Assembly: GCA_965153455.1 (NCBI GenBank)
Contig: OZ234493.1
Location: forward strand, 11,832,213 to 11,896,212
Direction of reading: 5' to 3'
Source of the DNA: Sphagnum compactum
Taxonomy: Eukaryota
Length of the DNA: 64,000 bases
Numbering within the stretch: the stretch's first letter is position 1; every line of letters begins with the position of its first letter. A program made the position numbers and the translations under genes. The notes below the pieces were generated by a model. That model had not been told where the DNA came from, ran no database searches, and worked only from the letters and a program-made list of their open reading frames with translations. Positions 1 through 64,000 of the stretch are shown piece after piece.

Positions 1-1228
1 GTTTCTGTAGCTGCTGCTGAAGATCCTGGACCTCCCCAGCAAACTTGACCCTTTCCTTCTCTGTGTCCTCTCTAAGTGCTTGAAGCTCGGATGTCAGATT
101 ACTTTCACTTGTACCCACTTCCTGCAAACGATTCCACGCCTTCTGAAGATCAGCTGCCAGTTCCAGTCTCTCCCCTTCCTGTCGTTCTTTGACCTCCTCC
201 AATTTGTCAAGTTCACCCACCAACCGTGTCTTCTCTTCCTGTAGCTCCTTCAAGCATCAGGCTGAATTCAGCAGACTTCATCCCCCATTGTTTGATCTCC
301 TCTCCTGATCTCTCTAGCTGTTTGTGCAAATCTTCACTTACTGACTTCAGATTTTCATTTTCCAACTGAAGATTGGATCTCTCAGCTTCAAATTTCTCCT
401 TCCATGTTGCCTGTTCCCTAGCCATTTCTTCCTCTCTCCTCTCTCTTGCACAAGTTCAGAAACCTCATTTTTCAATTTGACATTGTCCATCTCCAACTCA
501 TCCAGCTTGTGCGAAGTTTCAAGAGATTTTGCAACTGCAACATCAGATTTTTCTCCCAGTTCTTGCAACTGTTGCTCAAGCTCTCGTACCTTGGCAACAT
601 AACCAGTCAATTCTGCATCTCTCCATCCTTGAAGCCCTGTCACCTCTTTTGTAAGAAATGTCTCACGTTCGTTAGCTGCCTGTAACTTCTCCCACACTGT
701 CTGCAACCCGGCCACCAGTTCCAATCTCTCACCATCATGTCTATCTTTCTCCGCTTCCAGTTTGCCAATTTCCTTCTTCAACGTAGCATTCTCACCCCAT
801 AGCTCCTGCAGTGATTGGTTTGATTCGTTGATAAGCTTCTTCTTGTCCTCTCCGAGCCTCCATATCTGCTGATTCAAATCCTCAGCTGAAGACAAAAACT
901 CCATCTTCTCTGCCTCCAAATTCTGCACATGCTCCTTCCATGTGGCCAGCTCCTCTGCAATCTCTGCCTCCCTTTTCTGTCTCTCTTCGACAAGTTGATC
1001 AACATTTGTAGCAAGCAATTTCTTTTCAGCAGCTAAAGCTTCCAGCTTCTTACCCAATTCCCTCAGTTCTGCAACCACATAGACATTTTCGTCATTCAAT
1101 CCATGCAACTGTAGCTGCAGCTCTTGCACCTTGGATTGAAGCTCAACCCTCTCCACATCCAGCTCTTTGAGTTCAGACCCATGACGAATATCACGCTCAG
1201 AAGCAACTTGTAATTGCTCCTGAGCTTT
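1..1228 (-). pseudogene. Long repetitive coiled-coil protein (about 180-aa internal repeat), disrupted by two frameshifts; runs off the left edge
   Basis: ORFs 347-1156 and 213-425 plus a third segment (253 to 1: LKELQEEKTRLVGELDKLEEVKERQEGERLELAADLQKAWNRLQ...) form one E/K/L/Q-rich heptad protein. Motifs ATWKE, GERLEL and V.EL.QQLQ recur. Frameshifts lie near 430-445 and near 254. Confidence 0.65.
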
Positions 1229-2189
1229 CTATTTTCTTGAACTTGTTTATAATCAAAGAATATAAACCAAACTAAAAAGATATTGCCTTTTCAAAAATGG
1301 GTACTAAAAGTGTGCATCTCATGACTTCTTGTTTGAAGCCATATTGTTATATGGCCCCAAGGTTTTCAAATGTTGTTTTGGAGATGGGAAAGCATTAAAA
1401 ATTCAAATGGATTGATGACACCATAGTTGCTCTCTCTATAACCTTATTACCATTACATTTGGATGTGATAAATTTGGCAGGTGACAAGCAATGGGCTCTT
1501 GGTAAGGAACCTAAGGAACATAGCTGGGAACCCGTGTGAGCATGTGGAACAAGTACCTTTTGTAGCGAGCGAATTTGGAGCTCCAAAACACTAAGATAAA
1601 GCACCTCTTTTGGGGGTGTTACATAACATTGTAATGTTAGGGCAAAATTAAGCAAATTTGAAGATTTTTTTGAAAGTTACCATCAAGTTACCATTACACT
1701 ACCATCCGGCTAACATTGGGTGCCACATTAGATGCCACATAAGTTTTGGTGCTAGCTACCATTTTTGGTGTGAATCTTTGACAAAAAATGGACCTCTTAA
1801 CTTTGACTTAACATGCAATTACCACCAAGTCCGATTGCAACTTAAGTACTTTATTTCTAACCATTTGAAAAGAAACTTTGGCAATCATAGTTTAGTTTAT
1901 TGAAGGAAAAAAAACATTGACTAATTATGTAAGATGGGTGAGTTTAAAACAGTCATAATATATATATATATATATGCAATCAATTTATCTATTGCACAAA
2001 TAATAGGTCCCGTCATCAAGATTTTTTTGTTTCAATTTTGTGAGGTAGGTGGGTTAATGAAAAGAAAAGGAAGTGCGTTAGAAATGTTGGAAAAAAAAAC
2101 AAATTATGAAAATGTAATAAGCATTTCAGATGAACCAATTGAAAAGGCTTAACCCAAAATGAAATAATTTTTTTAAAATTAAATGCCAC

Positions 2190-2420
2190 ATGGTTTAGGT
2201 CTAAACATAAACTAAGTGTCATATGACTTAGGTCTAGGCCTAGACTAAATGTCACATAGGTTATTGGGTCTTAGCATAGGCTAACTTAGGTGTCAATGCT
2301 TAGACCTAGCCTAGGTGCCTATGTGGAAGCCTAACCTAGGTTAATGTTAAGTATTAATATTTAGACCTAGTTTAGGTGTTTATGTCCAAGCCTAGTCATG
2401 TGGCATAGCCTAGCTTAATA
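2190..2420. repeat. Degenerate CCTAGG/TAGGTC-rich short repeat array, likely transposon subterminal
   Basis: Repeated taggtctag, agacctag and cctagg motifs. Confidence 0.45.
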
Positions 2421-2523
2421 TTGAAGTGATTAAACTTATGAATGTGAATGTGTCACATGTCATTTAATTATTGGTTGACCTTTTGCTCAATTGAGTTGTA
2501 ATTATATGTTTGATGACTTCATG

Positions 2524-3440
2524 TGTCGCAACCCTAACTTTGGCTCGCGATCAAAGCAAAAGTTTGCAAAGGTGTGGGCCAAGAGTGAAGCCTAGGAGTC
2601 ACATTTCATGCTCCCGAGAGTGTAAAAAACTGTGAGCAAATGAACCCCCACACTCCCAAGTGAGTTCCCATTTTGGGAGTTGGAGTCTCGATGGATTCCC
2701 GAATCTTCAGAGGGCGATTGCAGAGGCCAAACTCATTGAATTGAATAATTCCTTATAGCATTGAAAAGCTCTTGAAACGTAAATGTCTTAAATGGGTTCA
2801 CATGACCTATTTGGGTACTTAAAACATAAGTTATGGCCAAAAGAAGGGTCGAAAGTCAAATTGTCAATTTGACTCCCAACCACTAAAAGTCAGGAATCGC
2901 CTTAATTTACTTTTGTGCAGGTGACGTGTCACATAATGTTGGAAAGCTTTCGATGAGAGCTACAACTTTGCTTCAAACCTCACCTCAATTGGAGGTCTGC
3001 ACAAGAAGTTATGGGCCCCCAAAGTCACACAAGTTTCAATTTCGGGAATTTCAAGACTCCCAACTTGAGAGTCTTGGAACAAAATGACATTTGGGTGCAG
3101 GCCCCATGGCCAGGCACAAAGAATATTATAAGGGGGAAGGTGGTGGCTTCCCCCAAGTCCGAGCTGTGGTGAATCTTGTGAATCCGTGTTTGCCCATGGC
3201 TCATCTGTGCACCAAAAGTGCTCCAACTACGCACTAACCAACTTGTTGTTTGGTTTGTGCAAGTCCGTGTGAATAATTGACTTGCTTGTCACTATTCCTA
3301 GCCCCCATCCTGCAGCTCCGGCACGCCCCTCTACCCCAAAGTGTTGCGAGCCAAGGAGCGTGCCACAACTCCTTATCCTTCCATTGTTTTCACCCTTTGG
3401 ACTCGCAAATGAATCCATCAAGGAATTTGGGAGTGCGTCA
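2524..3440. mobile_element. Solo LTR (917 bp) with 5-bp target-site duplication
   Basis: Begins TGTCGCA and ends TGCGTCA (TG...CA imperfect inverted ends). Flanked by TCATG at 2519-2523 and 3441-3445. Higher GC than flanks; no coding remnant. Confidence 0.9.
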
Positions 3441-4129
3441 TCATGCAATGTCAATGGATGGATCCCATCCAACTATTGAAATTGACCTTCGACTATAATG
3501 GTAAATTGATGATGGCATTCAACGTAAACGAATGAAGTTCATTCATACATGGATCATAGTAAAAAATGACCTTCAAGCATAATGGTAAGTAAGTTTACAA
3601 CTAAATTGATCAATGTCCACAATGTTAACACATGTTTGTCGCTTTCAACTATGGTGTCATTTTTAACTTGTCATTGTTAACTTTTTGGGTATGTAGTTGT
3701 AAAAAAATGTTATAATTGTAAAAAAACATTTTGCAATTGTATTTGTCATTTTCAACTTCAATTCATAATTGAAATGAAGTTGAAAACATAGTTGCAAATG
3801 GGGGGTATTTTTCTTAGTATAAGTTATGCATAAACATGTGGCCCATGCCATTTAAGCCAGGCTTAAACCACATGGCACCTAGCTGGGAAAATTTTAGTTA
3901 ATTTTAAATTTAGTCTTTAAGGTTGGGCTCATACCAAATGACATTTATTTATTTATTTTTATTTATTTATTTATTTATTTTTGGGTGTTTTTAGTGCACT
4001 CATTTATATTGTTTACAAGTTTGAAAGGATGACAAACAATATGAGATAAACTTTTGAAAAGAATAAACATTTTCATATCCTATACAACATTATAACCTTT
4101 TATCTCATACAAAATTATGTTTTAGTTTA

Positions 4130-4665
4130 TTAAGTATAGTAAATATATATATGTAAGTAGGTAATTAAAGAAATAGGTACATTTTTAGGTAGGTAGATAT
4201 ATATAATAAATTAGTTCAACATAGGAATTAATTATAATAGAACTAGTACCTAAATATTTAGTTACACAATAAATAGTGTACTTTTAAAAATTAACTAAAT
4301 AATTAACTAGTAACTTGGCCTAGGTATGTAGGTAGTTTACTTTAGTTTACATACCTAGGCTACTTAGACCACCTACATAACATACTTAGTGTATATGCCT
4401 TAGAAACTATCTATATGCTACCGAGAGCACTTACATACTAGACCTAAGTTACATAAGCTTATGTAGGCTAAATATAAATAAATAAATAACTTAAGTATGT
4501 AAGCTAGGATATAAATAGTCTAATATAGACCTATGTACACTTAAGCTACCTATACTAAGTACATTAAGTAGCCTAGTTATTTAATTACACGTTTTTTATT
4601 AATGTATTTAGCTTACACCTAGGTTAGGCTACCTATATATGTCATAAAATAGGCAACCTAGGTAT
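4130..4665. repeat. Degenerate TAGGTA/TACCTA-rich repeat array
   Basis: Many taggta, acctag and tacata motifs in both orientations. Confidence 0.45.
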
Positions 4666-7600
4666 GAGGAAGATGATGCCTTGTAAAAAAGTTGAAGAAA
4701 TATCCATCTTATGAATATAATAGGGTTCATTCTATAATCATTTATATTTTGCAAAAGTTTCATGTACTCAAACTTAAAGAATGCGACTTAATTTAGTGAA
4801 ACAAAGGGGAAACAAACCATTTTTATAATCAAAAAAATATTAAAAGTATAAACAAACTATTTTTAGTAATTTATAATCCATGATTTGCCGTGGAACACGT
4901 ATTCACAAGTATTTTTGTGTGTGTGACTAGCTTTTCATATTCAAAAGCTTATAGAGAAAAGGAAAAAATAAATCCAACTGTACAATTACACATCATTATC
5001 ACCAATTCTTATTACTTAGTAAAAAAACTTTATTCAAAACAATGTTACAATTGATAACATAGTATTAAAATTAATTTGTGCATATGAAACATGGAGAATT
5101 TTGGTTATACAATGATTAAGCCCTTGCCTATTTGACTATTTTTCATAATAAAATGAATCATTATATGTATATGAACCATTATAGATAAAAAAGACATGGC
5201 CCCAAGAAAAAGAAGCATGGACAACATTCACCTTTTTAATTGCACCTTGCATTTTGGTGACCAAGCTTTCAATGTATTTTTGAAATTAAAGAATGCCAAA
5301 AAAAATGAAAAAGTTTATTTTTAAATCCATTGTTGAATTTTTAATGTATACCAAAAAAAAAAAAAACATGTGAGAAACCAAAACAAATTTGTGGGTTTTT
5401 TAAATTATATTTACCAATATAAAAAATTCTTACATGCACATTGCATACTAACATATTTTAATTTGAAAAATGATATTTGACAATGATATATCAATTGCCC
5501 TAAATTAGAAGATGTAAAATTTTCATTAAAATTTTTCCTTATATTTAAAATATGTAAAATGTGCATTTCTTTTGTTAATTATTGATATTAAAAAAATAAC
5601 AAAAGCTCTACAGCCATATTTTTATTTATTTCCAAGTTACATAAATAAATATGTTTAAGAAGATCACAAAACACAAATAATGGGTTAAATATATTTGAGA
5701 ACAGACATTTTGAAAATTTGAATTTCACCCATATCTTCATGATTAAATTAGACATTTTCTTGGTCATTTGCAAAGGGTAATGAACCATAGTTATAAATTG
5801 TCATAAATGTGGAACATTTCCACTTGCAATTTGTGTCTTTTGATTTCAATGGATAGGACATTGGTGTTAAATATTTTTAGATGTATAAATTGATGTACAA
5901 CAAATTGTTTGTCAACATAAAAATGTTTATTCATGATAACTTTAGGTTCCATGCTATTGCACACCACAAGTGATGATCAACTTAAAAAATTTCTTTTGTT
6001 CCCATATCGTTTCCAATATTTCATCATGATTTATGTCAATATCAAATTTGTTTTGAATTGATATAAATATCAAGGACATGAAAAAAGAAAAAAAAAACAC
6101 ATATTAATTTACTTTTGAAATCCATGTTGATGCATAGGGAAAGGAGTGAGGTATAAGGAAAGATAGTAAGAAACAAGGTAGTTATTAGAAAAAATGAAGT
6201 GAGGTAATTAGGCTTGGGAATGTGGTAGATATGAATTGTTTCTAGAACTACCATAGGAAGAACTATACAAAATCAATTTTCTAGTGAGAACAATATGAAG
6301 GATCATGAAAAATCTCCCATGCATATATATACCAATTTTTTGAAATTTCTCATCATTGGAATGAATATATGTTGTATGTTTATATATATGATGTGCATTG
6401 GTATGTATCTCCTATAAGGTTCATTATATAGACTTTAACTTTAAAGTAAGTTCCTAAATTATTTAATTATTAAATATATGTGTGAATAATGATAATAAAA
6501 TCATGTACATTATAACAAAACTCATTGTGTACGCGTGCATAATTTTTATTTAATGAAATTGTTAAGCATATTTTGTGTATATATATATATATATCCATGA
6601 AATGATATCTTGTATCATCATAAAAATTAATGGAAGAGAAATGACCAAAAACAAATTTGAAACATATGATTTCATAAAAGGCTCATAAATTATATGACAA
6701 CTAAAATTATAAAATCATGTCGAAAAAAAATTCATATTAAAAGGAAAGGATAGTATTTTGAAGGTTTCATAAACTAGTTACAAGCTTTTGGGAACTTTAT
6801 GTTAAATAAAGGCATTTTTTATAGCATATTTATTGAACACGTTTCGTAGACAAATCCAAATGTTTATTGAAACATGATAGGTTATCTTTTCATTTAAAAC
6901 TCTTATAATCATTTTTAAAATTTTAAAATGGTATAAAATTTTATGAAATATGAAAAAAAAAATGTCATTCTAAGCATTTTTTTGTTTCATTAACATAAAC
7001 TATAGTGTTTACATCATTTCAATTAATTTCTAATAATGTTATTAAATAAACAAGTGGATGTGGGCATGTGTTGTAAATGGGCATAAATTGAATATGCTTA
7101 TCCAAACATGTTTTTCCCAATGAATATATAACTCATTAAAATTTTGCAACTAAAAGGACTTGGGAATTAAAATTTAGGAAATTAAATACCTACTTGGATG
7201 GATATCATTGAACTTTGCGTGAAAAAAAATTCATCACTTATTTTGTCATGAAAAAAATCACAAGTAAACAAAGATGGAAAACACAAATAACACCCTAAAA
7301 AACCCACACTCGCTAATGAAACAATTTGTATAATTAAACCAATGTTTATAAGAATTTAAAGACTTTGAAAAATTTCCACATATAGGAAAATCCCATGGGA
7401 TTTGCAAAGTAATGTGTACACACATATCTTTAGCTTTTGCATCTTTTATGTCAATACATCCTATTTGTTTGGGGCATTGATGCAACATACCAATCTCAAT
7501 AACCATGAAATAAGGCAAAACAAGTCGATCTAGTAATTCTTCTCTATGACATACGCCAATTTCACCCTTCCAAGAATTTTGTTTATCAATGATAAATGTC

Positions 7601-9875
7601 AAAGTCATTAATATCACACATCCATGTTTTTCACACTATTAGTGCTAGTAAAATGTACCTACTAATTAGGCATTGCCTTGTTTTGTTCCTATTCTAGATG
7701 TTGTTCAACCTTGCCCAAATCACCAAAAATCATAAAATTTCAAAAATTTGAAATCCAAACAACCCAAACATGTGATGCAAGATCTTGTAACAACATTTTG
7801 GGATTTGAACTCATAACCATTTGTAAGAGGACCAAAGGGTCTAAACACAAGGTTATAATTTCAATGCAAGAAATTAATTCCTAACCTTGCAAAGGTAGCC
7901 CAAAGTTTCCAACACACTCTTGTTCAACATGAAAAACTTAAATACTTACCCATTTAAATATGAATTTTATAAACAAACACCAAAAATTAAGCCTAATGAT
8001 TTGATGTGTGTAAAGCTTGAAAGAAATGTGATCAATGTTTGTGGTAATTAAACATGATTATACTCCCCTATCATCGTACCACTTGTCAAGCTCCATTACA
8101 TTCTCCAAATAGAACCAATGAATGAAATCTTTGGAGATAACAGGGTCCCAAGTCATATTGCCCCACATTATTGTAACATATTTGTATTTGTAGATTAATA
8201 CATGAACTAATATCCCTTGCAGTACATGGTAGTTACAAAAAAAAATGCATGAATTTGTTGTCAAAAACATGTAGAGCTTGACATTAGGGTCCATTCACGG
8301 TTGGGGTACACAAAAGGAATGACTTTCCCCAAAATCATTTTCATAACATTACTTTGAATGACCATTACATTTATGAAATAATTTTTTGATAATTTTTTTC
8401 ATTAGATATTCACATGTTTTTTAATTAAAATGGTGGTGATTTTTTTTAATTTGAATTATTAAAACATGTTCTTAAATGTCATGAAAGATGGAGTTCAGGA
8501 ACTATGTCCCACTACAAAATTTTATCGAAAAATAGTTAACAAAACTAGCAATATTTGTTCAAATTGTTCCATATTTTAATCGCAATAAAATAAAATATGT
8601 TCTACTTAATGGCATAAATTTCTATTATGATAAATCATCAAATTTTGTGGAATTGATGTTAGAATCTTAAATTTTTTCATAAAAAAATATGCATTAATAA
8701 AAACAATCAAATTAAGTTTGTTAATTAGAAAATTACATTCCAAAGATTTGAAAAAAGTGTAGGAAACATGGGTGCAAAAAAAAAGACATTATTTGATGTT
8801 TTTAATAGGGTTCTGGCACTCCAAATGAGAATATGTCATTTTAAAATGTCAAAGTAGTCATGCATTCCTTTTAAACATGACATTCAAAATTTGTTCAATT
8901 GATTTGAACCATTCGTAATAACACTTATTGGTTGAAAGCCTAAATATTCATTGTTTACCATCTTAAAACATTCATTTTGTTAAATCTTTGCTTTTTTACT
9001 CAAGACATAAGACAAATGGGTGTCATGGTTTTTGTTGTGGTAGCCCAATCATGAATGCACTCATTAATATATCATTTTGTTGCAATCTGAACCTTTTAAT
9101 TTCATAGCACATTTGTTACTAACCAAGATATATTTGTTTCATCTGTTTCATTTCTTGTTCATGTTATTCATGGTAATTAGCCCACTCAACCTCTTAGGCT
9201 AGATTGAACATTGTTGTTATTTTATTTTTCTTGGAGGACCAAAACAATCTTAACATATTATATAATTACAACAGTTCATATGGTTTTCCATATCTTTCAT
9301 TTGATGCAAACACCAAGTTTGATCAAGACATACCCAAAAAAGTCTATGTTTGCTTGAAGCATGAAATATCTTTGATTATCAATGTCAAATGGCAAAGATC
9401 CATGGATATTCATCCAAAACAAAATAAAAAACACCTCAAATTACAAAAAGGATGGAATTGAATATACTTGACATAATTTGCACAATAATTTTTTTGCATT
9501 ATATACATAATTGCTACTTACTTACACACCCATTCCGAACACACACCCAACAATAACCCATCAAAACATAAATCCTATACAAAGTTAATCAAGATCTATA
9601 TATTTGCAATATATGCAATTATTGTGTACAAAAGAAACACATTGTTGTAGAGAAACACAAATTACCAACGATGAGAGGGGGGGGCGGTCGGGTCTTTCAA
9701 AGATAGTTCCAAAATCTTCACGTGCACATGGTAGCTTATTACATCCTTGTAATTATTGTAAAGTGAACAAGTATGCCACTACTAGCACATGTTAGTAATC
9801 AACTAGATTCAACTTCATCATGAATCCCTTTCAACAATTCTACAACCCCAAATGTTGTCACATCATATGAATATA

Positions 9876-10050
9876 AAATCACACAAGACTACATCATTTT
9901 TCAAATCGTAGAAAAATCTTCATAAATCACATAAGACTACATGCACCCATAGATTTTAAATCATAGAAAAATCTCCATAAATCACACAAGATTGCATGCA
10001 CCATTTTTCAAATTGTAGAGAAATTTCCACAACCACATAAAACTACAATG
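9876..10050 (+). repeat. Degenerate tandem repeat, about 3 copies of 50-55 bp
   Basis: Unit aaatcacacaagactacat...tttcaaatcgtagaaaaatctycat repeats. Confidence 0.6.
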
Positions 10051-11064
10051 CATTAATTGACCATGGAAAGATTTAGTTGGACTAAAAATCTGGTGGATCG
10101 GTTTAGAATGAAATTTAGAAACTCCACAAAATCTCCACAATATTGCATAACATTGCAAGAATACATAATGATATCATAAGTAAATAATTTTGTTTACAAA
10201 TTGGAGATCAACACTAACTTGGTTTTAAATGGATGTTGTGGAAGTTTTGAGAATGGGAGTGATGGAATGGTGTATCCTTATGATTAGTTTGCACCCCTTG
10301 TTGTTTTGCAAAATTAACAACAAAGAAAACCTTATTGTGTTTTCTCAATTGTTCTCTTTTTGTTGTGAAACAAAATGGGAGGAGAACAACCTTTTTTTTG
10401 TAAACTAAAGTGATGTTGATACTTGCTCAAAACTCCAAAACCTAAACTTCTTCTCATGTGATTATGTGCTTAGGTAGAATGTAAGGGCTTGGAAAAAAAA
10501 CCAACATTAGAAAGGTGACATCACACAATATTTCTAGATTCCACTAATGTTCTTTTCTTTTTTACCTATTTGTTATAGATGGCAGAAAAATTAAGAAAAA
10601 TCCCTTCCTTCTGCAACAACATCTCATACAAGTATCTTTCTTGAGTTCTCTCATGTAGACCTTAAAACCCAAGAAAAACTTTGGGTTTTGGAAAATTGGA
10701 GTTCAATGGGTACCTATACATTCAATAGCCCATCCAATTTTTTTTTGAAAAACCATATTTTCACAAGTATCAAAATTATCATGCAAATTGCAAAATGTCT
10801 ATTCCTTGTTGCATGCAATGTCTCTCTTTGTCCTTTGTTGATTGCTTGCAAATGTTATAACTAAACATAAAATCATGTAAACCCTAGAACCATTGAAGAT
10901 ACATTATTTTGAGACATGTCATTTAAGACTTCATTTGGGTCCTCTAATTTAGGATCTCACATAATGAGTGATGTGGCCACTTATGGAGCCGATAATTTTG
11001 CCCACCCAAACAAAGGATGAATTGGACTCAAGACTCTCACCACTTAATGAGACATAAATCAAAG

Positions 11065-12065
11065 AATGGATGAGAGCAATAATGAAAATATGGAATGGAT
11101 GAAAATGGAGTGGATGAAAAAATGATTAAAATGTGGAAGGGACAAAAATGGACTAATTTTTTTAAAAGATGAAAATAAGGAAGGGACAAAATAAATAAAT
11201 AAAATGTGAAAAGGATAAAAATGGATTAATCAATTTTTAAAACGAAATGGTAAAGGGGATGAAAATTGGAGTGGATGAAAAAGGATGAAAATGTGGAATT
11301 AAATGAAAAGTGGAGTGGATAAAAAAATGAAGAATTTGTGAAGAGGGATGAAATTGGAGCATACGAAAAACATGAAAATGTGTAAAAGGAGAAAACTGGA
11401 GTGAATGAAAAAATGATGAAAACATGTGAAAGGAGGAAAGTGAAGTGCATGGAGAAATGATGAAAGCTTAGAAGGGACAAAAGTGAAGTGGATGAAAAAG
11501 ATGAAAGCATGGAAGTTGTGGGGTTGATGGAAAAAAGGAAAAAATGGAATGGATGAAAGAACGATGAAAATGGTGGGGTGAAAAAAGATGAAAATGTGGA
11601 AAGGACAAGAGTGGAGTAGATGAAAAAATGATGAAAATTGGGGAAATGGACAAAAGTGGAGTACAATTGGATGAAAAATATGAAAATGGTGGGGAAGGGA
11701 CAAATGTGGAATGGGTGAGAAAAGGATGAAAACAAATGTGGAAAGGATGACATGAGGAAAATGGAGTGAATGAAAAAATGATGAAAAATGTGGAAAGGAA
11801 CAATTTAAGTGGAGTGCATTAAAAAAAAATGAAAATGGGGAAAGGACAAAAATGGAGTGGGTGAAAAAGGGATGAAAACCAATGTGGAAATGTGATGATG
11901 AAATGGAATGGATGAACAAATAAAAGTGGAGTGGGTGAAAAAAAGATGAAAATTGTGAAAAATGATGAAAATGGTTGGGAAGGGACAAAGGTGGAATGGG
12001 GTGAAAAGAAATTTAAAACCAATGTGGAAGGGATGTTGAGGAAATTGGAATGGATGAAAAAAGAA
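11065..12065 (+). repeat. About 1-kb purine-rich degenerate minisatellite (unit roughly 40-45 bp)
   Basis: Recurring gaaaatgtggaagggacaaaa(g)tggagtggatgaaaaaatgat; the F/H/S-rich minus-strand ORFs are artefacts of this array. Confidence 0.85.
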
Positions 12066-13437
12066 AGTAGTTGTGAGTTGCAAGGCCAGGTGGCCAAAGG
12101 AGGTGAACGAAAGGGTGTCCACAATACATTCCTTCATGCCCTCTTCTTTGTGTGTTTTGTAAGTGTTGTTGCTTTACACCTTTTTGCTTATGATTTCATC
12201 ATCTCTAATATCCAATGCCTCCTTTTTTCCCATCACTTGCCTTACATTGTCTTGCATTATACATGTAGTTTTGGGAAGTCTACTAAAAGGGTTTAGCAAA
12301 CCAAAAAACTAAAAAAAGAAATAATTACATCAAATGCTTGAGAAGAAATTATGTTTATCCTTTTGGATCAATGTCCACTTTGCAAAAAGATTCATGAAAG
12401 CTACCAATGTGAAAATAAGGTTTAAGAATGTTGTATAGGAAGGTCATTGTGTTTAAGAATGACTTGGAAATGCGGGAATTTTTTCCACAATTAGCTTAAT
12501 TGCTAGTTGAAGTGAAAAGAAGAAAATATAAAAAAAGACTTGCTTGAAGGTGTTTAATCATTTGGAAATTAGTGTGAGATAGCAAGCAAGCTTAGCAAGC
12601 ACAAGGGGCCAAAAATTTGTTGGCAATGGCATGTTCATGCAGTGGCCTCACACAATGTGATTTTATATTTTAAACACTTACAACCTACGAATTATTTCTC
12701 TTTTTCCTTCTTGTTCTTCCTCCTCTCTCACACATTATCTATAATAATCTTCTTGATACAATAATAAATAGGATGCGCAAGTGGATTGCTACATACATGT
12801 ACATACAAAACCACAAAATTTAATGGCAAGAAAAATTGTTCATGGTCAAAAGTTAGGGATAATCATGTAGATTTTACAAAGAATATACAAATGGGTTAAA
12901 GTTTCTAGAAGAAAAAACACTACACAATACCTAAGCCTATGGAACAAGGTTTGATAGTTGGTCCCTCGTGCATTTTGGTTTTGTTGAATCATGCTTGCTA
13001 AATCTAGCCATATATTAAACCTTGGAAAAGAGGACATCATCTTAATAAGATGATTGAATCCAAAATCTTGTGGAAACCAATTGGATTCCAAAAAAATTGG
13101 GGTTATGAATTGGCTTGCACAAAGGTTTGCATCATGACGCCATCTTTGTGAAGGAAGAAAGTTGAAAATAGACATGGAGACATGTTCTTCTTTATCACCA
13201 TAAACTTGATGTCCTTTAATTTTCTTCTCCACAAAAGTCTTGTAAAAGTCTTTCTAACAACTTTCATATTTTAGTATTATTCCAAGCATCATTGGGCATA
13301 ATTTTTATGCTTGAGATTGTGTGCACAACATTTTAGTACGTGCAACTACCATGTGCTATTAGGCTCAATGCACTTGAAATGGAAATTGATTTTTTCACGG
13401 TCTTAGTTTTCTTGGATCTTGGATGCTTGTGTTACAG

Positions 13438-16420
13438 GGAAGAAAAGTGAGTTAGTAGTGTGTTTTGGGGAGTTACTCATTGATTTTGTGCCAACGGTTG
13501 GAGGATTATCACTAGCCGATGCTCCTGCATTCAAAAAAGCACCTGGAGGTGCCCCTGCAAATGTTGCTGTTGGTGTTGCAAGACTTGGGGGCAATGCAGC
13601 TTTTGTTGGCAAGGTAGTCTATGACCTCTTCTAATCCATATTTATAATGTGTTCTTCTATTTTGAAACATAAAGGAATATTGATCACATGAAGCACTTGT
13701 TTTAACATATCATGAGAGGGAGTAAGCATGGATGACATCAAAAGCTATGCAACATTGCACAACTTGAGATTACCCATGCCTTAGTTCCCATGGACACGCC
13801 TTCTTAATGATTATGTAGAAACATATTAATTTCACATGGTTTAGTGTTTTTGAGAAATAACTTTATACTAATAGAGGCTTTGAAAAAACCCCTTTAAGAT
13901 TTAAATTCACATTGGTGGGTCTTGCATATAGCCTTGAATTTGTGGTGGTAGATTTGAGGTCACTTTGTAATTGAACATGGGTGAAAATCGTAATACATAT
14001 TCATTATATTCTACCTGATTATAATGGGGGTTGGATGAAATGAGGAACCCATTTTTTAAAAGTTTAGAAAAAAAGGCATATCCTTGAGCTATTTGGCAAA
14101 GAACCTTAAGTTACCCAATTTAGTGGCTAGATGGTGGCAACTTTGAAAGGGAACACATGTCAAGAGACTCCGATAGTTGCAATGTGTTGATAGAAGTTAA
14201 CTTCGTCTCCTTTTCCTTGTTTTTGAAGGGATTAATAAATGATGAAATAATGAGTATGTCATGTGGGTTACACTCCTCACCATTTATATTTTAAAAAATT
14301 ATACATTGTAGGAAATATGTCATTTGATGAGGGTGTTATGGTTGCATAGGTTGGTGATGATGAATTTGGGTATATGTTGGTGGACGTTCTCAAGGAGAAT
14401 CGAGTGGAAACTCGTGGATGTCGATTTGATGCTAATGCTAGGACTGCATTAGCATTTGTGACATTGCGAAGTGATGGGGAGCGTGAGTTCATGTTCTATC
14501 GAAACCCAAGTGCAGACATGTTATTTGAGCCCAGGGAGCTCGATGTAGACCTCATACAACGTGTAGTATTTTTATCCTTATTTTTTAGTTCATGTAGTTG
14601 TACTTTTGATATCAAATGGTGATATGTGTTTCAAGATTATTATTTTTTTTTCATGTAGAGAAATAGGTAAATTCATTCCATGTAAATGGTTAAGGATGAC
14701 ATGATAAGATGTCTAGAAAATAGTTTTGGGTATGGTCATTAATATCCTAGGATTATGCAAGTTGGTTTCCTACATAACTTTTACATTACACATGAGTGTA
14801 TCCATTTTTTGATTTGCTCACTTTGCACAAGTACATATTGGTGTTTGGGGAATGCAACTAAAGTATTAAGTGCATTAAAATGTTTGACAGGCTAACATCC
14901 TACACTATGGTTCAATTAGCTTGATTGTCGAGCCTTCTCGATCAACACATATGGAAGCCATGGCAATTGCTAAAGAAGCAGGTTGTTTGTTATCCTATGA
15001 CCCTAATCTTCGGTTACCTTTGTGGCCATCACCCGAGGCAGCAAAAGAGGGTATCAAAAGCATTTGGGATCATGCTGACATTATCAAGGTTTGGCATCAA
15101 TGATCTATTGAATCATGCTTAGGTACTCACACATTGGTAGATATATTAGTTTGCATATGCCAATTTTTGTTCTTTTTCCAAGCACACTTCAACATCCTTT
15201 TTGAGATAGATGGAATATACATAACTATAAAGTTCATGTTCTAAAATTATTATTTTTTGCCTTGGGTAATTTTAATTTTTTACCACAATTTTTTTTCAAT
15301 TTTCATGACAAGGCAAAATAAATTTTTAATGCCCTTCACAAATTCAGTTTTTCTTTTGATCATTGTGAAAATATTTTATATGATGTTTAAAAAATTATCA
15401 TGATAATGTGGTTTGTGGGTTATGAAGGTGAGTGATGAGGAAGTGACATTTCTCACAGGTGGGGACGCCTCTGATGACAAAAATAATCTAAAAATGTTTC
15501 ACCCAAAATGTAGGCTAATGTTGGTCACTGAAGGTTCAGAAGGATGTCGCTACTATACTTCGGTATAATCCAATTTTAGCATTTTATGTTTTCTCTTGTT
15601 CTATGTGCATGAATCCATTAACCATGTGTTGGGATTGATAACCATGTTAATGTAAGGGATGTGGGTTCAGACCTTTTAAGGGCATACTAAATGTAACCAA
15701 TTTGTTTCCCATCCCTATTATAAATGAAAGTAATTATTTGGTCAATTTGTGGGAATGACAACACCTAAAGGTTTTAGGGACTACATGTCCTTCAACTCCC
15801 CAAGTACATGAAGAATTATAATATGCCACCTTACATTACTACCATGGTGCTTCCTCATGGCTTGGTTTGATTCAATAGGGGTCACCAAGTTTGAGCAAAT
15901 TTTTGTAAAATTATTTTGGGTGGCATGTGTAGCAATTTCAAGGCAAAGTGGGTGGTCTCAAAGTGCAAGTAGTGGACACAACAGGTGCAGGTGATGCATT
16001 TTGTGCTGGCCTTTTGAGCCAAATTGTGAAGGACCTATCAATAATGGATGTATGAACAAAATCCTAATGTCCTTTTCATCACAAAGTTGTTTTAGGGGCC
16101 ATTTTACTATCCCCATTTTCAAGTTTTTCAAATGTGTTGAAAATTTTGTGATTTGGCTTTTAAATGGCAAGTCGATAAATTGACATTTGAAAATTATTGG
16201 TAACCAAAGCAATTGTCTTGATTATATACAACATATTTTATAGGATGAAGGTCGATTGCGAACAGCCTTAAGGTTTGCTAACGCATGTGGGGCTATCACA
16301 ACAACAGAAAGAGGGGCAATTCCAGCACTTCCTGATCGAGACACTGTGATGAGGCTCATGAGTAAACTCCAAACTCATGTTTGTGGGTGGTTGCTTAAAA
16401 TTTATGTGACTCCAAAATAA
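13438..16420 (+). CDS. FRK: Fructokinase (pfkB carbohydrate kinase); first coding exon not located
   Basis: Phase-consistent GT-AG exons 13438-13613, 14350-14562, 14891-15088, 15428-15562, 15933-16049, 16244-16420 (TAA). Motifs [64 protein letters not shown]. Confidence 0.93.
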
Positions 16421-19199
16421 AACCTTAATTGGGGTGGGACAAATATCCTATATAAATTCCAAAATAAAAAACCAAATAGGTTGAAAATAAGGGTGATTGC
16501 CACCATAACAACATTGCAAAGATGAATGGAACCCACCTCCAATCAAAGGAAGTAGTAATGCATGATGTAAATAAGGGTGTTCTTATAACAACATTTTGTT
16601 AATTTCAAACTTGTGTTCTTTCTTTCCTTTGTTTAAAGTCACAATCTAAAAAAAGTTTTATACAATGTGTGTTTGATTTTCTTATTGTTAATTGGGTGGA
16701 GTTGATTGTGATGGAGGAACAAAATAACAACTAAGTGGTTAGAAACCACGGTCCTGGGTTTAAACCTGAATATATCCATTAGTACATTTTACTGAATATA
16801 ATCAAACAATTTATATTATAGTCTTGGGTTTTAAGGGCTTTTGAGTTGTCCTTAATTGACATGGCAACATCATTTTTAAAACATTTGTAGCATATTTTGA
16901 TTGTACTAATTCTAAGTTCAAGTCCACCAGGGTAAACATTATTTAAAGGCATAAATTTTTTATGTGCAAACATTGCATTATTTTAAATGGCCCGAAGATG
17001 ACCTACTTTTAATGCTCAAATTAACATTGATATTGATTATATCCCTTTTTTTGTTGGCTTATTATCTATGCTTAACAATTTCTATGGTATTTATCCAGGT
17101 AAACCAAGCACAACACTTGCCACAAATGTAGACCCATCTTGGGAAGGCTACACTAAATGGCGTGATCGCCAATCCATTGGTCCTACAGCATGAGTTGATG
17201 TACCTATTTTTAAAAGGATGGAATGCAAGGTCGAAAACATGTTGTGGACAACGTTAGAGTACCATGGCAATTGTAAACAAAAAACACATATATTGCAATC
17301 AAGCTGAGAGGGGCAAACAAAATCAATGCAAGACCATATGTAGAACATATTCAATAAATTTAATGAAGTTTGAACATGGTTACACCAACAAGTTGTTTCA
17401 TGTCAATTGCAACATTGTACCTTGAAAGGGTTTTCCCATAAGTTAGTTAGTTGTAATATTATTTCAAGAATAATTGGTTGTAAAGACTTTGAATTTCAAT
17501 ACAACTTCAATGATGTTTTGTTTATACAACAACTAATTATATCATTTGTTGATCTAAAGGCAAAGCTCAAGTGCTTGAGAAGTAAAAATGTGCCATTTTT
17601 TTATGAACATGTTTATCGCAAACTAGCAAGGTTGTAAATTGGTCACAATGCATGCATATTCTCCTATACAAAGGTTGGATGATTATGGCGATTATCTACA
17701 AATCTCTCAATTTTGAGCATCTAAATTTGCTTGTAGTTATCATATGTTGTTTGCTTGAGTTCTTGAGCTCCTAGTACCACTAGGAGATCCACAAAAACCT
17801 TGCCACTAGGTTTTTAGTGATGCTTCATAAGGTGTGCATTATGTGGGTACTACAACATAATGCAAATACGAAATACACGTGTTGTAGTTCAACTACAAAT
17901 TTGAATGGGAATTGTTGTCAATGACAATCAATGTGTAAAGATGAATTAAAATTGGCATGATGTAAGTTGCAAACTAGATGTAGTTCCATATATGTTGCTT
18001 TCTTTTTTTATTTGGTGACAAGTTGACAATCTAATCAAAGCATTTGCCTAAGTTGTGAACCATCATTTTGCACATCCCATGGGGTTTTCCAATTTGTGGA
18101 AATTCATCAAAGTCTCTAGATTCTTACATACATGTATTTAATTATATGGATTATCCCATTGGTAAGTATGGGTTTTGGATGAACTCTATTTTTTCCATCT
18201 TTGTTTACATATGATTTTTTCATGACAAAGTAAGTGACAAAGTTCATCACAAGGTAGAAAAGCTATATCCATCCAACAATTGTGTTTTTGTTATAAATAA
18301 AGGTGTTTCTAGTTATTTTATGAATAGACTTTTATGGATTAAAAAAGGTCACTAAGGATTTGTAGAAGAAAAAAAAGGCAATCTTTGAGATTTGTATTAA
18401 TGAATGAAAAGTTATTTAAGAATAAAATCTAGTAATTTTTTTGGAAGTTGTATTTTCAAAATAAAATTTATTTTGTATTGAATTTATTTGTCATCCTATA
18501 TCTTTTTGTGTTCTTACTTTTTTCCTTTTGTTTGTGTTCTTTTTAAATTTTATGGATCACCAAATTTCATAATATTAAATTTTTTGTATTCCATTTATAT
18601 ATAAAATGCAATACTGTATAGTTGATTGAGATTGAAATTTATGTTGATATAATTATTCCCAATTTGTTTTTAAAAACATTTATGATGTAATACATATATT
18701 CAAATGTGATAACATTGAATCAACAAATATCAACAAAGTATTGAATATAATAATACCAAATATGATGTCATGAAAATTCAATATGAATGCGTAACAAAAC
18801 ATGTTATGTGCCTATGCTAACATTTGACAAATTGACACCTTGTGGATTCTAACTTGAATGATACATTTTATTTTATTTTATTTTGTGTAGGATTCTACTA
18901 AATGTTATCATTCTAGATATGGCACATGCCCATGGAGATGACAATTTTTTTCTACAATTGATTTTGATGATGTTATGACAACTAGGGTTAAAGTTTCAAG
19001 ACTGCACTATGATTGTATTTTTGGCACCTATCACACCCATTTAAAACAAAAAAAAATCATCAATATTATAAGCAATATGGATTTTTTTTTGGTCAACTAA
19101 AAGAGGATTAAAAGTTTCACCTCCATCACAATAGGTTGTTTTTCCCCATGGCCCTTCTTTGTTGCTAGCAATAATAATGAAATAAATTGTGAAACCACT

Positions 19200-19760
19200 G
19201 AAATATTGTGATTGCAACTATAATTTGGGTGTATGATTGAATTTTGAGATGAGCAACAAAATATCCTTTCCATGATGAATGGAAGCTAAAGGCGAAGTTA
19301 AAGGCTTCCAAGTTGAAATTAAACCAATCAAGGGGTTGAGACTTGGAGTGAGTGCAAGAGAATGCAAACACACTCCCACACGAAGTCAAAGTGTGTGGGA
19401 GTAAAAGGGAGGCACTCTTAGACTCCTAAGTTGAATTCTTCTTTTGAAAGGTTAGCTTTTGCAAAATCATGAATGTTCAAAAAACAATTTCCGAGATATC
19501 TTGTATAGTGGGACAAACACACTCAAAGTGCAATTTGGAAGGGTAAATCATGTCAAATTGGAAGTTTGATATATATTTAGAAAAATCTTTGCATGGGTTA
19601 TAAAAATTGGGGTCACATATTGTCCCATGTGTTTACATTTTGAAAAAGTTATGGTCATTTAAAGTTTTGGGGTACCATTTGTTTCAAAACTGGAAGTGTT
19701 TCATGGACTAGGAGCCTTGAAAATTTTGCCAAATTTCAATGTAATTACTAAGAGCAATGG
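19200..19760. mobile_element. Highly decayed LTR-like repeat remnant
   Basis: Patchy resemblance to motifs of the 2524-3440 LTR (cacactccca, gtcaaattg, aagttatggtc); no intact ends seen. Confidence 0.3.
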
Positions 19761-22700
19761 CAACATAACTTTTTCATACAAATGAATATTTGAATGAAAT
19801 GCTTTGCAACTTGCTATAAAAATGCTTAAAGTTGCCCCATACATCACATGTCTTTTGTTAAACATTTTTTTAATAATATGAATTAAAAAAAAAGTGTAGA
19901 CTCATTGCACGTTCTACGTTTTGTTTTGAAAAATGATCACAATTTCAAATCATGTACCAAAAGAATGTTCTCTATTTTATTTTCACTTTCTAATATTATA
20001 AGCTATAACTTTTTTTTGTTATATATCATGTGCATTATACCCCATTTACTTTTGATAAAAGACTCTTGAATTTTTTATTTAAAAAAAGATATTAAGTTAA
20101 TATATTTTCATCATTTAGAATCTTTCACCATCAAAAGGATTATATGAATCCTTTTGAAAGTCCTTTCCAAAATTGATCTTTTTTGACACAATAGTTGTTC
20201 ACTTTCAAATTTTTTTGATTAAAACCAAGATCTAAAATTGTATAAAATGGATTTTAAACTTGCAGTTTCTAACATTCATATTAGTAAAAAAAAAAAGGCT
20301 TGCCATGATTACCATGTTTTCAAATGACAAAATTCATGTATATAAATCATTGGTTTTCAATGCTTATTTGACATTTAACATTAATGTATAGGAGGAGTTT
20401 CATCAATGAAGTAACTTGTGAATCTCCAACACATCTACCAAATTCAAGTTCAAAGAAGAAAGTTGGATTAAAATGAAGCTAGTGGTAATTGAATTTGAAA
20501 GCAAAACTTGTCAAAACCAATTGGAAATGAACAAATGCATCCAAATAAAATTTGACAACTCAACATCTTTTAGTTTTTTGGGTTCAATAATGTATTGGGA
20601 CATAATATGGATGAATAATGTAAGGTGTTTGGGTAAAAGCACACTCAAAGGAACCAAAAAAGACATATATGGTCACATTGATATTATAAATTATTATATG
20701 TTGATTTATGTTTTGCCATTCCAAAACCATGGTAATCATGGAAAATTGTGTTAAATGACTCAAATGAATGTTAGTGCATTCAAATTAAAAATCTATCCAA
20801 TCCAACTTTAGGTTTTAGTTTTAGTTAAGTACTTTTGAAAATGAAATGAACAACATGTGTGTTAGTCTTTGAATAAAGACAATTTTGTAAAATATTTTTT
20901 TATTTCTTGTTTCATAAAAAAGTTGATCATATAAAATTTTAGATGATAAGAATATATTGGCCACACTAAAAAAAAATCACAATTAAAAAAATATGAAATA
21001 TGAAATTTGAAAAATTCAAAATATGTTTCAAAATATTCGAATTTCAAGAGTCTTTTACCACATGTAAATGAAGTATAATAGACATGATTTATAAAGCAAA
21101 GTTGTAGTTCATTAGAAAAAAATGAGCCTTCAAATACTAAACATATTTTGGTATGATTTGAAATCATGATCATTTTAAAAATGAAATGTCAAATTTAGTA
21201 GAATTTGCATACTTTTTAAGAATTCATGTTTATTCAAAAATAATTAACACACATGTGATATAATAGGGAAATTATAAAAACATTTAACAAAAAATTGCAA
21301 AAAAATTCATTTGAACAATTGTTTTATTAAAAAAACATTGGACCAAAAACACATATCAATCCTTGAATAAAGTAGTCCCATTGGTTCCTTTGAGTGCATT
21401 TGAACTCTTTTGTTTTCACTAAAATAATACTTGTCTCGTAAAGGTTTATCTAGTATCTCTTTTTGTAACACAATAGAAAGGTAGGTTCTCCTTCCAATTT
21501 TTATTCAATGAAAAACCTCATAATATGTAGCTATTTATAATCAACCCTTGTATCATGGTTGATAACTAGCTAGTTTTTGTATTTGACCAACATAAGTCAA
21601 GACATTAAAGTGTACCAAACATGAGTAACTTTAAAATGGTACCTTATTAAGGTTCAAACATACTTTGTTCATGTTGGTGGGTAGAATGTTTATTTAATTG
21701 AGTGAAAGTTTTTTACTACTAGTGCATTGATAATGTGTGCGTTTTTGGCAACATCGGTTGTTGCAATGGATGATGAACGAGGAGGCGAGAATTTTAAGTT
21801 CTTGAAAGCATTTGGTTTTGTGCAATGTCAATCATGGGGGTACTTTAGAATGAGTTCTTTTGGGATGGTTTTTTTGGGAGGAACAATAAAAAGATGGTAA
21901 GAGATTGACAAAATAGTAAACCTAGAAATATGCAATGTTGGGGGTGGCATACTTCATAAATATGTGATATTTTTAATTTTCTAATGAAATAGAAGAGGGT
22001 AAATGAAAGACAAGCAACATGAGAAAAAACTACTATATTCATGAAGGTCTTTGAAATTTTGAATGGAAGAATAGAAGACGTATGAAATGTATGTTTTTGT
22101 GACTGATCCATGAACTGTCTCCTAGAAACCATAAATATATATTTAGCAACATATCGAATGCAAAGATTTTAACATTAAAAAAAAAACATGACTTCATTAT
22201 ATATTGGGTGTATGAAAGGAGTTTGTATGAACACATGCCTAGTTTTGAATTTTCGAGGCAAAAAGTTCATTAGATAGTGTGTGTTAGGTCAAGTGAAGGT
22301 GGATAATGAATGCAAAAGTTGTTTGATTGCTTAGTTTATGTTTTTGCACATCATAAATTAAATTTTATATGGGGCAATCTTCTATTCTATATCAATGTGC
22401 ATTTGCTTGTTACGTCCATTGAGGGGAAATGTTTGAGTGATATCATTTATACACAAGTGGTTTCTCTAATGACTAATGTGGATGGGGTTAGGGTATTAGA
22501 AATTTTTATCATTCTTTCATTGTGCAATTGAATTGTTTACCTTATCTCCTATGCAAGTAACTCGTGGTGACAATTTGGGTGTGTTGATTTTTAAGGAATT
22601 AGACAAGGAATTTGTAGTAGTTAATTGGTTATGAAAGTGTTAATGCAATTTTGGTGGGTGGCATACTTCATAAATATGTGATTGTGCAACATTGATGAAT

Positions 22701-24920
22701 TAATCTTTAAGGGGAGAAGTTGAGAATGGTCCAAACCACTTTTTATTGAATGCATAATTACATGTTTCATTGACCACAATAGACATTTGGGCTATGCATG
22801 TTTAGAGGGAAGGCGATAAAGTTGCTAACATAGATGAACCACATAATCGGGTGAAGAGTAAATCACTTGTAGACTTACATTGGGTCATACAAGCTTTGAC
22901 TCTCAAGGAGGAATTGCAAAAAGTTGGTGATGTGACAATAAAATCTCACATTGGCATTTATTTTGTGTGAAATGAATGGGTTTTTTCGGCAATATTAAAC
23001 ATCTCCAACAAAAGATGTTTACATATCACAAAAGAATAATGTTCAATATATAAGAGTTAATTTAAAGTTTGGTATTATAAATGGATGTTCATTTCATTTA
23101 GAAAGCCTAATTTACACAAATTGATGCAAGAAATAAAAGCATAGATTGACCCAATCATCTACCATTGAATTGAGAATATGAAACATAATATACAAACCAA
23201 GAAACCACAGTCTAAACTAGCCCACACCATGAAAATTTAACATAACCACACAACACAATCTCTTAGCTTTGATCCGCTTAGATTAGAGGGGAGTTGCACA
23301 CTAGGCACATGTCTTCACATATACATGTGCCCAATGCTTCATATTTGCATCATATGAACTAACTTTTGGAAGAATCAAAGGCTAATGTCAAACATGACGA
23401 GTAAAAAGCATGTTCATTCGTAAGATATTGCCTCAAAAGTTTAAACTCAACATGTGACGTGAATCATTGGACATGTTCAATAGAAGGTTCTTTATGTATT
23501 CCAATGTCAAACATTCCTTGGAACAATTATCACCATACATATCTTGGCAAATTGTTTGAAGTCTTACTTTGTATTTTTTCTATGGTTTATAAGAATTCTT
23601 TATTCAAAAACCATAGCAAACAACCACAAGTACATTCATTGTTGCAAAAAGGGCATTTGACTTGATTTATGCCACATTAAAAAACATGATCTTCACCTAA
23701 TACTTAATAAGAAGGACATAAGTGCTAGAGATCCTAAAGAAAATACTTAAGCTCTTATGAAATACACATTCATCATCACCTTCCTTGGGCTACAACAAGA
23801 AAACCCTAAATAAAAACGACAAATGAAACATTCAAGAAATACAAAACCAAAACAAGCTCAAATCCTTATAGCAAATGAAGGCAAGAAATAACATTTGAAG
23901 CACAAGAATCCACACTAAATAAAACAACCTTGTTCTAGTATTGTTCATCATTAATAGTGATGAACACTCTACAAAATATGGCACTCCAAAAGGAATGAAA
24001 TTGTCTTGAGGGTTGAAAGAGATTTGGGGATATACCCAACTAAGAATAATATTGAGTTCAACATTTCATGGTGGTGAATAATAATAATATTATTATTCTG
24101 AAGATTTCATGCTGAAAACTAAAATATTTCAAAAAAAAATAAAAAATTCTGTTTTCATTGGGAATTTTTTTTTTTGGGTTTCTAAATTTCTTTTGTGGTG
24201 ATAAGTTCAACATTTCTGAAAATAATACAAAAATGTTTGGGAATTTTTCACCCCAAAAACATTTCAGAAATTAATTAATTTTTATAAATTTGAAATTATT
24301 ATTATTATTATTGCATGATCTATGATAATACAAGGAGGGAAATTATTCAAATTGTTGTAGCCTACTATAATTTATGATGATTTTCAACATCTCATCTTCA
24401 TATTTTTCACAAAAAATCATTTAATTATTTTTAAAACGATTTAATGATGAAATACACCCTAGGCTAAAAGTATATCAATCACAGAGTGAAATAAATAAAT
24501 AAATAAATAAAATTTATAAAAAAAAAAAAAAAAAAAACCCTCGAGACTTGACCACTCAAAGCCCTAAAAAGCCAAAAAAGAAAAGAAAAGAAAAAAGCAA
24601 AGCTCTTTTTTTGGTGGTTGCGGTGGGTAGGGTTTCGTCGGTGTTTGTTTCTCGTTTCTGTGCACACTTTGTTTGCTCGCTCGCTCGCTCGCTTGGGAGG
24701 GAGGGAGCTCGCGCTCTCCAAGGATGTGCGATTTTCTCCATCCCCAGTCGCTGTTGTCAATAATGGGTTCTCCTCAATTTCTCAATTTCGACTTCTTGTT
24801 GTTGATGGGTTTTCGTCACTGACTCGCTGTTGTATTGTTCCTGTCCTCTGTGTATGTGTGCATCTGTGTCTTGTATCTGTATGTTTGTTGCGTGTGTCTG
24901 TGAGTTGGAGGAGAGTGAAT

Positions 24921-24923
24921 GCG

Positions 24924-24960
<37 letters not shown>

Positions 24961-24965
24961 CAGAG
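24921..24965 (+). repeat. (GA)n/(GAGACA)n microsatellite in the URT1 leader
   Basis: gagagagagagagagagacagagacagagacagagacagag. Confidence 0.8.
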
Positions 24966-25083
24966 GATTTTTTCTGTGTGAGTCTTTAGGATTTGGTTTT
25001 GTTTGGTAGGGATTGTTTTGATGTTGTAGTCGTCTGTCGGAAGCAAGGAGAGAACAGAAGAGGATGAGGATGAGGATGCTGGA

Positions 25084-28000
25084 ATGCAGGAAAGGGTGAT
25101 TGGAAGACAGATGCAAGACGATGTGGATGTGAGGTGGTTTGGTGAAGAGGGAAGAGGAGGGAGCAGAGTAGTAGGCTGGAAGTTGCTACCACCATCATCA
25201 TCGTTGCCAGATGAATGCCAGTCGCTGCTACCCATGAACCCTTCTTCCCCTTTTCCCTCCGCAAACCCTAGCCCAGGGGTGATAGGGGAGCCGTCGAACC
25301 GTCATCATGGCTCTGAAAGTAAGGGCCAGTTTTTGTTACAGCTATTGCAAAGAGGAGGAGGAGGAGGAGGAGGAGGAGGAAGAGAAAGCATTTCCAATGG
25401 TGAGAGAACTGCTGCTGGTGCTGGTGAGAAAGAAAGATTGCCCCCTCAAGACTACCCACATGTGATTGGAAGTGATGATTTATCAAGATGGCAGCTGCAG
25501 GATCCTGCTGTGGCTGCCTTGGGTTGTAGCCAAATTTTCCAGCAAGCTGCACCTTCTGCAGCAGCAGCAGGTGATGCCTCCTCCCAGCTTTCAGAACCAA
25601 ACCAACTGTTCATGTCTTCTCAGTGTGGAGGAGGAGGAGGAGGAGGATGGGCTCCACAGCAGCAGCAGCAACATCAGCATCATTTCTTCCCTCCATCTTT
25701 TGATCCACGTGGGTATCCAAGCCAGCACCCACAATTGTTGCATCAGCACCAGCAGCAGCTGTCTCCACCCATGTTCCCTCGATATCCTCTGCCCTTACAA
25801 GCAGTAGAGGGACATCAAAGGATGATGGAGAGCCGGATGTTGGATCCTCCGAGACAATTGGATTCTCCATGGCTACCACCGCCACAGCTAAGGCAGAGTG
25901 CTACTGATAGCATGATGAACCTGAGAGCATGGGGGAGTCTTATACCAACAAATGCTCCAAAGACTCCACTTCCACCGCCACCCCCACAACCACCAGAACC
26001 TGTGCCCCCTCCTCAACAATTCTATGGAAATGGTGCTGAGTTGTTGCAGCTTCTTCTTGGCCAAGCACCACAGAATCCAGCAGCTCAAATTTCTCCTACA
26101 AAGAGTGCAAGCATTGTTGATACAGGCCATGGCACTGAGCTTATGCTGAATGCTTCAACTGTGGTATTGCCAGGAGGAATGCAGAATCAGAAGCCTGCTG
26201 GCACAATTGTTCATGGTCCAATTGGCCCTCCTCCAAAGCGAACTGAGTCCTTACACTCCACAAGAACACCTCCAAGTCCCAAAGACCTCCTTGGAAGGTT
26301 TTGGGCGGTGCCGCCAAATGCTGGCTCACCACCAGACAATTCTCTTCCCACCTCAAAATTGAACCTTGCACCAAATTGGGAAGATCCTGTCAGAAATTCA
26401 ATCCATGCAGGAACTTCAAGTAAAGAGAGTATGAATCATGCCTTTGAGGTTTTGCAACCTCTGCAGCAGCAGCAACAACATCCACAGAGAAACTTTGAAT
26501 TTTCTGGTGACAAAATGAGATCTGGAAAGTCAAATCTCATGGGGCTTTTGGGTGAATCAGCCATTGAATTTCCTTCAGAGTTTGATTTTGTTAGCCCTGG
26601 AGCCAAAGGCTTCCAGGAAAGTTTAAAATCTCATGAAGTGGGGAGAGAGGGAGTGCACCCAGGTGGTGGGTTTCCAGATGGGTCAACCCCAATCGGATCA
26701 GGGCTCAAGATCCAAACTTCCAGACCTTCAGATGACAGAGGTATATTTCTTAGATGAAATTCCCAGTACAATGCATCACTGGTAGGTGATTCATTCTTTT
26801 GACTCTTTTTCTTTCTACAAGCCTTGGTATCCATCCCTGACTTTTAGCTGGAGTTTGCAAGTTTTACTGAGATCTTTCACTTGGTCTTGCATTGATGCTG
26901 GATCTTATGCACTGGGATGTTGTCAGTACTGCTAACTATGTTCCTCTTCCATGCAATGTAATTGTAGATTCTCTGATGGGTGTGTTCTTGTCTGCATTCC
27001 AGGGCACTATCAACGGCACCAACTTAGCAACATACTTGCTACAGGAAGAGTAGGAGAAGAGGATCTTAATCAGAGTGGATCAGTTAGCCCAGTTTCTACA
27101 GGAGAAACAAGTGCTGTTGTTGGTGCTGGTGAATCTTTGAGGTTCCCAGCCATGGAGAGTGAAAAGGGTGCTTGTCTTCTGAGAAATGGAGGAAGAGTTG
27201 CCGGTAGATGTAATGGCTCTGGGAGAGGAGAGATTGGTCGAAAGGCTGGACAGATCCCTGGTGGCCAATGGGTTGCAGTGAATGAGAATCAGCAGGAGAG
27301 GGATGGCGAGACAGTTGGTGGGATGACTGGGTGTCATATAGAGTCCATGGAGTTTACAGCTCTAGTAGGGAGAGCAGACTTGTTGATTTTGAGTCGTCAA
27401 GTTGTGGCTAACTCTTTGGCAAATAAACCATCACAGAATTCACCACCACCTGGAAAAGAGGATTCTTCAACTGCAACAAGGGAGCTTGTTGCTGGGGGAA
27501 AGCTTAGAGAGGATTTGAAGCGGCGCAGAGGGATACAAGAATGGCGAATGAAACAGCCATCATCACAGCAGAGCTCTCCCTCTCCAACCAAGCAATTCAG
27601 CTCCCCAGAATCCATTGCCTCAGCCACTAAGCCATGTGAATCTGAGGATGAAGTCCAGTCAGCTGGAGTTCTCCCACTCGCATTGCAGGTAAAAATTCCT
27701 CACCCTGTCTCGTGCTTATTACACAATGTCAAATCACACTGTTGCACAATTGTGTGTGAGCCATTATTATTGCCGCAAGCTCACACTCTGCAAACAGTCC
27801 TCAACATTCACAATATTCTTCTCTTCAAAACATGCTCCAAACATGTTCTAGCCGACCAAAGAGGCTCATTTGTGATAAAGGTGACGGTCTGACACTTTGT
27901 GAGCAACTCTCCTAGGGTTATGACTGCACTCCTTGTTGTGTTACCATCAAGTTTCTGTTGTGGAGATTCCTCTGTGATTTCATAGATATGGGTGATCTGT

Positions 28001-30681
28001 ACCTTTGCACCTCATTGGAATCTGAATCTGTAGCTAGTGGCAAATTGGCAATGAGCTCTACCACTTAGGCTATTGGCTTGATACTTGTACTGGCAGGGAG
28101 TATATTCCCAAGTGTTTTATTTTCTTCATGTAGGTAGATCACCCAGGGCTGCCTTCGAGGACAGCAAGGCACTTAACTTACAGATCAGCAATGGAGGAGC
28201 CAAAGAAAAAACAGTCTGTACAACAACAGCAGGAGGGAGTGGACAATTGGTACCGCATGGATGATGCCCAAGAGAATGGGCTGCAGCCATTGGAGGAAGG
28301 CCTTGCAAAAGAACATGAGGAGGGTCTCATTCAAGACTTCTCAGGCTGTCTGAGTCTTGTTGAAGATTCTGACCCATCATCTGTGACACCTTCACGACAT
28401 GCCATCAAGTCTTCTCATGCCATCAAGGAGGTACCTAGTGACAATTTCCTCCATCCCTCTCCAACTTAAGGATGATAGTTCATTTGCTGAACAAGGTTGG
28501 GAGCACTCATGATGGTCACCCAGCTGACTTGAATTTGTGGATATACAGGAGATGTGGTCTGAGGGTAGGCGCAACCATGCAAGGGATTCACGTCAAGTTG
28601 GGCGACCCCACCAACAACGTGATCTGGAGTCAATCCTTTTGAGAGGGGATATGCGCCATCGACCTGATCTAGAAACATTCACTCCACAGCTGCTGGCAAT
28701 TCACAAGGTCTCTTGAAAACCTTTTAGTAATTTCAAGGAAGCTTTTTGTAGTTGTCTGAGCATTTTTATATAAAGTGAAGTTGTTTCACACAAATCTGTG
28801 CTAAGTTCGTTTGATTGTGTTGCCTACAGGGTCTGATACCTTCTCAGGAAGAGAAGAAAAAGCAGCGTCAGTTCCTCGCTCACTTGGATAGCCTTGTCTG
28901 TAGCGACTGGCCTGGTGCCAAGCTTTTCTTGTATGGCTCATGTGCCAATGACTTTGGTGTGTGCAACAGTGACATCGATGTGTGCCTTGCTGTTGATGAT
29001 GAAAACTTTACCAAGGCACAGCTTGTTGTCAAGATGGCTGAAATCTTGCGCTCGGATAATATGCAGAATGTCCAGGTGGGTATGCTTATTTTGAAAAGGG
29101 TAGGTGGAGGAGAGACAGTATAGTATGCAGGTAACTGAGATGTTTTCAGCTCTGTCCTGTGCAACTGGCAATGTACGTGTCATAAATTTGGGATCTTGTA
29201 TTATGATGCTGGGATCTATCACTTTCCCTCCACAGGCATCTCACTGACTTTATGGGATCTGTTGTGCTTTGTGAACAGGCATTGACGCATGCTCGAGTGC
29301 CAATTGTGAAGTTTACAGATCCAGTAACAAGAATCTCATGTGACATATGTGTGAACAACATGCTTGCGGTTGTGAACTCAAAGCTGCTGCATGACTACTC
29401 ACAAGTTGACCCCCGCCTGCGCCAATTGGCATTCCTTGTGAAGCACTGGGCCAAGTGCCGCCAAGTCAATGAAACCTACCGTGGCACTCTTTCCAGTTAT
29501 GCGTATGTTTTTCTACCCATTAGTTTGTGTTGTTTGATCTTTTCAGCATCATCAAAGTGTGTCATGTGGCTGTGCTAATTCAAACTCACCAGTACATTTT
29601 AAGTTTTGTTATTGGTTTGGGTGAATGCAGCTATGTCCTAATGTGCATACACTTCCTTCAGCAACGCAAACCAGCAATCCTGCCTTGCCTGCAGGTAAGT
29701 GCAGCCCCTTCAATGCTCCTATGCTGAGTAGAAGGGATTTGTAGGATCATGACAACAAGAAATGTCCTGTGTTTTCTTGTTCAACAGGGATGAGAGCGCT
29801 CATTAACTACAAGCTGTGGGGGAGGGGGTGGGGTTAGAAAAAGCTCTGGTCTGTTTTCAGACTGTCAAGGCCAGACTTGAGAGAGTTTCAAAACAGGCCA
29901 GTTTTTCCTCAATCTAGCGTAATTAGCACTGAAGTGGGTTGGATTTAAAGTCTGGGTTGGTGCAATACAATGTGACAGGAAATGCAGCCAACATATGAGG
30001 TTGCCGTTGGCAAGATCAAATGTGCTTACTTTGATCAAGTTGACAAGCTGAAGAGTTTTGGTGAACGGAACAAAGAGTTAGTTGGTACGTTGTTGATGGG
30101 TTTCTTTGACTACTGGGCATTCCATCATGACTACAACCGCTCTGTAATCTCTGTTCGCACTGGAGGTTTCCTCAGGTACAGTCCTTGATAGTTCTCTCTT
30201 TTCTCTGTCAAATTTCATTGAATGTCAGGATGCTCACATGTGAAAGTGGAAGTTTACAACAGAGATGTTTCACAGAGGAAAGAGAGAAGCTCTGGCTCTG
30301 CTGTGAACTTTGTCAGTTGTACCTATGTAAGCGAGAAAAAAAATCTTCAAGGTACATGTTTGGGTTTTGTATAATTCACACGTTTGATTTTGAATTGCAA
30401 GTATAGAGAAGAATTCTCAGGACTTAATTAGTGCATGGGTGTGGGGATGTATGCACAGCAAAGAGGAGAAAGATTGGACCCGGCGTATAGGCAATGAACG
30501 CCACCTTATCTGCATTGAAGATCCATTTGAAGTAACCCATGACCTTGGCCGAGTTGTAGACCGCCACAGCATTCGTGTCTTACGGGATGAGTTTAACCGT
30601 GCAGCAAAGATATTGCGCCAGGACCCTAATCCTTGCACATCCTTGTTTGAACCTTTCATACGTGAGAGATTTAGTTCGTAG
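25084..30681 (+). CDS. URT1: UTP:RNA uridylyltransferase 1-like (Cid1-family TUTase) with long disordered N-terminus
   Basis: Phase-consistent exons 25084-26740, 27003-27688, 28134-28430, 28549-28707, 28830-29075, 29279-29502, 29631-29694, 29979-30175, 30459-30681. Nucleotidyltransferase motif [52 protein letters not shown] with the uridine-selecting His. N-terminal GQFLLQLLQ and DPAVAALG resemble URT1 M1/M2 motifs. Start could be a downstream ATG such as 25234. Confidence 0.93.
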
Positions 30682-33600
30682 GTCAAAAGACAGGGTTGGA
30701 TTGGACAAGGGATGACTGTAGCTTGAGCAAATCTCAATCCTCATATGTGAATGGGCCCCTGGAGCTAGAGCTCAAGATGGTGTTCCTGTTAATTGGGGCT
30801 GGTGTCAATTTTGGGTGGTTGCGGTGTTTGGGAGAGAAGAGTGAACATGGAAGGTCTTGTGGTCCAGATTGCAGATTCCAACTTTTGGGTTGTGGGGATG
30901 GGCCTCATTCCAGCAGTTCTCTGTACATAGGACTGGGGCCAAGTTTTCCTATTTGACTTCTGGGCTGTCATTATGATGTAAAGCTGGTATCATTGTGAGA
31001 TTTCGAAGTGACACTTCTTGTGGGGAACCATTCATCCTTTCCAGTAACAGACCAAGTTAGCTGCTGCAGATATTGGGTTTTGTCAATTGCAAGGTGAGGA
31101 ATACAAAGGAGGACAGGTCAACACCTTAACAACAGAAGCATATCAAATCGTGTGATTAAATGAAATCACTGTTTTTATTTATGGATTTTATGAAGGTTAT
31201 GGGCTGCTTTTCTGTTGAGGAAGTTGAAGCAGCCAGTGTATAAAGAACAAGAAGCATTTAATCTCTCTTGTTGGCACTGGGGGAAAAATGCATGAATCTG
31301 TGGAATTGATTAGCAACAGTCAGCAATTTACCTCAAAACAATGGCCAACCAGTTGACTGAGTGGATAGGTGGATGTACGAATTTTGAGAATACTCTCAGT
31401 CCATGTTGTGCAGGTAGACGCCGTTACAAAAACTTGAAGTGAAACTTTGGTTTTATAGTATTTGTATTTGAATCCAACTGGAAAATGAACCTACTACAAC
31501 GGTTCTAAATTTGGTTTTGGTTGGGTACTGTTAATCTTACTTTGTTTACATCAGTGAAATCAAGCTTTGTCATTTCGTACCTTTTTCAGGAGAAATGGGA
31601 AATAATGAGCTTTGATGCATGAGAGGGAAAGAAACGTAACAAAAGAGTATGACAACACTGCATGAAGTGAGTTCTGAAATTGCAGATTTTACACTTGAAG
31701 CTAGTTTCTCAGAGATTGGTTTTCTGGGGCTGAGAAGTGCTTTTGAGATGTGTTGCAAGAGTTGGTGGGTGTCAAAATTAGTGTATGTATTTGGAGCTTT
31801 GTCTTGCGATTCTGTCTTTGACCATGTTTCTAGTGATTGGTACCAAAGATTACCTTTCTTCTAGACCTCAATCACTATCGAAGCGGTGTCGAGAACAGTA
31901 GTGTCACATGAACGTATAGTTGCCTTGGAATACAACATTTTCTTTTACATAACAAATTTGCTTGAATTGTGAGGAGTGTATGGAAAACAAGGTCAAATTG
32001 TGAAGATGTTTTTTTGCGAGGATGATTTATATTTTGGAACAAGCTTCTCCTTGCACAAAGGTTAGTGTTTAACATAACCATGTTTAATGAGAGGTGAACA
32101 ATCACTTGAAATAAGCACTTGGCTACTCACATTGAGTAGTTCATGCATCAAGCAAGAACATTTTGTGCTCTTTTTGATGTGTCATTCATGTTTGAAAATA
32201 GTGGGAATGTTTAATATTTGATTGTTGTGCATCAAATGTGGGAGGCATGGATACTGCGATAATTCATGTTTAAAAAAAAAAAAAAATTAAACCAAATGAA
32301 AAACAACCCATTTCAATAATTTGTCAATTTGACCAACCAATTAGTTAATTTGGACAAATCATTTTGAACATGGTTAATTTGATTGACGGTCTTTTTTTAC
32401 TTTACTAGTCAAATGGTGGATCTTTTGATTGCTCAAATCAAACAATGAAGATTGGGCAATGAAAGAAAAGGTTTACAATTTGTAATTATTATTTTCTTTT
32501 CAATTGATGGCTAAAACATCATTTATTTTATTTACAAATAATTCATATTTTTTAGTCAACCCTATGGTCTACCTACCTATTACACACCTATGTATATATA
32601 TATATATATCATTAGTAACACGATATTTGAATTTAAGGTGCTTTCATGATCTATAATCATTGGGGTCAATCTATTTAACATATCAACTAGTGGATTGGAT
32701 GAAATATGGACCCTGCCTATTTTAGAAAAGCTTGTCTCTTCCTTCATGCATTAAAGGATTGAAAAACTACCAAGCTCACATAAGGCCACAAAAATGGTTG
32801 CATGAGAATAACATCATATAGAACACCCACGAAATCCTCAAGGTCACTACCACAAAGCAACAACAAAAAAGATAACAATCCCCCTTCCTTATGGGTCGTA
32901 AACTAACACACATTTCAATCATGTTTTCAAAAAAATCACAAGTGTAATAAGAAGATGCCTTAATGTCTTGAATGATTACCAAATTGGAGTGTTTGATCTC
33001 ATGATATATTGCAAAGCAAACCATAACATAATAGCAATGTCCTAAAACTTTAGTGTTAGAGAAGAAAAAAGACGTTGCCCAAACACTAAACCAAAACATC
33101 TTGTCCAAAAATCAAGTCTTATCATCCAAGTCCCCTCATTCACATTTAGCCCACCCCTTCATGAAATCTCCAATTCAAATAGACCATAAAACTAAATGAT
33201 GTGTCCATTTGTATTTCTTACACCCCTATCAATATTCCTTGTATATATATGTATATATAATTTTATAATTATTTAAATACATTATCCACATAATAGGGTA
33301 CCATTTTATTTTGAAGAACTTTATAATTTTTACTCTTCACAAAATATATTGCATGTTGAATGTTTTTGCACAACATTTGGTGATATTTGAAAGTGACCAA
33401 ACACAACAGTTTCTCATTTAATAAAATAAAAATTGTTACAAAAAAAAGGTCAATTCAAAATTCATTGTGTAAATTCAACTAGTACTTAATAAAAAAGAGA
33501 AATTTTATTATTAATAAAAATAGAAGGTTGAAATGTGAGGGATGGGAATGTTATTAGTTGTGGCAAAAGTTGGAATGTTAATTTGAGATGCATTAAAATT

Positions 33601-33800
33601 CCATATAATTTTCTTCAAGTGCAATTAGTAAATTTTGTTGGAATTTTTTAAAAATAAAATCATTAACGTCAACTAACTCTATTTAACACATAAATTTATG
33701 TTATACTTTTTTTTTAAAAAGTCACTTGTTGCTATAATTTTTAAAACATGTCCCTGTGCCCCGAAAGGCCTTTTGACATTCAATTTTGACCATAATATAT

Positions 33801-34447
33801 TGTTGTGATGTGTAGTGTCGTGACGTTTGGTGTCGTAAGGGTGTAAATCCATAATAAATTCTATTGAACAAAAAGACTAAAAGTAGTCAAAGGTAGAAAC
33901 TAATCAACCAAAAAGAGATGCACACACATATATATACAATGCACAAGAAGAGGCTAAGATGAAATTCTCATGTATTAAATTGAAAAGAAGGGAAGAAAAC
34001 GTAATGTATGTAAACGGTGGTTGTGTAATAGCCGCCGTGAGCATCTAAAAATCCTGTTTAACTATGGAGGAAACTCTCCTTGACAAAGGAATTCTAAAAA
34101 AACTTACAAGAGAAGGGAAGAGCTTGGCCTTTTATACAACCGTCAACAAGTTGAAACCCTAAACAAGCCATAACCCTAAAACACTTAAGAACGTACATTA
34201 ACCCTAAAGGCATGATTGGTATTCCCGTAACCGGCCGTCATGTACGAGGCCATGCATACGGGCATGATAGTTGTCGTGGCGTGTAGTGTTGTGACGTTCA
34301 ATGTCATAAGGGTGTAAATCCATAGTAAACTCTATTGAACAAAAAGACTAAAACCAGTCAAAAGGTAGAAACTAATCAACCAAAAAGATATGCACGCACA
34401 TATATATACAATGCACAAGAGGAGGCTGAGATGAAATTCTCATGTAT
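33801..34447 (-). repeat. Terminal repeat block A-B-A (A about 175 bp in two direct copies, B about 295 bp)
   Basis: 33801-33975 and 34272-34447 are near-identical; B is the reverse complement of 61377-61690. Confidence 0.9.
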
Positions 34448-35503
34448 CCCCCCCCATACCTGAGCCGGGAAAAGCGTGGCATGGTCTGAGTAGAAATCAA
34501 GGTGTTGCAGGAGAACATGATGAATAGTACCAAATGCCGACGAGAACTTGAGTGAGCTCCGACTTGAAGCAGAATAGATGGTATCGACCATTACAATTAT
34601 TGCAAAGTAGCATCTGATCAGCATCCTCTGTCCTCTGACATACCTGACATGGATAGTCAAGTGGAGGAATCCAAGATGACGTGATGATGGTAGGATCTAA
34701 GTTCGGCAGGTGGCAGGGTGCATAGTTTTTGGAGTGATCCCGAATTGTGCGTCCGTCAGCTCCTTGCAACTCCAACACACTTGAAAGCCTAATCGCCTTA
34801 ATCATCAAGATAATGCGACTAGAAGAAGTGTCTAGAGTATCATTAGGTTGCCGCTGAAAATACACAAAGTCACCAACATCAAATTGTCTCACTTTAGGTT
34901 TATAACTGCCACCTCATGTGTGTGCATACCGTAAAGTGTCTCGATGCTGTGCAATGGACAAGTTTTCCATGGCCATGGGCATAACCCTCCAAAATAGAGC
35001 AACCTTATCTGTGATGACCCTAGCCCAAGTGGCTAGGGAGTCCAAGTCCACAACCTGGTCCATTTAAACAACAATGGAAGAGGGTGGAATGAGATGTCTC
35101 CCAAAAAGTAGAAAGTAAGAAACGAAATGAGACAAAGAAGCGTGTTTGGACATCCCATAACCCATGGCGATGTAAGGTAGGGCCAGGTCCCAATCCTCTT
35201 TGTTCCCAGTGAGGCAAATCTTTCGAAAACCCTTCTTGCATGTCTGAACCATCCTCTCTGCAAGGCCATCAGCTTAGGGATGATCCTTTGAAATTCGACG
35301 ATGGTCAATGAGAGCATGATCAAGTAGGTCTTGGAATTTTCCTCTGAATTCTGATCCTTGATTAGTAAGGCACTCAGCACAAGCCCCAAACCTACTTAGG
35401 ACTTGTTGTAAGAAAGCCTGGTTGGCGATGTGTGATGACTTGTCCGGTACGCAACAAGCTTGACCCACTTTGAAAAATGCTCAATCATAATCATGATGTA
35501 GAC
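33801..35503 (-). mobile_element. 3' part of a decayed Ty3/Gypsy-type retroelement: integrase + PHD finger, G-tract, then repeats A-B-A
   Basis: rve core MIEHFSKW...RFGACAECLTNQGSEF...HP*ADGLAERMVQT; then YKPKVRQFDVGDFVY and PHD CQVC...LLCNNC...YHLFC...WYYSSC (stop at 34497). C8 tract at 34448-34455. Repeat A at 34272-34447 and 33801-33975, with B at 33976-34269 between them. Confidence 0.88.
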
Positions 35504-35559
35504 CTTTGAAGTTTTCAATTAAATGAGAATATTAATCATTTTGTTGTTGTTGTTTTGTT

Positions 35560-36580
35560 TTGCAATTTTGTTCTATAATTGTTCTCTATTACAACAAAAA
35601 ATTTATTGTGAAGGTTATTGGTCAAGTGCCTCCATTTCTGACTCGACAAATCTCTCAAATTATTATGGATTTTCTTTTTCCAATTGTCTCTGCATGTGTT
35701 CTTAACCAATCACATGGACATAACCTATTTAGTAATGCATTACATTCTACAATTTCCATGAATTTAAAACTTAAGGAAGAAATTCAAGTTTTTCTTTCAT
35801 TTGAAATCCTAATGGATGATGATTTAATTATTGCTAATGAGTTGGCTTTGATGGCTTCTAACATTAGAAGGGAGGTTTGTGGTGTGTTGGATTCTTTCCT
35901 TTCATTCTTAATGAAATATAAAAACAAAAAAACTCATAATATGATTTTTTTGATGTTAGACCTTAGGTTTAAAACCCTTTGTATAGTATCCTCATTTGTT
36001 GAACAAGATCAAAGTGTTAGTTATGTTGGAGAATATGACAAGAAATCTTTATATCTTATGTTGGTCAAATGTCATGAACATTTGCATCCTTTGATAAGGT
36101 TAGATAGAAATTATGCTGATGAAAATATTTTTTATCAAGATTGCAGTTTCAACATTTTTGAACAAAATACAAGTACAAGCGAACCAACAAAAAAGCTTGT
36201 CAAGAGGGAATTGTTGATTTTTAAATGGTACCAATTGGATGTTAAAAACATCAAATGTCCCTTTCAATGGTAGGAGAAACATGAAGCAATGTTCCCTATT
36301 GTTAGTTTTCTAATTTGCCAAATTTTGGGCATTGTTGGATCACATATTAAATTTTTTATAAAAAATTGTTGGTTGGAATGCTTGCTAATCTTAAGAAATG
36401 TCATTTATAAATTGAAAATTTAGAAAAGTTGACATTTGTCAACAAATATTGGTTTAATGACCCTAGAGTAGGATGTAAATCTCCATCTAACTTAATATAA
36501 TTCCTTAAGAGGGATATAGATTTAGAAGAGGAGTTAGAAAAATTTGAAGGTGACTTTGAAAAGGATGAAATTGTTGAAAT
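35560..36580 (+). mobile_element. hAT-like DNA transposase relic (C-terminal dimerisation region)
   Basis: 237-aa ORF with LMLDLRFK, ending DVKNIKCPFQW*EKHEAMFPIVSFLICQILGIVGS, resembling the hAT dimerisation domain; stops and frameshifts; GTGAGAACC subterminal motifs at about 36743-36785. Confidence 0.75.
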
Positions 36581-38146
36581 ATGAAAATTGTATAAATAAA
36601 TTGTTGGTTATATTTTAGGAATTTTTTTTGTAACAATACGTGTGATTTTTAATTTTTAAGAATAAAAATTTTAAAAATATTTTTTTGGTTAATTTTAGTT
36701 ATGATTTTTTAATTTGAAAAACAAGTAAACTAATAACCAGTTTGTGAGAACCGTCAAGTGAGAATCGACATTGTGAGAACCAGTTAATCAACAGACATAC
36801 CAATGTACAAAAAGACTGAGGAGATGCTGAGAATGTTTCAACTGCGTATTCACAAGTTTCATCTTCCAAGTGGAAAACATTTTGAGAATTCCAACATTGA
36901 AAGTGCCTCCTGGGCTCAGAAAAGAAGACGTTCTACAACTCAATGCAGAACCCAAGAGGTGAGCTGAAAGATTGATTGCTACACATCCCAACCAAATTAA
37001 CTTGAAATATCCTTCCACTATTGTCCCTGCTTATTTCAACTAGTTCCAGTATCATATATAACACCAGTCTGCTGCTACATTAAATCTTATGCGTTGAATA
37101 CGGTTTGCCTCATCTGTAAGGGATTGCCTCAACCTTCACATATTTCAGGCATTTTGAATGAGCTTAAACATCAGTGCCACATGTTAGAGACATAGACTTT
37201 TATCGATAAACTCTCATGAAAAGGTTGCCAGTAGTAGCAGCATGTTAGCAGTCCCGTGATAGAAGGAAGAAAGAAATTGCTGTGTACAAGGACAACAGGA
37301 GCATAGCCATGGACAACCATATTCAGAATGAGCATGCTGAAACCTTCAAAAGATACGCGAATGGGTTTACAGATCATCATGCAGCTGTGAGCTCTTTTTT
37401 GCTTCAAAAGAAGCAGAGGGGTCTTGCACCTTCTTTCACAAAATTCGCCTTTTTAGAGTAGCAATAGACTGTACAAGGAGAACGGTCTTTGCACAACCAT
37501 TTTATTAAGAGGACCATCTCATCTCTGACACCAGGGTTACATTCCACTTTGTACTGTAGCAATGAAATGGCTACACAGATTAGAGAGTGCAGACAAGGTC
37601 AATTTCACCCCCATTTCAGCACAGTTGAATTCAAGTTACAAAACACATATCCAAAAGTAAAGACAAAATGCTTTATTTACCTTCATTATTCAAGCAGAAA
37701 TCATCCAAAAGATTGCCAGTCTTAACCCTCCCCCTCCCAAGCATGGACACTCTTCCTTGCACCATGTAGAACAGTTAATCTGGGATATTAAATCCATCAT
37801 ACCTACTACATTTCTGAGTAAAGAAGAGTCCAAAAATGGACCATCCCTCTGCAAAACCTATTTCCTTGTGTCTGGAATGTGTTCCCGAACTGAAAGACCA
37901 CCTGCATATGCCACAAATGCTGGTTAATGTAGAGAAGGAAAAAAGAGGGCAATAATCAACAATCAGGCTCAAACATGAATTCTGGAGGGGCTTAAAAAGT
38001 TCTGCAAAACCTGCAACTTTTGAAATGAGTTTGCCTGCCATAATATGTGTTTAAACAGGCTATCAATTGAACACAAATATTGCACAAGAAACAAGAGACT
38101 AAAATATTCTCGATTTCATACCAATGAAAACTGTACATAGTCCTCT

Positions 38147-39221
38147 TTACTCAGCACGAACTGTGATTTCGCCTGCATCCAATTTTGCATAGAACTCCTC
38201 AGTCTTACGGCGTTCATTCACGTGATGCATCTTCCAGAAGGATGCACCTGCACACAACAGTTCACCCACAATGCTCCAATCCCATCAGCATCCCATTGGA
38301 ACTATGCAGATGGTGGATGTCGGTGCCACCTAGGATGAGGCAGTCACACATAATAATACAAGTACCAAAATGACTCAACAAGCTGACAAGGAAATAGGGT
38401 TTTCAAGATTCAGTGCTGGAAGATGTGAGAAACACAACAATCACACTCCTCATTTTAGAGTAAGATTACTAGTTCAAGAACTTTTCACAACAGTTGTGCT
38501 ACACAGAAATCACTGTGCCGGTGAAAACTTAAATGTGTTTTCAAATAGAACAGAATCTAGTAGGTTAGAGTAAGAAATAGAGAGAGGACACACAAGTAGA
38601 CAAAGTTTGTTGCACACAAAGTATCTTCATTCAGCACCATCCTCTTCCTAATTCACAAGTTTATCAACAAGCTCATATTGCAGGAAGAGAACTTTTACAA
38701 GAATTAAGTTTTGAAGATTAATTTTGCAAGAGAATTTTTACCAAGAGTTGGGTTTTGAAAATTCTGCCACAAACTTTGGCTCTACTGACTTTCAACAAGC
38801 ATGCTCACGTTTCATATACTAGATTCAAAACCTGTACAAGTCTAGATTCTAGATTTTTCCTACTATAAAATCATGTTGGTAGTATGGTTGGCAAGAAAAA
38901 GAAAAGAAAAAAGAAAAAGAAAAAGAAGGCACTACTATGATTAGACACACAATTGAAATATTTCTACTATTGCACCATGAATAAGACCAAACACTAGTAA
39001 AATATAAAATTAAAAAACCCTCAAAAAAAAACTGGCAACAGACAGAGAGAGAGAGAGAGCTCCTGGCCATACATACATATATACAGGTACACTACTCGAA
39101 AAACAAGAGAAAAACCTCACTCCGAAACAAAAGAACATATGCTAGAAACCGCCAATGATGCCATTTCACTTAGTCCAGGAGTAAGAAGGGTGCAGGATGA
39201 TGATTTCCATGTTATGCAAAA

Positions 39222-39267
<46 letters not shown>

Positions 39268-39502
39268 CGAATACTAAAAACATTATGTGGAAAGCCAGCT
39301 GAAGCACAAACCACAAAACATGATGTTGAAATCCTGACTACTTGGCAACAGAAAGATAGAAGGGACACACAGAGAGACAGAGAATTCTGGACTCACAGAA
39401 TACACCGAGACCCAAGCCAGTGAAAATCTCCCTCAAGAGACTGGGTTTAGATCTAGCAGCTGCCGCCACGGCATCCACCGGCAATCTCTTTGCATGAGCC
39501 AT
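38147..39502 (-). CDS. COX5C: Cytochrome c oxidase subunit 5C (68 aa)
   Basis: Exons 39502-39397 (donor GTGAGT) and 38247-38147 give MAHAKRLPVDAVAAAARSKPSLLREIFTGLGLGVFCASFWKMHHVNERRKTEEFYAKLDAGEITVRAE*, matching the plant COX5C pattern PS..KE..G..LG...WKMHH.NE.RKT..FY. Confidence 0.92.
39220..39262. repeat. (CA)n microsatellite in the COX5C intron
   Basis: Long acacac tract. Confidence 0.9.
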
Positions 39503-39856
39503 TTGCAGTGCCGTAAAAAAAACACACAAATCAGTCAGTAGCTAGCGGTGTGTAGTTCTCGAGTGCGTTGCGCTCGTCGCCTGCGCAGCGATGGTGGATA
39601 GAGATTGCGCTCGCTCGCGCAATCGATCTCGATCTCCACAAGAGTCGAGGAAACCCTAAAAGACGATTTTGGCACACTGCTTTGTGCGCGTGTGTCGTAG
39701 CAGCTATCATCTGTCGATGGATGACAATCGTTCGTCCTTTGGTTCTCATCCATCGGAAGGAATCGCACCGATGTGATTTTTTAAATCGTCAAATTTCGGG
39801 ATTTTTTTTTTGGGGGAATTTTTTTCCCTCAATATTTGGACTTTAGTTTGGTAGCA

Positions 39857-40000
39857 TTTTAATAACTATTTTTTAAAAAATAATTATTTTAATAACTATT
39901 TTTTTAAAAATGTTTATTTTAATAACTATTTTTTAAAAAATGTTTATTTTAATAACTATTTTTTAAAAAATGTTTATTTTAATAACTATTTTAAAAAATA
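39857..40000 (+). repeat. AT-rich tandem repeat, about 5 x 30 bp
   Basis: ttttaataactattttttaaaaaatgttta repeated head to tail. Confidence 0.85.
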
Positions 40001-43000
40001 TTTATGACTAGTTTTGAAAATGAAATTTGTTTGATAAACATACAAACAATTAGCTTCAATTTCGTTAAATCTTATTAAAATGAGATTCTTAAAAAAATCG
40101 ATTTGAAAGATTATGCAAGATTTGATTAAAATAAAAACATGTCCATTTAAAAATAAATTAAAAATTTAATACAATATTCGTTTTTGAGATATAAATGTTT
40201 TAAAGTTGATTTGATGTTATTTCAAAAACTTCAATAAGGCTTATTTGCTGAAGATTTAATAATATAAATCATAATATAAATAATTTTTAATTGATTAGTT
40301 AGTTTGTATTGTTGTTGCCTTTTATGTTATATTTGTTATTGCCTTAAGATAGTAGACATGCATATATGATTTTAGGTTTTTCCAAGCATGTATGGGGGGC
40401 AAACACAACTAGTTATGTGTATAAACATGAGTTCTTAAAATTATGAATTCAATATTGAACCATCATGATACATCAACCATAACATATTACACCCATAGGT
40501 GCCCTCGCAACGAGCAATTGTAAGCTTGTTAAGGATGCTTTAATTTGAACGAAATAACATCCTTTATGATTTTTCTTGAGGTGTAAGGTATGCTCTTACA
40601 TATGTGATGTTTTTGGACATGTGTTTTCTATCAACCTAGAACTAGATGCACAAGTATCTAGTTGTATGGATGGCTCGTCAAAAGGTGTGTGCTTTTATGT
40701 TCTATCAACTTGGAACTAATTGCACAAATAGCTAGTTATATGGATGGCTCATTAGGAAATGTGTGTTTTTATGTATAAGGGAAGGTCACAAGTGGAGAGA
40801 GTTCCCTAATTTGATGCCTTGGAGTTGAGGGTGGTAGCCAAAGGACTTTCAAGTTTCAATATGAGAGAGCTTCTTTTGCATAAAGAAACTAGGTTGATTT
40901 TTTTTATCTTTCCAACATTTCCTTTTGCATAAAATTGAAAGCCTACTTGCAAGGCTAATGTGTGATTTTTTCTTGTTGTAATCCATGTGTGTCAACTTTG
41001 TTCTCAATGCAATTTCTATGGTTTTTAAAAATTATTTTTGGTGTTATTCACAAGAATGCATTAGATGCCAATTGCAATTGGCACTTTGGATTTTAATGCC
41101 TTGACACTAATATCAATTAATTGTTACTATTTTGTGGACCTCACACAAACCCAATATTAACCAACATGGGAGATGGTGTGATTCTATCGGTTAGATTGCC
41201 TTCAAGATCATATTTGAGATAACAATTTTAGAGATTTCTTCGCTTTTATGTTGCTTGGGCAACCAACATTTTGAACATCTATTAGTTTTTTTTCTAGTTG
41301 CATTTATCGATGTGTTTTGCCTTCTTTTAATTATGTGATTGGATACATTTATTTCAACATTGATTGCCTAGCAAGAAAGGCAAATGGACATAAAGTTGAA
41401 GCTTTTCATACAAGTTTTTGAAGTGGTAATTTTTCAGTGAAAAGATGATAATGGAGGCAAACGAGGCAAAGGAAGTAATTATTTTCAATTTTTTACCCTG
41501 AAGTCATTAGGGGGTGCAAACATAGTAAAAGGAGCCTTAATGTGTATGGACAATGCTTAAAACTGGATTTTTAAATTTTAAAAAAATCATAATGGGAGCA
41601 CAATAAATTGGACTATCAATTTTTTTTGGAATAATCTCCACTATTTGCAAAGTTTCAATGTTTAAAATTTGATGCAAATTGATGATGTTTCAAGAGTCTT
41701 TTTGCAAGTTCAAAGCATACGTGGACTATATATATATATATATAGTTCAAATGTGTTTTTTCTCTATATCAAGTGTGCACCATTCCTTTTCAAAATTGGA
41801 GATGATATTAGTACTGATAATTAAAGAGAAAAAAAAACTTGAAATTAATGATTTTTTCCCTTTTACAACGCATTTAAATTCCTTTGGCCCAAATCTGCTT
41901 TTGGCCTTAATAATTATGAAATTTGATGATGTCTTTACTAAAAAGGTTATTTATTTTATATGGTAAAGAACATGAATGCATAATATATATGATATAGGAC
42001 CAAGATTTAATAACATATATATATATTTAGCACACAATTGAAAATTGTGTATGAAAAAATGCAAATATAAAATAATAGACCAACACATGAATGCCACATG
42101 TCAAATGCAATCCTTGGAAAAAGATTTAACCTTGGCACCCTTTGCTCTTTTTATTATGTTACACTCTTAGCTAATATAGTGAACTCAAAATTGTTCTTCT
42201 AATTTCAATGACAATTGGTGGGGCACTACTCATGTCTTTAGGGTGCCATAGTGGTGTGCAAGGTGGTAATTTTAGGAAGGTGGATTCTAATTCCTTTTAG
42301 ATTTCAAAAGAATGAGCACACATGAAAGATGGAATTTGTACATGGTTGGCAAGTTATTTTTTGGATTTGTGCATTTGATATTATGAATCACATATAAATG
42401 AATTTTATAATTATATTTTAAGTTTTTACTTGTGTCACGTACATGATAACAATAATGGTTAACTATATTTTCACTATTACATTATTAATAGGATACATTA
42501 TCAAGGATCATTATCAAGCTTAACATTCTTAACCAATCAATTAGTTTGAAATATTTGGTTTATATACAATGTCCATTTGCATTAATTTTAGTTGTTTTTT
42601 CTCTTTGGTTGGAGTTCTCTAATTGTTTTCTGCTTAGGAAAACAATCATTTGAACAAAAAAATGGAAAAAAAGGTTTTCAAATGAAAAAAAGAGGAAAGA
42701 AAAACCTCTCTTGAAGGAAATTCACACAAGGAGATCAATTACATAAGTTTGAAAAATATAGGCGGAATGGAAGTTTACACTTGTACTCCAATATGCAATA
42801 GAATGGGGACGCAACATTAGTTACATCCACATATGAGCAATGTAATAATGTGAATTCATTATTCATTGCCATGAATGTGTTTGTGTTTTAAATCCTTGCT
42901 AATCCCCATGTCCAACTTACTTGCACACCATAATATCGACTCTATGAAATCCCATAGAAGCCATTGGTACATTATTACAAAATGTGGGTGCAGTTCACTA

Positions 43001-45504
43001 GTCCTTATTCAATGGACTAGTGAATTCACTACATCCCCACTAAGTCCTATTCAATGGGACTAATGAATTTATTCAAAATTCAGTGAAAACACTTGGCGTA
43101 CAAGGATACATTTTGTTGTAGTGGTAGTATATACAAACTTATGAAATCAATTTATAACAACAACAAATTATGTCCACACATTAGTTTCATTGATGTACCT
43201 TTAAGTTTGTCAAGTGGTAAGCACAAGGAACTTATGCTTTCACAAATGCATGATTTTACCGATGGAAATGAGGATAATGATGATCCACCTCTTGAAATGA
43301 AAATTGCAAATTCCAACTTCCTTCAATGTTGTAGTAAGTAAGTGGAAGCCTCAATTTACTAAAATTCAATGTTGCATAAATTGTTATATTCTTTCCATCC
43401 TTCCCTTTGTATGTTTGTTGAATTGTTTTTTTTGTTTTACTTGATGGAGTAGCTTAGGGTTGTAGTCCATCATTGACAACATACCCAAAAGTTCACCATT
43501 CTCCCCATACCTCTTCCCTTGGGTAGAAAGAAATTATGTAACCCATTGAGTTAGACTTTCAAATGACTTCTTCCAATACCATTGTGATCTAAAATGAACA
43601 AAAAGGTGAAAATGTAAAAAGGGATCAATCGAACTACCCTAATTTAATGCCTGATGTGAGGTGTTGATCATTCACTAGTATGGTGATTATGTCTTCAAGT
43701 AATTGGTAGTTTGTTTGTTTTGTTTTTTGTGTGTAGGTGTCTACATTCGTGGAGGCAGAGGAATTGTGGGCACTCAGTCTGTTTGTTCTATTGATAAGTT
43801 CACATGTTTATCTTCTTTGTTGTTTGTTTTTCAAAATGGATTGAAGAGCTTTGTGATGGATTGGTTTGATGGATTCTATGATGGTAGGAAAATGTTGAAG
43901 TTTGGACTATAAGGAGTGAAAGTTTGCTCAAGCTTGATACTTTAGTAGTTTTGAAGAAAAGTTAATTCTTTTGTTCACGTTGAATGCATGTGTTGAAGTT
44001 TAGTGTGGGTAGGTAAGGTAATTTCTATTTTTGTTGTGGTTGGGGAAGAATCCCCCATTATAGATATCAATAGTTTTTTCTTAAATCATTTTATTTCGTT
44101 GCACTATGAGCTTTAAAGGAGAAGATACAAGATTAAAAGTAAATTGTAGGGACCAATTCAAGGAATATGATGAAAGAATCTAAGGGTTTTATGGGTGGTC
44201 TAAGTGGCATGTTCAATTGTGTTTGGGCATTGGGAATCTCTGAAGTTAACAATTAGATCATTTATTGTTAGAAAAGAGGACTTACATTGTTGTGGGAACT
44301 CTGGAAGGAAAGTGGGATATTGAGGACAAATTTGGGTTGAATGGGAAGAACTTGTATGTGTTATTTTTGTCCAATTGAGTTTTACTCCTTTGTCCAACTT
44401 CCAAACTTGAATGACGTGGTGGGTGGGAATATAACTATCATTGTCCTTACATATAGTAAGTGTTAGGAAATTGTTTTGTTACGTTCGAACTGCCACAAAG
44501 AGGACCAATTGGCTTTTGAAAGAGAAACCAAAGAACTTTGATTCCTTGACATCCATAGAATATAATTATTTTAGTGTTCAAGTCTTAGGAAGATGGTGTA
44601 GATGGGCTTTTTATTTTGATAAATCCCATTTGTCTTCTAGAAGTTCCAGTAAGCAAACTTTTGCCAATTGAGTTGTATCATGGTGTTCATGGACCAATAA
44701 CCTTCTCTTTTGGCTACACCATGTATTTTAAAAAGCAAAATATGTGTTCTTGCATGCATAATTTGCATGTTGTTAAGGTTTTTGTGGACTTGGAGGCCTC
44801 TATGTTATGTGAGAGATTTCATATGGAAGAAGATCAATAGGCATAAGTGCATGGTGATGATTTGTCTAGTAGGTGATGTTGATGAAATCATTCTTTTAAA
44901 AAATATGAAATAATTCTTTGTTTTCCTTTGCCCATAGCCTTGAATCTAACAAAGTTGAATGTTTTAGATTTTGAATATCTCTTTTGTTTACTTGTTTATT
45001 TTTGAAACAATTTTATGTTGTGTGTACTAAGAACATCATGTTTTCCATATCAATTTAGTGCATATTATAAGGAACCAAAATGGAAGAAATGAGATCAAGA
45101 GATTTGTCATCAATGCTTCATTCATCTATTTACATTCATCCACCATTCATCCTTGTACAAGCTTATATTATTGCTTTTGATTACGAACATAATATTCCTT
45201 GTTCACCACTCACACACTAACATTCCCCCTGTTGCTCTTCTTGTGTATTTTATACACCTTGTGTAGAAATGGACATCATCAATTCTAAAAGAACTCATTT
45301 GAAGGTATTTGTGTAATTTTGATAAGTGATTCTAAAATCAACCAATGGCACTTTGCTATGCTCATTCCATTGCACTATGTAGCATAGAATATCATCATTG
45401 TTCTCCGTAAAGGCTACCAAAGGCTAAGAATCATTCAAAAATTCATCTTGAGGTTTTGCATACCCATTTACTATTGTAATGGCACTATAATTTGTACTAA
45501 TTGT

Positions 45505-46140
45505 TTTTTTGGTGAATTTTTTAATGTAGCCAAAGTGGCAATCATAGATAAGAAGTTGCATAAAAAGTGACAATCATCCTTAAAAAGATTTAGCCAAAAT
45601 TGGCTATAAACCAAATATGAAATATAAATTTTTAATCATCGTTTTTTCTATTTTTGATTACACTATGAAAACCAAATATAGAAATCTAGCAATTTTTACG
45701 ATTTTGTTTGTCACTTGTGTTGATTGGAAAACCTCCAAAATTATTTCATTCTTGAATTTTTGATTTATAATTTCATTTTTTTGGTGAATTTTGCCAAGGA
45801 AAAAAAAAGGGTTGGTTTGTATTGGTGTTGGTATAGCACATGGGGAATGGCTTGGTAAGCATAGGCATTTGTGCTAGTATCAAGGAAACTATTAGGCTGG
45901 TATGACAATATCAACATTATACATATCGCCTTAAATCCAATGAATGGAAACCTTGCCTCCACATCCATTTTAATTTTTTGGCCAATATTGTGATGTAGCC
46001 AAAGTGGTGATCATTGAAGAAAAGATTTAGCCAAAGTTGGCGATATACCAAATATGAAACTTAAAAAATTCTAAAGATCCCTCTATATTCTTGGCTACCT
46101 ACTAGAACTTATCATAAAAAAATCTTCTAATTTGGATTTT
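45505..46140 (+). mobile_element. Two copies of a short non-autonomous interspersed repeat; related copy near 50440-50650
   Basis: gtagccaaagtgg..atcat...aagatttagccaaa.ttgg...ccaaatatgaa at about 45526 and 45995. Confidence 0.6.
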
Positions 46141-46249
46141 ATTTTCTTCTGTACACTACTTATGCACACTGCACCACCAAGCTTTAAGGCAAAGCAATCA
46201 ATAATAATGTCATCAGGATATCAATAATAAAGGATAAATATGTCTCAAG

Positions 46250-46445
46250 GGTTCCCATTAAACCCTATCAACATGTTCCCCATTAAACCCAACATGTTCC
46301 CAATGTTGTTCTCAAGGATGTTAACTTGATGGGAACACAACAAGAACTTCATGGGAACACATTGGGAACGACAAACCATGATAGGGTTCGACATACGTTC
46401 CCATTAAACCCCAAAATGTTCCCAATGGGTTCCCAATAGCTCCTC
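46250..46445. repeat. GTTCCC/GGGAAC motif array in both orientations (MITE-like)
   Basis: gttcccattaaacc x3, atgttcccaatg x2, inverted gggaacac copies. Confidence 0.55.
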
Positions 46446-47714
46446 ACTCTATCCCATATCCTTTGCCCTAAGTTCTACTCTTGTAACCTATATCACCAAC
46501 CCCACGGAGGAGATTCGAACATATCTATTTTTCAACTCTTCAAAGCTTGATTTTGTAAATTTTTTTTTTGTGATAGGCCAATCAAAGATGCCCATCACAA
46601 AAGAAAAATAAAATTGAACGTTGGCATCCTCACAATTAATTAATATGAGTCACAATATGGTACCATGTTTGTATGATTCTCACATAAAGAATCATAAAGG
46701 ATGGATGATAAGTAGTAGTCGGGAAACAGTTTTCTGTTGGGTTCCCGTTCCCTAGCTAACCACGGTGGTTAGCTCACTTGCCGTTTTCACTGCCTACCTA
46801 CTAGCAACATGCAAGCCGGGAGTTAGAAGGTAGGTAGTAAAAACAGCCCATACCAATGTAAAAACCATCTACTTACTTGATAATTACCTTAATTTCCTAC
46901 CTACCTACCTATATATAGGACCTATTTCTTTACAGAATGGGTTACCAAGATGAAACCGGATATGGATGAACCACACTAAGATCTAATTCATCTAAAATTT
47001 TCATCCAAAATCTATCTAAATTGGTTTCAAAATGTTATAGAGTATGCCATGCTTAGATTTGACCGCAAGTTTTTTAGAGTTTTTCAAAAAAAAATCACCA
47101 AGAAAATTCATTATGTAATAAAGAGACGCAAGGTGCCCTAATCGACAATTTTATAGAAGGTTATTTGTAATTTATCTGCTTCTTATATTTTTTTGAGAGT
47201 TATGGTTATATATCCAAATAGATTTTGTGAGAATCACAAATTGATATATCATAACCATTTTGTTGATTTTTGAGGAACATGGTTATATATATATATATAT
47301 ATAAGAAAACCACTCTGAGAATTCAAGTGACTTGTGCTCTTCCCACTTGTCTTGTTAATGCTCTAAATATATAAAATACAAATGTTAAGCTTTTATTATT
47401 GGGCCCATATGCCCTTGGTCCAAGATATTAAACCTCTTGTAAGGTCATTCACCCCAACAATATTTCAGTCTAAATGGGCTTAATTTTATAGACTTTCTCA
47501 TGGAACCAAAACCCCCAATTGTGAAAAAAAAAAAATGATTTTTTAAAATTTTAAAAATTACTTCCAATGACTAAAATAAGTCTAAATTCAATAACTTTGC
47601 TTTGTTAGACTGAAAACATTGTGAATCAACAAGCATGAAGAATTATGGAAACTCAAATATTTCACCATGCAAAAATATAATCTTCAAAAAATCTTCCAAA
47701 AAAAAAAAAACACA

Positions 47715-50200
47715 AAACCAAAATCCTTCAAGATATTATAACTCCATAACTAATCTCAAGTTTCAACACAAGCCAAAATACCATGTTTCAAAAATCCTCA
47801 TATAAAAATAGACCTATTATTATTATTATTATCATTACCTAGGGGCCCATAAAAAATCCCTTAAGCTACTATACTCTATAATGAATCTAAACACAATATC
47901 CTTCTTGCCTTGGTAGGCAAGGCCAATAAACTAGAAATTTGGATGAAATTTTTTCATGAATTGTTTATGAACATGTTCATTATCTTGGATGAAAGAAAAA
48001 TGTGTTAGATGAATATTAATTATTATTTTTCATCCAAGAAAATGAAATGAAAAACCCATTTTTCATTCTACACATAGAAACACACTCCTCAACATTCATT
48101 CCTCAAAGCATGTGACCAAAATGAAAAAACTACATTGGAGCCTCTCCTCCCTCACAAAAAAGCAAGAGCCAATAAATGAGGGCTCACAATTAGGTTATTC
48201 AATGTGAAGCTCAGTAAGTAAATAAATGATATATATATATACCCAGGTTCACAATTTACTCTTTATTGTTAGTATTCTATTCCCTCCATAAATGGACAGA
48301 ATTTTCCAAGTTTTAAATGGTTATTGAAGATGGGGAAGCAGCCTGGGAATTGAATTAAAAAATATATATATATATGTGTTTTTTGGGTCCTTGGAAAGCA
48401 GTTTTTAAATTTTTTTAATGTAATAATTTTTAATTAAATAATTAAAAATAAAATTAAAAATTAATCTTTTTTGATTTTGGTCCTGCCTATGCATGTTTGG
48501 TTCATGATAAATTTTGCCTTGTGCTTTATTATAGGTAAAAAGCTCATGGGTATAGGGGACATTTGCAAAATGTAGAGCTGAACTTGGCTATCGCCCCCCT
48601 TGTCCTAGGCCCCTTATTTTAAGAACGCCCCCACCCTAGGGCTTTACCCTACACATAAGTTCCCTCCCATTCTTAAAGGAGTAAGTAGTAGGCATCCAAC
48701 CCTCCCCTCCCTACACTTGATGATGTACCGGAATACAATGGATGAATGGTACCCTAAACCAAATACAAAAGCACAACACTACAGCCGAGGGGAGAAACGA
48801 CACAACCGCAAATAAGCTAATCAAACTTGGGAAGAATTTGGATGACATACATTTCACTATTAAAAATTCAATCCGTTGAATAAAAACCGCACATCAAATT
48901 AGGGTCTATCTTCTCTTCACGAGAGACCCCAAAATTTGATGACATTGTAGGGTAATTTTTAAAACTCCCTTAAAAAAATAGTCGCCAGATAATTCCCATA
49001 ATTGGCCTCCACTTTTGCCAGATTTACACAATAATTCTCCTTTTGTCTTTTTAGGTTCCTAAGTATGTACATTGTCACACCATTAAGGCAACTTGTCAGA
49101 ATCCTTTCTAGAAAAAAAAAAAAAAAAAACCCTAGCCCATATTAGACCTGAAAAAGTATAATTTGTAAGTTGGGGGAATGCAGGTACACTGAGTTTGAGC
49201 CTCACTAAACCCTAAACCCTAAACCCTCCATCATTCACAACTTTTGTATTGTGATGTGCTGCCCAATGAAAGATGCTGGGCATCACTAAATAAATAAATA
49301 AATAAATAAATAAATTTGAGGGTCTTTCACAGCTAATGAATATAAGTCACACATTTTTTAAAAATTTAAAAATAATAATAAAATTATATATATATAGAGA
49401 TATATATATAACTTTAAGGGGCATTAAATGCTCAACAGAGATCAAATACTCCAGTAATAATAATAAATTCATAGCAACAGAAAGCCCTGGGTTAAATTTA
49501 GTGCCAGGGCTCCTGACAAATTCTTCTTTTTCCTGCTGTTTTGGGAATCATTATTTTGCTTATTTATAATAAATGATATATTGTGCCTTTTTTTTCCCTA
49601 TCATTTTGTAGGATGCTTTGTTCAATAAAAATTTGTGAAGTTAATTAAAAAAAAAGGGGAATTTCACTTGGTAGCTTTATATTACCCTAGTTTGAAGGGC
49701 TAGTCATATAGTAGTGATAAAGATTTTTAAAAATATTTATTATTATTGTTGTTGTTATTATTATTATTATTATTATTAGTTGTTGTTGTTTTTTTTTTTT
49801 TTTCCCCTATGGAGCAATAAATTGCAAAATTGATGAGACTGCAAAGGAATGAATCCCATGCAAATTGATGATGTTGCAGACAAAAGAAAACTGGTGCTAC
49901 CTCCCTCATAGTCATTAATGCATTTGGGGAGGGGCTTGAGGCAACAAGCTAGCTAGTAATGCAAGTTTTTTAAGGCCCCAAATTTTCCTAAGTGTATTTG
50001 GATGGCACCTTATATGATGGCACCATGCAAAAAGATAAAATCTTTCAAAAATTCTCTAAAAGAAACCAAAATCCTTGAAGATAATTATTAACTCTATTAT
50101 AACTAATCTCAAGTTTCAACACAAGCTAAAATATCATTTTTCAAAAATCTTCATATAAAAATAGACCTATTATTATTTATTACCTTGGGGCCTATAAAAT
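47715..50200 (+). repeat. Dispersed direct repeat pair of about 140 bp (47715-47855 and 50063-50200)
   Basis: aaaccaaaatcctt.aagat...ataactaatctcaagtttcaacacaagc.aaaata...catataaaaatagacctattatt...acct.ggggcc.ataaaa in both. Confidence 0.8.
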
Positions 50201-51011
50201 GCCTATTCCTCAAAAGAAGTAGGCAAGAGAAGTAGGATTAAGATCCGTCTCACTTTTGAGGAGTAGGCATAAGAACCCTCCGGGCCCTTCTGATGTCTCA
50301 TGATCAAGGAAACTTGAATTGCAAATAATTTTTTTTAGATTTTATTTATCCGGCTGAAGTTGAGAATAATATGTATGCAGTTGCAATTTTGAATTTGGGT
50401 GTTTTTTTTAAATTTTTCCCCCCCTCCCCCCTTCAATTTTCTGTTGTAGCCATAATAGCCATCATCTACAACAGGAATTAACCAAATTTGGCTACAGGTC
50501 AAAGAGGAAAATAGAAGATTTTGAGAATCTGGCTATTATGTTTTGGCAAACCTTGTTGGAACCTTTTGTCAAAATACGACGATTTTTTCACAAAAATCTT
50601 GGTATGAGTTGCATTGGATTTTTTTTGGTCACTGCTATGCAAAAATTCACCCCCAAATTTTTTTAAATAAAATAAAAAATAAAATAATTCATAATAATAA
50701 TGATGATAATGATAATATTATTTTTAAATTTTTTTTAAAAAAAATTGCACTGGGTTCTGTTAGTTTTCATTAATGTAAAGATTTCTGTTACACTAGTAGT
50801 TATTAGTGTTCTCCACCATGATCATCAAATTGCTGCAAAAAGGCCTTTGGTGTTAGTTGTTGTCACAAGCTTCAAATCCAAGCTTTTGTTTGTGTTCCAT
50901 GCTCATCATTCATTCATTTGCTGCAAAGCTTTTTGTGTTCATCTGGAAACCAGCCAGAGTCACACAGACACACAGAGAAATGACAAAAAAGAGAGGGAGT
51001 TTAAAGCCCAG

Positions 51012-52510
51012 CCAGTGTTGTGCCAGTTATATTTGAACTTGGTAAAGAACCGCCGGTTCCTTTTCTCACGGTTTCATTCATAATCAGGGAACCACCCACC
51101 CCCGGTCTGCCTGTTTTGGAAACCCTTTAAAAAACCAGCGGTTCTTTGGGGACGGTTTTTTTCCCTCTTTTTGGGGGGAGGGGGGGGGGGGAATTTAGAG
51201 AACCTGTGGTTGTATAATAATATCATAACCGAATTTTTTTCTATTTTTGAATTGCTCTTATGAGTTCCTAAGAACCGTCTTGATAACCACCGGGGGTCTT
51301 CCCAGTGGTGGGCATGCAGGGCAGTCGTTAGTAGATCCTTTTTAGGATTCATTGCATGGTTCTCAAAACATGTTTAAAAATCAACTAACCGCCTCAAGCA
51401 CCCAACGTTGCCGGTTCTGCAGCGGTTCTTGGATGAGAACCGTTGGTTCTTTTGAGGAGGTTGCAAACAATGGGCCAGCTGTTGCTTGGATGAGAACCGT
51501 TGGTTCTTTTGAGGGGGTTGCAAACAATGGGCCAGCTGTTGCTTGGATGAGAACCGTTGGTTCTTTTGAGGGGGTTGCAAACAATGGGCCAGCTGTTGCT
51601 TGGATGAGAACCGTTGGTTCTTTTGAGGGGGTTGCAAACAATGGGGGACTGTCGGTTCTTTGATTCGGATGTTTCCAGAGAACTGGAACCGGAGGTTCTC
51701 TGCTTCCGAACTTTCAGCGTTGGAACCGGAGGTTCTCTAATTCTGAGCTATCGGAAAATCTGAGTCCGAAATATTTTTAAAAAACTGGAACTTGTGGTAC
51801 TCTGAGTCTGGGCCAGGGTCAGGAAAACAAAACCCAGAACCGGCAGTTCTCTGGTTGTGAACTATTATTTCTGAAAGAAAAAAGCCAGAACAACAGATGG
51901 TTCTTTATAAATTGAAATAACCGCAGAACACCGGTCGGGTCTCTCTGCTCACGTTTCCGATAACCTGCTGTTAGAGAACCTCCGGTTCCGGTTCCACACA
52001 TGCAATCAAACCTTGAATCTGGTTGTTCTCGGTTCTGGTGTTCCAGTTCTAAAACTCAGACCCAATTCCAGTTTGGTTTTCACTAACCGGGACCAGTGGG
52101 TTTAACATGCCAAACTGGGTAGTAGTCGCCCAAGACTGGTCGACTATTGAGTTTTGACCTGGTTATCAGGCAGGTAGGTTATCAATCTGAAAATATTAGG
52201 AAAAAATTAATCACAAAAAACACCTATATATATATCTATATAATTAATTAATAAAGAAAATCCTATTAACCAGCTAATAACTGGCAGGATAACCATTGAT
52301 TATCACCTGGTTATTTGATTAACCCACCCTTTATGGATAACTGGTGGTTATGAGCCCAAATATATCAGTAACCGAATTGGCGCCCAAGCCTTTTTGGCCA
52401 TTGATTACTTGATTACGTAACCGGGAAACCCCCCCCCGGGGCAAATTATTGTATTAAAATACCCGGAGGTTATATTTTTGGGGCAAAATTAAATAACCGG
52501 CCAGCACTGG
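51012..52510. mobile_element. Non-autonomous TIR element(s), hAT-like ends, rich in AACC/GGTT motifs
   Basis: Left end CCAGTGTTGTGCCAGTTAT; right end reverse complement CCAGTGCTGGCCGGTTAT; an additional end-like CAAGACTGG near 52131-52139; dense gaaccgg/ggttct motifs; no TSD seen. Confidence 0.55.
51429..51645 (+). repeat. 57-bp tandem repeat, about 3.8 near-identical copies
   Basis: ttggatgagaaccgttggttcttttgagggggttgcaaacaatgggccagctgttgc starts at 51429, 51486, 51543 and 51600. Confidence 0.95.
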
Positions 52511-52924
52511 TTTTAAACCGGAATCCAGTCGCAGAGATACAGACAGCTAGACACACAGTGCAGTGTTGGCACGCGCGCGCGGAGTTGTATTGAATTGGAA
52601 GAAACTACTGCAACAACAACGACAACAAGCAGCGGTGCCATGGGCGATCGACGGCGTGATCGAGAGAAAAAGTGGGAGAGATGATGATGGGATCCCAACA
52701 AGAGAGTGAGCAAAAAGAGAGAATGGGTTGTTGAGAGATCACGCACCAGAATGTTGGTGAATGTGATAAGATTGAAAAGAATTGGCCAGTTGCTTAGTTT
52801 TTTCTCCTTGAAACAACAGCAGCACGTAGTGCGGTTGTTCCTTGTCCTGGATTGCGAGTAGAGATGCAGTAAGGGATACAATAGCTAGCAGGAGTGAAGA
52901 AGAACAAGAACAAGAAGGTGGGCA

Positions 52925-55900
52925 ATGGAGGAGGAGGAGCAGCAGCAGCTGCTGCAAGAGCGTGATGGTGGCTTCCGAGTCCAGCTGAACTCGAGAGATG
53001 ACGAGACTAGCTATAGTAGCAGCAGAAGATCCAGCTTGAGTGAGCTTATGGTGAGTTCCAGGAATTCTTGTGGGAGTGGAGAATATCATCATGGCTTGAA
53101 CACTAAAACTGCAGCTCGCAGCATGGAGGGTGATCGGCGCCGCCCACCTGCTGCACGTCGCTGCTTGAGTGAAGAATATGAAATGAAGCGGCATGTCGAT
53201 CAAGCTGTTGAGATCTTCCCGGCTCATGATAAGCTCAGCCGCCTTCTCGAGAATCCCACTCCGCAGAGGATGGGAAAGTTGTCCACCAAGACCAAGATTT
53301 CTTACCCATACAAGAAGAATTGGCTCAGCAATAATCGGCCTGTGCAGAAACAGGCTGCACAAATTCGATCCGCTGCTGCAAAAGAGGGATGGATATCCAG
53401 GTGGAATGCAGCTCCGTGTGTGCGCAGAAGCAGCAGCAGCAGCAGCAGACGGGACTTGCCCATGTCCACAACGTCCATTGCTTGGCACAGGCATAAGCAG
53501 TTGGGAGAGAAGGAGTTGCCACACAGCAGCAGCCGCGCCACCACAGTTGCAGGTTCAATGCCCAGTCTCTTCAACAAGAAAGAAGCTTGCGCTCTTGCAC
53601 CCGAAGAAGCAAATGCTCTGAGCTCGTCATCATCATCCTATGGACTCTCCCTCAGGTCTAAGTACTCTCGGCACGCAGCTGATGCAGCGCATGGAGATGC
53701 AGCAAACACCAGACAACGGGAGCGCAGGAGCGAGCGCGGGATTGACGACTCGGAGCAGCGTCGCCGGGGGGCTAACGATAGTAGTTTCTTCTGCGACAGC
53801 AGCAGCAGCAGCAGCAGCAGGAGCCAGGACGACGACTTCTCCACCAAATGGGAGCAAGAGATCGCAGCTCTACAAGCCATGATTGCAAGAACTTCAACCC
53901 TTCTTGCACGCGGGTCCAACTCCAAACCAACAACAGGGGATGGAGATCGACAGCAACTGAGGATATCGGGCCGGGGCTTCAGCAAGGAGACGGCGACGTC
54001 GGAGCTGATGATGGCTGGTACCAAAGTCGGGGATCAAGAGGAGCCAGAGAACAACCTGAGCTCTTTCTCCAGGAGGTTGCAGCAGCAGGGTTCTGCTGCT
54101 GCTGCTGATGACCAGTCGAGCTGCATCCTCCTCGCAAGCAGCACACTGCCAAAACAGGGACCGGATGCAACAGGAGAAGAAACTGAGATCAGCAGTCGTG
54201 ATCAGATAGAATTCTGGGAATCGGAGCCAAGCACGCCGTCGTCTTCAGATCGTCAGTACTTCAGCCCCGCTGGATCCCAGCAGGAAATTGAGGAGGTTGA
54301 GGTTTGGGATGATGATGATGAGCATGAGCTGCACTTGGAGGACGAGTCACTGGCAGCTCCTTGCAGCAAAGAAGATGAAGAAGACGATGACAAGAGCTTC
54401 TCTTCCATTCAGACTGTAAGAACCTTGGAAACCAGTGGCAGTAGTAGTGCAAGCTCCAACGATTTTCCTGCTGAGCGCTTCAATCTCAGATCCACAAACT
54501 GCATGCAGCTGAACTACAGAAACTCATGCAAGGAGGAGGAGGATACAGCAGTTGTTGATGAAGCTGATTATGATTACGATCATGATCATGATCTTGATGA
54601 TGCTGCAGTTCCAGGAGACTGGGAAGTTGTAGAGATGAGTAGAGATGTAGATCACAGAATAACAAGAAGTGCTCACAGCAGCTGCAGATACTACAACTCC
54701 AGGTACTTGGAGCCTGAAGATTTGCAACACTACTCAAACACATCAAGAACCACGAATGATTCAGATGATGACTTGTCAATGGAGGAGGAGCATGATGAGC
54801 ACAACCAGCATTGGCATCTCAGAGACAAACACATCAATCTTATGAATCCAATGTACTGCTTGCAGTTGGCAGAGAGTTTTGGTGTTCCTGCCAGTAGTAC
54901 TCAACCAACCACCAGAGATTTTGCAACTAAAGAGCTTGCAGAAACAGCAGAAGCAGCAGCCAGGTTCAAGTGGGAAGAAGAAGAAGAAGAAGCTCATGAC
55001 AGACTCAAGCTTGATGATGATGATTACAATATGGTGGTAATAAGAAGAACAGCCAATGTCAAGATTCATAACTCCAGTACTGCAACTGTCAATTCTTCTG
55101 CAACTAATCTTTGTGTACAACAGCAGCAACCACAGGCACAACATTCCATTTCCATGTTTGAATCTGCATGGGCTGAGTCCTGCAGTTCCATGGCTCAGGA
55201 TGATGATATATCATTTGCTACTCCCTCCAACACCTCCAGCTTCCATGGCAACAAATCTTCCTCAGAGAACTCAAAACCCGCCCAGCAGCATTCTTCTCAA
55301 ACCGATTGCAACAATAGGCTAACCAATACTACTACTACTACCATGACGATAAGCTTGAATGGGTCAAGCTCAATCTCTTCACAACTATACATAAAGGGCT
55401 GTTTGGATGAAGCTGGCAGCAACAGTTGCAAGGAGGAGAAAGGCTCTCCAACAAACTCCTGCAGCAGCAGCAGCAGCAGCTCCACTTCACCAATCTGTGA
55501 GCATGAATTCCCATGTATGATGTGTGAGTTAGCCAACAATGTTCATGCTGCAGCAACAACAAAATGCTGCTGCAACAATCTCAAGTTTTTCACACCCCAG
55601 CAGCAGCAGCAGCAGCTCCACCTTGGAGAATGCTCAGCAGCAGAAGAGACCTTGGACCACCAAAGTTGCAATCATAGTGACATCATCAAAAAGCAAATGT
55701 GGCATCTCGGAGACCATGTGCCCTTGTACCCTGGTTGGCACCAAACTCCTCCACAACAACAGCAACATCATTGTACAACACCGCAAAACTTTTTTGGTTC
55801 TGAACACCCAACAACACTCCATGGAGCACCCAGTGTTGTGCTCAGGAAGATGCTGATGAGTCCGAATTATTACTACTCTGATTCTGGTGGCGCAATTTTC

Positions 55901-56202
55901 ATCACCACACACGACTCTCAAATAAAATTCTTGGTGGTTAGTTTGCTTCTTTGTCCCTACATTAACAACTCCCTTCTTACACTGACTTGCATCTGTCTGT
56001 CTGTCTATCAGTCATCATGATGATTCCCTTCCTGTGTATGATTTTTGTTGTTGAATGGGTGCAGAAAACAGTTTGTAAGTTATTCAAGCACACATTAACA
56101 AGGTGTAGAGTACTGCAGTGCTGGGATTGTTCACCAGCATGCAACAAAGACAACAAAAACAACAATTTTGCAGGCCAGCAGCTTGAGGCATTGAGCTCAT
56201 GA
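52925..56202 (+). CDS. Hypothetical protein of about 1050 aa, mostly low-complexity, with a compact Cys/His-containing C-terminus
   Basis: 1031-codon ORF rich in poly-S/Q/E/D. Probable phase-0 intron 55937-56064 (GTTAGT...GCAG) joins ...SQIKFLV to KTVCKLFKHTLTRCRVLQCWDCSPAC...*. Family not recognised. Confidence 0.75.
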
Positions 56203-57331
56203 TTGGTCCATCAATCAAGAGAGAGAGAGAGAGAATCCAGCTCTTGGGTACCTGGAAAAAGCTATCATCAATTGTTGTTATTACATGTAAACAAGTTGAA
56301 AACTTTGACATTCAGAAAAATGTACCCATGATTGAGATTAGGTTCTCATGGATCAAATTGAAGAAGTAATGAATCATCATCATATAGCTATAAGCTCTTT
56401 TCTATTGATCAACATGTAATTTTACATATCCAACATTTTCAAATGCTTCTCATGTTTTCAACATATCAGCATTTATGTTGATGAAGCAAAGGTCTCCTCT
56501 TGCATCAAGGGTGTCACAGCATTGGATTTGATTCCCATCAAGACTTTCCTATACAATGAAGAATTTGAACTGAAATCTATCAAAAACTTTGACAAAACCA
56601 GTAACATCCTTTTACTAAACCAAAAAAGTGAAATTTCTCATTTCCTATTTGAATCCATGGGAACTTTCACTCAATTTTGCAAACTGGCAAGAATGGAGAT
56701 GCCATATGCACCTGAAATGCTACATTTCTTTGTGGAATCTCAAATGGGTAGTTGGGTATTGTAGCTTACAGTGATTAGGACACAATCGTGAGCCCATACA
56801 TCATCTTCAATCTTGTGATGTCAGCTGGCTGTTTGTGCAGATGAAATTCAACTAGAAGGTCTCAGAGGGTTTTGTACATTTACAGGGCTCTAGAGGTTCA
56901 AACCTGTGGCCCCACTAAATTTGTCCCCTTGCTTGATCATCCCATGTGAAAAGGAATTGTGAGTTTCCATTTGCAGCTACCATCCAGTGATTGAGCACCT
57001 AACCTGGTCAGGTCATGAGAAATGTGATGTCAATATGTCAAGAGAGAAATGCACATGATCACTACAACTTCACTAAATTCACAACCATACTTCACATCGC
57101 AGATTGCCTGTTTACAGAAAACTTCACAATTGATCACATTCATTCCTTGGTGCAAAATCACATTCTTTCCAAGCCAGAATGCTTGTTAACAGTTTGGAAA
57201 CATCACTAGAGACACATTATATATAGAACTCTCAGAAGCATCAAGAAACCTCCATACTCACTATTAAGAAAGCCTATCTGAACCTCTAAGCACACTGCAG
57301 TAAGTCCAACAGACTATAACATAAAGAAAGA

Positions 57332-57582
57332 CACCCCACACCCTCCAGTTCAAGGCCTAAAATGCTTCTATCCAACTTCCACAATACTTTCCCTCGTCCT
57401 TACATCTTCAGCCTCCTCTGCTCTCAGTTTGAATACCTTTCTGCCCTCCTGCACATACCTCACACCCCACACCCTCCAGTTCAAGGCCTGAAATGCTTCT
57501 ATCCAACTTCCACAACACTTTCCCTCATCCTCACATCTTCAGCCTCCTTCACTCTCAGTTTGAATATCTTACTGCCCTCCTC
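57332..57582. repeat. Tandem duplication, 2 x about 131 bp
   Basis: caccccacaccctccagttcaaggcct.aaatgcttctatccaacttccacaa... at about 57332 and 57463. Confidence 0.9.
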
Positions 57583-59336
57583 AGCATGTGTACAGTATCC
57601 TCTCTGCTATCCTTCTCCCTTGGTATCAGATGCCTTCAATGCCATCAACAACAACGCATTAACATCACCATGAACAGCACATCTGCACTGTGAACCATCC
57701 ATACCATGCCTTCACCCTGACATACTCATCACTAGCCTGATGCAACAACAATGTACAACTCATTCATTTGGCAAGAGACAAAAACCTTGAAAGCAGCCAC
57801 CACCAATGAAAATCAAATCTGTTTTGAGCCGTGAAACCTGGAACCAACAAAGTGAGCCAGCATAACAAGAACTCATCACCTAATGCCCTAATAACAGAGT
57901 GGTCTTAGGTCAGATATTCAAACTATAGTTTTTACTTCCATCTGTGTCACATTGAGATGGTGATAACCTATATATGTTAGGTTGAATATTTTGCTGGATG
58001 TAAATCAGGATCAACAATGTGTGCCAGACAAGAGTTCCCACTAAATCCCAACAGAAAGAAATTGACCAAATGAAGGGAATATTACAGTTGCTGAATGGCC
58101 AACAAGTAACCATCCTCCCAAGAAGTGGAAGGACCTTTCACCTTCATGCAACTAGAAGGAACACCAATAGCAAATATACAGTAAGCTCATTGCCAGATTA
58201 AGCCACCGTCTTTCCAAAGGGCTTCATCTATGATACACAAAACATGGTTAATGTAAACTACTCACACAGAGGCCAAGACCCTAATATGCTTTCTGCACAC
58301 CATCAGCAGCATTAATTATCTCTGACACTTCTTGGGGATGACCCATTGGATGCACTTGTATTCATCACTTCAAGGGTCAGTTAGCTGGTATAGCAAAACA
58401 TGCATGTTTGAATCTTCCAACACTACCACTGTTACCAACTTGACTCAGTAAACAAAGAGCTCCAACATTATCAATTGACTACAAAGTTGCTAAGCATAAT
58501 GTCCTCTGTCCTGCCATATAATTGACCAGCATCCAAGAACACAAATGCAATGTGATTTACAAACCAACAAGACACTTTTTTCAAAAGACCACCCATATAC
58601 AGCAGCAGCCACAATCATCAAGTCCTTGTATTCAACAAGTATCTTCTGTTTATTATATCCAAGACCTAAAACATAAATGTCATCTGTCAAGATTACGCAT
58701 CAGGGTCAAAGTGGTGCCACTCTTCTAACTTCTGATCCACATCAATTATCAGCCCAAAGTTCATATCTACCTGCCAATGTCAAAAATCAAAACCACACAA
58801 CCCCACAAATGTGTTACTCCCACCTCCATAAGCATCAAAACAAGCAGCAATAAGTTCTATCATGGTCAACTGTGAACCCTTGAAACCTTGGCATAGAGAG
58901 GCCAGTTTCAGATACTCCAAAAGACACTTGCAGATGTAAAAGCTTCAACATTCTAGAAAGTCAAAGTTTGCAAACTTGAAATGTGGGAACAAAGACAGGA
59001 CTGTAGTCAGGCTTTGAGCAATTTCAACAAGGATGAAAGACTTACACTTTGTTGGAGACATCTTGCTTATGCTTCATTTTAGAGCATTTCAAGCTCAGGT
59101 GTCTCTCCAACGCTCAGTAAGTTCCCTGCATCCATTGAGTGCTATACACATGATCAAAGGACCTCTACCTTGTACAAGGAGAACCTGCAATTTGTTCTCT
59201 CATGCTTGCTACTTTGACTGAAATCTGTGCATTTTGGTAAAGAACTTCAAAAGATCCAGACCAACTGATCAAGAAACAGGAATAACGTTCTATAAAGGAG
59301 GAAGGTGGGGGGATGCAGGAAGGTGCAATGGCACAC

Positions 59337-59480
59337 CTACGTCTGCTTGGTGAAAGTTGAGGAAGAGGAGGGGACTCGCTTAGTGCGAAACATCATGTAC
59401 CCCACTGGCAGCACCACCCCTAGCATCATGATGACTGCTCCTAGAATGTATCGCATTGGCCGTGGCACCTCCACCTCCAT
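59337..59480 (-). CDS. 47-aa single-transmembrane plant microprotein
   Basis: MEVEVPRPMRYILGAVIMMLGVVLPVGYMMFRTKRVPSSSSTFTKQT*. One hydrophobic helix and a basic stop-transfer; resembles, from memory, a conserved uncharacterised land-plant family (EVEPP.P.RY..GA.IMM.GVVLP.GYMMFR.KRVP). Acceptor CAG at 59495-59493. Confidence 0.8.
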   Translation of the reverse strand: MEVEVPRPMRYILGAVIMMLGVVLPVGYMMFRTKRVPSSSSTFTKQT

Positions 59481-59889
59481 CAGATGCCGTCCCTGCTTTC
59501 AAAACACCAAGTGAAAAAGTCAACCAAAAACGTCACAATACACAATCATCAATTTCTCATCAAGTCTTTTGATGTGAAAGACATTACAGTTCTTTCACCT
59601 TTGTTGATACAATGCTTGCTTCCCCAAATGATTCCAGCCACGTTCCTAACCTGTAATCTTACCATGATCGCAAAAAGCACACACACACACACACACAAGA
59701 AGACAGCAGATCTAAGAAAAATCCCAAAGCTTTAGAGTCACAAGTCATAACTAGGGATACTCCACAGTACTTTTTCCCATTAGTCTTAAATTGCAGTGTA
59801 AAAAGAGAACAAAATACCGATGTGCAAGAACCATCTACTACTAGAACACAACATACCACAAACACGTACAAGAAATTTCAAGACATAAA

Positions 59890-60475
59890 CAGACAGACCG
59901 ACAGGACCGAAAGATTGAACGCTCACGATCGAGCTTTTGCAAAGCTTCCTTCATCATCACAATAAATCTGAAGATGAAGCCAAGAACATGCACAAATGCT
60001 TCCAAACTCATGCAAGTAGCAAAGGAAAACTCTTCTGAAGTAAAAAAGGAAAAAAAAAGAAAAAGGAAGAGAAGATAAAGACAGGACAGGGTAGAAGAAC
60101 GCACCGGCATCTAGGCTTTGAAGACAAGAAGAAGAGAAGACTAGAGTTTGCGAAGAAGTTGTTCTCGCAACAAAACAAAATTCCGCGGACAGACAGACAG
60201 ACCGACAGACCGACTAAACACTAACGATCAAGCTTTTGCAATGCGTCCTTCATCATCACAACAAATCTGACGATCAAGCCAAGCATGTCCACAAATGCTT
60301 TCGAACTCTTGTAAGTAGCAAAAAAAAACAAAAAAATCAAAAACAAAAAAACGAAAATAATAGAAAAAGAGAGAGATATAGAACAACTTACGGGCATCAT
60401 GGCTTGGAAGACAATAATAGGCGGAGAAGACGAGTCCGCAAAGCTCCTGATCTCGCAACAAAACCAAATTCCGCA
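59890..60475 (-). repeat. Tandem duplication (2 x about 295 bp) in the microprotein gene leader
   Basis: 59890-60187 aligns with 60190-60475 (acagacagaccgacag...gcttttgcaa...catcatcacaa.aaatctga...tctcgcaacaaaac.aaattccgc). Confidence 0.85.
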
Positions 60476-60547
60476 ACTGCACAAGCAACTCACACACAAA
60501 ACACAGAAAGAAGCAAGGAAACGCACACAACAGTGCACCACATATCT

Positions 60548-60842
60548 GACCGTTGGATAGGTTTGATCCGACGGACAGAAAATGGAAGCAGGCGAAGAGA
60601 CAAGATCGGACCGTTGGATCCCTTCGGATTGATCCATGCCAGTGGATGGTGGTAGAATCTGACGGCCTACAAATAAATTTTCTGTTCACTTTCGCTGAAT
60701 GGATTGATGGAAATCCAACCGTTCGATATCCCACAGAGATGGCGTTCTGACCGTTGGATATCCGCTACTTCCGAACAGCAACAAGACCCATCAAGTGTCA
60801 GCTTGTAACTGGAAAATAAGATGGCGATCCAACCGTTGGATA
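60548..60842 (-). promoter_or_regulatory. Cluster of MSA-like (AACGG, MYB3R-binding) elements
   Basis: Minus-strand TCCAACGGTCA at about 60548-60558 and 60748-60758, TCCAACGGTCC at about 60608, TCCAACGGTTG at about 60830, another AACGG at about 60720. Confidence 0.7.
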
Positions 60843-61376
60843 CATCTGATTATCTTATTTCTATGAATAATAGATTATTTTATTTTATTTTATCTTATCT
60901 GTTTCTTTTTTTTCTAATTCCTTTCCTCTTTTAAATTTTCAAAAAAAATTGTTTAAAGTTGTGACCCTCTTCCTAATATTATGAAATCTCTATTTATATT
61001 TTTACATATGTTCATTTTTGGTAAAAGAAAAAAGAAATGATAATATTTCAGCCATTGATCTAATATTCCTTTCTTCTCATTTTGGGTCTCTTTCAGATGT
61101 CAATAAATTCTTTTTGGGGATTATTTTGATTACATTTCTTAATCCAATTACATATTTTATAAGTGAAAATGTTTTTTTAAATCCATAATAACGACTTGAT
61201 GTAAGATCAAATGATAATATTCTAGAATAACGATTACAAAAAACTATTTTATTTCCAACACAATGCAAGCAAAATGGGGTGTTTGTTTGTAATTTTGGAC
61301 ATATAAGGTTATTTCACATGTTGAAAAATTGGATAGATTTTTTTTTTGGAAAAATTATCAAATAATGGAATAATAT

Positions 61377-64000
61377 TATCATGCCCATATGCATGGCCTC
61401 ATACATGACAGCTGGTTACGGGCATGCCAATCATGCCTTTAGGGTTAATGTATGTTCTTAAGTTACTGTATGTTATTAGGTGTTTTAAGGTTATGGCTTG
61501 TTTAAAGTTTTAGCTTATTGATGGCTATATAAAAGGCCAAGCTCTTCCCTTCTCTTGTTAGTTTTTTTAGAATTCCTTTATTATGAAGAGTTTTTTCCAT
61601 AGTTAGACTGGATTTCTAGATGCTCACGGCAGCTATTACACAGTCACCATTTACATACACTACGTTTTCTTTCCTTCTTTTCAATTTAATTCTAGAAAAA
61701 CTGTTCTTTGTCATTTAATGTTGAAAACGACAGATTTTTCGTGGCTTTGAGTTTCTTGGGTTCCTTTTGCTTGTTGGTTTCTTATGTTCTTGAGTTGTTG
61801 CTACCTCTTCTTTCTACTCTTGTATTGTAGTTACAACAGGAACAACAACCATAACTAGCAACAACGTAAATGAAGGAGAATGGACACTGGAAAAGCTCAC
61901 GGCAACTACTACTGCAAGCTTTTACAAGCCTAAGCTTCCGATCTCACTCATGCCTACTAAGTACCCGCCACACAACTATGCACTTATCTACATCTAGATT
62001 AATTCCTCCTCTTCTTCTTCTTTTGTGCTTTAACTTCTTTGTTGCTCTAGTTCCATCTCTATCGGCTCTCTGCACAAATGATCGAAAGAACAAACGGTCG
62101 TTGAAGAAGCGAATTTTTTTTTAAAAAAAAAATTCTTATCTTCTGCATGCCATCGTTACAAAGCTCGCGGACACGGATTGATCTATAACAGCGCGTACGC
62201 AGATTGTTCTACAGCGCCGCGGACATAGATTGTTTTACAGCACCGCCAACGCGAATTGCTTTGCAACACCACGGACGCAGATCACTTTGCAACTTCGTCA
62301 CAGTCGCCATCCCTTCCATTTTGGTCCGGTCCGGTCCATTCCGTTCGACATTTGTCGCCATTTCATCCAACGCCCGTCCCAGTTCCGTCCGACGTGTATC
62401 GTCGTTTCGTCTGACATCCATCCCGATTCTGTTCGACATTTGTCACCATTCTGTCTGATGTCCCTCCTAGTTCCATCCGACGTTCGTCCCAGTTTCGTCC
62501 GACGTCCGTCCAATTCTGTCCAACGTTCGTCACAGTTTTGTCAACGTCCATCCGTTCAATTCTGTCTGTTTGACCCCTTTCATCCACCGATGTCCATCCA
62601 TAGACGTCCGTTCGTCCAGTTATATCTATCTGGCCCTTTCCATCCACCAACGTCCGTCCAGAAATGTCCGTCCACTAACGTTCGTCCGTCACCGTTCATC
62701 CTTGTCGACACACCATATTCTTCCAATCGTATGTACTACGTACATACGTATCCGATACCGTATTCTTCAAACCGTATGTTGTGTTAGAATTTTGTAGCTA
62801 GTGCTTTGTATTGCTACAAAATTTTGGGGCATGTCTGCCCCTTTACTTGCCATGGTATGAAATTGACCTTCCTAATGACCACCTGTACTTGTATATTCTG
62901 ATGTGTTTTGAGCTTATAATCTTCAGGTTGCAGATACTAATTTAGAGGTGAAGATGGTGAAATTGCGAATTCCTGACCCAGGAATGGATCAGAGCAGCAT
63001 AACATCATGTGGGCAAGACAGTTGGCAAGTACTGCACCCACTCAGCCAGAACCAAGGTATCAATTACAAAATAACACACAATCATTTGAGTCGATTTCTT
63101 TGAACTCGCGATCTTCACGACAATACCATCAAGCGTTTATAGCACCACCATCATTTAGTACAAGTCCTACTAGGAATTCAGGTTCAAGTTACACTACGTC
63201 AACGATACATCAAAGTCCATTTGGAGGGTTTAATCAGTGGGGTACGCCTACTGCCGCACCAACTCTCACACCATCACTGTATATTCCGCTCCAAATCGTT
63301 ACCTCTACACCCATATACACCATGGAGGTCAGTAGTTCCTCTGGGAGAATTGAGAGTTTAGCGGAAGGCCAAGTACCATTTCTTTGAGGGAGTTCAAGGC
63401 AACTTTCTAAACTGTGGTTTGTGAATTGGAGCTCAAGTATGGCGTTAATTACACCGAGGCGTTCGCATTCAAACAACTGGCCCGTTATGTGCACTATGAG
63501 GATTGGATGTCTACGAGCAACATTTTTCGAGGATTTTTGGCGTCACCCAAATCCCCAATTCAACTTATGCCACAGCCATCACCACCCCCTCTCAAGCTGC
63601 ACTACAAGCTGCCATTGCACATCATGGGACTATGCCCAATAATCCAGATCCAGTACCTACTTCAGTAAACCTTCCTCCTCAATAACTCATTGATGCTACC
63701 GCAAACATTCCTCCCGCCATCAATGCACCAGCTTTTACTGATCGAGTGGGGGAATCCTTTCGAATTTTTGAGCTGGAATTTTTTGTTAAAAGTTTTGAAA
63801 AAATTCTGCAGCTCGCCACCATCTCTCGGCAAAAGGATGAAACCCTCAAGATGTTCTACAGGAGGCTTCTCAAGCTCAAAGAGAATATTCAGAGCATCAC
63901 AGACCTAGAAGCTACCCATCGGTATCTTCGTTCATTGGAAGGTACTCCGACACTCCATGCGCAAGTTTTGCAACGAATTTTTTTTAGAATTTGGAAACTC
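61377..64000 (+). mobile_element. 5' part of a second copy of the same retroelement family: repeat B, long leader with CGTC repeats, decayed gag
   Basis: 61377-61690 is B (TATCATGCCC...CAATTTAAT) with TATA-like CTATATAAAAGG at about 61525. Frameshifted gag-like protein from about 62983 (...ELKYGVNYTEAFAFKQLARYV...KILQLATISRQKDETLKMFYRRLLKLKE...). Runs off the right edge. Confidence 0.8.
62300..62710 (+). repeat. CGTC/TCCG-rich degenerate array inside the retroelement leader
   Basis: Repeated cgtcc, gttcgtc and gacgtcc motifs; CpG-rich against a CpG-poor background. Confidence 0.7.

Follow-up and report, generated by a model that had tools for sequence, protein, structure and literature searches.

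A moss family of Gypsy-type retrotransposons that combines split direct repeats with a DDE integrase

Two retrotransposon pieces in a Sphagnum contig

The window analyzed here is a stretch of 64,000 nucleotides from contig OZ234493.1 of Sphagnum compactum, and it carries two pieces of retrotransposon. Copy 1, on the minus strand, includes the 3′ end of an element, and copy 2, on the plus strand, includes a 5′ end. We name A and B the units that are repeated at these ends.

33797..33800, minus strand: ATAT flank adjoining outer A, a possible 4-bp target duplication (TSD) with partner 61373-61376
33801..33975, minus strand: outer A, ending ...ACA; the element's 3′ end lies at 33801
33976..34269, minus strand: 3′ copy of B; starts with TA (TG in the family)
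34104-34090, minus strand: predicted transcript start and self-primer, AGTTTTTTTAGAATT, in 3′ B
34136-34130, minus strand: TATAAAA in 3′ B
34270..34271, minus strand: 2-nt spacer AC (family form GC) that separates the terminal CA of A from the initial TG of B, at the center of an att-like palindrome
34272..34447, minus strand: inner A, ending ...ACA; putative upstream part of the U3 of the LTR at the level of reverse transcription
34448..34460, minus strand: G-run GGTATGGGGGGGG, polypurine-type, directly adjoining A; putative plus-strand primer site
34500..34913, minus strand: integrase C-terminal region with a PHD finger (Pfam PHD) at its end, then a stop codon
35036..35509, minus strand: remnant of the integrase core (rve), by tblastn of the L025 rve ORF
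61373..61376, plus strand: ATAT flank adjoining the 5′ B of copy 2
61377..61690, plus strand: 5′ B of copy 2, with no A ahead
61528, plus strand: TATA in the 5′ B of copy 2
61559-61574, plus strand: predicted transcript start and self-primer of copy 2
61688..61703, plus strand: position of the primer-binding site (PBS), AATTCTAGAAAAACTG, complementary to 61559-61574 (16 nt, one G.U)
61704..63410, plus strand: long leader of copy 2
62338-62511, plus strand: three 44-bp tandem units within the leader
63411..64000, plus strand: start of gag (tblastn, BLASTN), cut by the end of the window

A preliminary description of this DNA had read the minus strand as integrase-PHD, G-run, A, two nucleotides, B, and A, with a second copy that has B only, and we find all these parts in place: the plus-strand piece opens with B with no A ahead, and the match to B halts at ...CAATTTAAT. 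The layout stands with two small amendments: the TA start of B in both window copies departs from the family form TG, and the AC spacer is a decayed GC.

In copy 1, the rve ORF of locus L025 matches positions 35477-35058 (tblastn, 79%, E = 1e-72) and 35509-35426, and the Pfam rve match is weak, on a 68-aa ORF. The copy is truncated upstream of about residue 29 of that query piece, and no tblastn match to RT, DNMT or gag appears upstream of the rve remnant on the minus strand of the window. The PHD finger scores above the Pfam cut-off (E = 4.8e-8, residues 89-133), and the integrase-PHD region is 70-86% identical to 33 longer proteins bearing both rve and PHD. In copy 2, the L025 gag ORF matches 63812-63988 (tblastn, 76%, E = 2e-24), and positions 63300-64000 match locus L017 at 83% (BLASTN). 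A repeat search aligns inner A with outer A in two segments, at 87% and 95%. The 3′ B aligns over 314 nt with plus-strand positions 61377-61690 (84%), and among 46 B copies it is the nearest relative of the 5′ B of copy 2 (0.891). When copy 2 is compared to the window by BLASTN, B is the sole part in common with copy 1, and thus the internal regions of the two pieces cannot be compared. As part of an explanation that we favor as a whole by a little, we take the two pieces to belong to a single decayed copy, or possibly to two, of an abundant retrotransposon family of bryophytes.

Coding capacity of the family

The element order is gag, PR, a Dnmt3-like DNA methyltransferase (DNMT), RT, RH, IN (DDE), and PHD. 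As an example, P0003 has RVT_1, RT_RNaseH, Integrase_H2C2, and rve, and P0034 has the aspartyl protease. The pol order of Ty3/gypsy elements (PR, RT, RNase H, and an integrase with an H2C2 zinc finger and a DDE core, rve) is present in the moss family, and at the C-terminus of the integrase a PHD finger stands where a chromodomain would. The DNMT (Pfam DNA_methylase, E = 1.4e-9 in the L025 ORFs) occurs in 22 of the 25 loci that reach far enough upstream, and its best solved relatives are DNMT3A, 3B, and 3C (E = 1e-7).

Split direct repeats have so far been taken as a hallmark of tyrosine-recombinase retroelements, and one could read the family as a DIRS-order element with a nested insertion of foreign rve-PHD, an outcome that would have refuted the preliminary description. 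We find no tyrosine recombinase (PF00589, Phage_integrase) in Pfam scans of ten L025 ORFs, P0034, P0003, and P0037, and PF00589 is also absent from precomputed Pfam lists of related proteins. The rve-PHD part is integral: across loci, matches to gag, DNMT, RT, rve, and PHD follow in the same order with a constant spacing, and P0003 has RT-RH-IN-PHD in a single 929-aa protein. Given also the TG...CA ends and 4-bp TSDs presented below, we give almost no credence to the nested insertion.

Ends of the integrated element

We have compared element ends in contigs of four sequencing runs and in 80 metagenome loci (836 kb of loci), leaving out contig depth as a measure of copy number. The sampled DNA copies are all decayed. 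The comparison confirms that the B...A-B-A ends are real and common to the whole family, and far beyond chance, since the same junctions recur in contigs of the four runs and in 80 independent loci. All ten 5′ ends examined read flank, TG-B, leader, and none of them has an A or a full repeat. Downstream of integrase-PHD (I), we have 81 chains: 36 continue as A-NN-B-A (35 I-A-B-A, plus L045 with an insert in B), 41 are I-A followed by unrelated flank, one is an I-A-B cut by the contig end, and three have I only. A caveat is that the I-A class comes from short-read metagenome contigs, so some of its members could result from an assembler's shortcut across the repeated A.

Among the loose ends listed, unrelated flanks begin at 33801 in 12, 36, and 28 contigs of X7, X8, and X6, respectively, and at the B start, 34267, in 16, 19, and 25 contigs of X1, X7, and X8. 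The flanks at the B start begin with CA, hence B starts with TG. Four diverged contigs (X1 record 2, X7 record 19, X8 records 26 and 27) span the joint from B to outer A, each reaching 31 nt or more to either side. The normal integrated form is TG-B-leader-gag-PR-DNMT-RT-RH-IN(DDE)-PHD-G-run-A-GC-B-A-CA between two TSDs, and a shorter form stops after the first A. The split direct repeats of DIRS-order elements, A1-coding-B1-A2-B2, are present in the moss family. The two complete identical LTRs of Ty3/gypsy elements are absent, both from the ten 5′ ends and from the 3′ ends, which are A-NN-B-A or A alone. The preliminary description would have failed if full B+A or A+B+A LTRs at both ends of most full-length copies had made these loci one-off cases; no such repeat stands at any of the ten 5′ ends.

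Could this be an ordinary Gypsy element with B alone as its LTR and A as locally duplicated internal or flanking DNA, or else an A+B LTR that underwent partial tandem duplication at this one locus? LTR finders would accept the direct repeat of 5′ and 3′ B as an LTR pair, and so miss the true ends, and the window by itself has a single 3′ end. However, A-NN-B-A recurs in 36 of the 81 chains and in contigs of three organisms. Besides, flanks and TSDs start after outer A and not after B, the G-run adjoins A and not B, and inner and outer A agree on all majority bases. We regard both versions as very improbable.

Two other readings are out. In a TRIM-like reading, A would be a mini-LTR and B internal sequence; the 5′ terminus, however, is formed by B, with leader and gag after it, and flanks start outside B and outside A. 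As for an integrated LTR of A+B at both ends, none of the ten 5′ ends has A, and the loose ends listed include no heterogeneous flank where A starts.

Target duplications and the inner palindrome

The preliminary description proposed a DDE integrase and called for TSDs in full-length copies. The elements end in TG...CA with 4-bp target duplications, which is the mark of a DDE integrase. For seven full-length pairs, the two 4-nt flanks of the same element match at 4, 4, 4, 3, 3, 1, and 0 positions (at least 3 of 4 in five of seven pairs; L025 and L039 have no TSD), compared with flanks of different elements, where 4/4 matches occur in 0 of 42 pairs and 3/4 matches in 1 of 42. L032, L043, and the window pair have TSD-like flanks beyond outer A, and L036 and L075, both ending after the first A, have perfect 4-bp TSDs. 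TG...CA termini, a polypurine tract, and a TSD of 4-6 bp are all Ty3/gypsy traits that the moss family has.

The inner joint between A and B is a palindrome, typically GACAGCTGTC, with the 10-bp form intact in 12 of 35 sequence-distinct loci. In these loci the spacer is GC (16), AC (8), GT (5), AT (2), GA (1), or decayed (3), and its length is 2 nt in 32 of the 35 chains. The joint between B and outer A varies by 1-2 nt among copies, and both joint types are found within one B-end subtype; this variation fits end-joining, and AT slippage explains it equally well.

Inner and outer A

In 26 elements, the similarity of inner to outer A is 0.931 within an element, and between elements it is 0.893 (inner to inner), 0.884 (outer to outer), and 0.888 (inner to outer). 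Inner and outer A have the same majority base in every alignment column. They are not separate lineages, and since they do not evolve separately, both are remade from one template in each cycle.

Priming landmarks

The junction of G-run and ATACATGAGA is found in essentially every locus listed. B contains a TATA box, and we infer a transcript start at a AGTTTTTCTAGA motif in B. In seven of the ten 5′ ends, 13-16 nt of the predicted transcript start, located 31-34 nt after the TATA, are complementary to a site just past B, and these sites pair with each other in the MFE fold. The ten aligned 5′ ends have no conserved TGG after B (we judge a tRNA-type PBS by the TGG, and no tRNA set was compared); in the window, copy 2 runs on after B as TCTAGAAAAACTG, without TGG. 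The absence of a TGG-type PBS, already remarked on in the window alone, extends to these ten ends, and the accompanying guess of tRNA-independent replication gains support from a self-complementary site where a Tf1-type self-primer would be expected. The Tf1-like self-primer, without a tRNA site, is an inference from sequence; neither the transcript start nor the RNase H cut has been observed.

A proposed replication cycle

Transcription would start in B, about 32 nt past its TATA box. The RNA would fold back so that its first 12-15 nt pair with the complementary site just past B and prime the minus strand in the manner of Tf1, with no tRNA, and the G-run would prime the plus strand. With the primer-binding site past B and the G-run adjoining A, the LTR produced by reverse transcription would be A+GC+B. 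The most likely reading is an A+B LTR during reverse transcription and an integrated copy that is circularly permuted, having been opened at the palindrome; the opening step is inferred. The integrase would ignore the cDNA ends and cut the palindrome ...ACA-GC-TGT... within the LTR. One such cut in a tandem-LTR (2-LTR-type) circle would yield B-internal-A-GC-B-A, which keeps the downstream B and could replicate again; a cut in a 1-LTR circle, or cuts in both LTRs of a linear cDNA, would yield B-internal-A, a dead end. The PHD finger probably steers the integrase to chromatin, and the Dnmt3-like domain may methylate the cDNA.

Transcription start, self-priming, and circle cutting are all deduced from the letters, as no RNA ends, cDNA ends, or circles have been observed. 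In retroviruses, circles with two LTRs are rare and a dead end, so their use as a main route would be unusual. The alternative product of cutting a 2-LTR circle, a 5′ end reading B-A-GC-B-leader, is found in none of the ten 5′ ends, and there is no solo B-A unit in the 836 kb of loci. Taken as a whole (family architecture, self-priming, an A+GC+B LTR, and a palindrome cut of a circle), we believe this explanation somewhat more than we doubt it. The specific claim of a DDE-integrase lineage, from mosses to charophytes, that is self-primed without tRNA and normally integrates circular tandem-LTR cDNA through an att palindrome inside the LTR is only tentative. If true, the cycle would be halfway between those of LTR retrotransposons and DIRS elements, and split direct repeats would be a signature of circle-derived integration, whichever enzyme integrates.

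A DIRS-like route would need no end-joining. The RNA would end in outer A, the joint of B and A would splint or template the cDNA ends, as has been proposed for PAT-like and Ngaro elements, and the DDE integrase would open the product and insert it at the palindrome. The repeat topology is that of the A-coding-B-A-B plan of DIRS-order elements, as far as the accessible portion of PMC5890265 describes it; A is T-rich with a TGTATATATATGTG stretch that, on a reading of its letters, could be terminator-like; and a route of this kind would account for the high frequency of the form with B-A downstream, found in 36 of 81 chains. Against it, no RNA 3′ ends have been seen, and the 1-2 nt variation at the joint of B and A is unexpected for a templated joint, unless by slippage. 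We hold this route to be unlikely, without dismissing it.

A linear route has in its favor the 41 of 81 chains that stop after the first A, and L036 and L075, of that type and with perfect TSDs. Here the integrase would cut the internal palindromes of both LTRs of a linear A+B...A+B cDNA and insert B-internal-A, with A-B-A arising secondarily by tandem dimers or recombination. But B-internal-A has no downstream B from which to restore the promoter half, B, and therefore cannot found a family. Moreover, inner and outer A are homogenised within elements, the inner joint is constant at 2 nt (32 of 35 chains, with 3 decayed), and the TSD-like flanks of L032, L043, and the window pair begin only beyond outer A. 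This makes the linear route quite unlikely. The moss family is abundant, with dozens of independent copies, and it makes the long-open question of linear versus circular cDNA integration directly testable.

Relation to known systems

The split-direct-repeat elements of the DIRS order include PAT-like, Ngaro, and TOC1. The moss family has their topology: a single half-repeat opens the element at its 5′ side, and B1-A2-B2 closes it. DIRS-order elements encode a tyrosine recombinase and are not known to make a TSD, whereas the moss elements, split direct repeats notwithstanding, encode a DDE integrase, end in TG...CA, and are flanked by 4-bp TSDs.

The primer of Tf1 is 11 nt. Tf1/sushi and Tcn1 elements, in the accounts available to us in part, lack a tRNA-type PBS, as the moss family does, and have a transcript start complementary to a site just past U5, which the predicted start in the moss family would parallel; they differ from it in having two full LTRs and a chromodomain in place of split repeats and a PHD finger. 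The Tcn1 clade, self-priming Ty3/gypsy elements of the Tf1/sushi group, occurs in mosses, according to Neumann et al. 2019 (PMC6317226).

For the proposed cut, a parallel comes from retroviral integrases, which cleave the palindromic LTR-LTR junction of 2-LTR circles (PMC1180852, PMC1905944, both available in part). As far as these sources go, both cases involve a DDE integrase and an internal palindrome made of two att ends (CA..TG). The retroviral palindrome is the U5-U3 circle junction and its cleavage a side pathway, whereas the moss palindrome lies inside the reverse-transcription LTR and its cutting would be the main route, by inference.

There is one printed precedent for the architecture, in the legend to Fig. 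4c of de Mendoza et al. 2018 (Nat Commun 9:1341, PMC5890265), a source accessible in part. KnitGypsy-Dnmt3 of Klebsormidium nitens has Gypsy domains and a Dnmt3-type DNMT in its polyprotein, and its repeats, A-coding-B-A-B, are described as "the same as that of a DIRS retrotransposon". It shares with the moss family the Gypsy domains, the Dnmt3-type DNMT, and the DIRS-type repeat arrangement; its host is a charophyte alga, as opposed to a bryophyte. The PHD finger, TSDs, palindromic joint, and self-primer, all present or predicted in the moss family, are unmentioned in the accessible text. We file the moss family as a further case of the KnitGypsy-Dnmt3 kind. With its Dnmt3-like methyltransferase and PHD finger, the moss element widens the range of DNMTs carried by retrotransposons from a charophyte alga to land plants.

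A protein search with the DNMT ORF for Klebsormidium relatives returned no protein attributed by name to Klebsormidium, and a scan of viral contigs gave no intact distant relative. Of two distant relatives, L081 has a pol of 1974 aa with both element ends missing, and in P0037 the DNMT sits between RH and IN, as opposed to between PR and RT in the moss family.

The two pieces in the window

The window holds two pieces of an element whose repeats are divided into two halves, A and B. Copy 1 is a 3′ piece on the minus strand (33801-35509), and copy 2 is a 5′ piece on the plus strand that runs from 61377 to the end of the window. In copy 1, the G-run, the spacer and the repeats are read directly from the sequence.

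35036-35509, minus: rve remnant of copy 1
34500-34913, minus: open reading frame ending in a PHD finger (Pfam PHD, E 4.8e-8)
between that frame and inner A, minus: G-run
34447-34272, minus: inner A
between inner A and B, minus: 2-nt spacer, AC
34269-33976, minus: 3′ B of copy 1
33975-33801, minus: outer A, with an AT-rich flank next to it
61377-61690, plus: 5′ B of copy 2, 84% over 314 nt to B of copy 1 (BLASTN)

The preliminary description gave the order as integrase-PHD, G-run, A, 2-nt spacer, B and A, with B alone in the second piece, and this layout is correct as seen in the window. Inner and outer A of copy 1 are 87-95% alike in a repeat search of the window. Copy 1 amounts to no more than 1.7 kb of the 3′ end, and no RT, DNMT or gag similarity was found upstream of its rve remnant. 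The 5′ B of copy 2 has unrelated DNA before it; after it the sequence reads TCTAGAAAAACTG... and goes on through a long leader containing 44-bp repeats to the beginning of gag. This leader measures 1.7 kb from B to gag, with three 44-bp tandem units at 62338-62511 that yield a 201-aa low-complexity ORF at 62182-62784.

The arrangement is family-wide

Is this arrangement an accident of two loci? Both read contigs and independent loci show that it is real and family-wide; the preliminary description had read the feature correctly. Logan contigs from four runs of three organisms were aligned to 33500-35000 of the window at a likeness of at least 80%. Summed word depth is in the thousands in element bins versus 18-51 in the flank, and thus the family is abundant. 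Some contigs continue into sequence that is unrelated from one contig to the next (agreement 0.41-0.48, median length 113-255); among the loose ends listed, beyond which there are 892 more rows, these break off at exactly three places. Under the labels of that comparison, and among those listed ends, the outer end of A (33801) accounts for 12 contigs in X7, 36 in X8 and 28 in X6; the start of B (34267) for 16 in X1, 19 in X7 and 25 in X8; and the end of A, positioned on the inner copy at 34271/34272, for 20+22 in X8 and 28+27 in X6. The flanks at 34267 begin CA on the plus strand, therefore B begins TG. The leader sequence of copy 2 is carried by 11 X7 contigs that enter B from its 3′ side, and the joint from B to outer A is spanned, with at least 31 nt on either side, by four diverged contigs that have 27-37 differences each.

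Thirty-three longer proteins are related to the integrase-PHD piece, with 70-86% identity, and those named include proteins of Sphagnum magellanicum and the liverwort Calypogeia fissa. An alignment of 13 of the 33 led to 587 confirmed stretches in metagenome contigs, the best 80 of which are the loci L001-L080 (836 kb). BLAST with A, B, leader and integrase parts scored 81 chains after the integrase-PHD part.

Table. Chains following the integrase-PHD part (I)
I-A-B-A: 35/81 chains; 27 distinct by 3′ flank
I-A-B-A with an insert of about 820 bp in B: 1/81 (L045)
I-A-B, stopped by the contig end: 1/81 (L049)
I-A, then unrelated flank: 41/81; 39 plain, of which 33 differ in their 3′ flank; one cut inside A; two with an insert in A
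I only: 3/81

The I-A class comes from short-read assemblies, and some of its members may be shortcuts through the repeated A; given the 2-11% divergence between A copies, we think that most are real. At the other end of the element, all ten 5′ ends (L025, L032, L036, L039, L043, L049, L075, L056, L080, and copy 2) read flank, TGTCATGCC...B..., and leader, and A precedes B in 0/10. One locus (L066:2304-5516) has two partial copies in tandem about 1 kb apart, each with an I-A-B-A end.

Ends, joints and target duplications

In the loci, A follows the G-run directly in every case and ends in ...CGTCACGACA, and B starts with TGTCATG. The spacer between inner A and B is exactly 2 nt long in 32/35 sequence-distinct chains (GC in 16, AC in 8, GT in 5, AT in 2, GA in 1) and decayed in the other 3; we infer that the AC and GT forms are as expected from C>T decay at CAG/CTG. 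The joint of inner A with B, GACAGCTGTC, is a perfect 10-bp palindrome, intact in 12 of the 35 chains. The joint of B with outer A is mostly ...TTCAAT followed by ATACATG, with a variation of -2 to +2 nt.

The 4-nt flanks within one element match at 4/4 positions in L036 (CATG), L075 (CCAA) and the window pair (ATAT); weaker matches are found in L032 and L043 (3/4 each), L039 (1/4) and L025 (0/4). Between different elements, 0/42 pairs match at 4/4 and 1/42 at 3/4. Ends of the form TG...CA, with 4-bp duplications outside the 5′ B and the last A, are characteristic of a DDE integrase working on those two ends.

The repeats are renewed at each cycle

The A copies were compared in 26 distinct A-B-A elements, the window included.

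Table. Identity between A copies
Inner vs. outer A, one element: 0.931
Inner vs. inner A, different elements: 0.893
Outer vs. outer A, different elements: 0.884
Inner vs. outer A, different elements: 0.888

No alignment column in the 26 elements has a majority base that differs between inner and outer A, and when the inner and outer labels were permuted by swapping, the observed statistic was reached in 18/300 trials. Inner and outer A therefore do not represent two ancient lineages that are passed on in parallel. Judging by sequence comparison, both A copies derive from a single template at each transposition, like LTR pairs. The closest relative of a B copy is its partner in L032 (0.964) and L043 (0.895), and also in the window (0.891); L025 is the exception (0.893 to its partner vs. 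0.916 to the B of another element).

A proposed replication route

From its position next to A in the loci, we infer that the G-run is the plus-strand primer position. Within B there is a conserved TATA(A/G)(A/G)A box, and AGTTTTTCTAGAATT begins 31-34 nt downstream of it. The exact complement, AATTCTAGAAAAACT, lies directly after B. With G.U allowed, 7/10 5′ ends have a complementary run of 13-16 nt; in the other three, which are decayed, it measures 10, 9 and 6 nt. In the minimum-energy fold the two sites are paired with each other. Their positions suggest the layout of Tf1-type self-priming, for which the Tf1 primer is 11 nt. According to the available part of Neumann et al. 2019 (PMC6317226), self-priming is predicted in 12% of plant elements, and the Tcn1 clade, which occurs in mosses, is predicted to use it too. 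With a 12-nt primer, U5 would end in ...TTCAAT, exactly where A joins in the commonest B/A joint, and by these landmarks the LTR from reverse transcription would be A+GC+B. It follows that the B/A joint would be the U5/U3 junction, with the integrase sites inside the LTR.

The tips of a linear A+B...A+B cDNA would lack TG/CA; it is at the palindrome within each LTR that the att-like inverted ends (TGTCRTG... on both sides) would meet. A circle with two tandem LTRs, opened at one palindrome, would give exactly B-internal-A-GC-B-A, with the B/A joint as the circle junction. B-internal-A would result if the opened molecule were a one-LTR circle, or a linear one cut in both of its LTRs. Only the longer product would keep a downstream B to restore the promoter half of B, and so it would have to be made regularly. 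Retroviral integrases reportedly cut the palindromic junction of 2-LTR circles, as far as the accessible text of PMC1180852 and PMC1905944 goes.

The circle-opening mechanism is inferred, without RNA or cDNA data, and a circle templated as in DIRS elements, the tyrosine-recombinase retroelements with split direct repeats, is a close rival. The DIRS repeat plan is given as A-coding-B-A-B in the portion of PMC5890265 available. The alternative 5′ form B-A-GC-B occurs in 0/10 5′ ends, and there is no solo B-A in the 836 kb of loci.

Coding capacity and relation to known elements

The ORFs of L025 match the Pfam families DNA_methylase (E 1.4e-9), RVT_1, rve and PHD, and gag, DNMT, RT, rve and PHD are colinear in the loci by tblastn. 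A Dnmt3-like cytosine-5 DNA methyltransferase sits between protease and RT in this family; the window copies are truncated and lack this region. It is present in 22/25 loci that reach far enough upstream (for example, L025:3439-4443); the three without it, L032, L066 and L068, have deletions or are nested. Its best solved relatives are DNMT3A/3B/3C (E 1e-7). The sampled DNA copies are all decayed. Among the protein relatives, P0034 (1214 aa) is an open gag-protease-DNMT protein and P0003 (929 aa) is RT-RNase H-H2C2-rve-PHD. The distant relative P0037 has all four Pfam families of the DNMT+RT+IN+PHD set, with the DNMT between RNase H and integrase, and P0038-P0040, found by likeness to the DNMT ORF (about 40% identity), have no listed DNMT family. 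Neither the Pfam scans nor the precomputed family lists of the relatives contain a tyrosine-recombinase family.

Retrotransposon-borne DNMTs are known from Klebsormidium and Symbiodinium, and with the moss family they now reach bryophytes. In the available part of de Mendoza et al. 2018 (PMC5890265), KnitGypsy-Dnmt3 of Klebsormidium nitens has a Dnmt3 domain within the Pol of a Gypsy element, and the legend of Fig. 4c gives its repeats the arrangement of a DIRS retrotransposon. The text there contains none of the words "PHD", "moss" or "Sphagnum". No other paper naming KnitGypsy-Dnmt3 was found in the literature searched. Neither did we find there any description of the moss family, palindrome, target duplications or self-primer; subscription journals, Repbase reports and supplements may hold more. 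A kind of element noted once so far gains a bryophyte member, and what is described here makes of that brief mention a replication model that can be tested.

Two other cases were seen. L081, a 10.4-kb contig binned in a Minisyncoccia bacterium MAG, has an intact 1974-aa eukaryote-type RT-RH-IN-PHD polyprotein (39% identity to the DNMT ORF, no DNMT Pfam family listed) and a 1049-aa upstream ORF; it is probably eukaryotic DNA in a bacterial bin. The protein P0043 from Closterium sp. NIES-54 has DNA_methylase together with RVT_2 (Copia-type); P0044, which has rve and RVT_2, resembles the DNMT ORF. These may reflect a further, independent acquisition of a DNMT by a streptophyte-alga retrotransposon.

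One insertion or two?

Copies 1 and 2 are in opposite orientation, and their contents are complementary (5′ end to gag in copy 2, rve to 3′ end in copy 1). Their B repeats are mutual nearest relatives among 46 B copies, and the flanks are identical, ATAT at 61373-61376 (5′ of copy 2) and at 33797-33800 (3′ of copy 1). The two may be a single insertion, split by an inversion of about 26-27 kb. The inverted segment would comprise about 26 kb of flank plus the 5′ part of the element, and one of its breaks would lie near 35510, within the integrase gene. This remains a suggestion, because the other break would fall beyond 64000.

Elsewhere in the window there are a tandem repeat of three 57-bp-spaced units at 99% identity (51428-51645), an AT-rich 15-bp array with palindromic arms (39826-40005), and a purine-rich degenerate array (11075-11968). 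Long open frames resembling host genes lie at 52898-56017 (plus, 1040 aa), 25030-26754 (plus, 575 aa) and 350-1228 (minus, 293 aa), the last of which is coiled-coil-like.

Follow-up and report, generated by a model that had tools for sequence, protein, structure and literature searches.

A probable Ty3/Gypsy-like retroelement remnant with a PHD finger behind its integrase in Sphagnum compactum DNA

The window, by which we mean the whole 64,000-nucleotide stretch of Sphagnum compactum DNA that was analysed, contains on its minus strand, from 35506 down to 34497, a partial integrase core and an SH3-like C-terminal domain, from which a linker of 18 residues leads to a PHD finger and then to a stop codon. 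Together, these are very probably what remains of the 3' part of a Ty3/Gypsy-like bryophyte element, one decayed copy from a large and old family; the identity of the element itself can be regarded as highly likely. The copy is a dead, truncated fragment, and nothing in the window functions any more; the practical meaning for this locus is small, namely, that it should be annotated as a repeat and not as a gene. In the direction of reading, the coding part of the remnant consists of:

35465–35506, minus strand: what the 5' truncation has left of the beginning of the integrase core (…YIMIMIEHFSKW), in a separate frame from the remainder (frame reading, blastn)
35064–35464, minus strand: remaining integrase core (alignment to the predicted protein P0003, weak rve match, codon counts)
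34914–35063, minus strand: helical segment leading from the core to the C-terminal domain and ending at an in-frame TGA (a long helix in the structure model of a relative)
34704–34892, minus strand: SH3-like integrase C-terminal domain (…FDVGDFVY…NYAPCHLP; model of a relative, conserved across 116 distant relatives)
34650–34703, minus strand: linker of 18 residues between the SH3-like domain and the PHD finger (alignment; lower pLDDT of 54–75, pooled pairwise dN/dS of 0.26)
34515–34649, minus strand: PHD finger of the C4HC3 type (CQVCQ...WYYSSC) with Cys replaced by Tyr at ligand 7 (PF00628, ligand states)

Translation of the minus-strand frame 35480–34497 gives the reading that the initial annotation had quoted, and its description of this segment as a PHD finger with one decayed Cys is borne out. 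The finger occupies residues 89–133 of the 138-residue window ORF and scores 33.3 bits against PF00628 (E = 4.8e-8 in the Pfam profile search; the curated cut-off is 24 bits), with the relatives scoring 27–50 bits. Of its eight zinc ligands the finger keeps seven, the exception being ligand 7, a Tyr encoded by TAT; this codon is TGT in 36 of the 46 related copies. As had been noted, the frame ends shortly after the finger, with the terminal stop (34497–34499) coming five residues after the last Cys, and a chromodomain is missing: there was no Chromo match either in the window ORF or in the 30 relatives that were scanned with Pfam. The TGA at 34914–34916, previously proposed to be a mutated CGA, indeed corresponds to CGA in 35 of 55 related copies. 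Two more in-frame stops (TAA at 35274–35276 and at 35064–35066, CAA in the relatives) bring the number of C>T stops in this copy to three, and there is a frameshift near 35460. The rve profile matches the remaining integrase core weakly and at profile positions 39–102 only. Similarity to four full-length related elements, as traced with blastn, ends at 35506, which marks the 5' truncation point. P0003, a predicted protein of 929 residues that unites RT, RNase H, IN and PHD in one stop-free ORF, matches the window at 35477–34512 with 78.6% identity over 322 residues in tblastn. In the structure model of a relative, the SH3-like domain is folded into five beta strands, with a mean pLDDT of approximately 87–94 over most blocks.

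The integrase of this copy lost D1 by truncation and has N at D2 (AAT; GAT in 47 of 63 copies), with E3 being kept. The initial annotation took the E of MIEHFSKW (35465–35488) for the first catalytic position, which has to be corrected: in the alignment with Ty3 Gag-Pol (7q5b), this E pairs with the non-catalytic D of 'vvvdrfsk' (VVDRFSK), whereas the counterpart of catalytic D1 is the D of 'wscdlag', a site beyond the 5' truncation point that the window copy therefore lacks. A replacement of the first catalytic D by E is not supported: the E of MIEHFSKW occurs across the clade, in all 15 close relatives and in 62 of the 66 distant ones, but its position is not a catalytic one. In the aligned relatives, the D,D,E triad is largely preserved: D1 is found in all 8 close and all 61 distant sequences, D2 in 13 of 16 close and all 72 distant ones, and E in 12 of 16 close and 74 of 75 distant ones.

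Relatives of the element are encoded by 686 of the 699 pattern-matched stretches of moss-type metagenome contigs, and 80 loci were kept; the family size, at least 686 related stretches, is a count in metagenome contigs. The named close relatives come from Sphagnum magellanicum and Calypogeia fissa. Pfam recognizes RT, RNase H, Integrase_H2C2, rve and PHD in P0003, and the same domains together with DNA_methylase in the stop-free P0329. The concern that the finger might lie in a separate frame or in a captured fragment is settled by the single tblastn segment that runs from the SH3-like domain into the PHD finger, in frame, in 39 loci and in the window, as well as by the same frame and place of the finger in the stop-free P0003, P0329, P0327 and P0322. 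These stop-free family members exist as predicted proteins only, and two Sphagnum gene models, P0006 and P0022, are chimeric splices of element parts. The fuller copies show the order DNMT-RT-RNaseH-IN-PHD, with an HHCC finger in the integrase. The C5-DNMT domain (PF00145, cut-off 22 bits) scores 35.6 bits in the read-through of locus L004 and 27.8 bits in P0329, where it is located upstream of RT, approximately 1000 residues away from the PHD finger; the window piece, truncated downstream of this domain, does not contain it. The best PDB match of the family pol is Ty3 Gag-Pol 7q5b (E = 1.2e-94).

None of the 80 loci is intact, the best full-length ones carrying 5 stops over some 900 aligned codons, and all eight PHD ligands are kept in 17 of the 46 close copies. 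A strict ORF-and-regex screen recovered an ORF of at least 150 residues with an intact C4HC3 pattern from a single locus of the 80; because the copies are riddled with stops, this screen was replaced by tblastn-based codon maps. The pooled pairwise dN/dS is 0.33 for PHD (46 copies), RT (73) and RNase H (79), and 0.38 for the SH3-like domain (54), a value around 0.33 among dead copies being a blend of past selection and neutral decay. These ratios indicate that purifying selection on the PHD finger is as strong as that on RT.

Downstream of the coding part, the remnant continues into the terminal repeats of the family, and a second piece lies further along the window:

34448–34455, minus strand: run of eight G, resembling a polypurine tract, directly upstream of repeat A1 (the same run is in the same place in the related locus L009)
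34272–34447, minus strand: repeat A1, ending in …ACGACA and followed by a 2-nucleotide spacer at 34270–34271 (repeat comparison)
33976–34269, minus strand: repeat B2, starting with TATCATGCC (TGTCATGCC in most copies)
33801–33975, minus strand: repeat A2 (…CACAACA), with which the element ends on its 3' side, flanked by ATAT at 33797–33800
61377–64000, plus strand: second piece of the same family, consisting of B1 (approximately 61377–61689), a leader and a gag-like ORF that runs off the window

Past A2 there is no similarity to any other copy, which places the 3' boundary of the element at 33801. The piece at 61377–64000 may represent the other end of the insertion to which the 35506–33801 remnant belongs. 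The layout of the family is B1 - coding - A1-NN-B2-A2, that is, split direct repeats, with the triple 3' block A1-B2-A2 located in the window at 33801–34447. An A-B-A arrangement at the 3' end is found in the window and in 22 of the 54 loci that have any repeat match, 8 loci also having B at the 5' end; among the loci examined, no copy had repeat A at its 5' end, and the element is thus not bounded by two equal LTRs. The element begins with TGTCATG… and ends with …ACGACA, so that its termini are TG…CA. Inspection of the flanks of full-length loci, comprising six distinct full-length insertions, revealed a perfect 4-bp target duplication in four of them, a duplication with one mismatch in one, and none in one. 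The standard LTR reading, with A and B together forming an LTR of 471 bp, was rejected: the 5' end consists of B only, and of the terminal TG…CA, the TG opens repeat B and the CA closes repeat A. The split direct repeats in place of paired LTRs had escaped the initial annotation, as had the dead and truncated state of the window copy and the C5-DNA methyltransferase of the family.

The module extends far beyond the bryophyte family. A phmmer search against 1.84 billion representatives produced 1398 matches at E ≤ 1e-3, of which 434 reach E ≤ 1e-10, and the complete module, from the integrase C-terminal domain through the linker to the PHD finger, is present in 116 of the 150 among the matches listed, all of them distant polyproteins. 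Each of the eight PHD ligands is kept in 111–116 of these 116. In the long relatives, Pfam places PHD after rve in 20 of 21 and Chromo in 0 of 21. More than 100 residues follow the PHD finger in 75 of the 116, so that the finger does not end the polyprotein in every member of the clade.

To which kind of PHD fingers does this one belong? The best sequence matches in the PDB are KMT2D/C, KDM5D, WSTF, Lid, CHD4, BAZ2A/B, ATXR5 and KDM5A/B, and further DPF2/3, UHRF1, AIRE and PHF21A. With Foldseek, the PHD part of the relative's structure model (mean pLDDT 83.4) aligns to BAZ2A in complex with an unmodified H3K4 histone peptide (TM 0.84, rmsd 1.3), as well as to UHRF1 with the unmodified N-terminal tail of H3 and to ATXR5-H3. 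An acidic stretch follows the first Cys pair of the finger. The residue two positions before the ligand His, which we take to be the site of the cage Trp in H3K4me3 readers, is Gly in 105 of the 116 relatives, and Trp is not among the five commonest residues there. By both sequence and model, then, the finger is nearest to solved PHDs that bind unmodified H3 tails. In these traits it resembles the fingers of BAZ2A/B, KDM5A/B (PHD1), AIRE, PHF21A, UHRF1 and CHD4, which provide its best sequence and structure matches and share the acidic stretch and the lack of Trp; unlike these cellular proteins, it is a part of a retroelement polyprotein.

The view that the finger is a histone-reading, insertion-targeting module, put forward in the initial annotation, is a reasonable inference; since the nearest solved PHDs read unmodified H3, this guess can be refined to H3K4me0. 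A PHD finger tethered to the DNA-binding C-terminal domain of the integrase would dock the pre-integration complex on nucleosomes with the H3 tail unmethylated at K4, and this docking would steer insertion away from active promoters. Chromodomains are known to steer insertion in chromoviruses. We consider such steering by H3K4me0 nucleosomes a serious candidate, with chances slightly below even.

Alternatively, the finger could serve the element's own DNMT, sensing H3K4me0 and licensing the methylation of the new copy or its surroundings, as the ADD domain does in animal DNMT3. The presence of a homologous DNMT region in the close family (the L004 read-through and P0329) speaks for this idea, and so do the distant relatives, where such a region is found by blastp in 10 of the 11 tested and called by Pfam in 6 of the 21 long ones; their order, RNaseH-DNMT-IN-PHD, implies that DNMT, IN and PHD could share one mature protein. 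In the close family, however, the distance of some 1000 residues between DNMT and PHD suggests that they likely end up on separate cleavage products, and the finger always follows the SH3-like domain of the integrase after a linker that is short and conserved. On balance, this alternative appears rather unlikely.

A reading of H3K4me3, with integration being steered to active promoters, is improbable. Spp1, an H3K4me3 reader, does appear among the PDB matches, but at the very bottom of the list; other classes, mostly unmodified-H3 readers, account for 58 of the 60 among the PDB matches listed. The structural matches that name a peptide in their titles have unmodified H3, H3K14ac or H3K4me1, and the predominance of Gly at the site of the cage Trp likewise argues against a trimethyl-lysine reader. 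What speaks for this alternative is the link that has been drawn between H3K4me readers and the PHD fingers of other retrotransposons; Grau-Bové et al. (bioRxiv 10.1101/2021.11.30.470311) describe PYGO-like PHDs in elements of cnidarians.

That the finger is a host exon captured by the window copy, an artefact of chimeric gene models or a Cys/His pattern arisen by chance could be suspected from the single intact ORF in the strict screen and from the spliced models P0006 and P0022, but this notion is already refuted by the constant frame and place of the finger in the loci and stop-free proteins, by its E-value of 4.8e-8 even in the decayed copy, and by the conservation of the module in the 116 distant polyproteins. 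Integrase-derived host genes exist in other lineages, but a domesticated integrase-PHD chromatin gene is hardly conceivable at a site that has three stops and a frameshift, lacks the 5' half and runs into the terminal repeats of a family with hundreds of dispersed, decayed copies and target duplications; we give the captured exon no better chance.

The textbook example of how a retroelement selects its chromatin is integration guided by a chromodomain. As in chromoviruses, a small histone-tail reader follows the integrase C-terminal domain in the present family, presumably tethering it to a chromatin state. The reader there is a chromodomain and here a PHD finger; the mark is H3K9me there and likely the unmodified H3 tail here; and the paired LTRs of chromoviruses contrast with the split terminal repeats of this family. 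If the PHD finger is a reader, it would be a second and independent one fused at the spot of the chromodomain, and would thereby offer a natural experiment on the ways in which mobile DNA reaches safe sites; the finger, apparently of the unmodified-H3 type, has long persisted in green algae and bryophytes alike. In the green lineage, Gypsy elements with PHD as an accessory domain include REM1 and Gypsy-7a_cRei of Chlamydomonas; REM1, reportedly described by Perez-Alegre in 2005, is said to be a PHD-bearing LTR element. Later papers count PHD among the common accessory domains (PMC8557442, PMC6673714). In Gypsy-7a_cRei, as its figure legend has it, PHD is located between RH and INT (PMC9940879), unlike its position after the integrase here, and the published passages on the Chlamydomonas elements report neither DNMT nor split repeats.

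By architecture, the family matches the published 'Gypsy-DNMT3' type. KnitGypsy-Dnmt3 of the charophyte alga Klebsormidium nitens is described, in the text and legends of the source (de Mendoza et al. 2018, PMC5890265), as having a Gypsy RT/RNaseH/DDE-integrase polyprotein that includes a C5-DNMT, and a DIRS-type repeat arrangement, 'A - coding - B - A - B'; the name 'Gypsy-DNMT3' recurs in a later preprint (bioRxiv 10.64898/2026.05.21.726589). The kinship, judged by the architecture given in that text and those legends and not by alignment, consists in the C5-DNMT within the pol polyprotein and in the same repeat layout, which reads B1 - coding - A1-B2-A2 in the present lettering. The term 'PHD' is absent from the main text and one text supplement of PMC5890265, and the figures and PDF supplements may show one. 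The hosts differ, with Klebsormidium nitens on the one side and bryophytes (Sphagnum, Calypogeia) on the other, so that DNMT-carrying Gypsy elements with DIRS-like repeats now extend from a charophyte alga to land plants, in hundreds of copies. The DNMT module appears to have moved within the polyprotein, being upstream of RT in the close family and between RNase H and IN in the distant relatives. Our literature search showed PHD to be regarded, in general terms, as an accessory domain widespread among retrotransposons, but gave no account of a Gypsy element, either from bryophytes or carrying a DNMT, whose integrase has a PHD tail, nor of the present family; the family is an addition to an element kind known from green algae. 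With DIRS, Ngaro and PAT elements it shares one 5' repeat, a 3' block of three repeats and an internal junction that corresponds to the joined ends, but those elements use a tyrosine recombinase, in contrast to the DDE integrase, TG…CA ends and 4-bp duplications seen here.

A bolder and quite unlikely possibility is that these elements constitute a self-contained 'epigenetic cassette' of the green lineage, reaching land plants and combining the PHD finger, the Dnmt3-like enzyme and a circle-opening integrase. The H3K4me0-type finger on the integrase would select silent nucleosomes, and the Dnmt3-like enzyme of the same polyprotein would methylate the newly inserted copy; animal DNMT3 combines its ADD domain with a methyltransferase by a like logic. 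Rather than acting at LTR ends, the DDE integrase would open circular cDNA at the internal palindromic junction (…CATGACA-NN-TGTCATG…); such opening would explain the split direct repeats together with the TG…CA ends and the 4-bp duplications.

As for the surroundings of the remnant, the plus-strand ORF at 35536–36273, which adjoins the truncation point, was considered as the C-terminus of a hAT transposase, but this idea was dropped because the ORF has no Pfam match at E ≤ 1 and no longer relatives at E ≤ 1e-5. The window also contains a URT1-like exon of the host, which points to Sphagnum, being 96% identical to a Sphagnum tenellum protein.

The PHD finger that tails the integrase of this family of Ty3/Gypsy-like bryophyte retroelements is an ancient, selected feature. 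In the window, the 138-aa ORF that closes the remnant matches the Pfam PHD model over residues 89-133 (34515-34649; 33.3 bits, cut-off 24), terminates five residues past the last PHD Cys and contains no Pfam chromodomain, which bears out the initial annotation of a PHD finger on the integrase C-terminus without a chromodomain. The frame running on the minus strand from 35480 to 34497 aligns over 322 residues, with 78.6% identity, to the C-terminal third of P0003, a stop-free predicted protein of 929 aa that comprises RT, RNase H, an HHCC finger, the integrase core and the PHD finger. The window copy itself is a dead fragment, as can be seen from the following features:

35506, minus strand: end of homology to four full-length related elements
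near 35460, minus strand: frameshift that splits …YIMIMIEHFSKW off from the remaining frame
35274-35276, minus strand: stop TAA (CAA in 59 of 62 related copies)
35064-35066, minus strand: stop TAA (CAA in 58 of 59 related copies)
34914-34916, minus strand: stop TGA (CGA in 35 of 55 related copies)
34497-34913, minus strand: last ORF, 138 aa

Since homology stops at 35506, this copy lacks all that precedes the middle of the integrase core. In addition, the second catalytic Asp has been replaced by Asn (AAT, versus GAT in 47 of 63 related copies) and zinc ligand 7 of the finger by Tyr (TAT, versus TGT in 36 of 46). Every one of these base changes is a C>T or G>A transition. The sequence letters quoted for this frame in the initial annotation were correct, and so were its guesses of a CGA>TGA change and of one decayed Cys in the finger.

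A word-based search for longer proteins returned 33 relatives with 70-90% identity, those with a named source coming from Sphagnum magellanicum and Calypogeia fissa and the rest being metagenomic, and a scan of metagenome contigs revealed 686 relative-encoding stretches, from which 80 loci were retained. The finger is neither in a separate frame nor a captured scrap: in 39 of the 80 loci, as well as in the window, the SH3-like domain, the linker and the PHD finger together form a single one-frame tblastn segment, and 8 of these 40 sequences are stop-free throughout it. Pol is intact throughout in none of the 80 loci, the best of which carry 5 stops per about 900 codons; all eight PHD ligands are retained in 17 of 46 copies, the majority of ligand losses being Cys>Tyr. 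The ratios of nonsynonymous to synonymous divergence are as follows:

Pooled pairwise dN/dS by domain
PHD: 0.33
RT: 0.33
RNase H: 0.33
Integrase core: 0.42
SH3-like domain: 0.38
Linker (SH3-like domain to PHD): 0.26

The value for the PHD finger equals those for RT and RNase H, indicating that, during the diversification of the family, selection held the finger as strictly as the enzymes.

The fusion extends to deep relatives. A phmmer search with the 138-aa ORF against 1.84 billion cluster representatives yielded 1398 matches at E<=1e-3, including 434 at E<=1e-10; the whole module (SH3-like domain, linker and PHD) was matched by 116 of the best 150 relatives listed, and each zinc ligand is conserved in 111 to 116 of those 116. 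Among the 21 long relatives scanned, Integrase_H2C2 was found in all, a PHD finger after rve in 20, RVT_1 in 19 and Chromo in none, and a Pfam C5-DNA-methylase match lies between RNase H and integrase in 6; two of these long relatives come from the chlorophyte Haematococcus lacustris. More than 100 residues follow the PHD finger in 75 of the 116 listed distant relatives. Conserved sequence of about 70 residues (…G.v.f.G……f.V.y.DG…; columns 300-390 of alignment A1) extends beyond the finger in the proteins P0056, P0144, P0173, P0076, P0085 and P0107. This post-PHD extension, which has no Pfam match in the distant relatives, may be a second reader-like domain.

In retroviral-type integrases, the Asp of the first motif serves as the first catalytic residue (D1), and the Asp of VVDRFSK, on the following strand, is outside the D,D,E triad. 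When P0003 is aligned with Ty3 Gag-Pol (7q5b) by phmmer, 'wscdlagelp' falls opposite 'smdfvtglp' and 'iiiehfskw' opposite 'vvvdrfskr'. Thus, the letters MIEHFSKW are present in the window, but their E, which had been assigned to the first catalytic position, pairs with the non-catalytic Asp. The initial annotation asked whether E replaces D family-wide; at this non-catalytic site it largely does, E being found in all 15 close relatives aligned and in 62 of the 66 distant ones (Asp in the other 4). Asp is kept at D1 in all 8 close and all 61 distant relatives aligned. The E is clade-wide but uninformative on catalysis.

The elements that encode the PHD-tailed integrase also contain METHYLTRANSFERASE. 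On the loci, the FGGIG-motif region follows the protease-like part and precedes RT, and in P0006 and P0022, two gene models of S. magellanicum, it is joined to the integrase-PHD part. The read-through of metagenome locus L004 (X for stops) matches PF00145 with 35.6 bits (cut-off 22), and the stop-free P0329 (1471 aa), which shares a 90% cluster with P0003, shows the order DNA_methylase (residues 112-168), RT, RNase H, HHCC, rve, PHD. The module in close relatives is located as follows:

L004:8400-9440; P0329 residues 41-360: C5-DNA methyltransferase (DNMT) upstream of RT

In 10 of the 11 distant relatives compared, the RNase H-integrase interval matches the first 500 residues of P0329 at 32-41% identity (E values from 1e-53 to 1e-75), so that this is the same DNMT module in a different placement. 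Judging by these alignments, the module has changed its position in the polyprotein, being found before RT in close relatives and in the RNase H-integrase interval in distant ones. P0006 and P0022, annotated as 'hypothetical proteins', are not host genes but chimeras in which decayed protease-like, DNMT, integrase and PHD parts of this element have been spliced together.

What, then, might the finger read? PHD fingers that read H3K4me3 require a Trp two residues ahead of the ligand His. In the 116 listed distant relatives, Trp is absent from the five commonest residues at this position, Gly occupies it in 105, and positions 8-11 past the first Cys are mainly acidic. The best PDB sequence matches of the intact PHD of locus L038 are KMT2D/C, KDM5D, WSTF, Lid, CHD4, BAZ2B, ATXR5, EHD3, KDM5A, DPF2, KDM5B, BAZ2A, UHRF1, KAT6A/B, DPF3, ORC1B, AIRE and PHF21A. 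An AlphaFold model of the L038 C-terminal ORF (184 aa, 26-row alignment, mean pLDDT 83.4) comprises a long helix, a five-strand SH3-like domain, a lower-confidence linker and the finger. With Foldseek, the finger matches BAZ2A 'in complex with unmodified H3K4 histone peptide' (target TM 0.84, rmsd 1.3), as well as BAZ2B, DPF3b, ATXR5-H3, UHRF1 'with unmodified H3 N-terminal tail' and KDM5B PHD1, and the SH3-plus-PHD pair shows a loose match with the Tudor-PHD pairs found in PHF1/MTF2 and UHRF1. These sequence and fold neighbors are mostly K4me0 binders. Our best inference, still tentative and somewhat short of an even chance, is that the finger would dock the integrase onto nucleosomes without H3K4 methylation; the targeting mechanism predicted in the initial annotation, refined to an unmodified-H3 reader, is plausible. 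The main rival, that the finger acts together with the DNMT of the same element, appears unlikely.

Retroelements of this kind have precedents. PHD fingers have been described as an accessory domain that is widespread among retrotransposons and frequent in Chlamydomonas elements (PMC6673714, PMC8557442, PMC9940879), PHD-retrotransposon fusions have been cataloged across eukaryotes (10.1101/2021.11.30.470311), and the streptophyte Gypsy-DNMT3 is known via K. nitens (PMC5890265; PMC12344493; 10.64898/2026.05.21.726589). The word PHD is absent from Neumann et al. (PMC6317226), and the searched text of the literature yielded no description of the bryophyte family, its PHD-tailed integrase or a DNMT before RT.

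The family elements are bounded by split direct repeats, A and B, which in the window follow the PHD stop:

34448-34455, minus strand: G8 run, downstream of the PHD stop
34272-34447, minus strand: repeat A1, followed by a 2-nt spacer and B2
33976-34269, minus strand: repeat B2
33801-33975, minus strand: repeat A2, at the end of homology to all other copies

The A-B-A block is present in 22 of the 54 loci having any repeat match; eight loci have a lone B about 9 kb upstream of it, without A there, and some others have just one A at the 3' end. The layout B1 - coding - G8 - A1-NN-B2-A2, with TG…CA ends and 7-bp inverted termini, is that of the family as read from the repeat block in the window (33801-34447, minus strand) and from L001, L009, L027, L032, L033 and L069; it corresponds to the 'A - coding - B - A - B' layout given in de Mendoza et al. 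(PMC5890265). Judging from the flanks of full-length copies, the element starts with TGTCATGCC… and finishes with …ACGACA. Perfect 4-bp target duplications (TTTA, CAAT, ATGT, CCTT) flank 4 of 6 distinct full-length insertions, L027 and L028 being one and the same insertion; a fifth has a duplication with a single mismatch and the sixth has none. The TG…CA ends and target duplications show DDE-type insertion of DNA bounded by the B start and the A end. The internal A1/B2 junction reads ACA-NN-T(G/A)TCATG in 6 of 6 copies compared and could be a circle-junction-like site of joined ends, which the integrase would open.

Two further features of the window are:

about 28.8-30.7 kb, plus strand: exons of a URT1-like uridylyltransferase host gene (best match a Sphagnum tenellum protein, 96% identity)
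61377-64000, plus strand: second family piece (5' repeat B1, leader, gag-like ORF), running past the window end

The two family pieces lie in opposite orientation, and their element parts do not overlap. The same ATAT flanks the second piece at its 5' end (61373-61376) and the first at its 3' end (33797-33800, minus-strand reading), and their B repeats are 84.1% identical, compared with 82-91% between B1 and B2 within seven single elements and a between-copy median of 75-76%. The matching flanks, the complementary parts and the within-element B identity are consistent with a single insertion, which may later have been split by inversion.

An open frame of 245 aa (35536-36273, plus strand) adjoins the truncation point of the fragment; its by-eye likeness to a hAT transposase C-terminus was unsupported, the frame having no Pfam match and no longer relatives. 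The segment 2524-3443 matches, at 70-75%, sequence inserted within L032 and probably belongs to another repeat family common to the same hosts, and positions 39826-39998 form an AT-rich tandem/palindromic array whose period is 15-30 nt.
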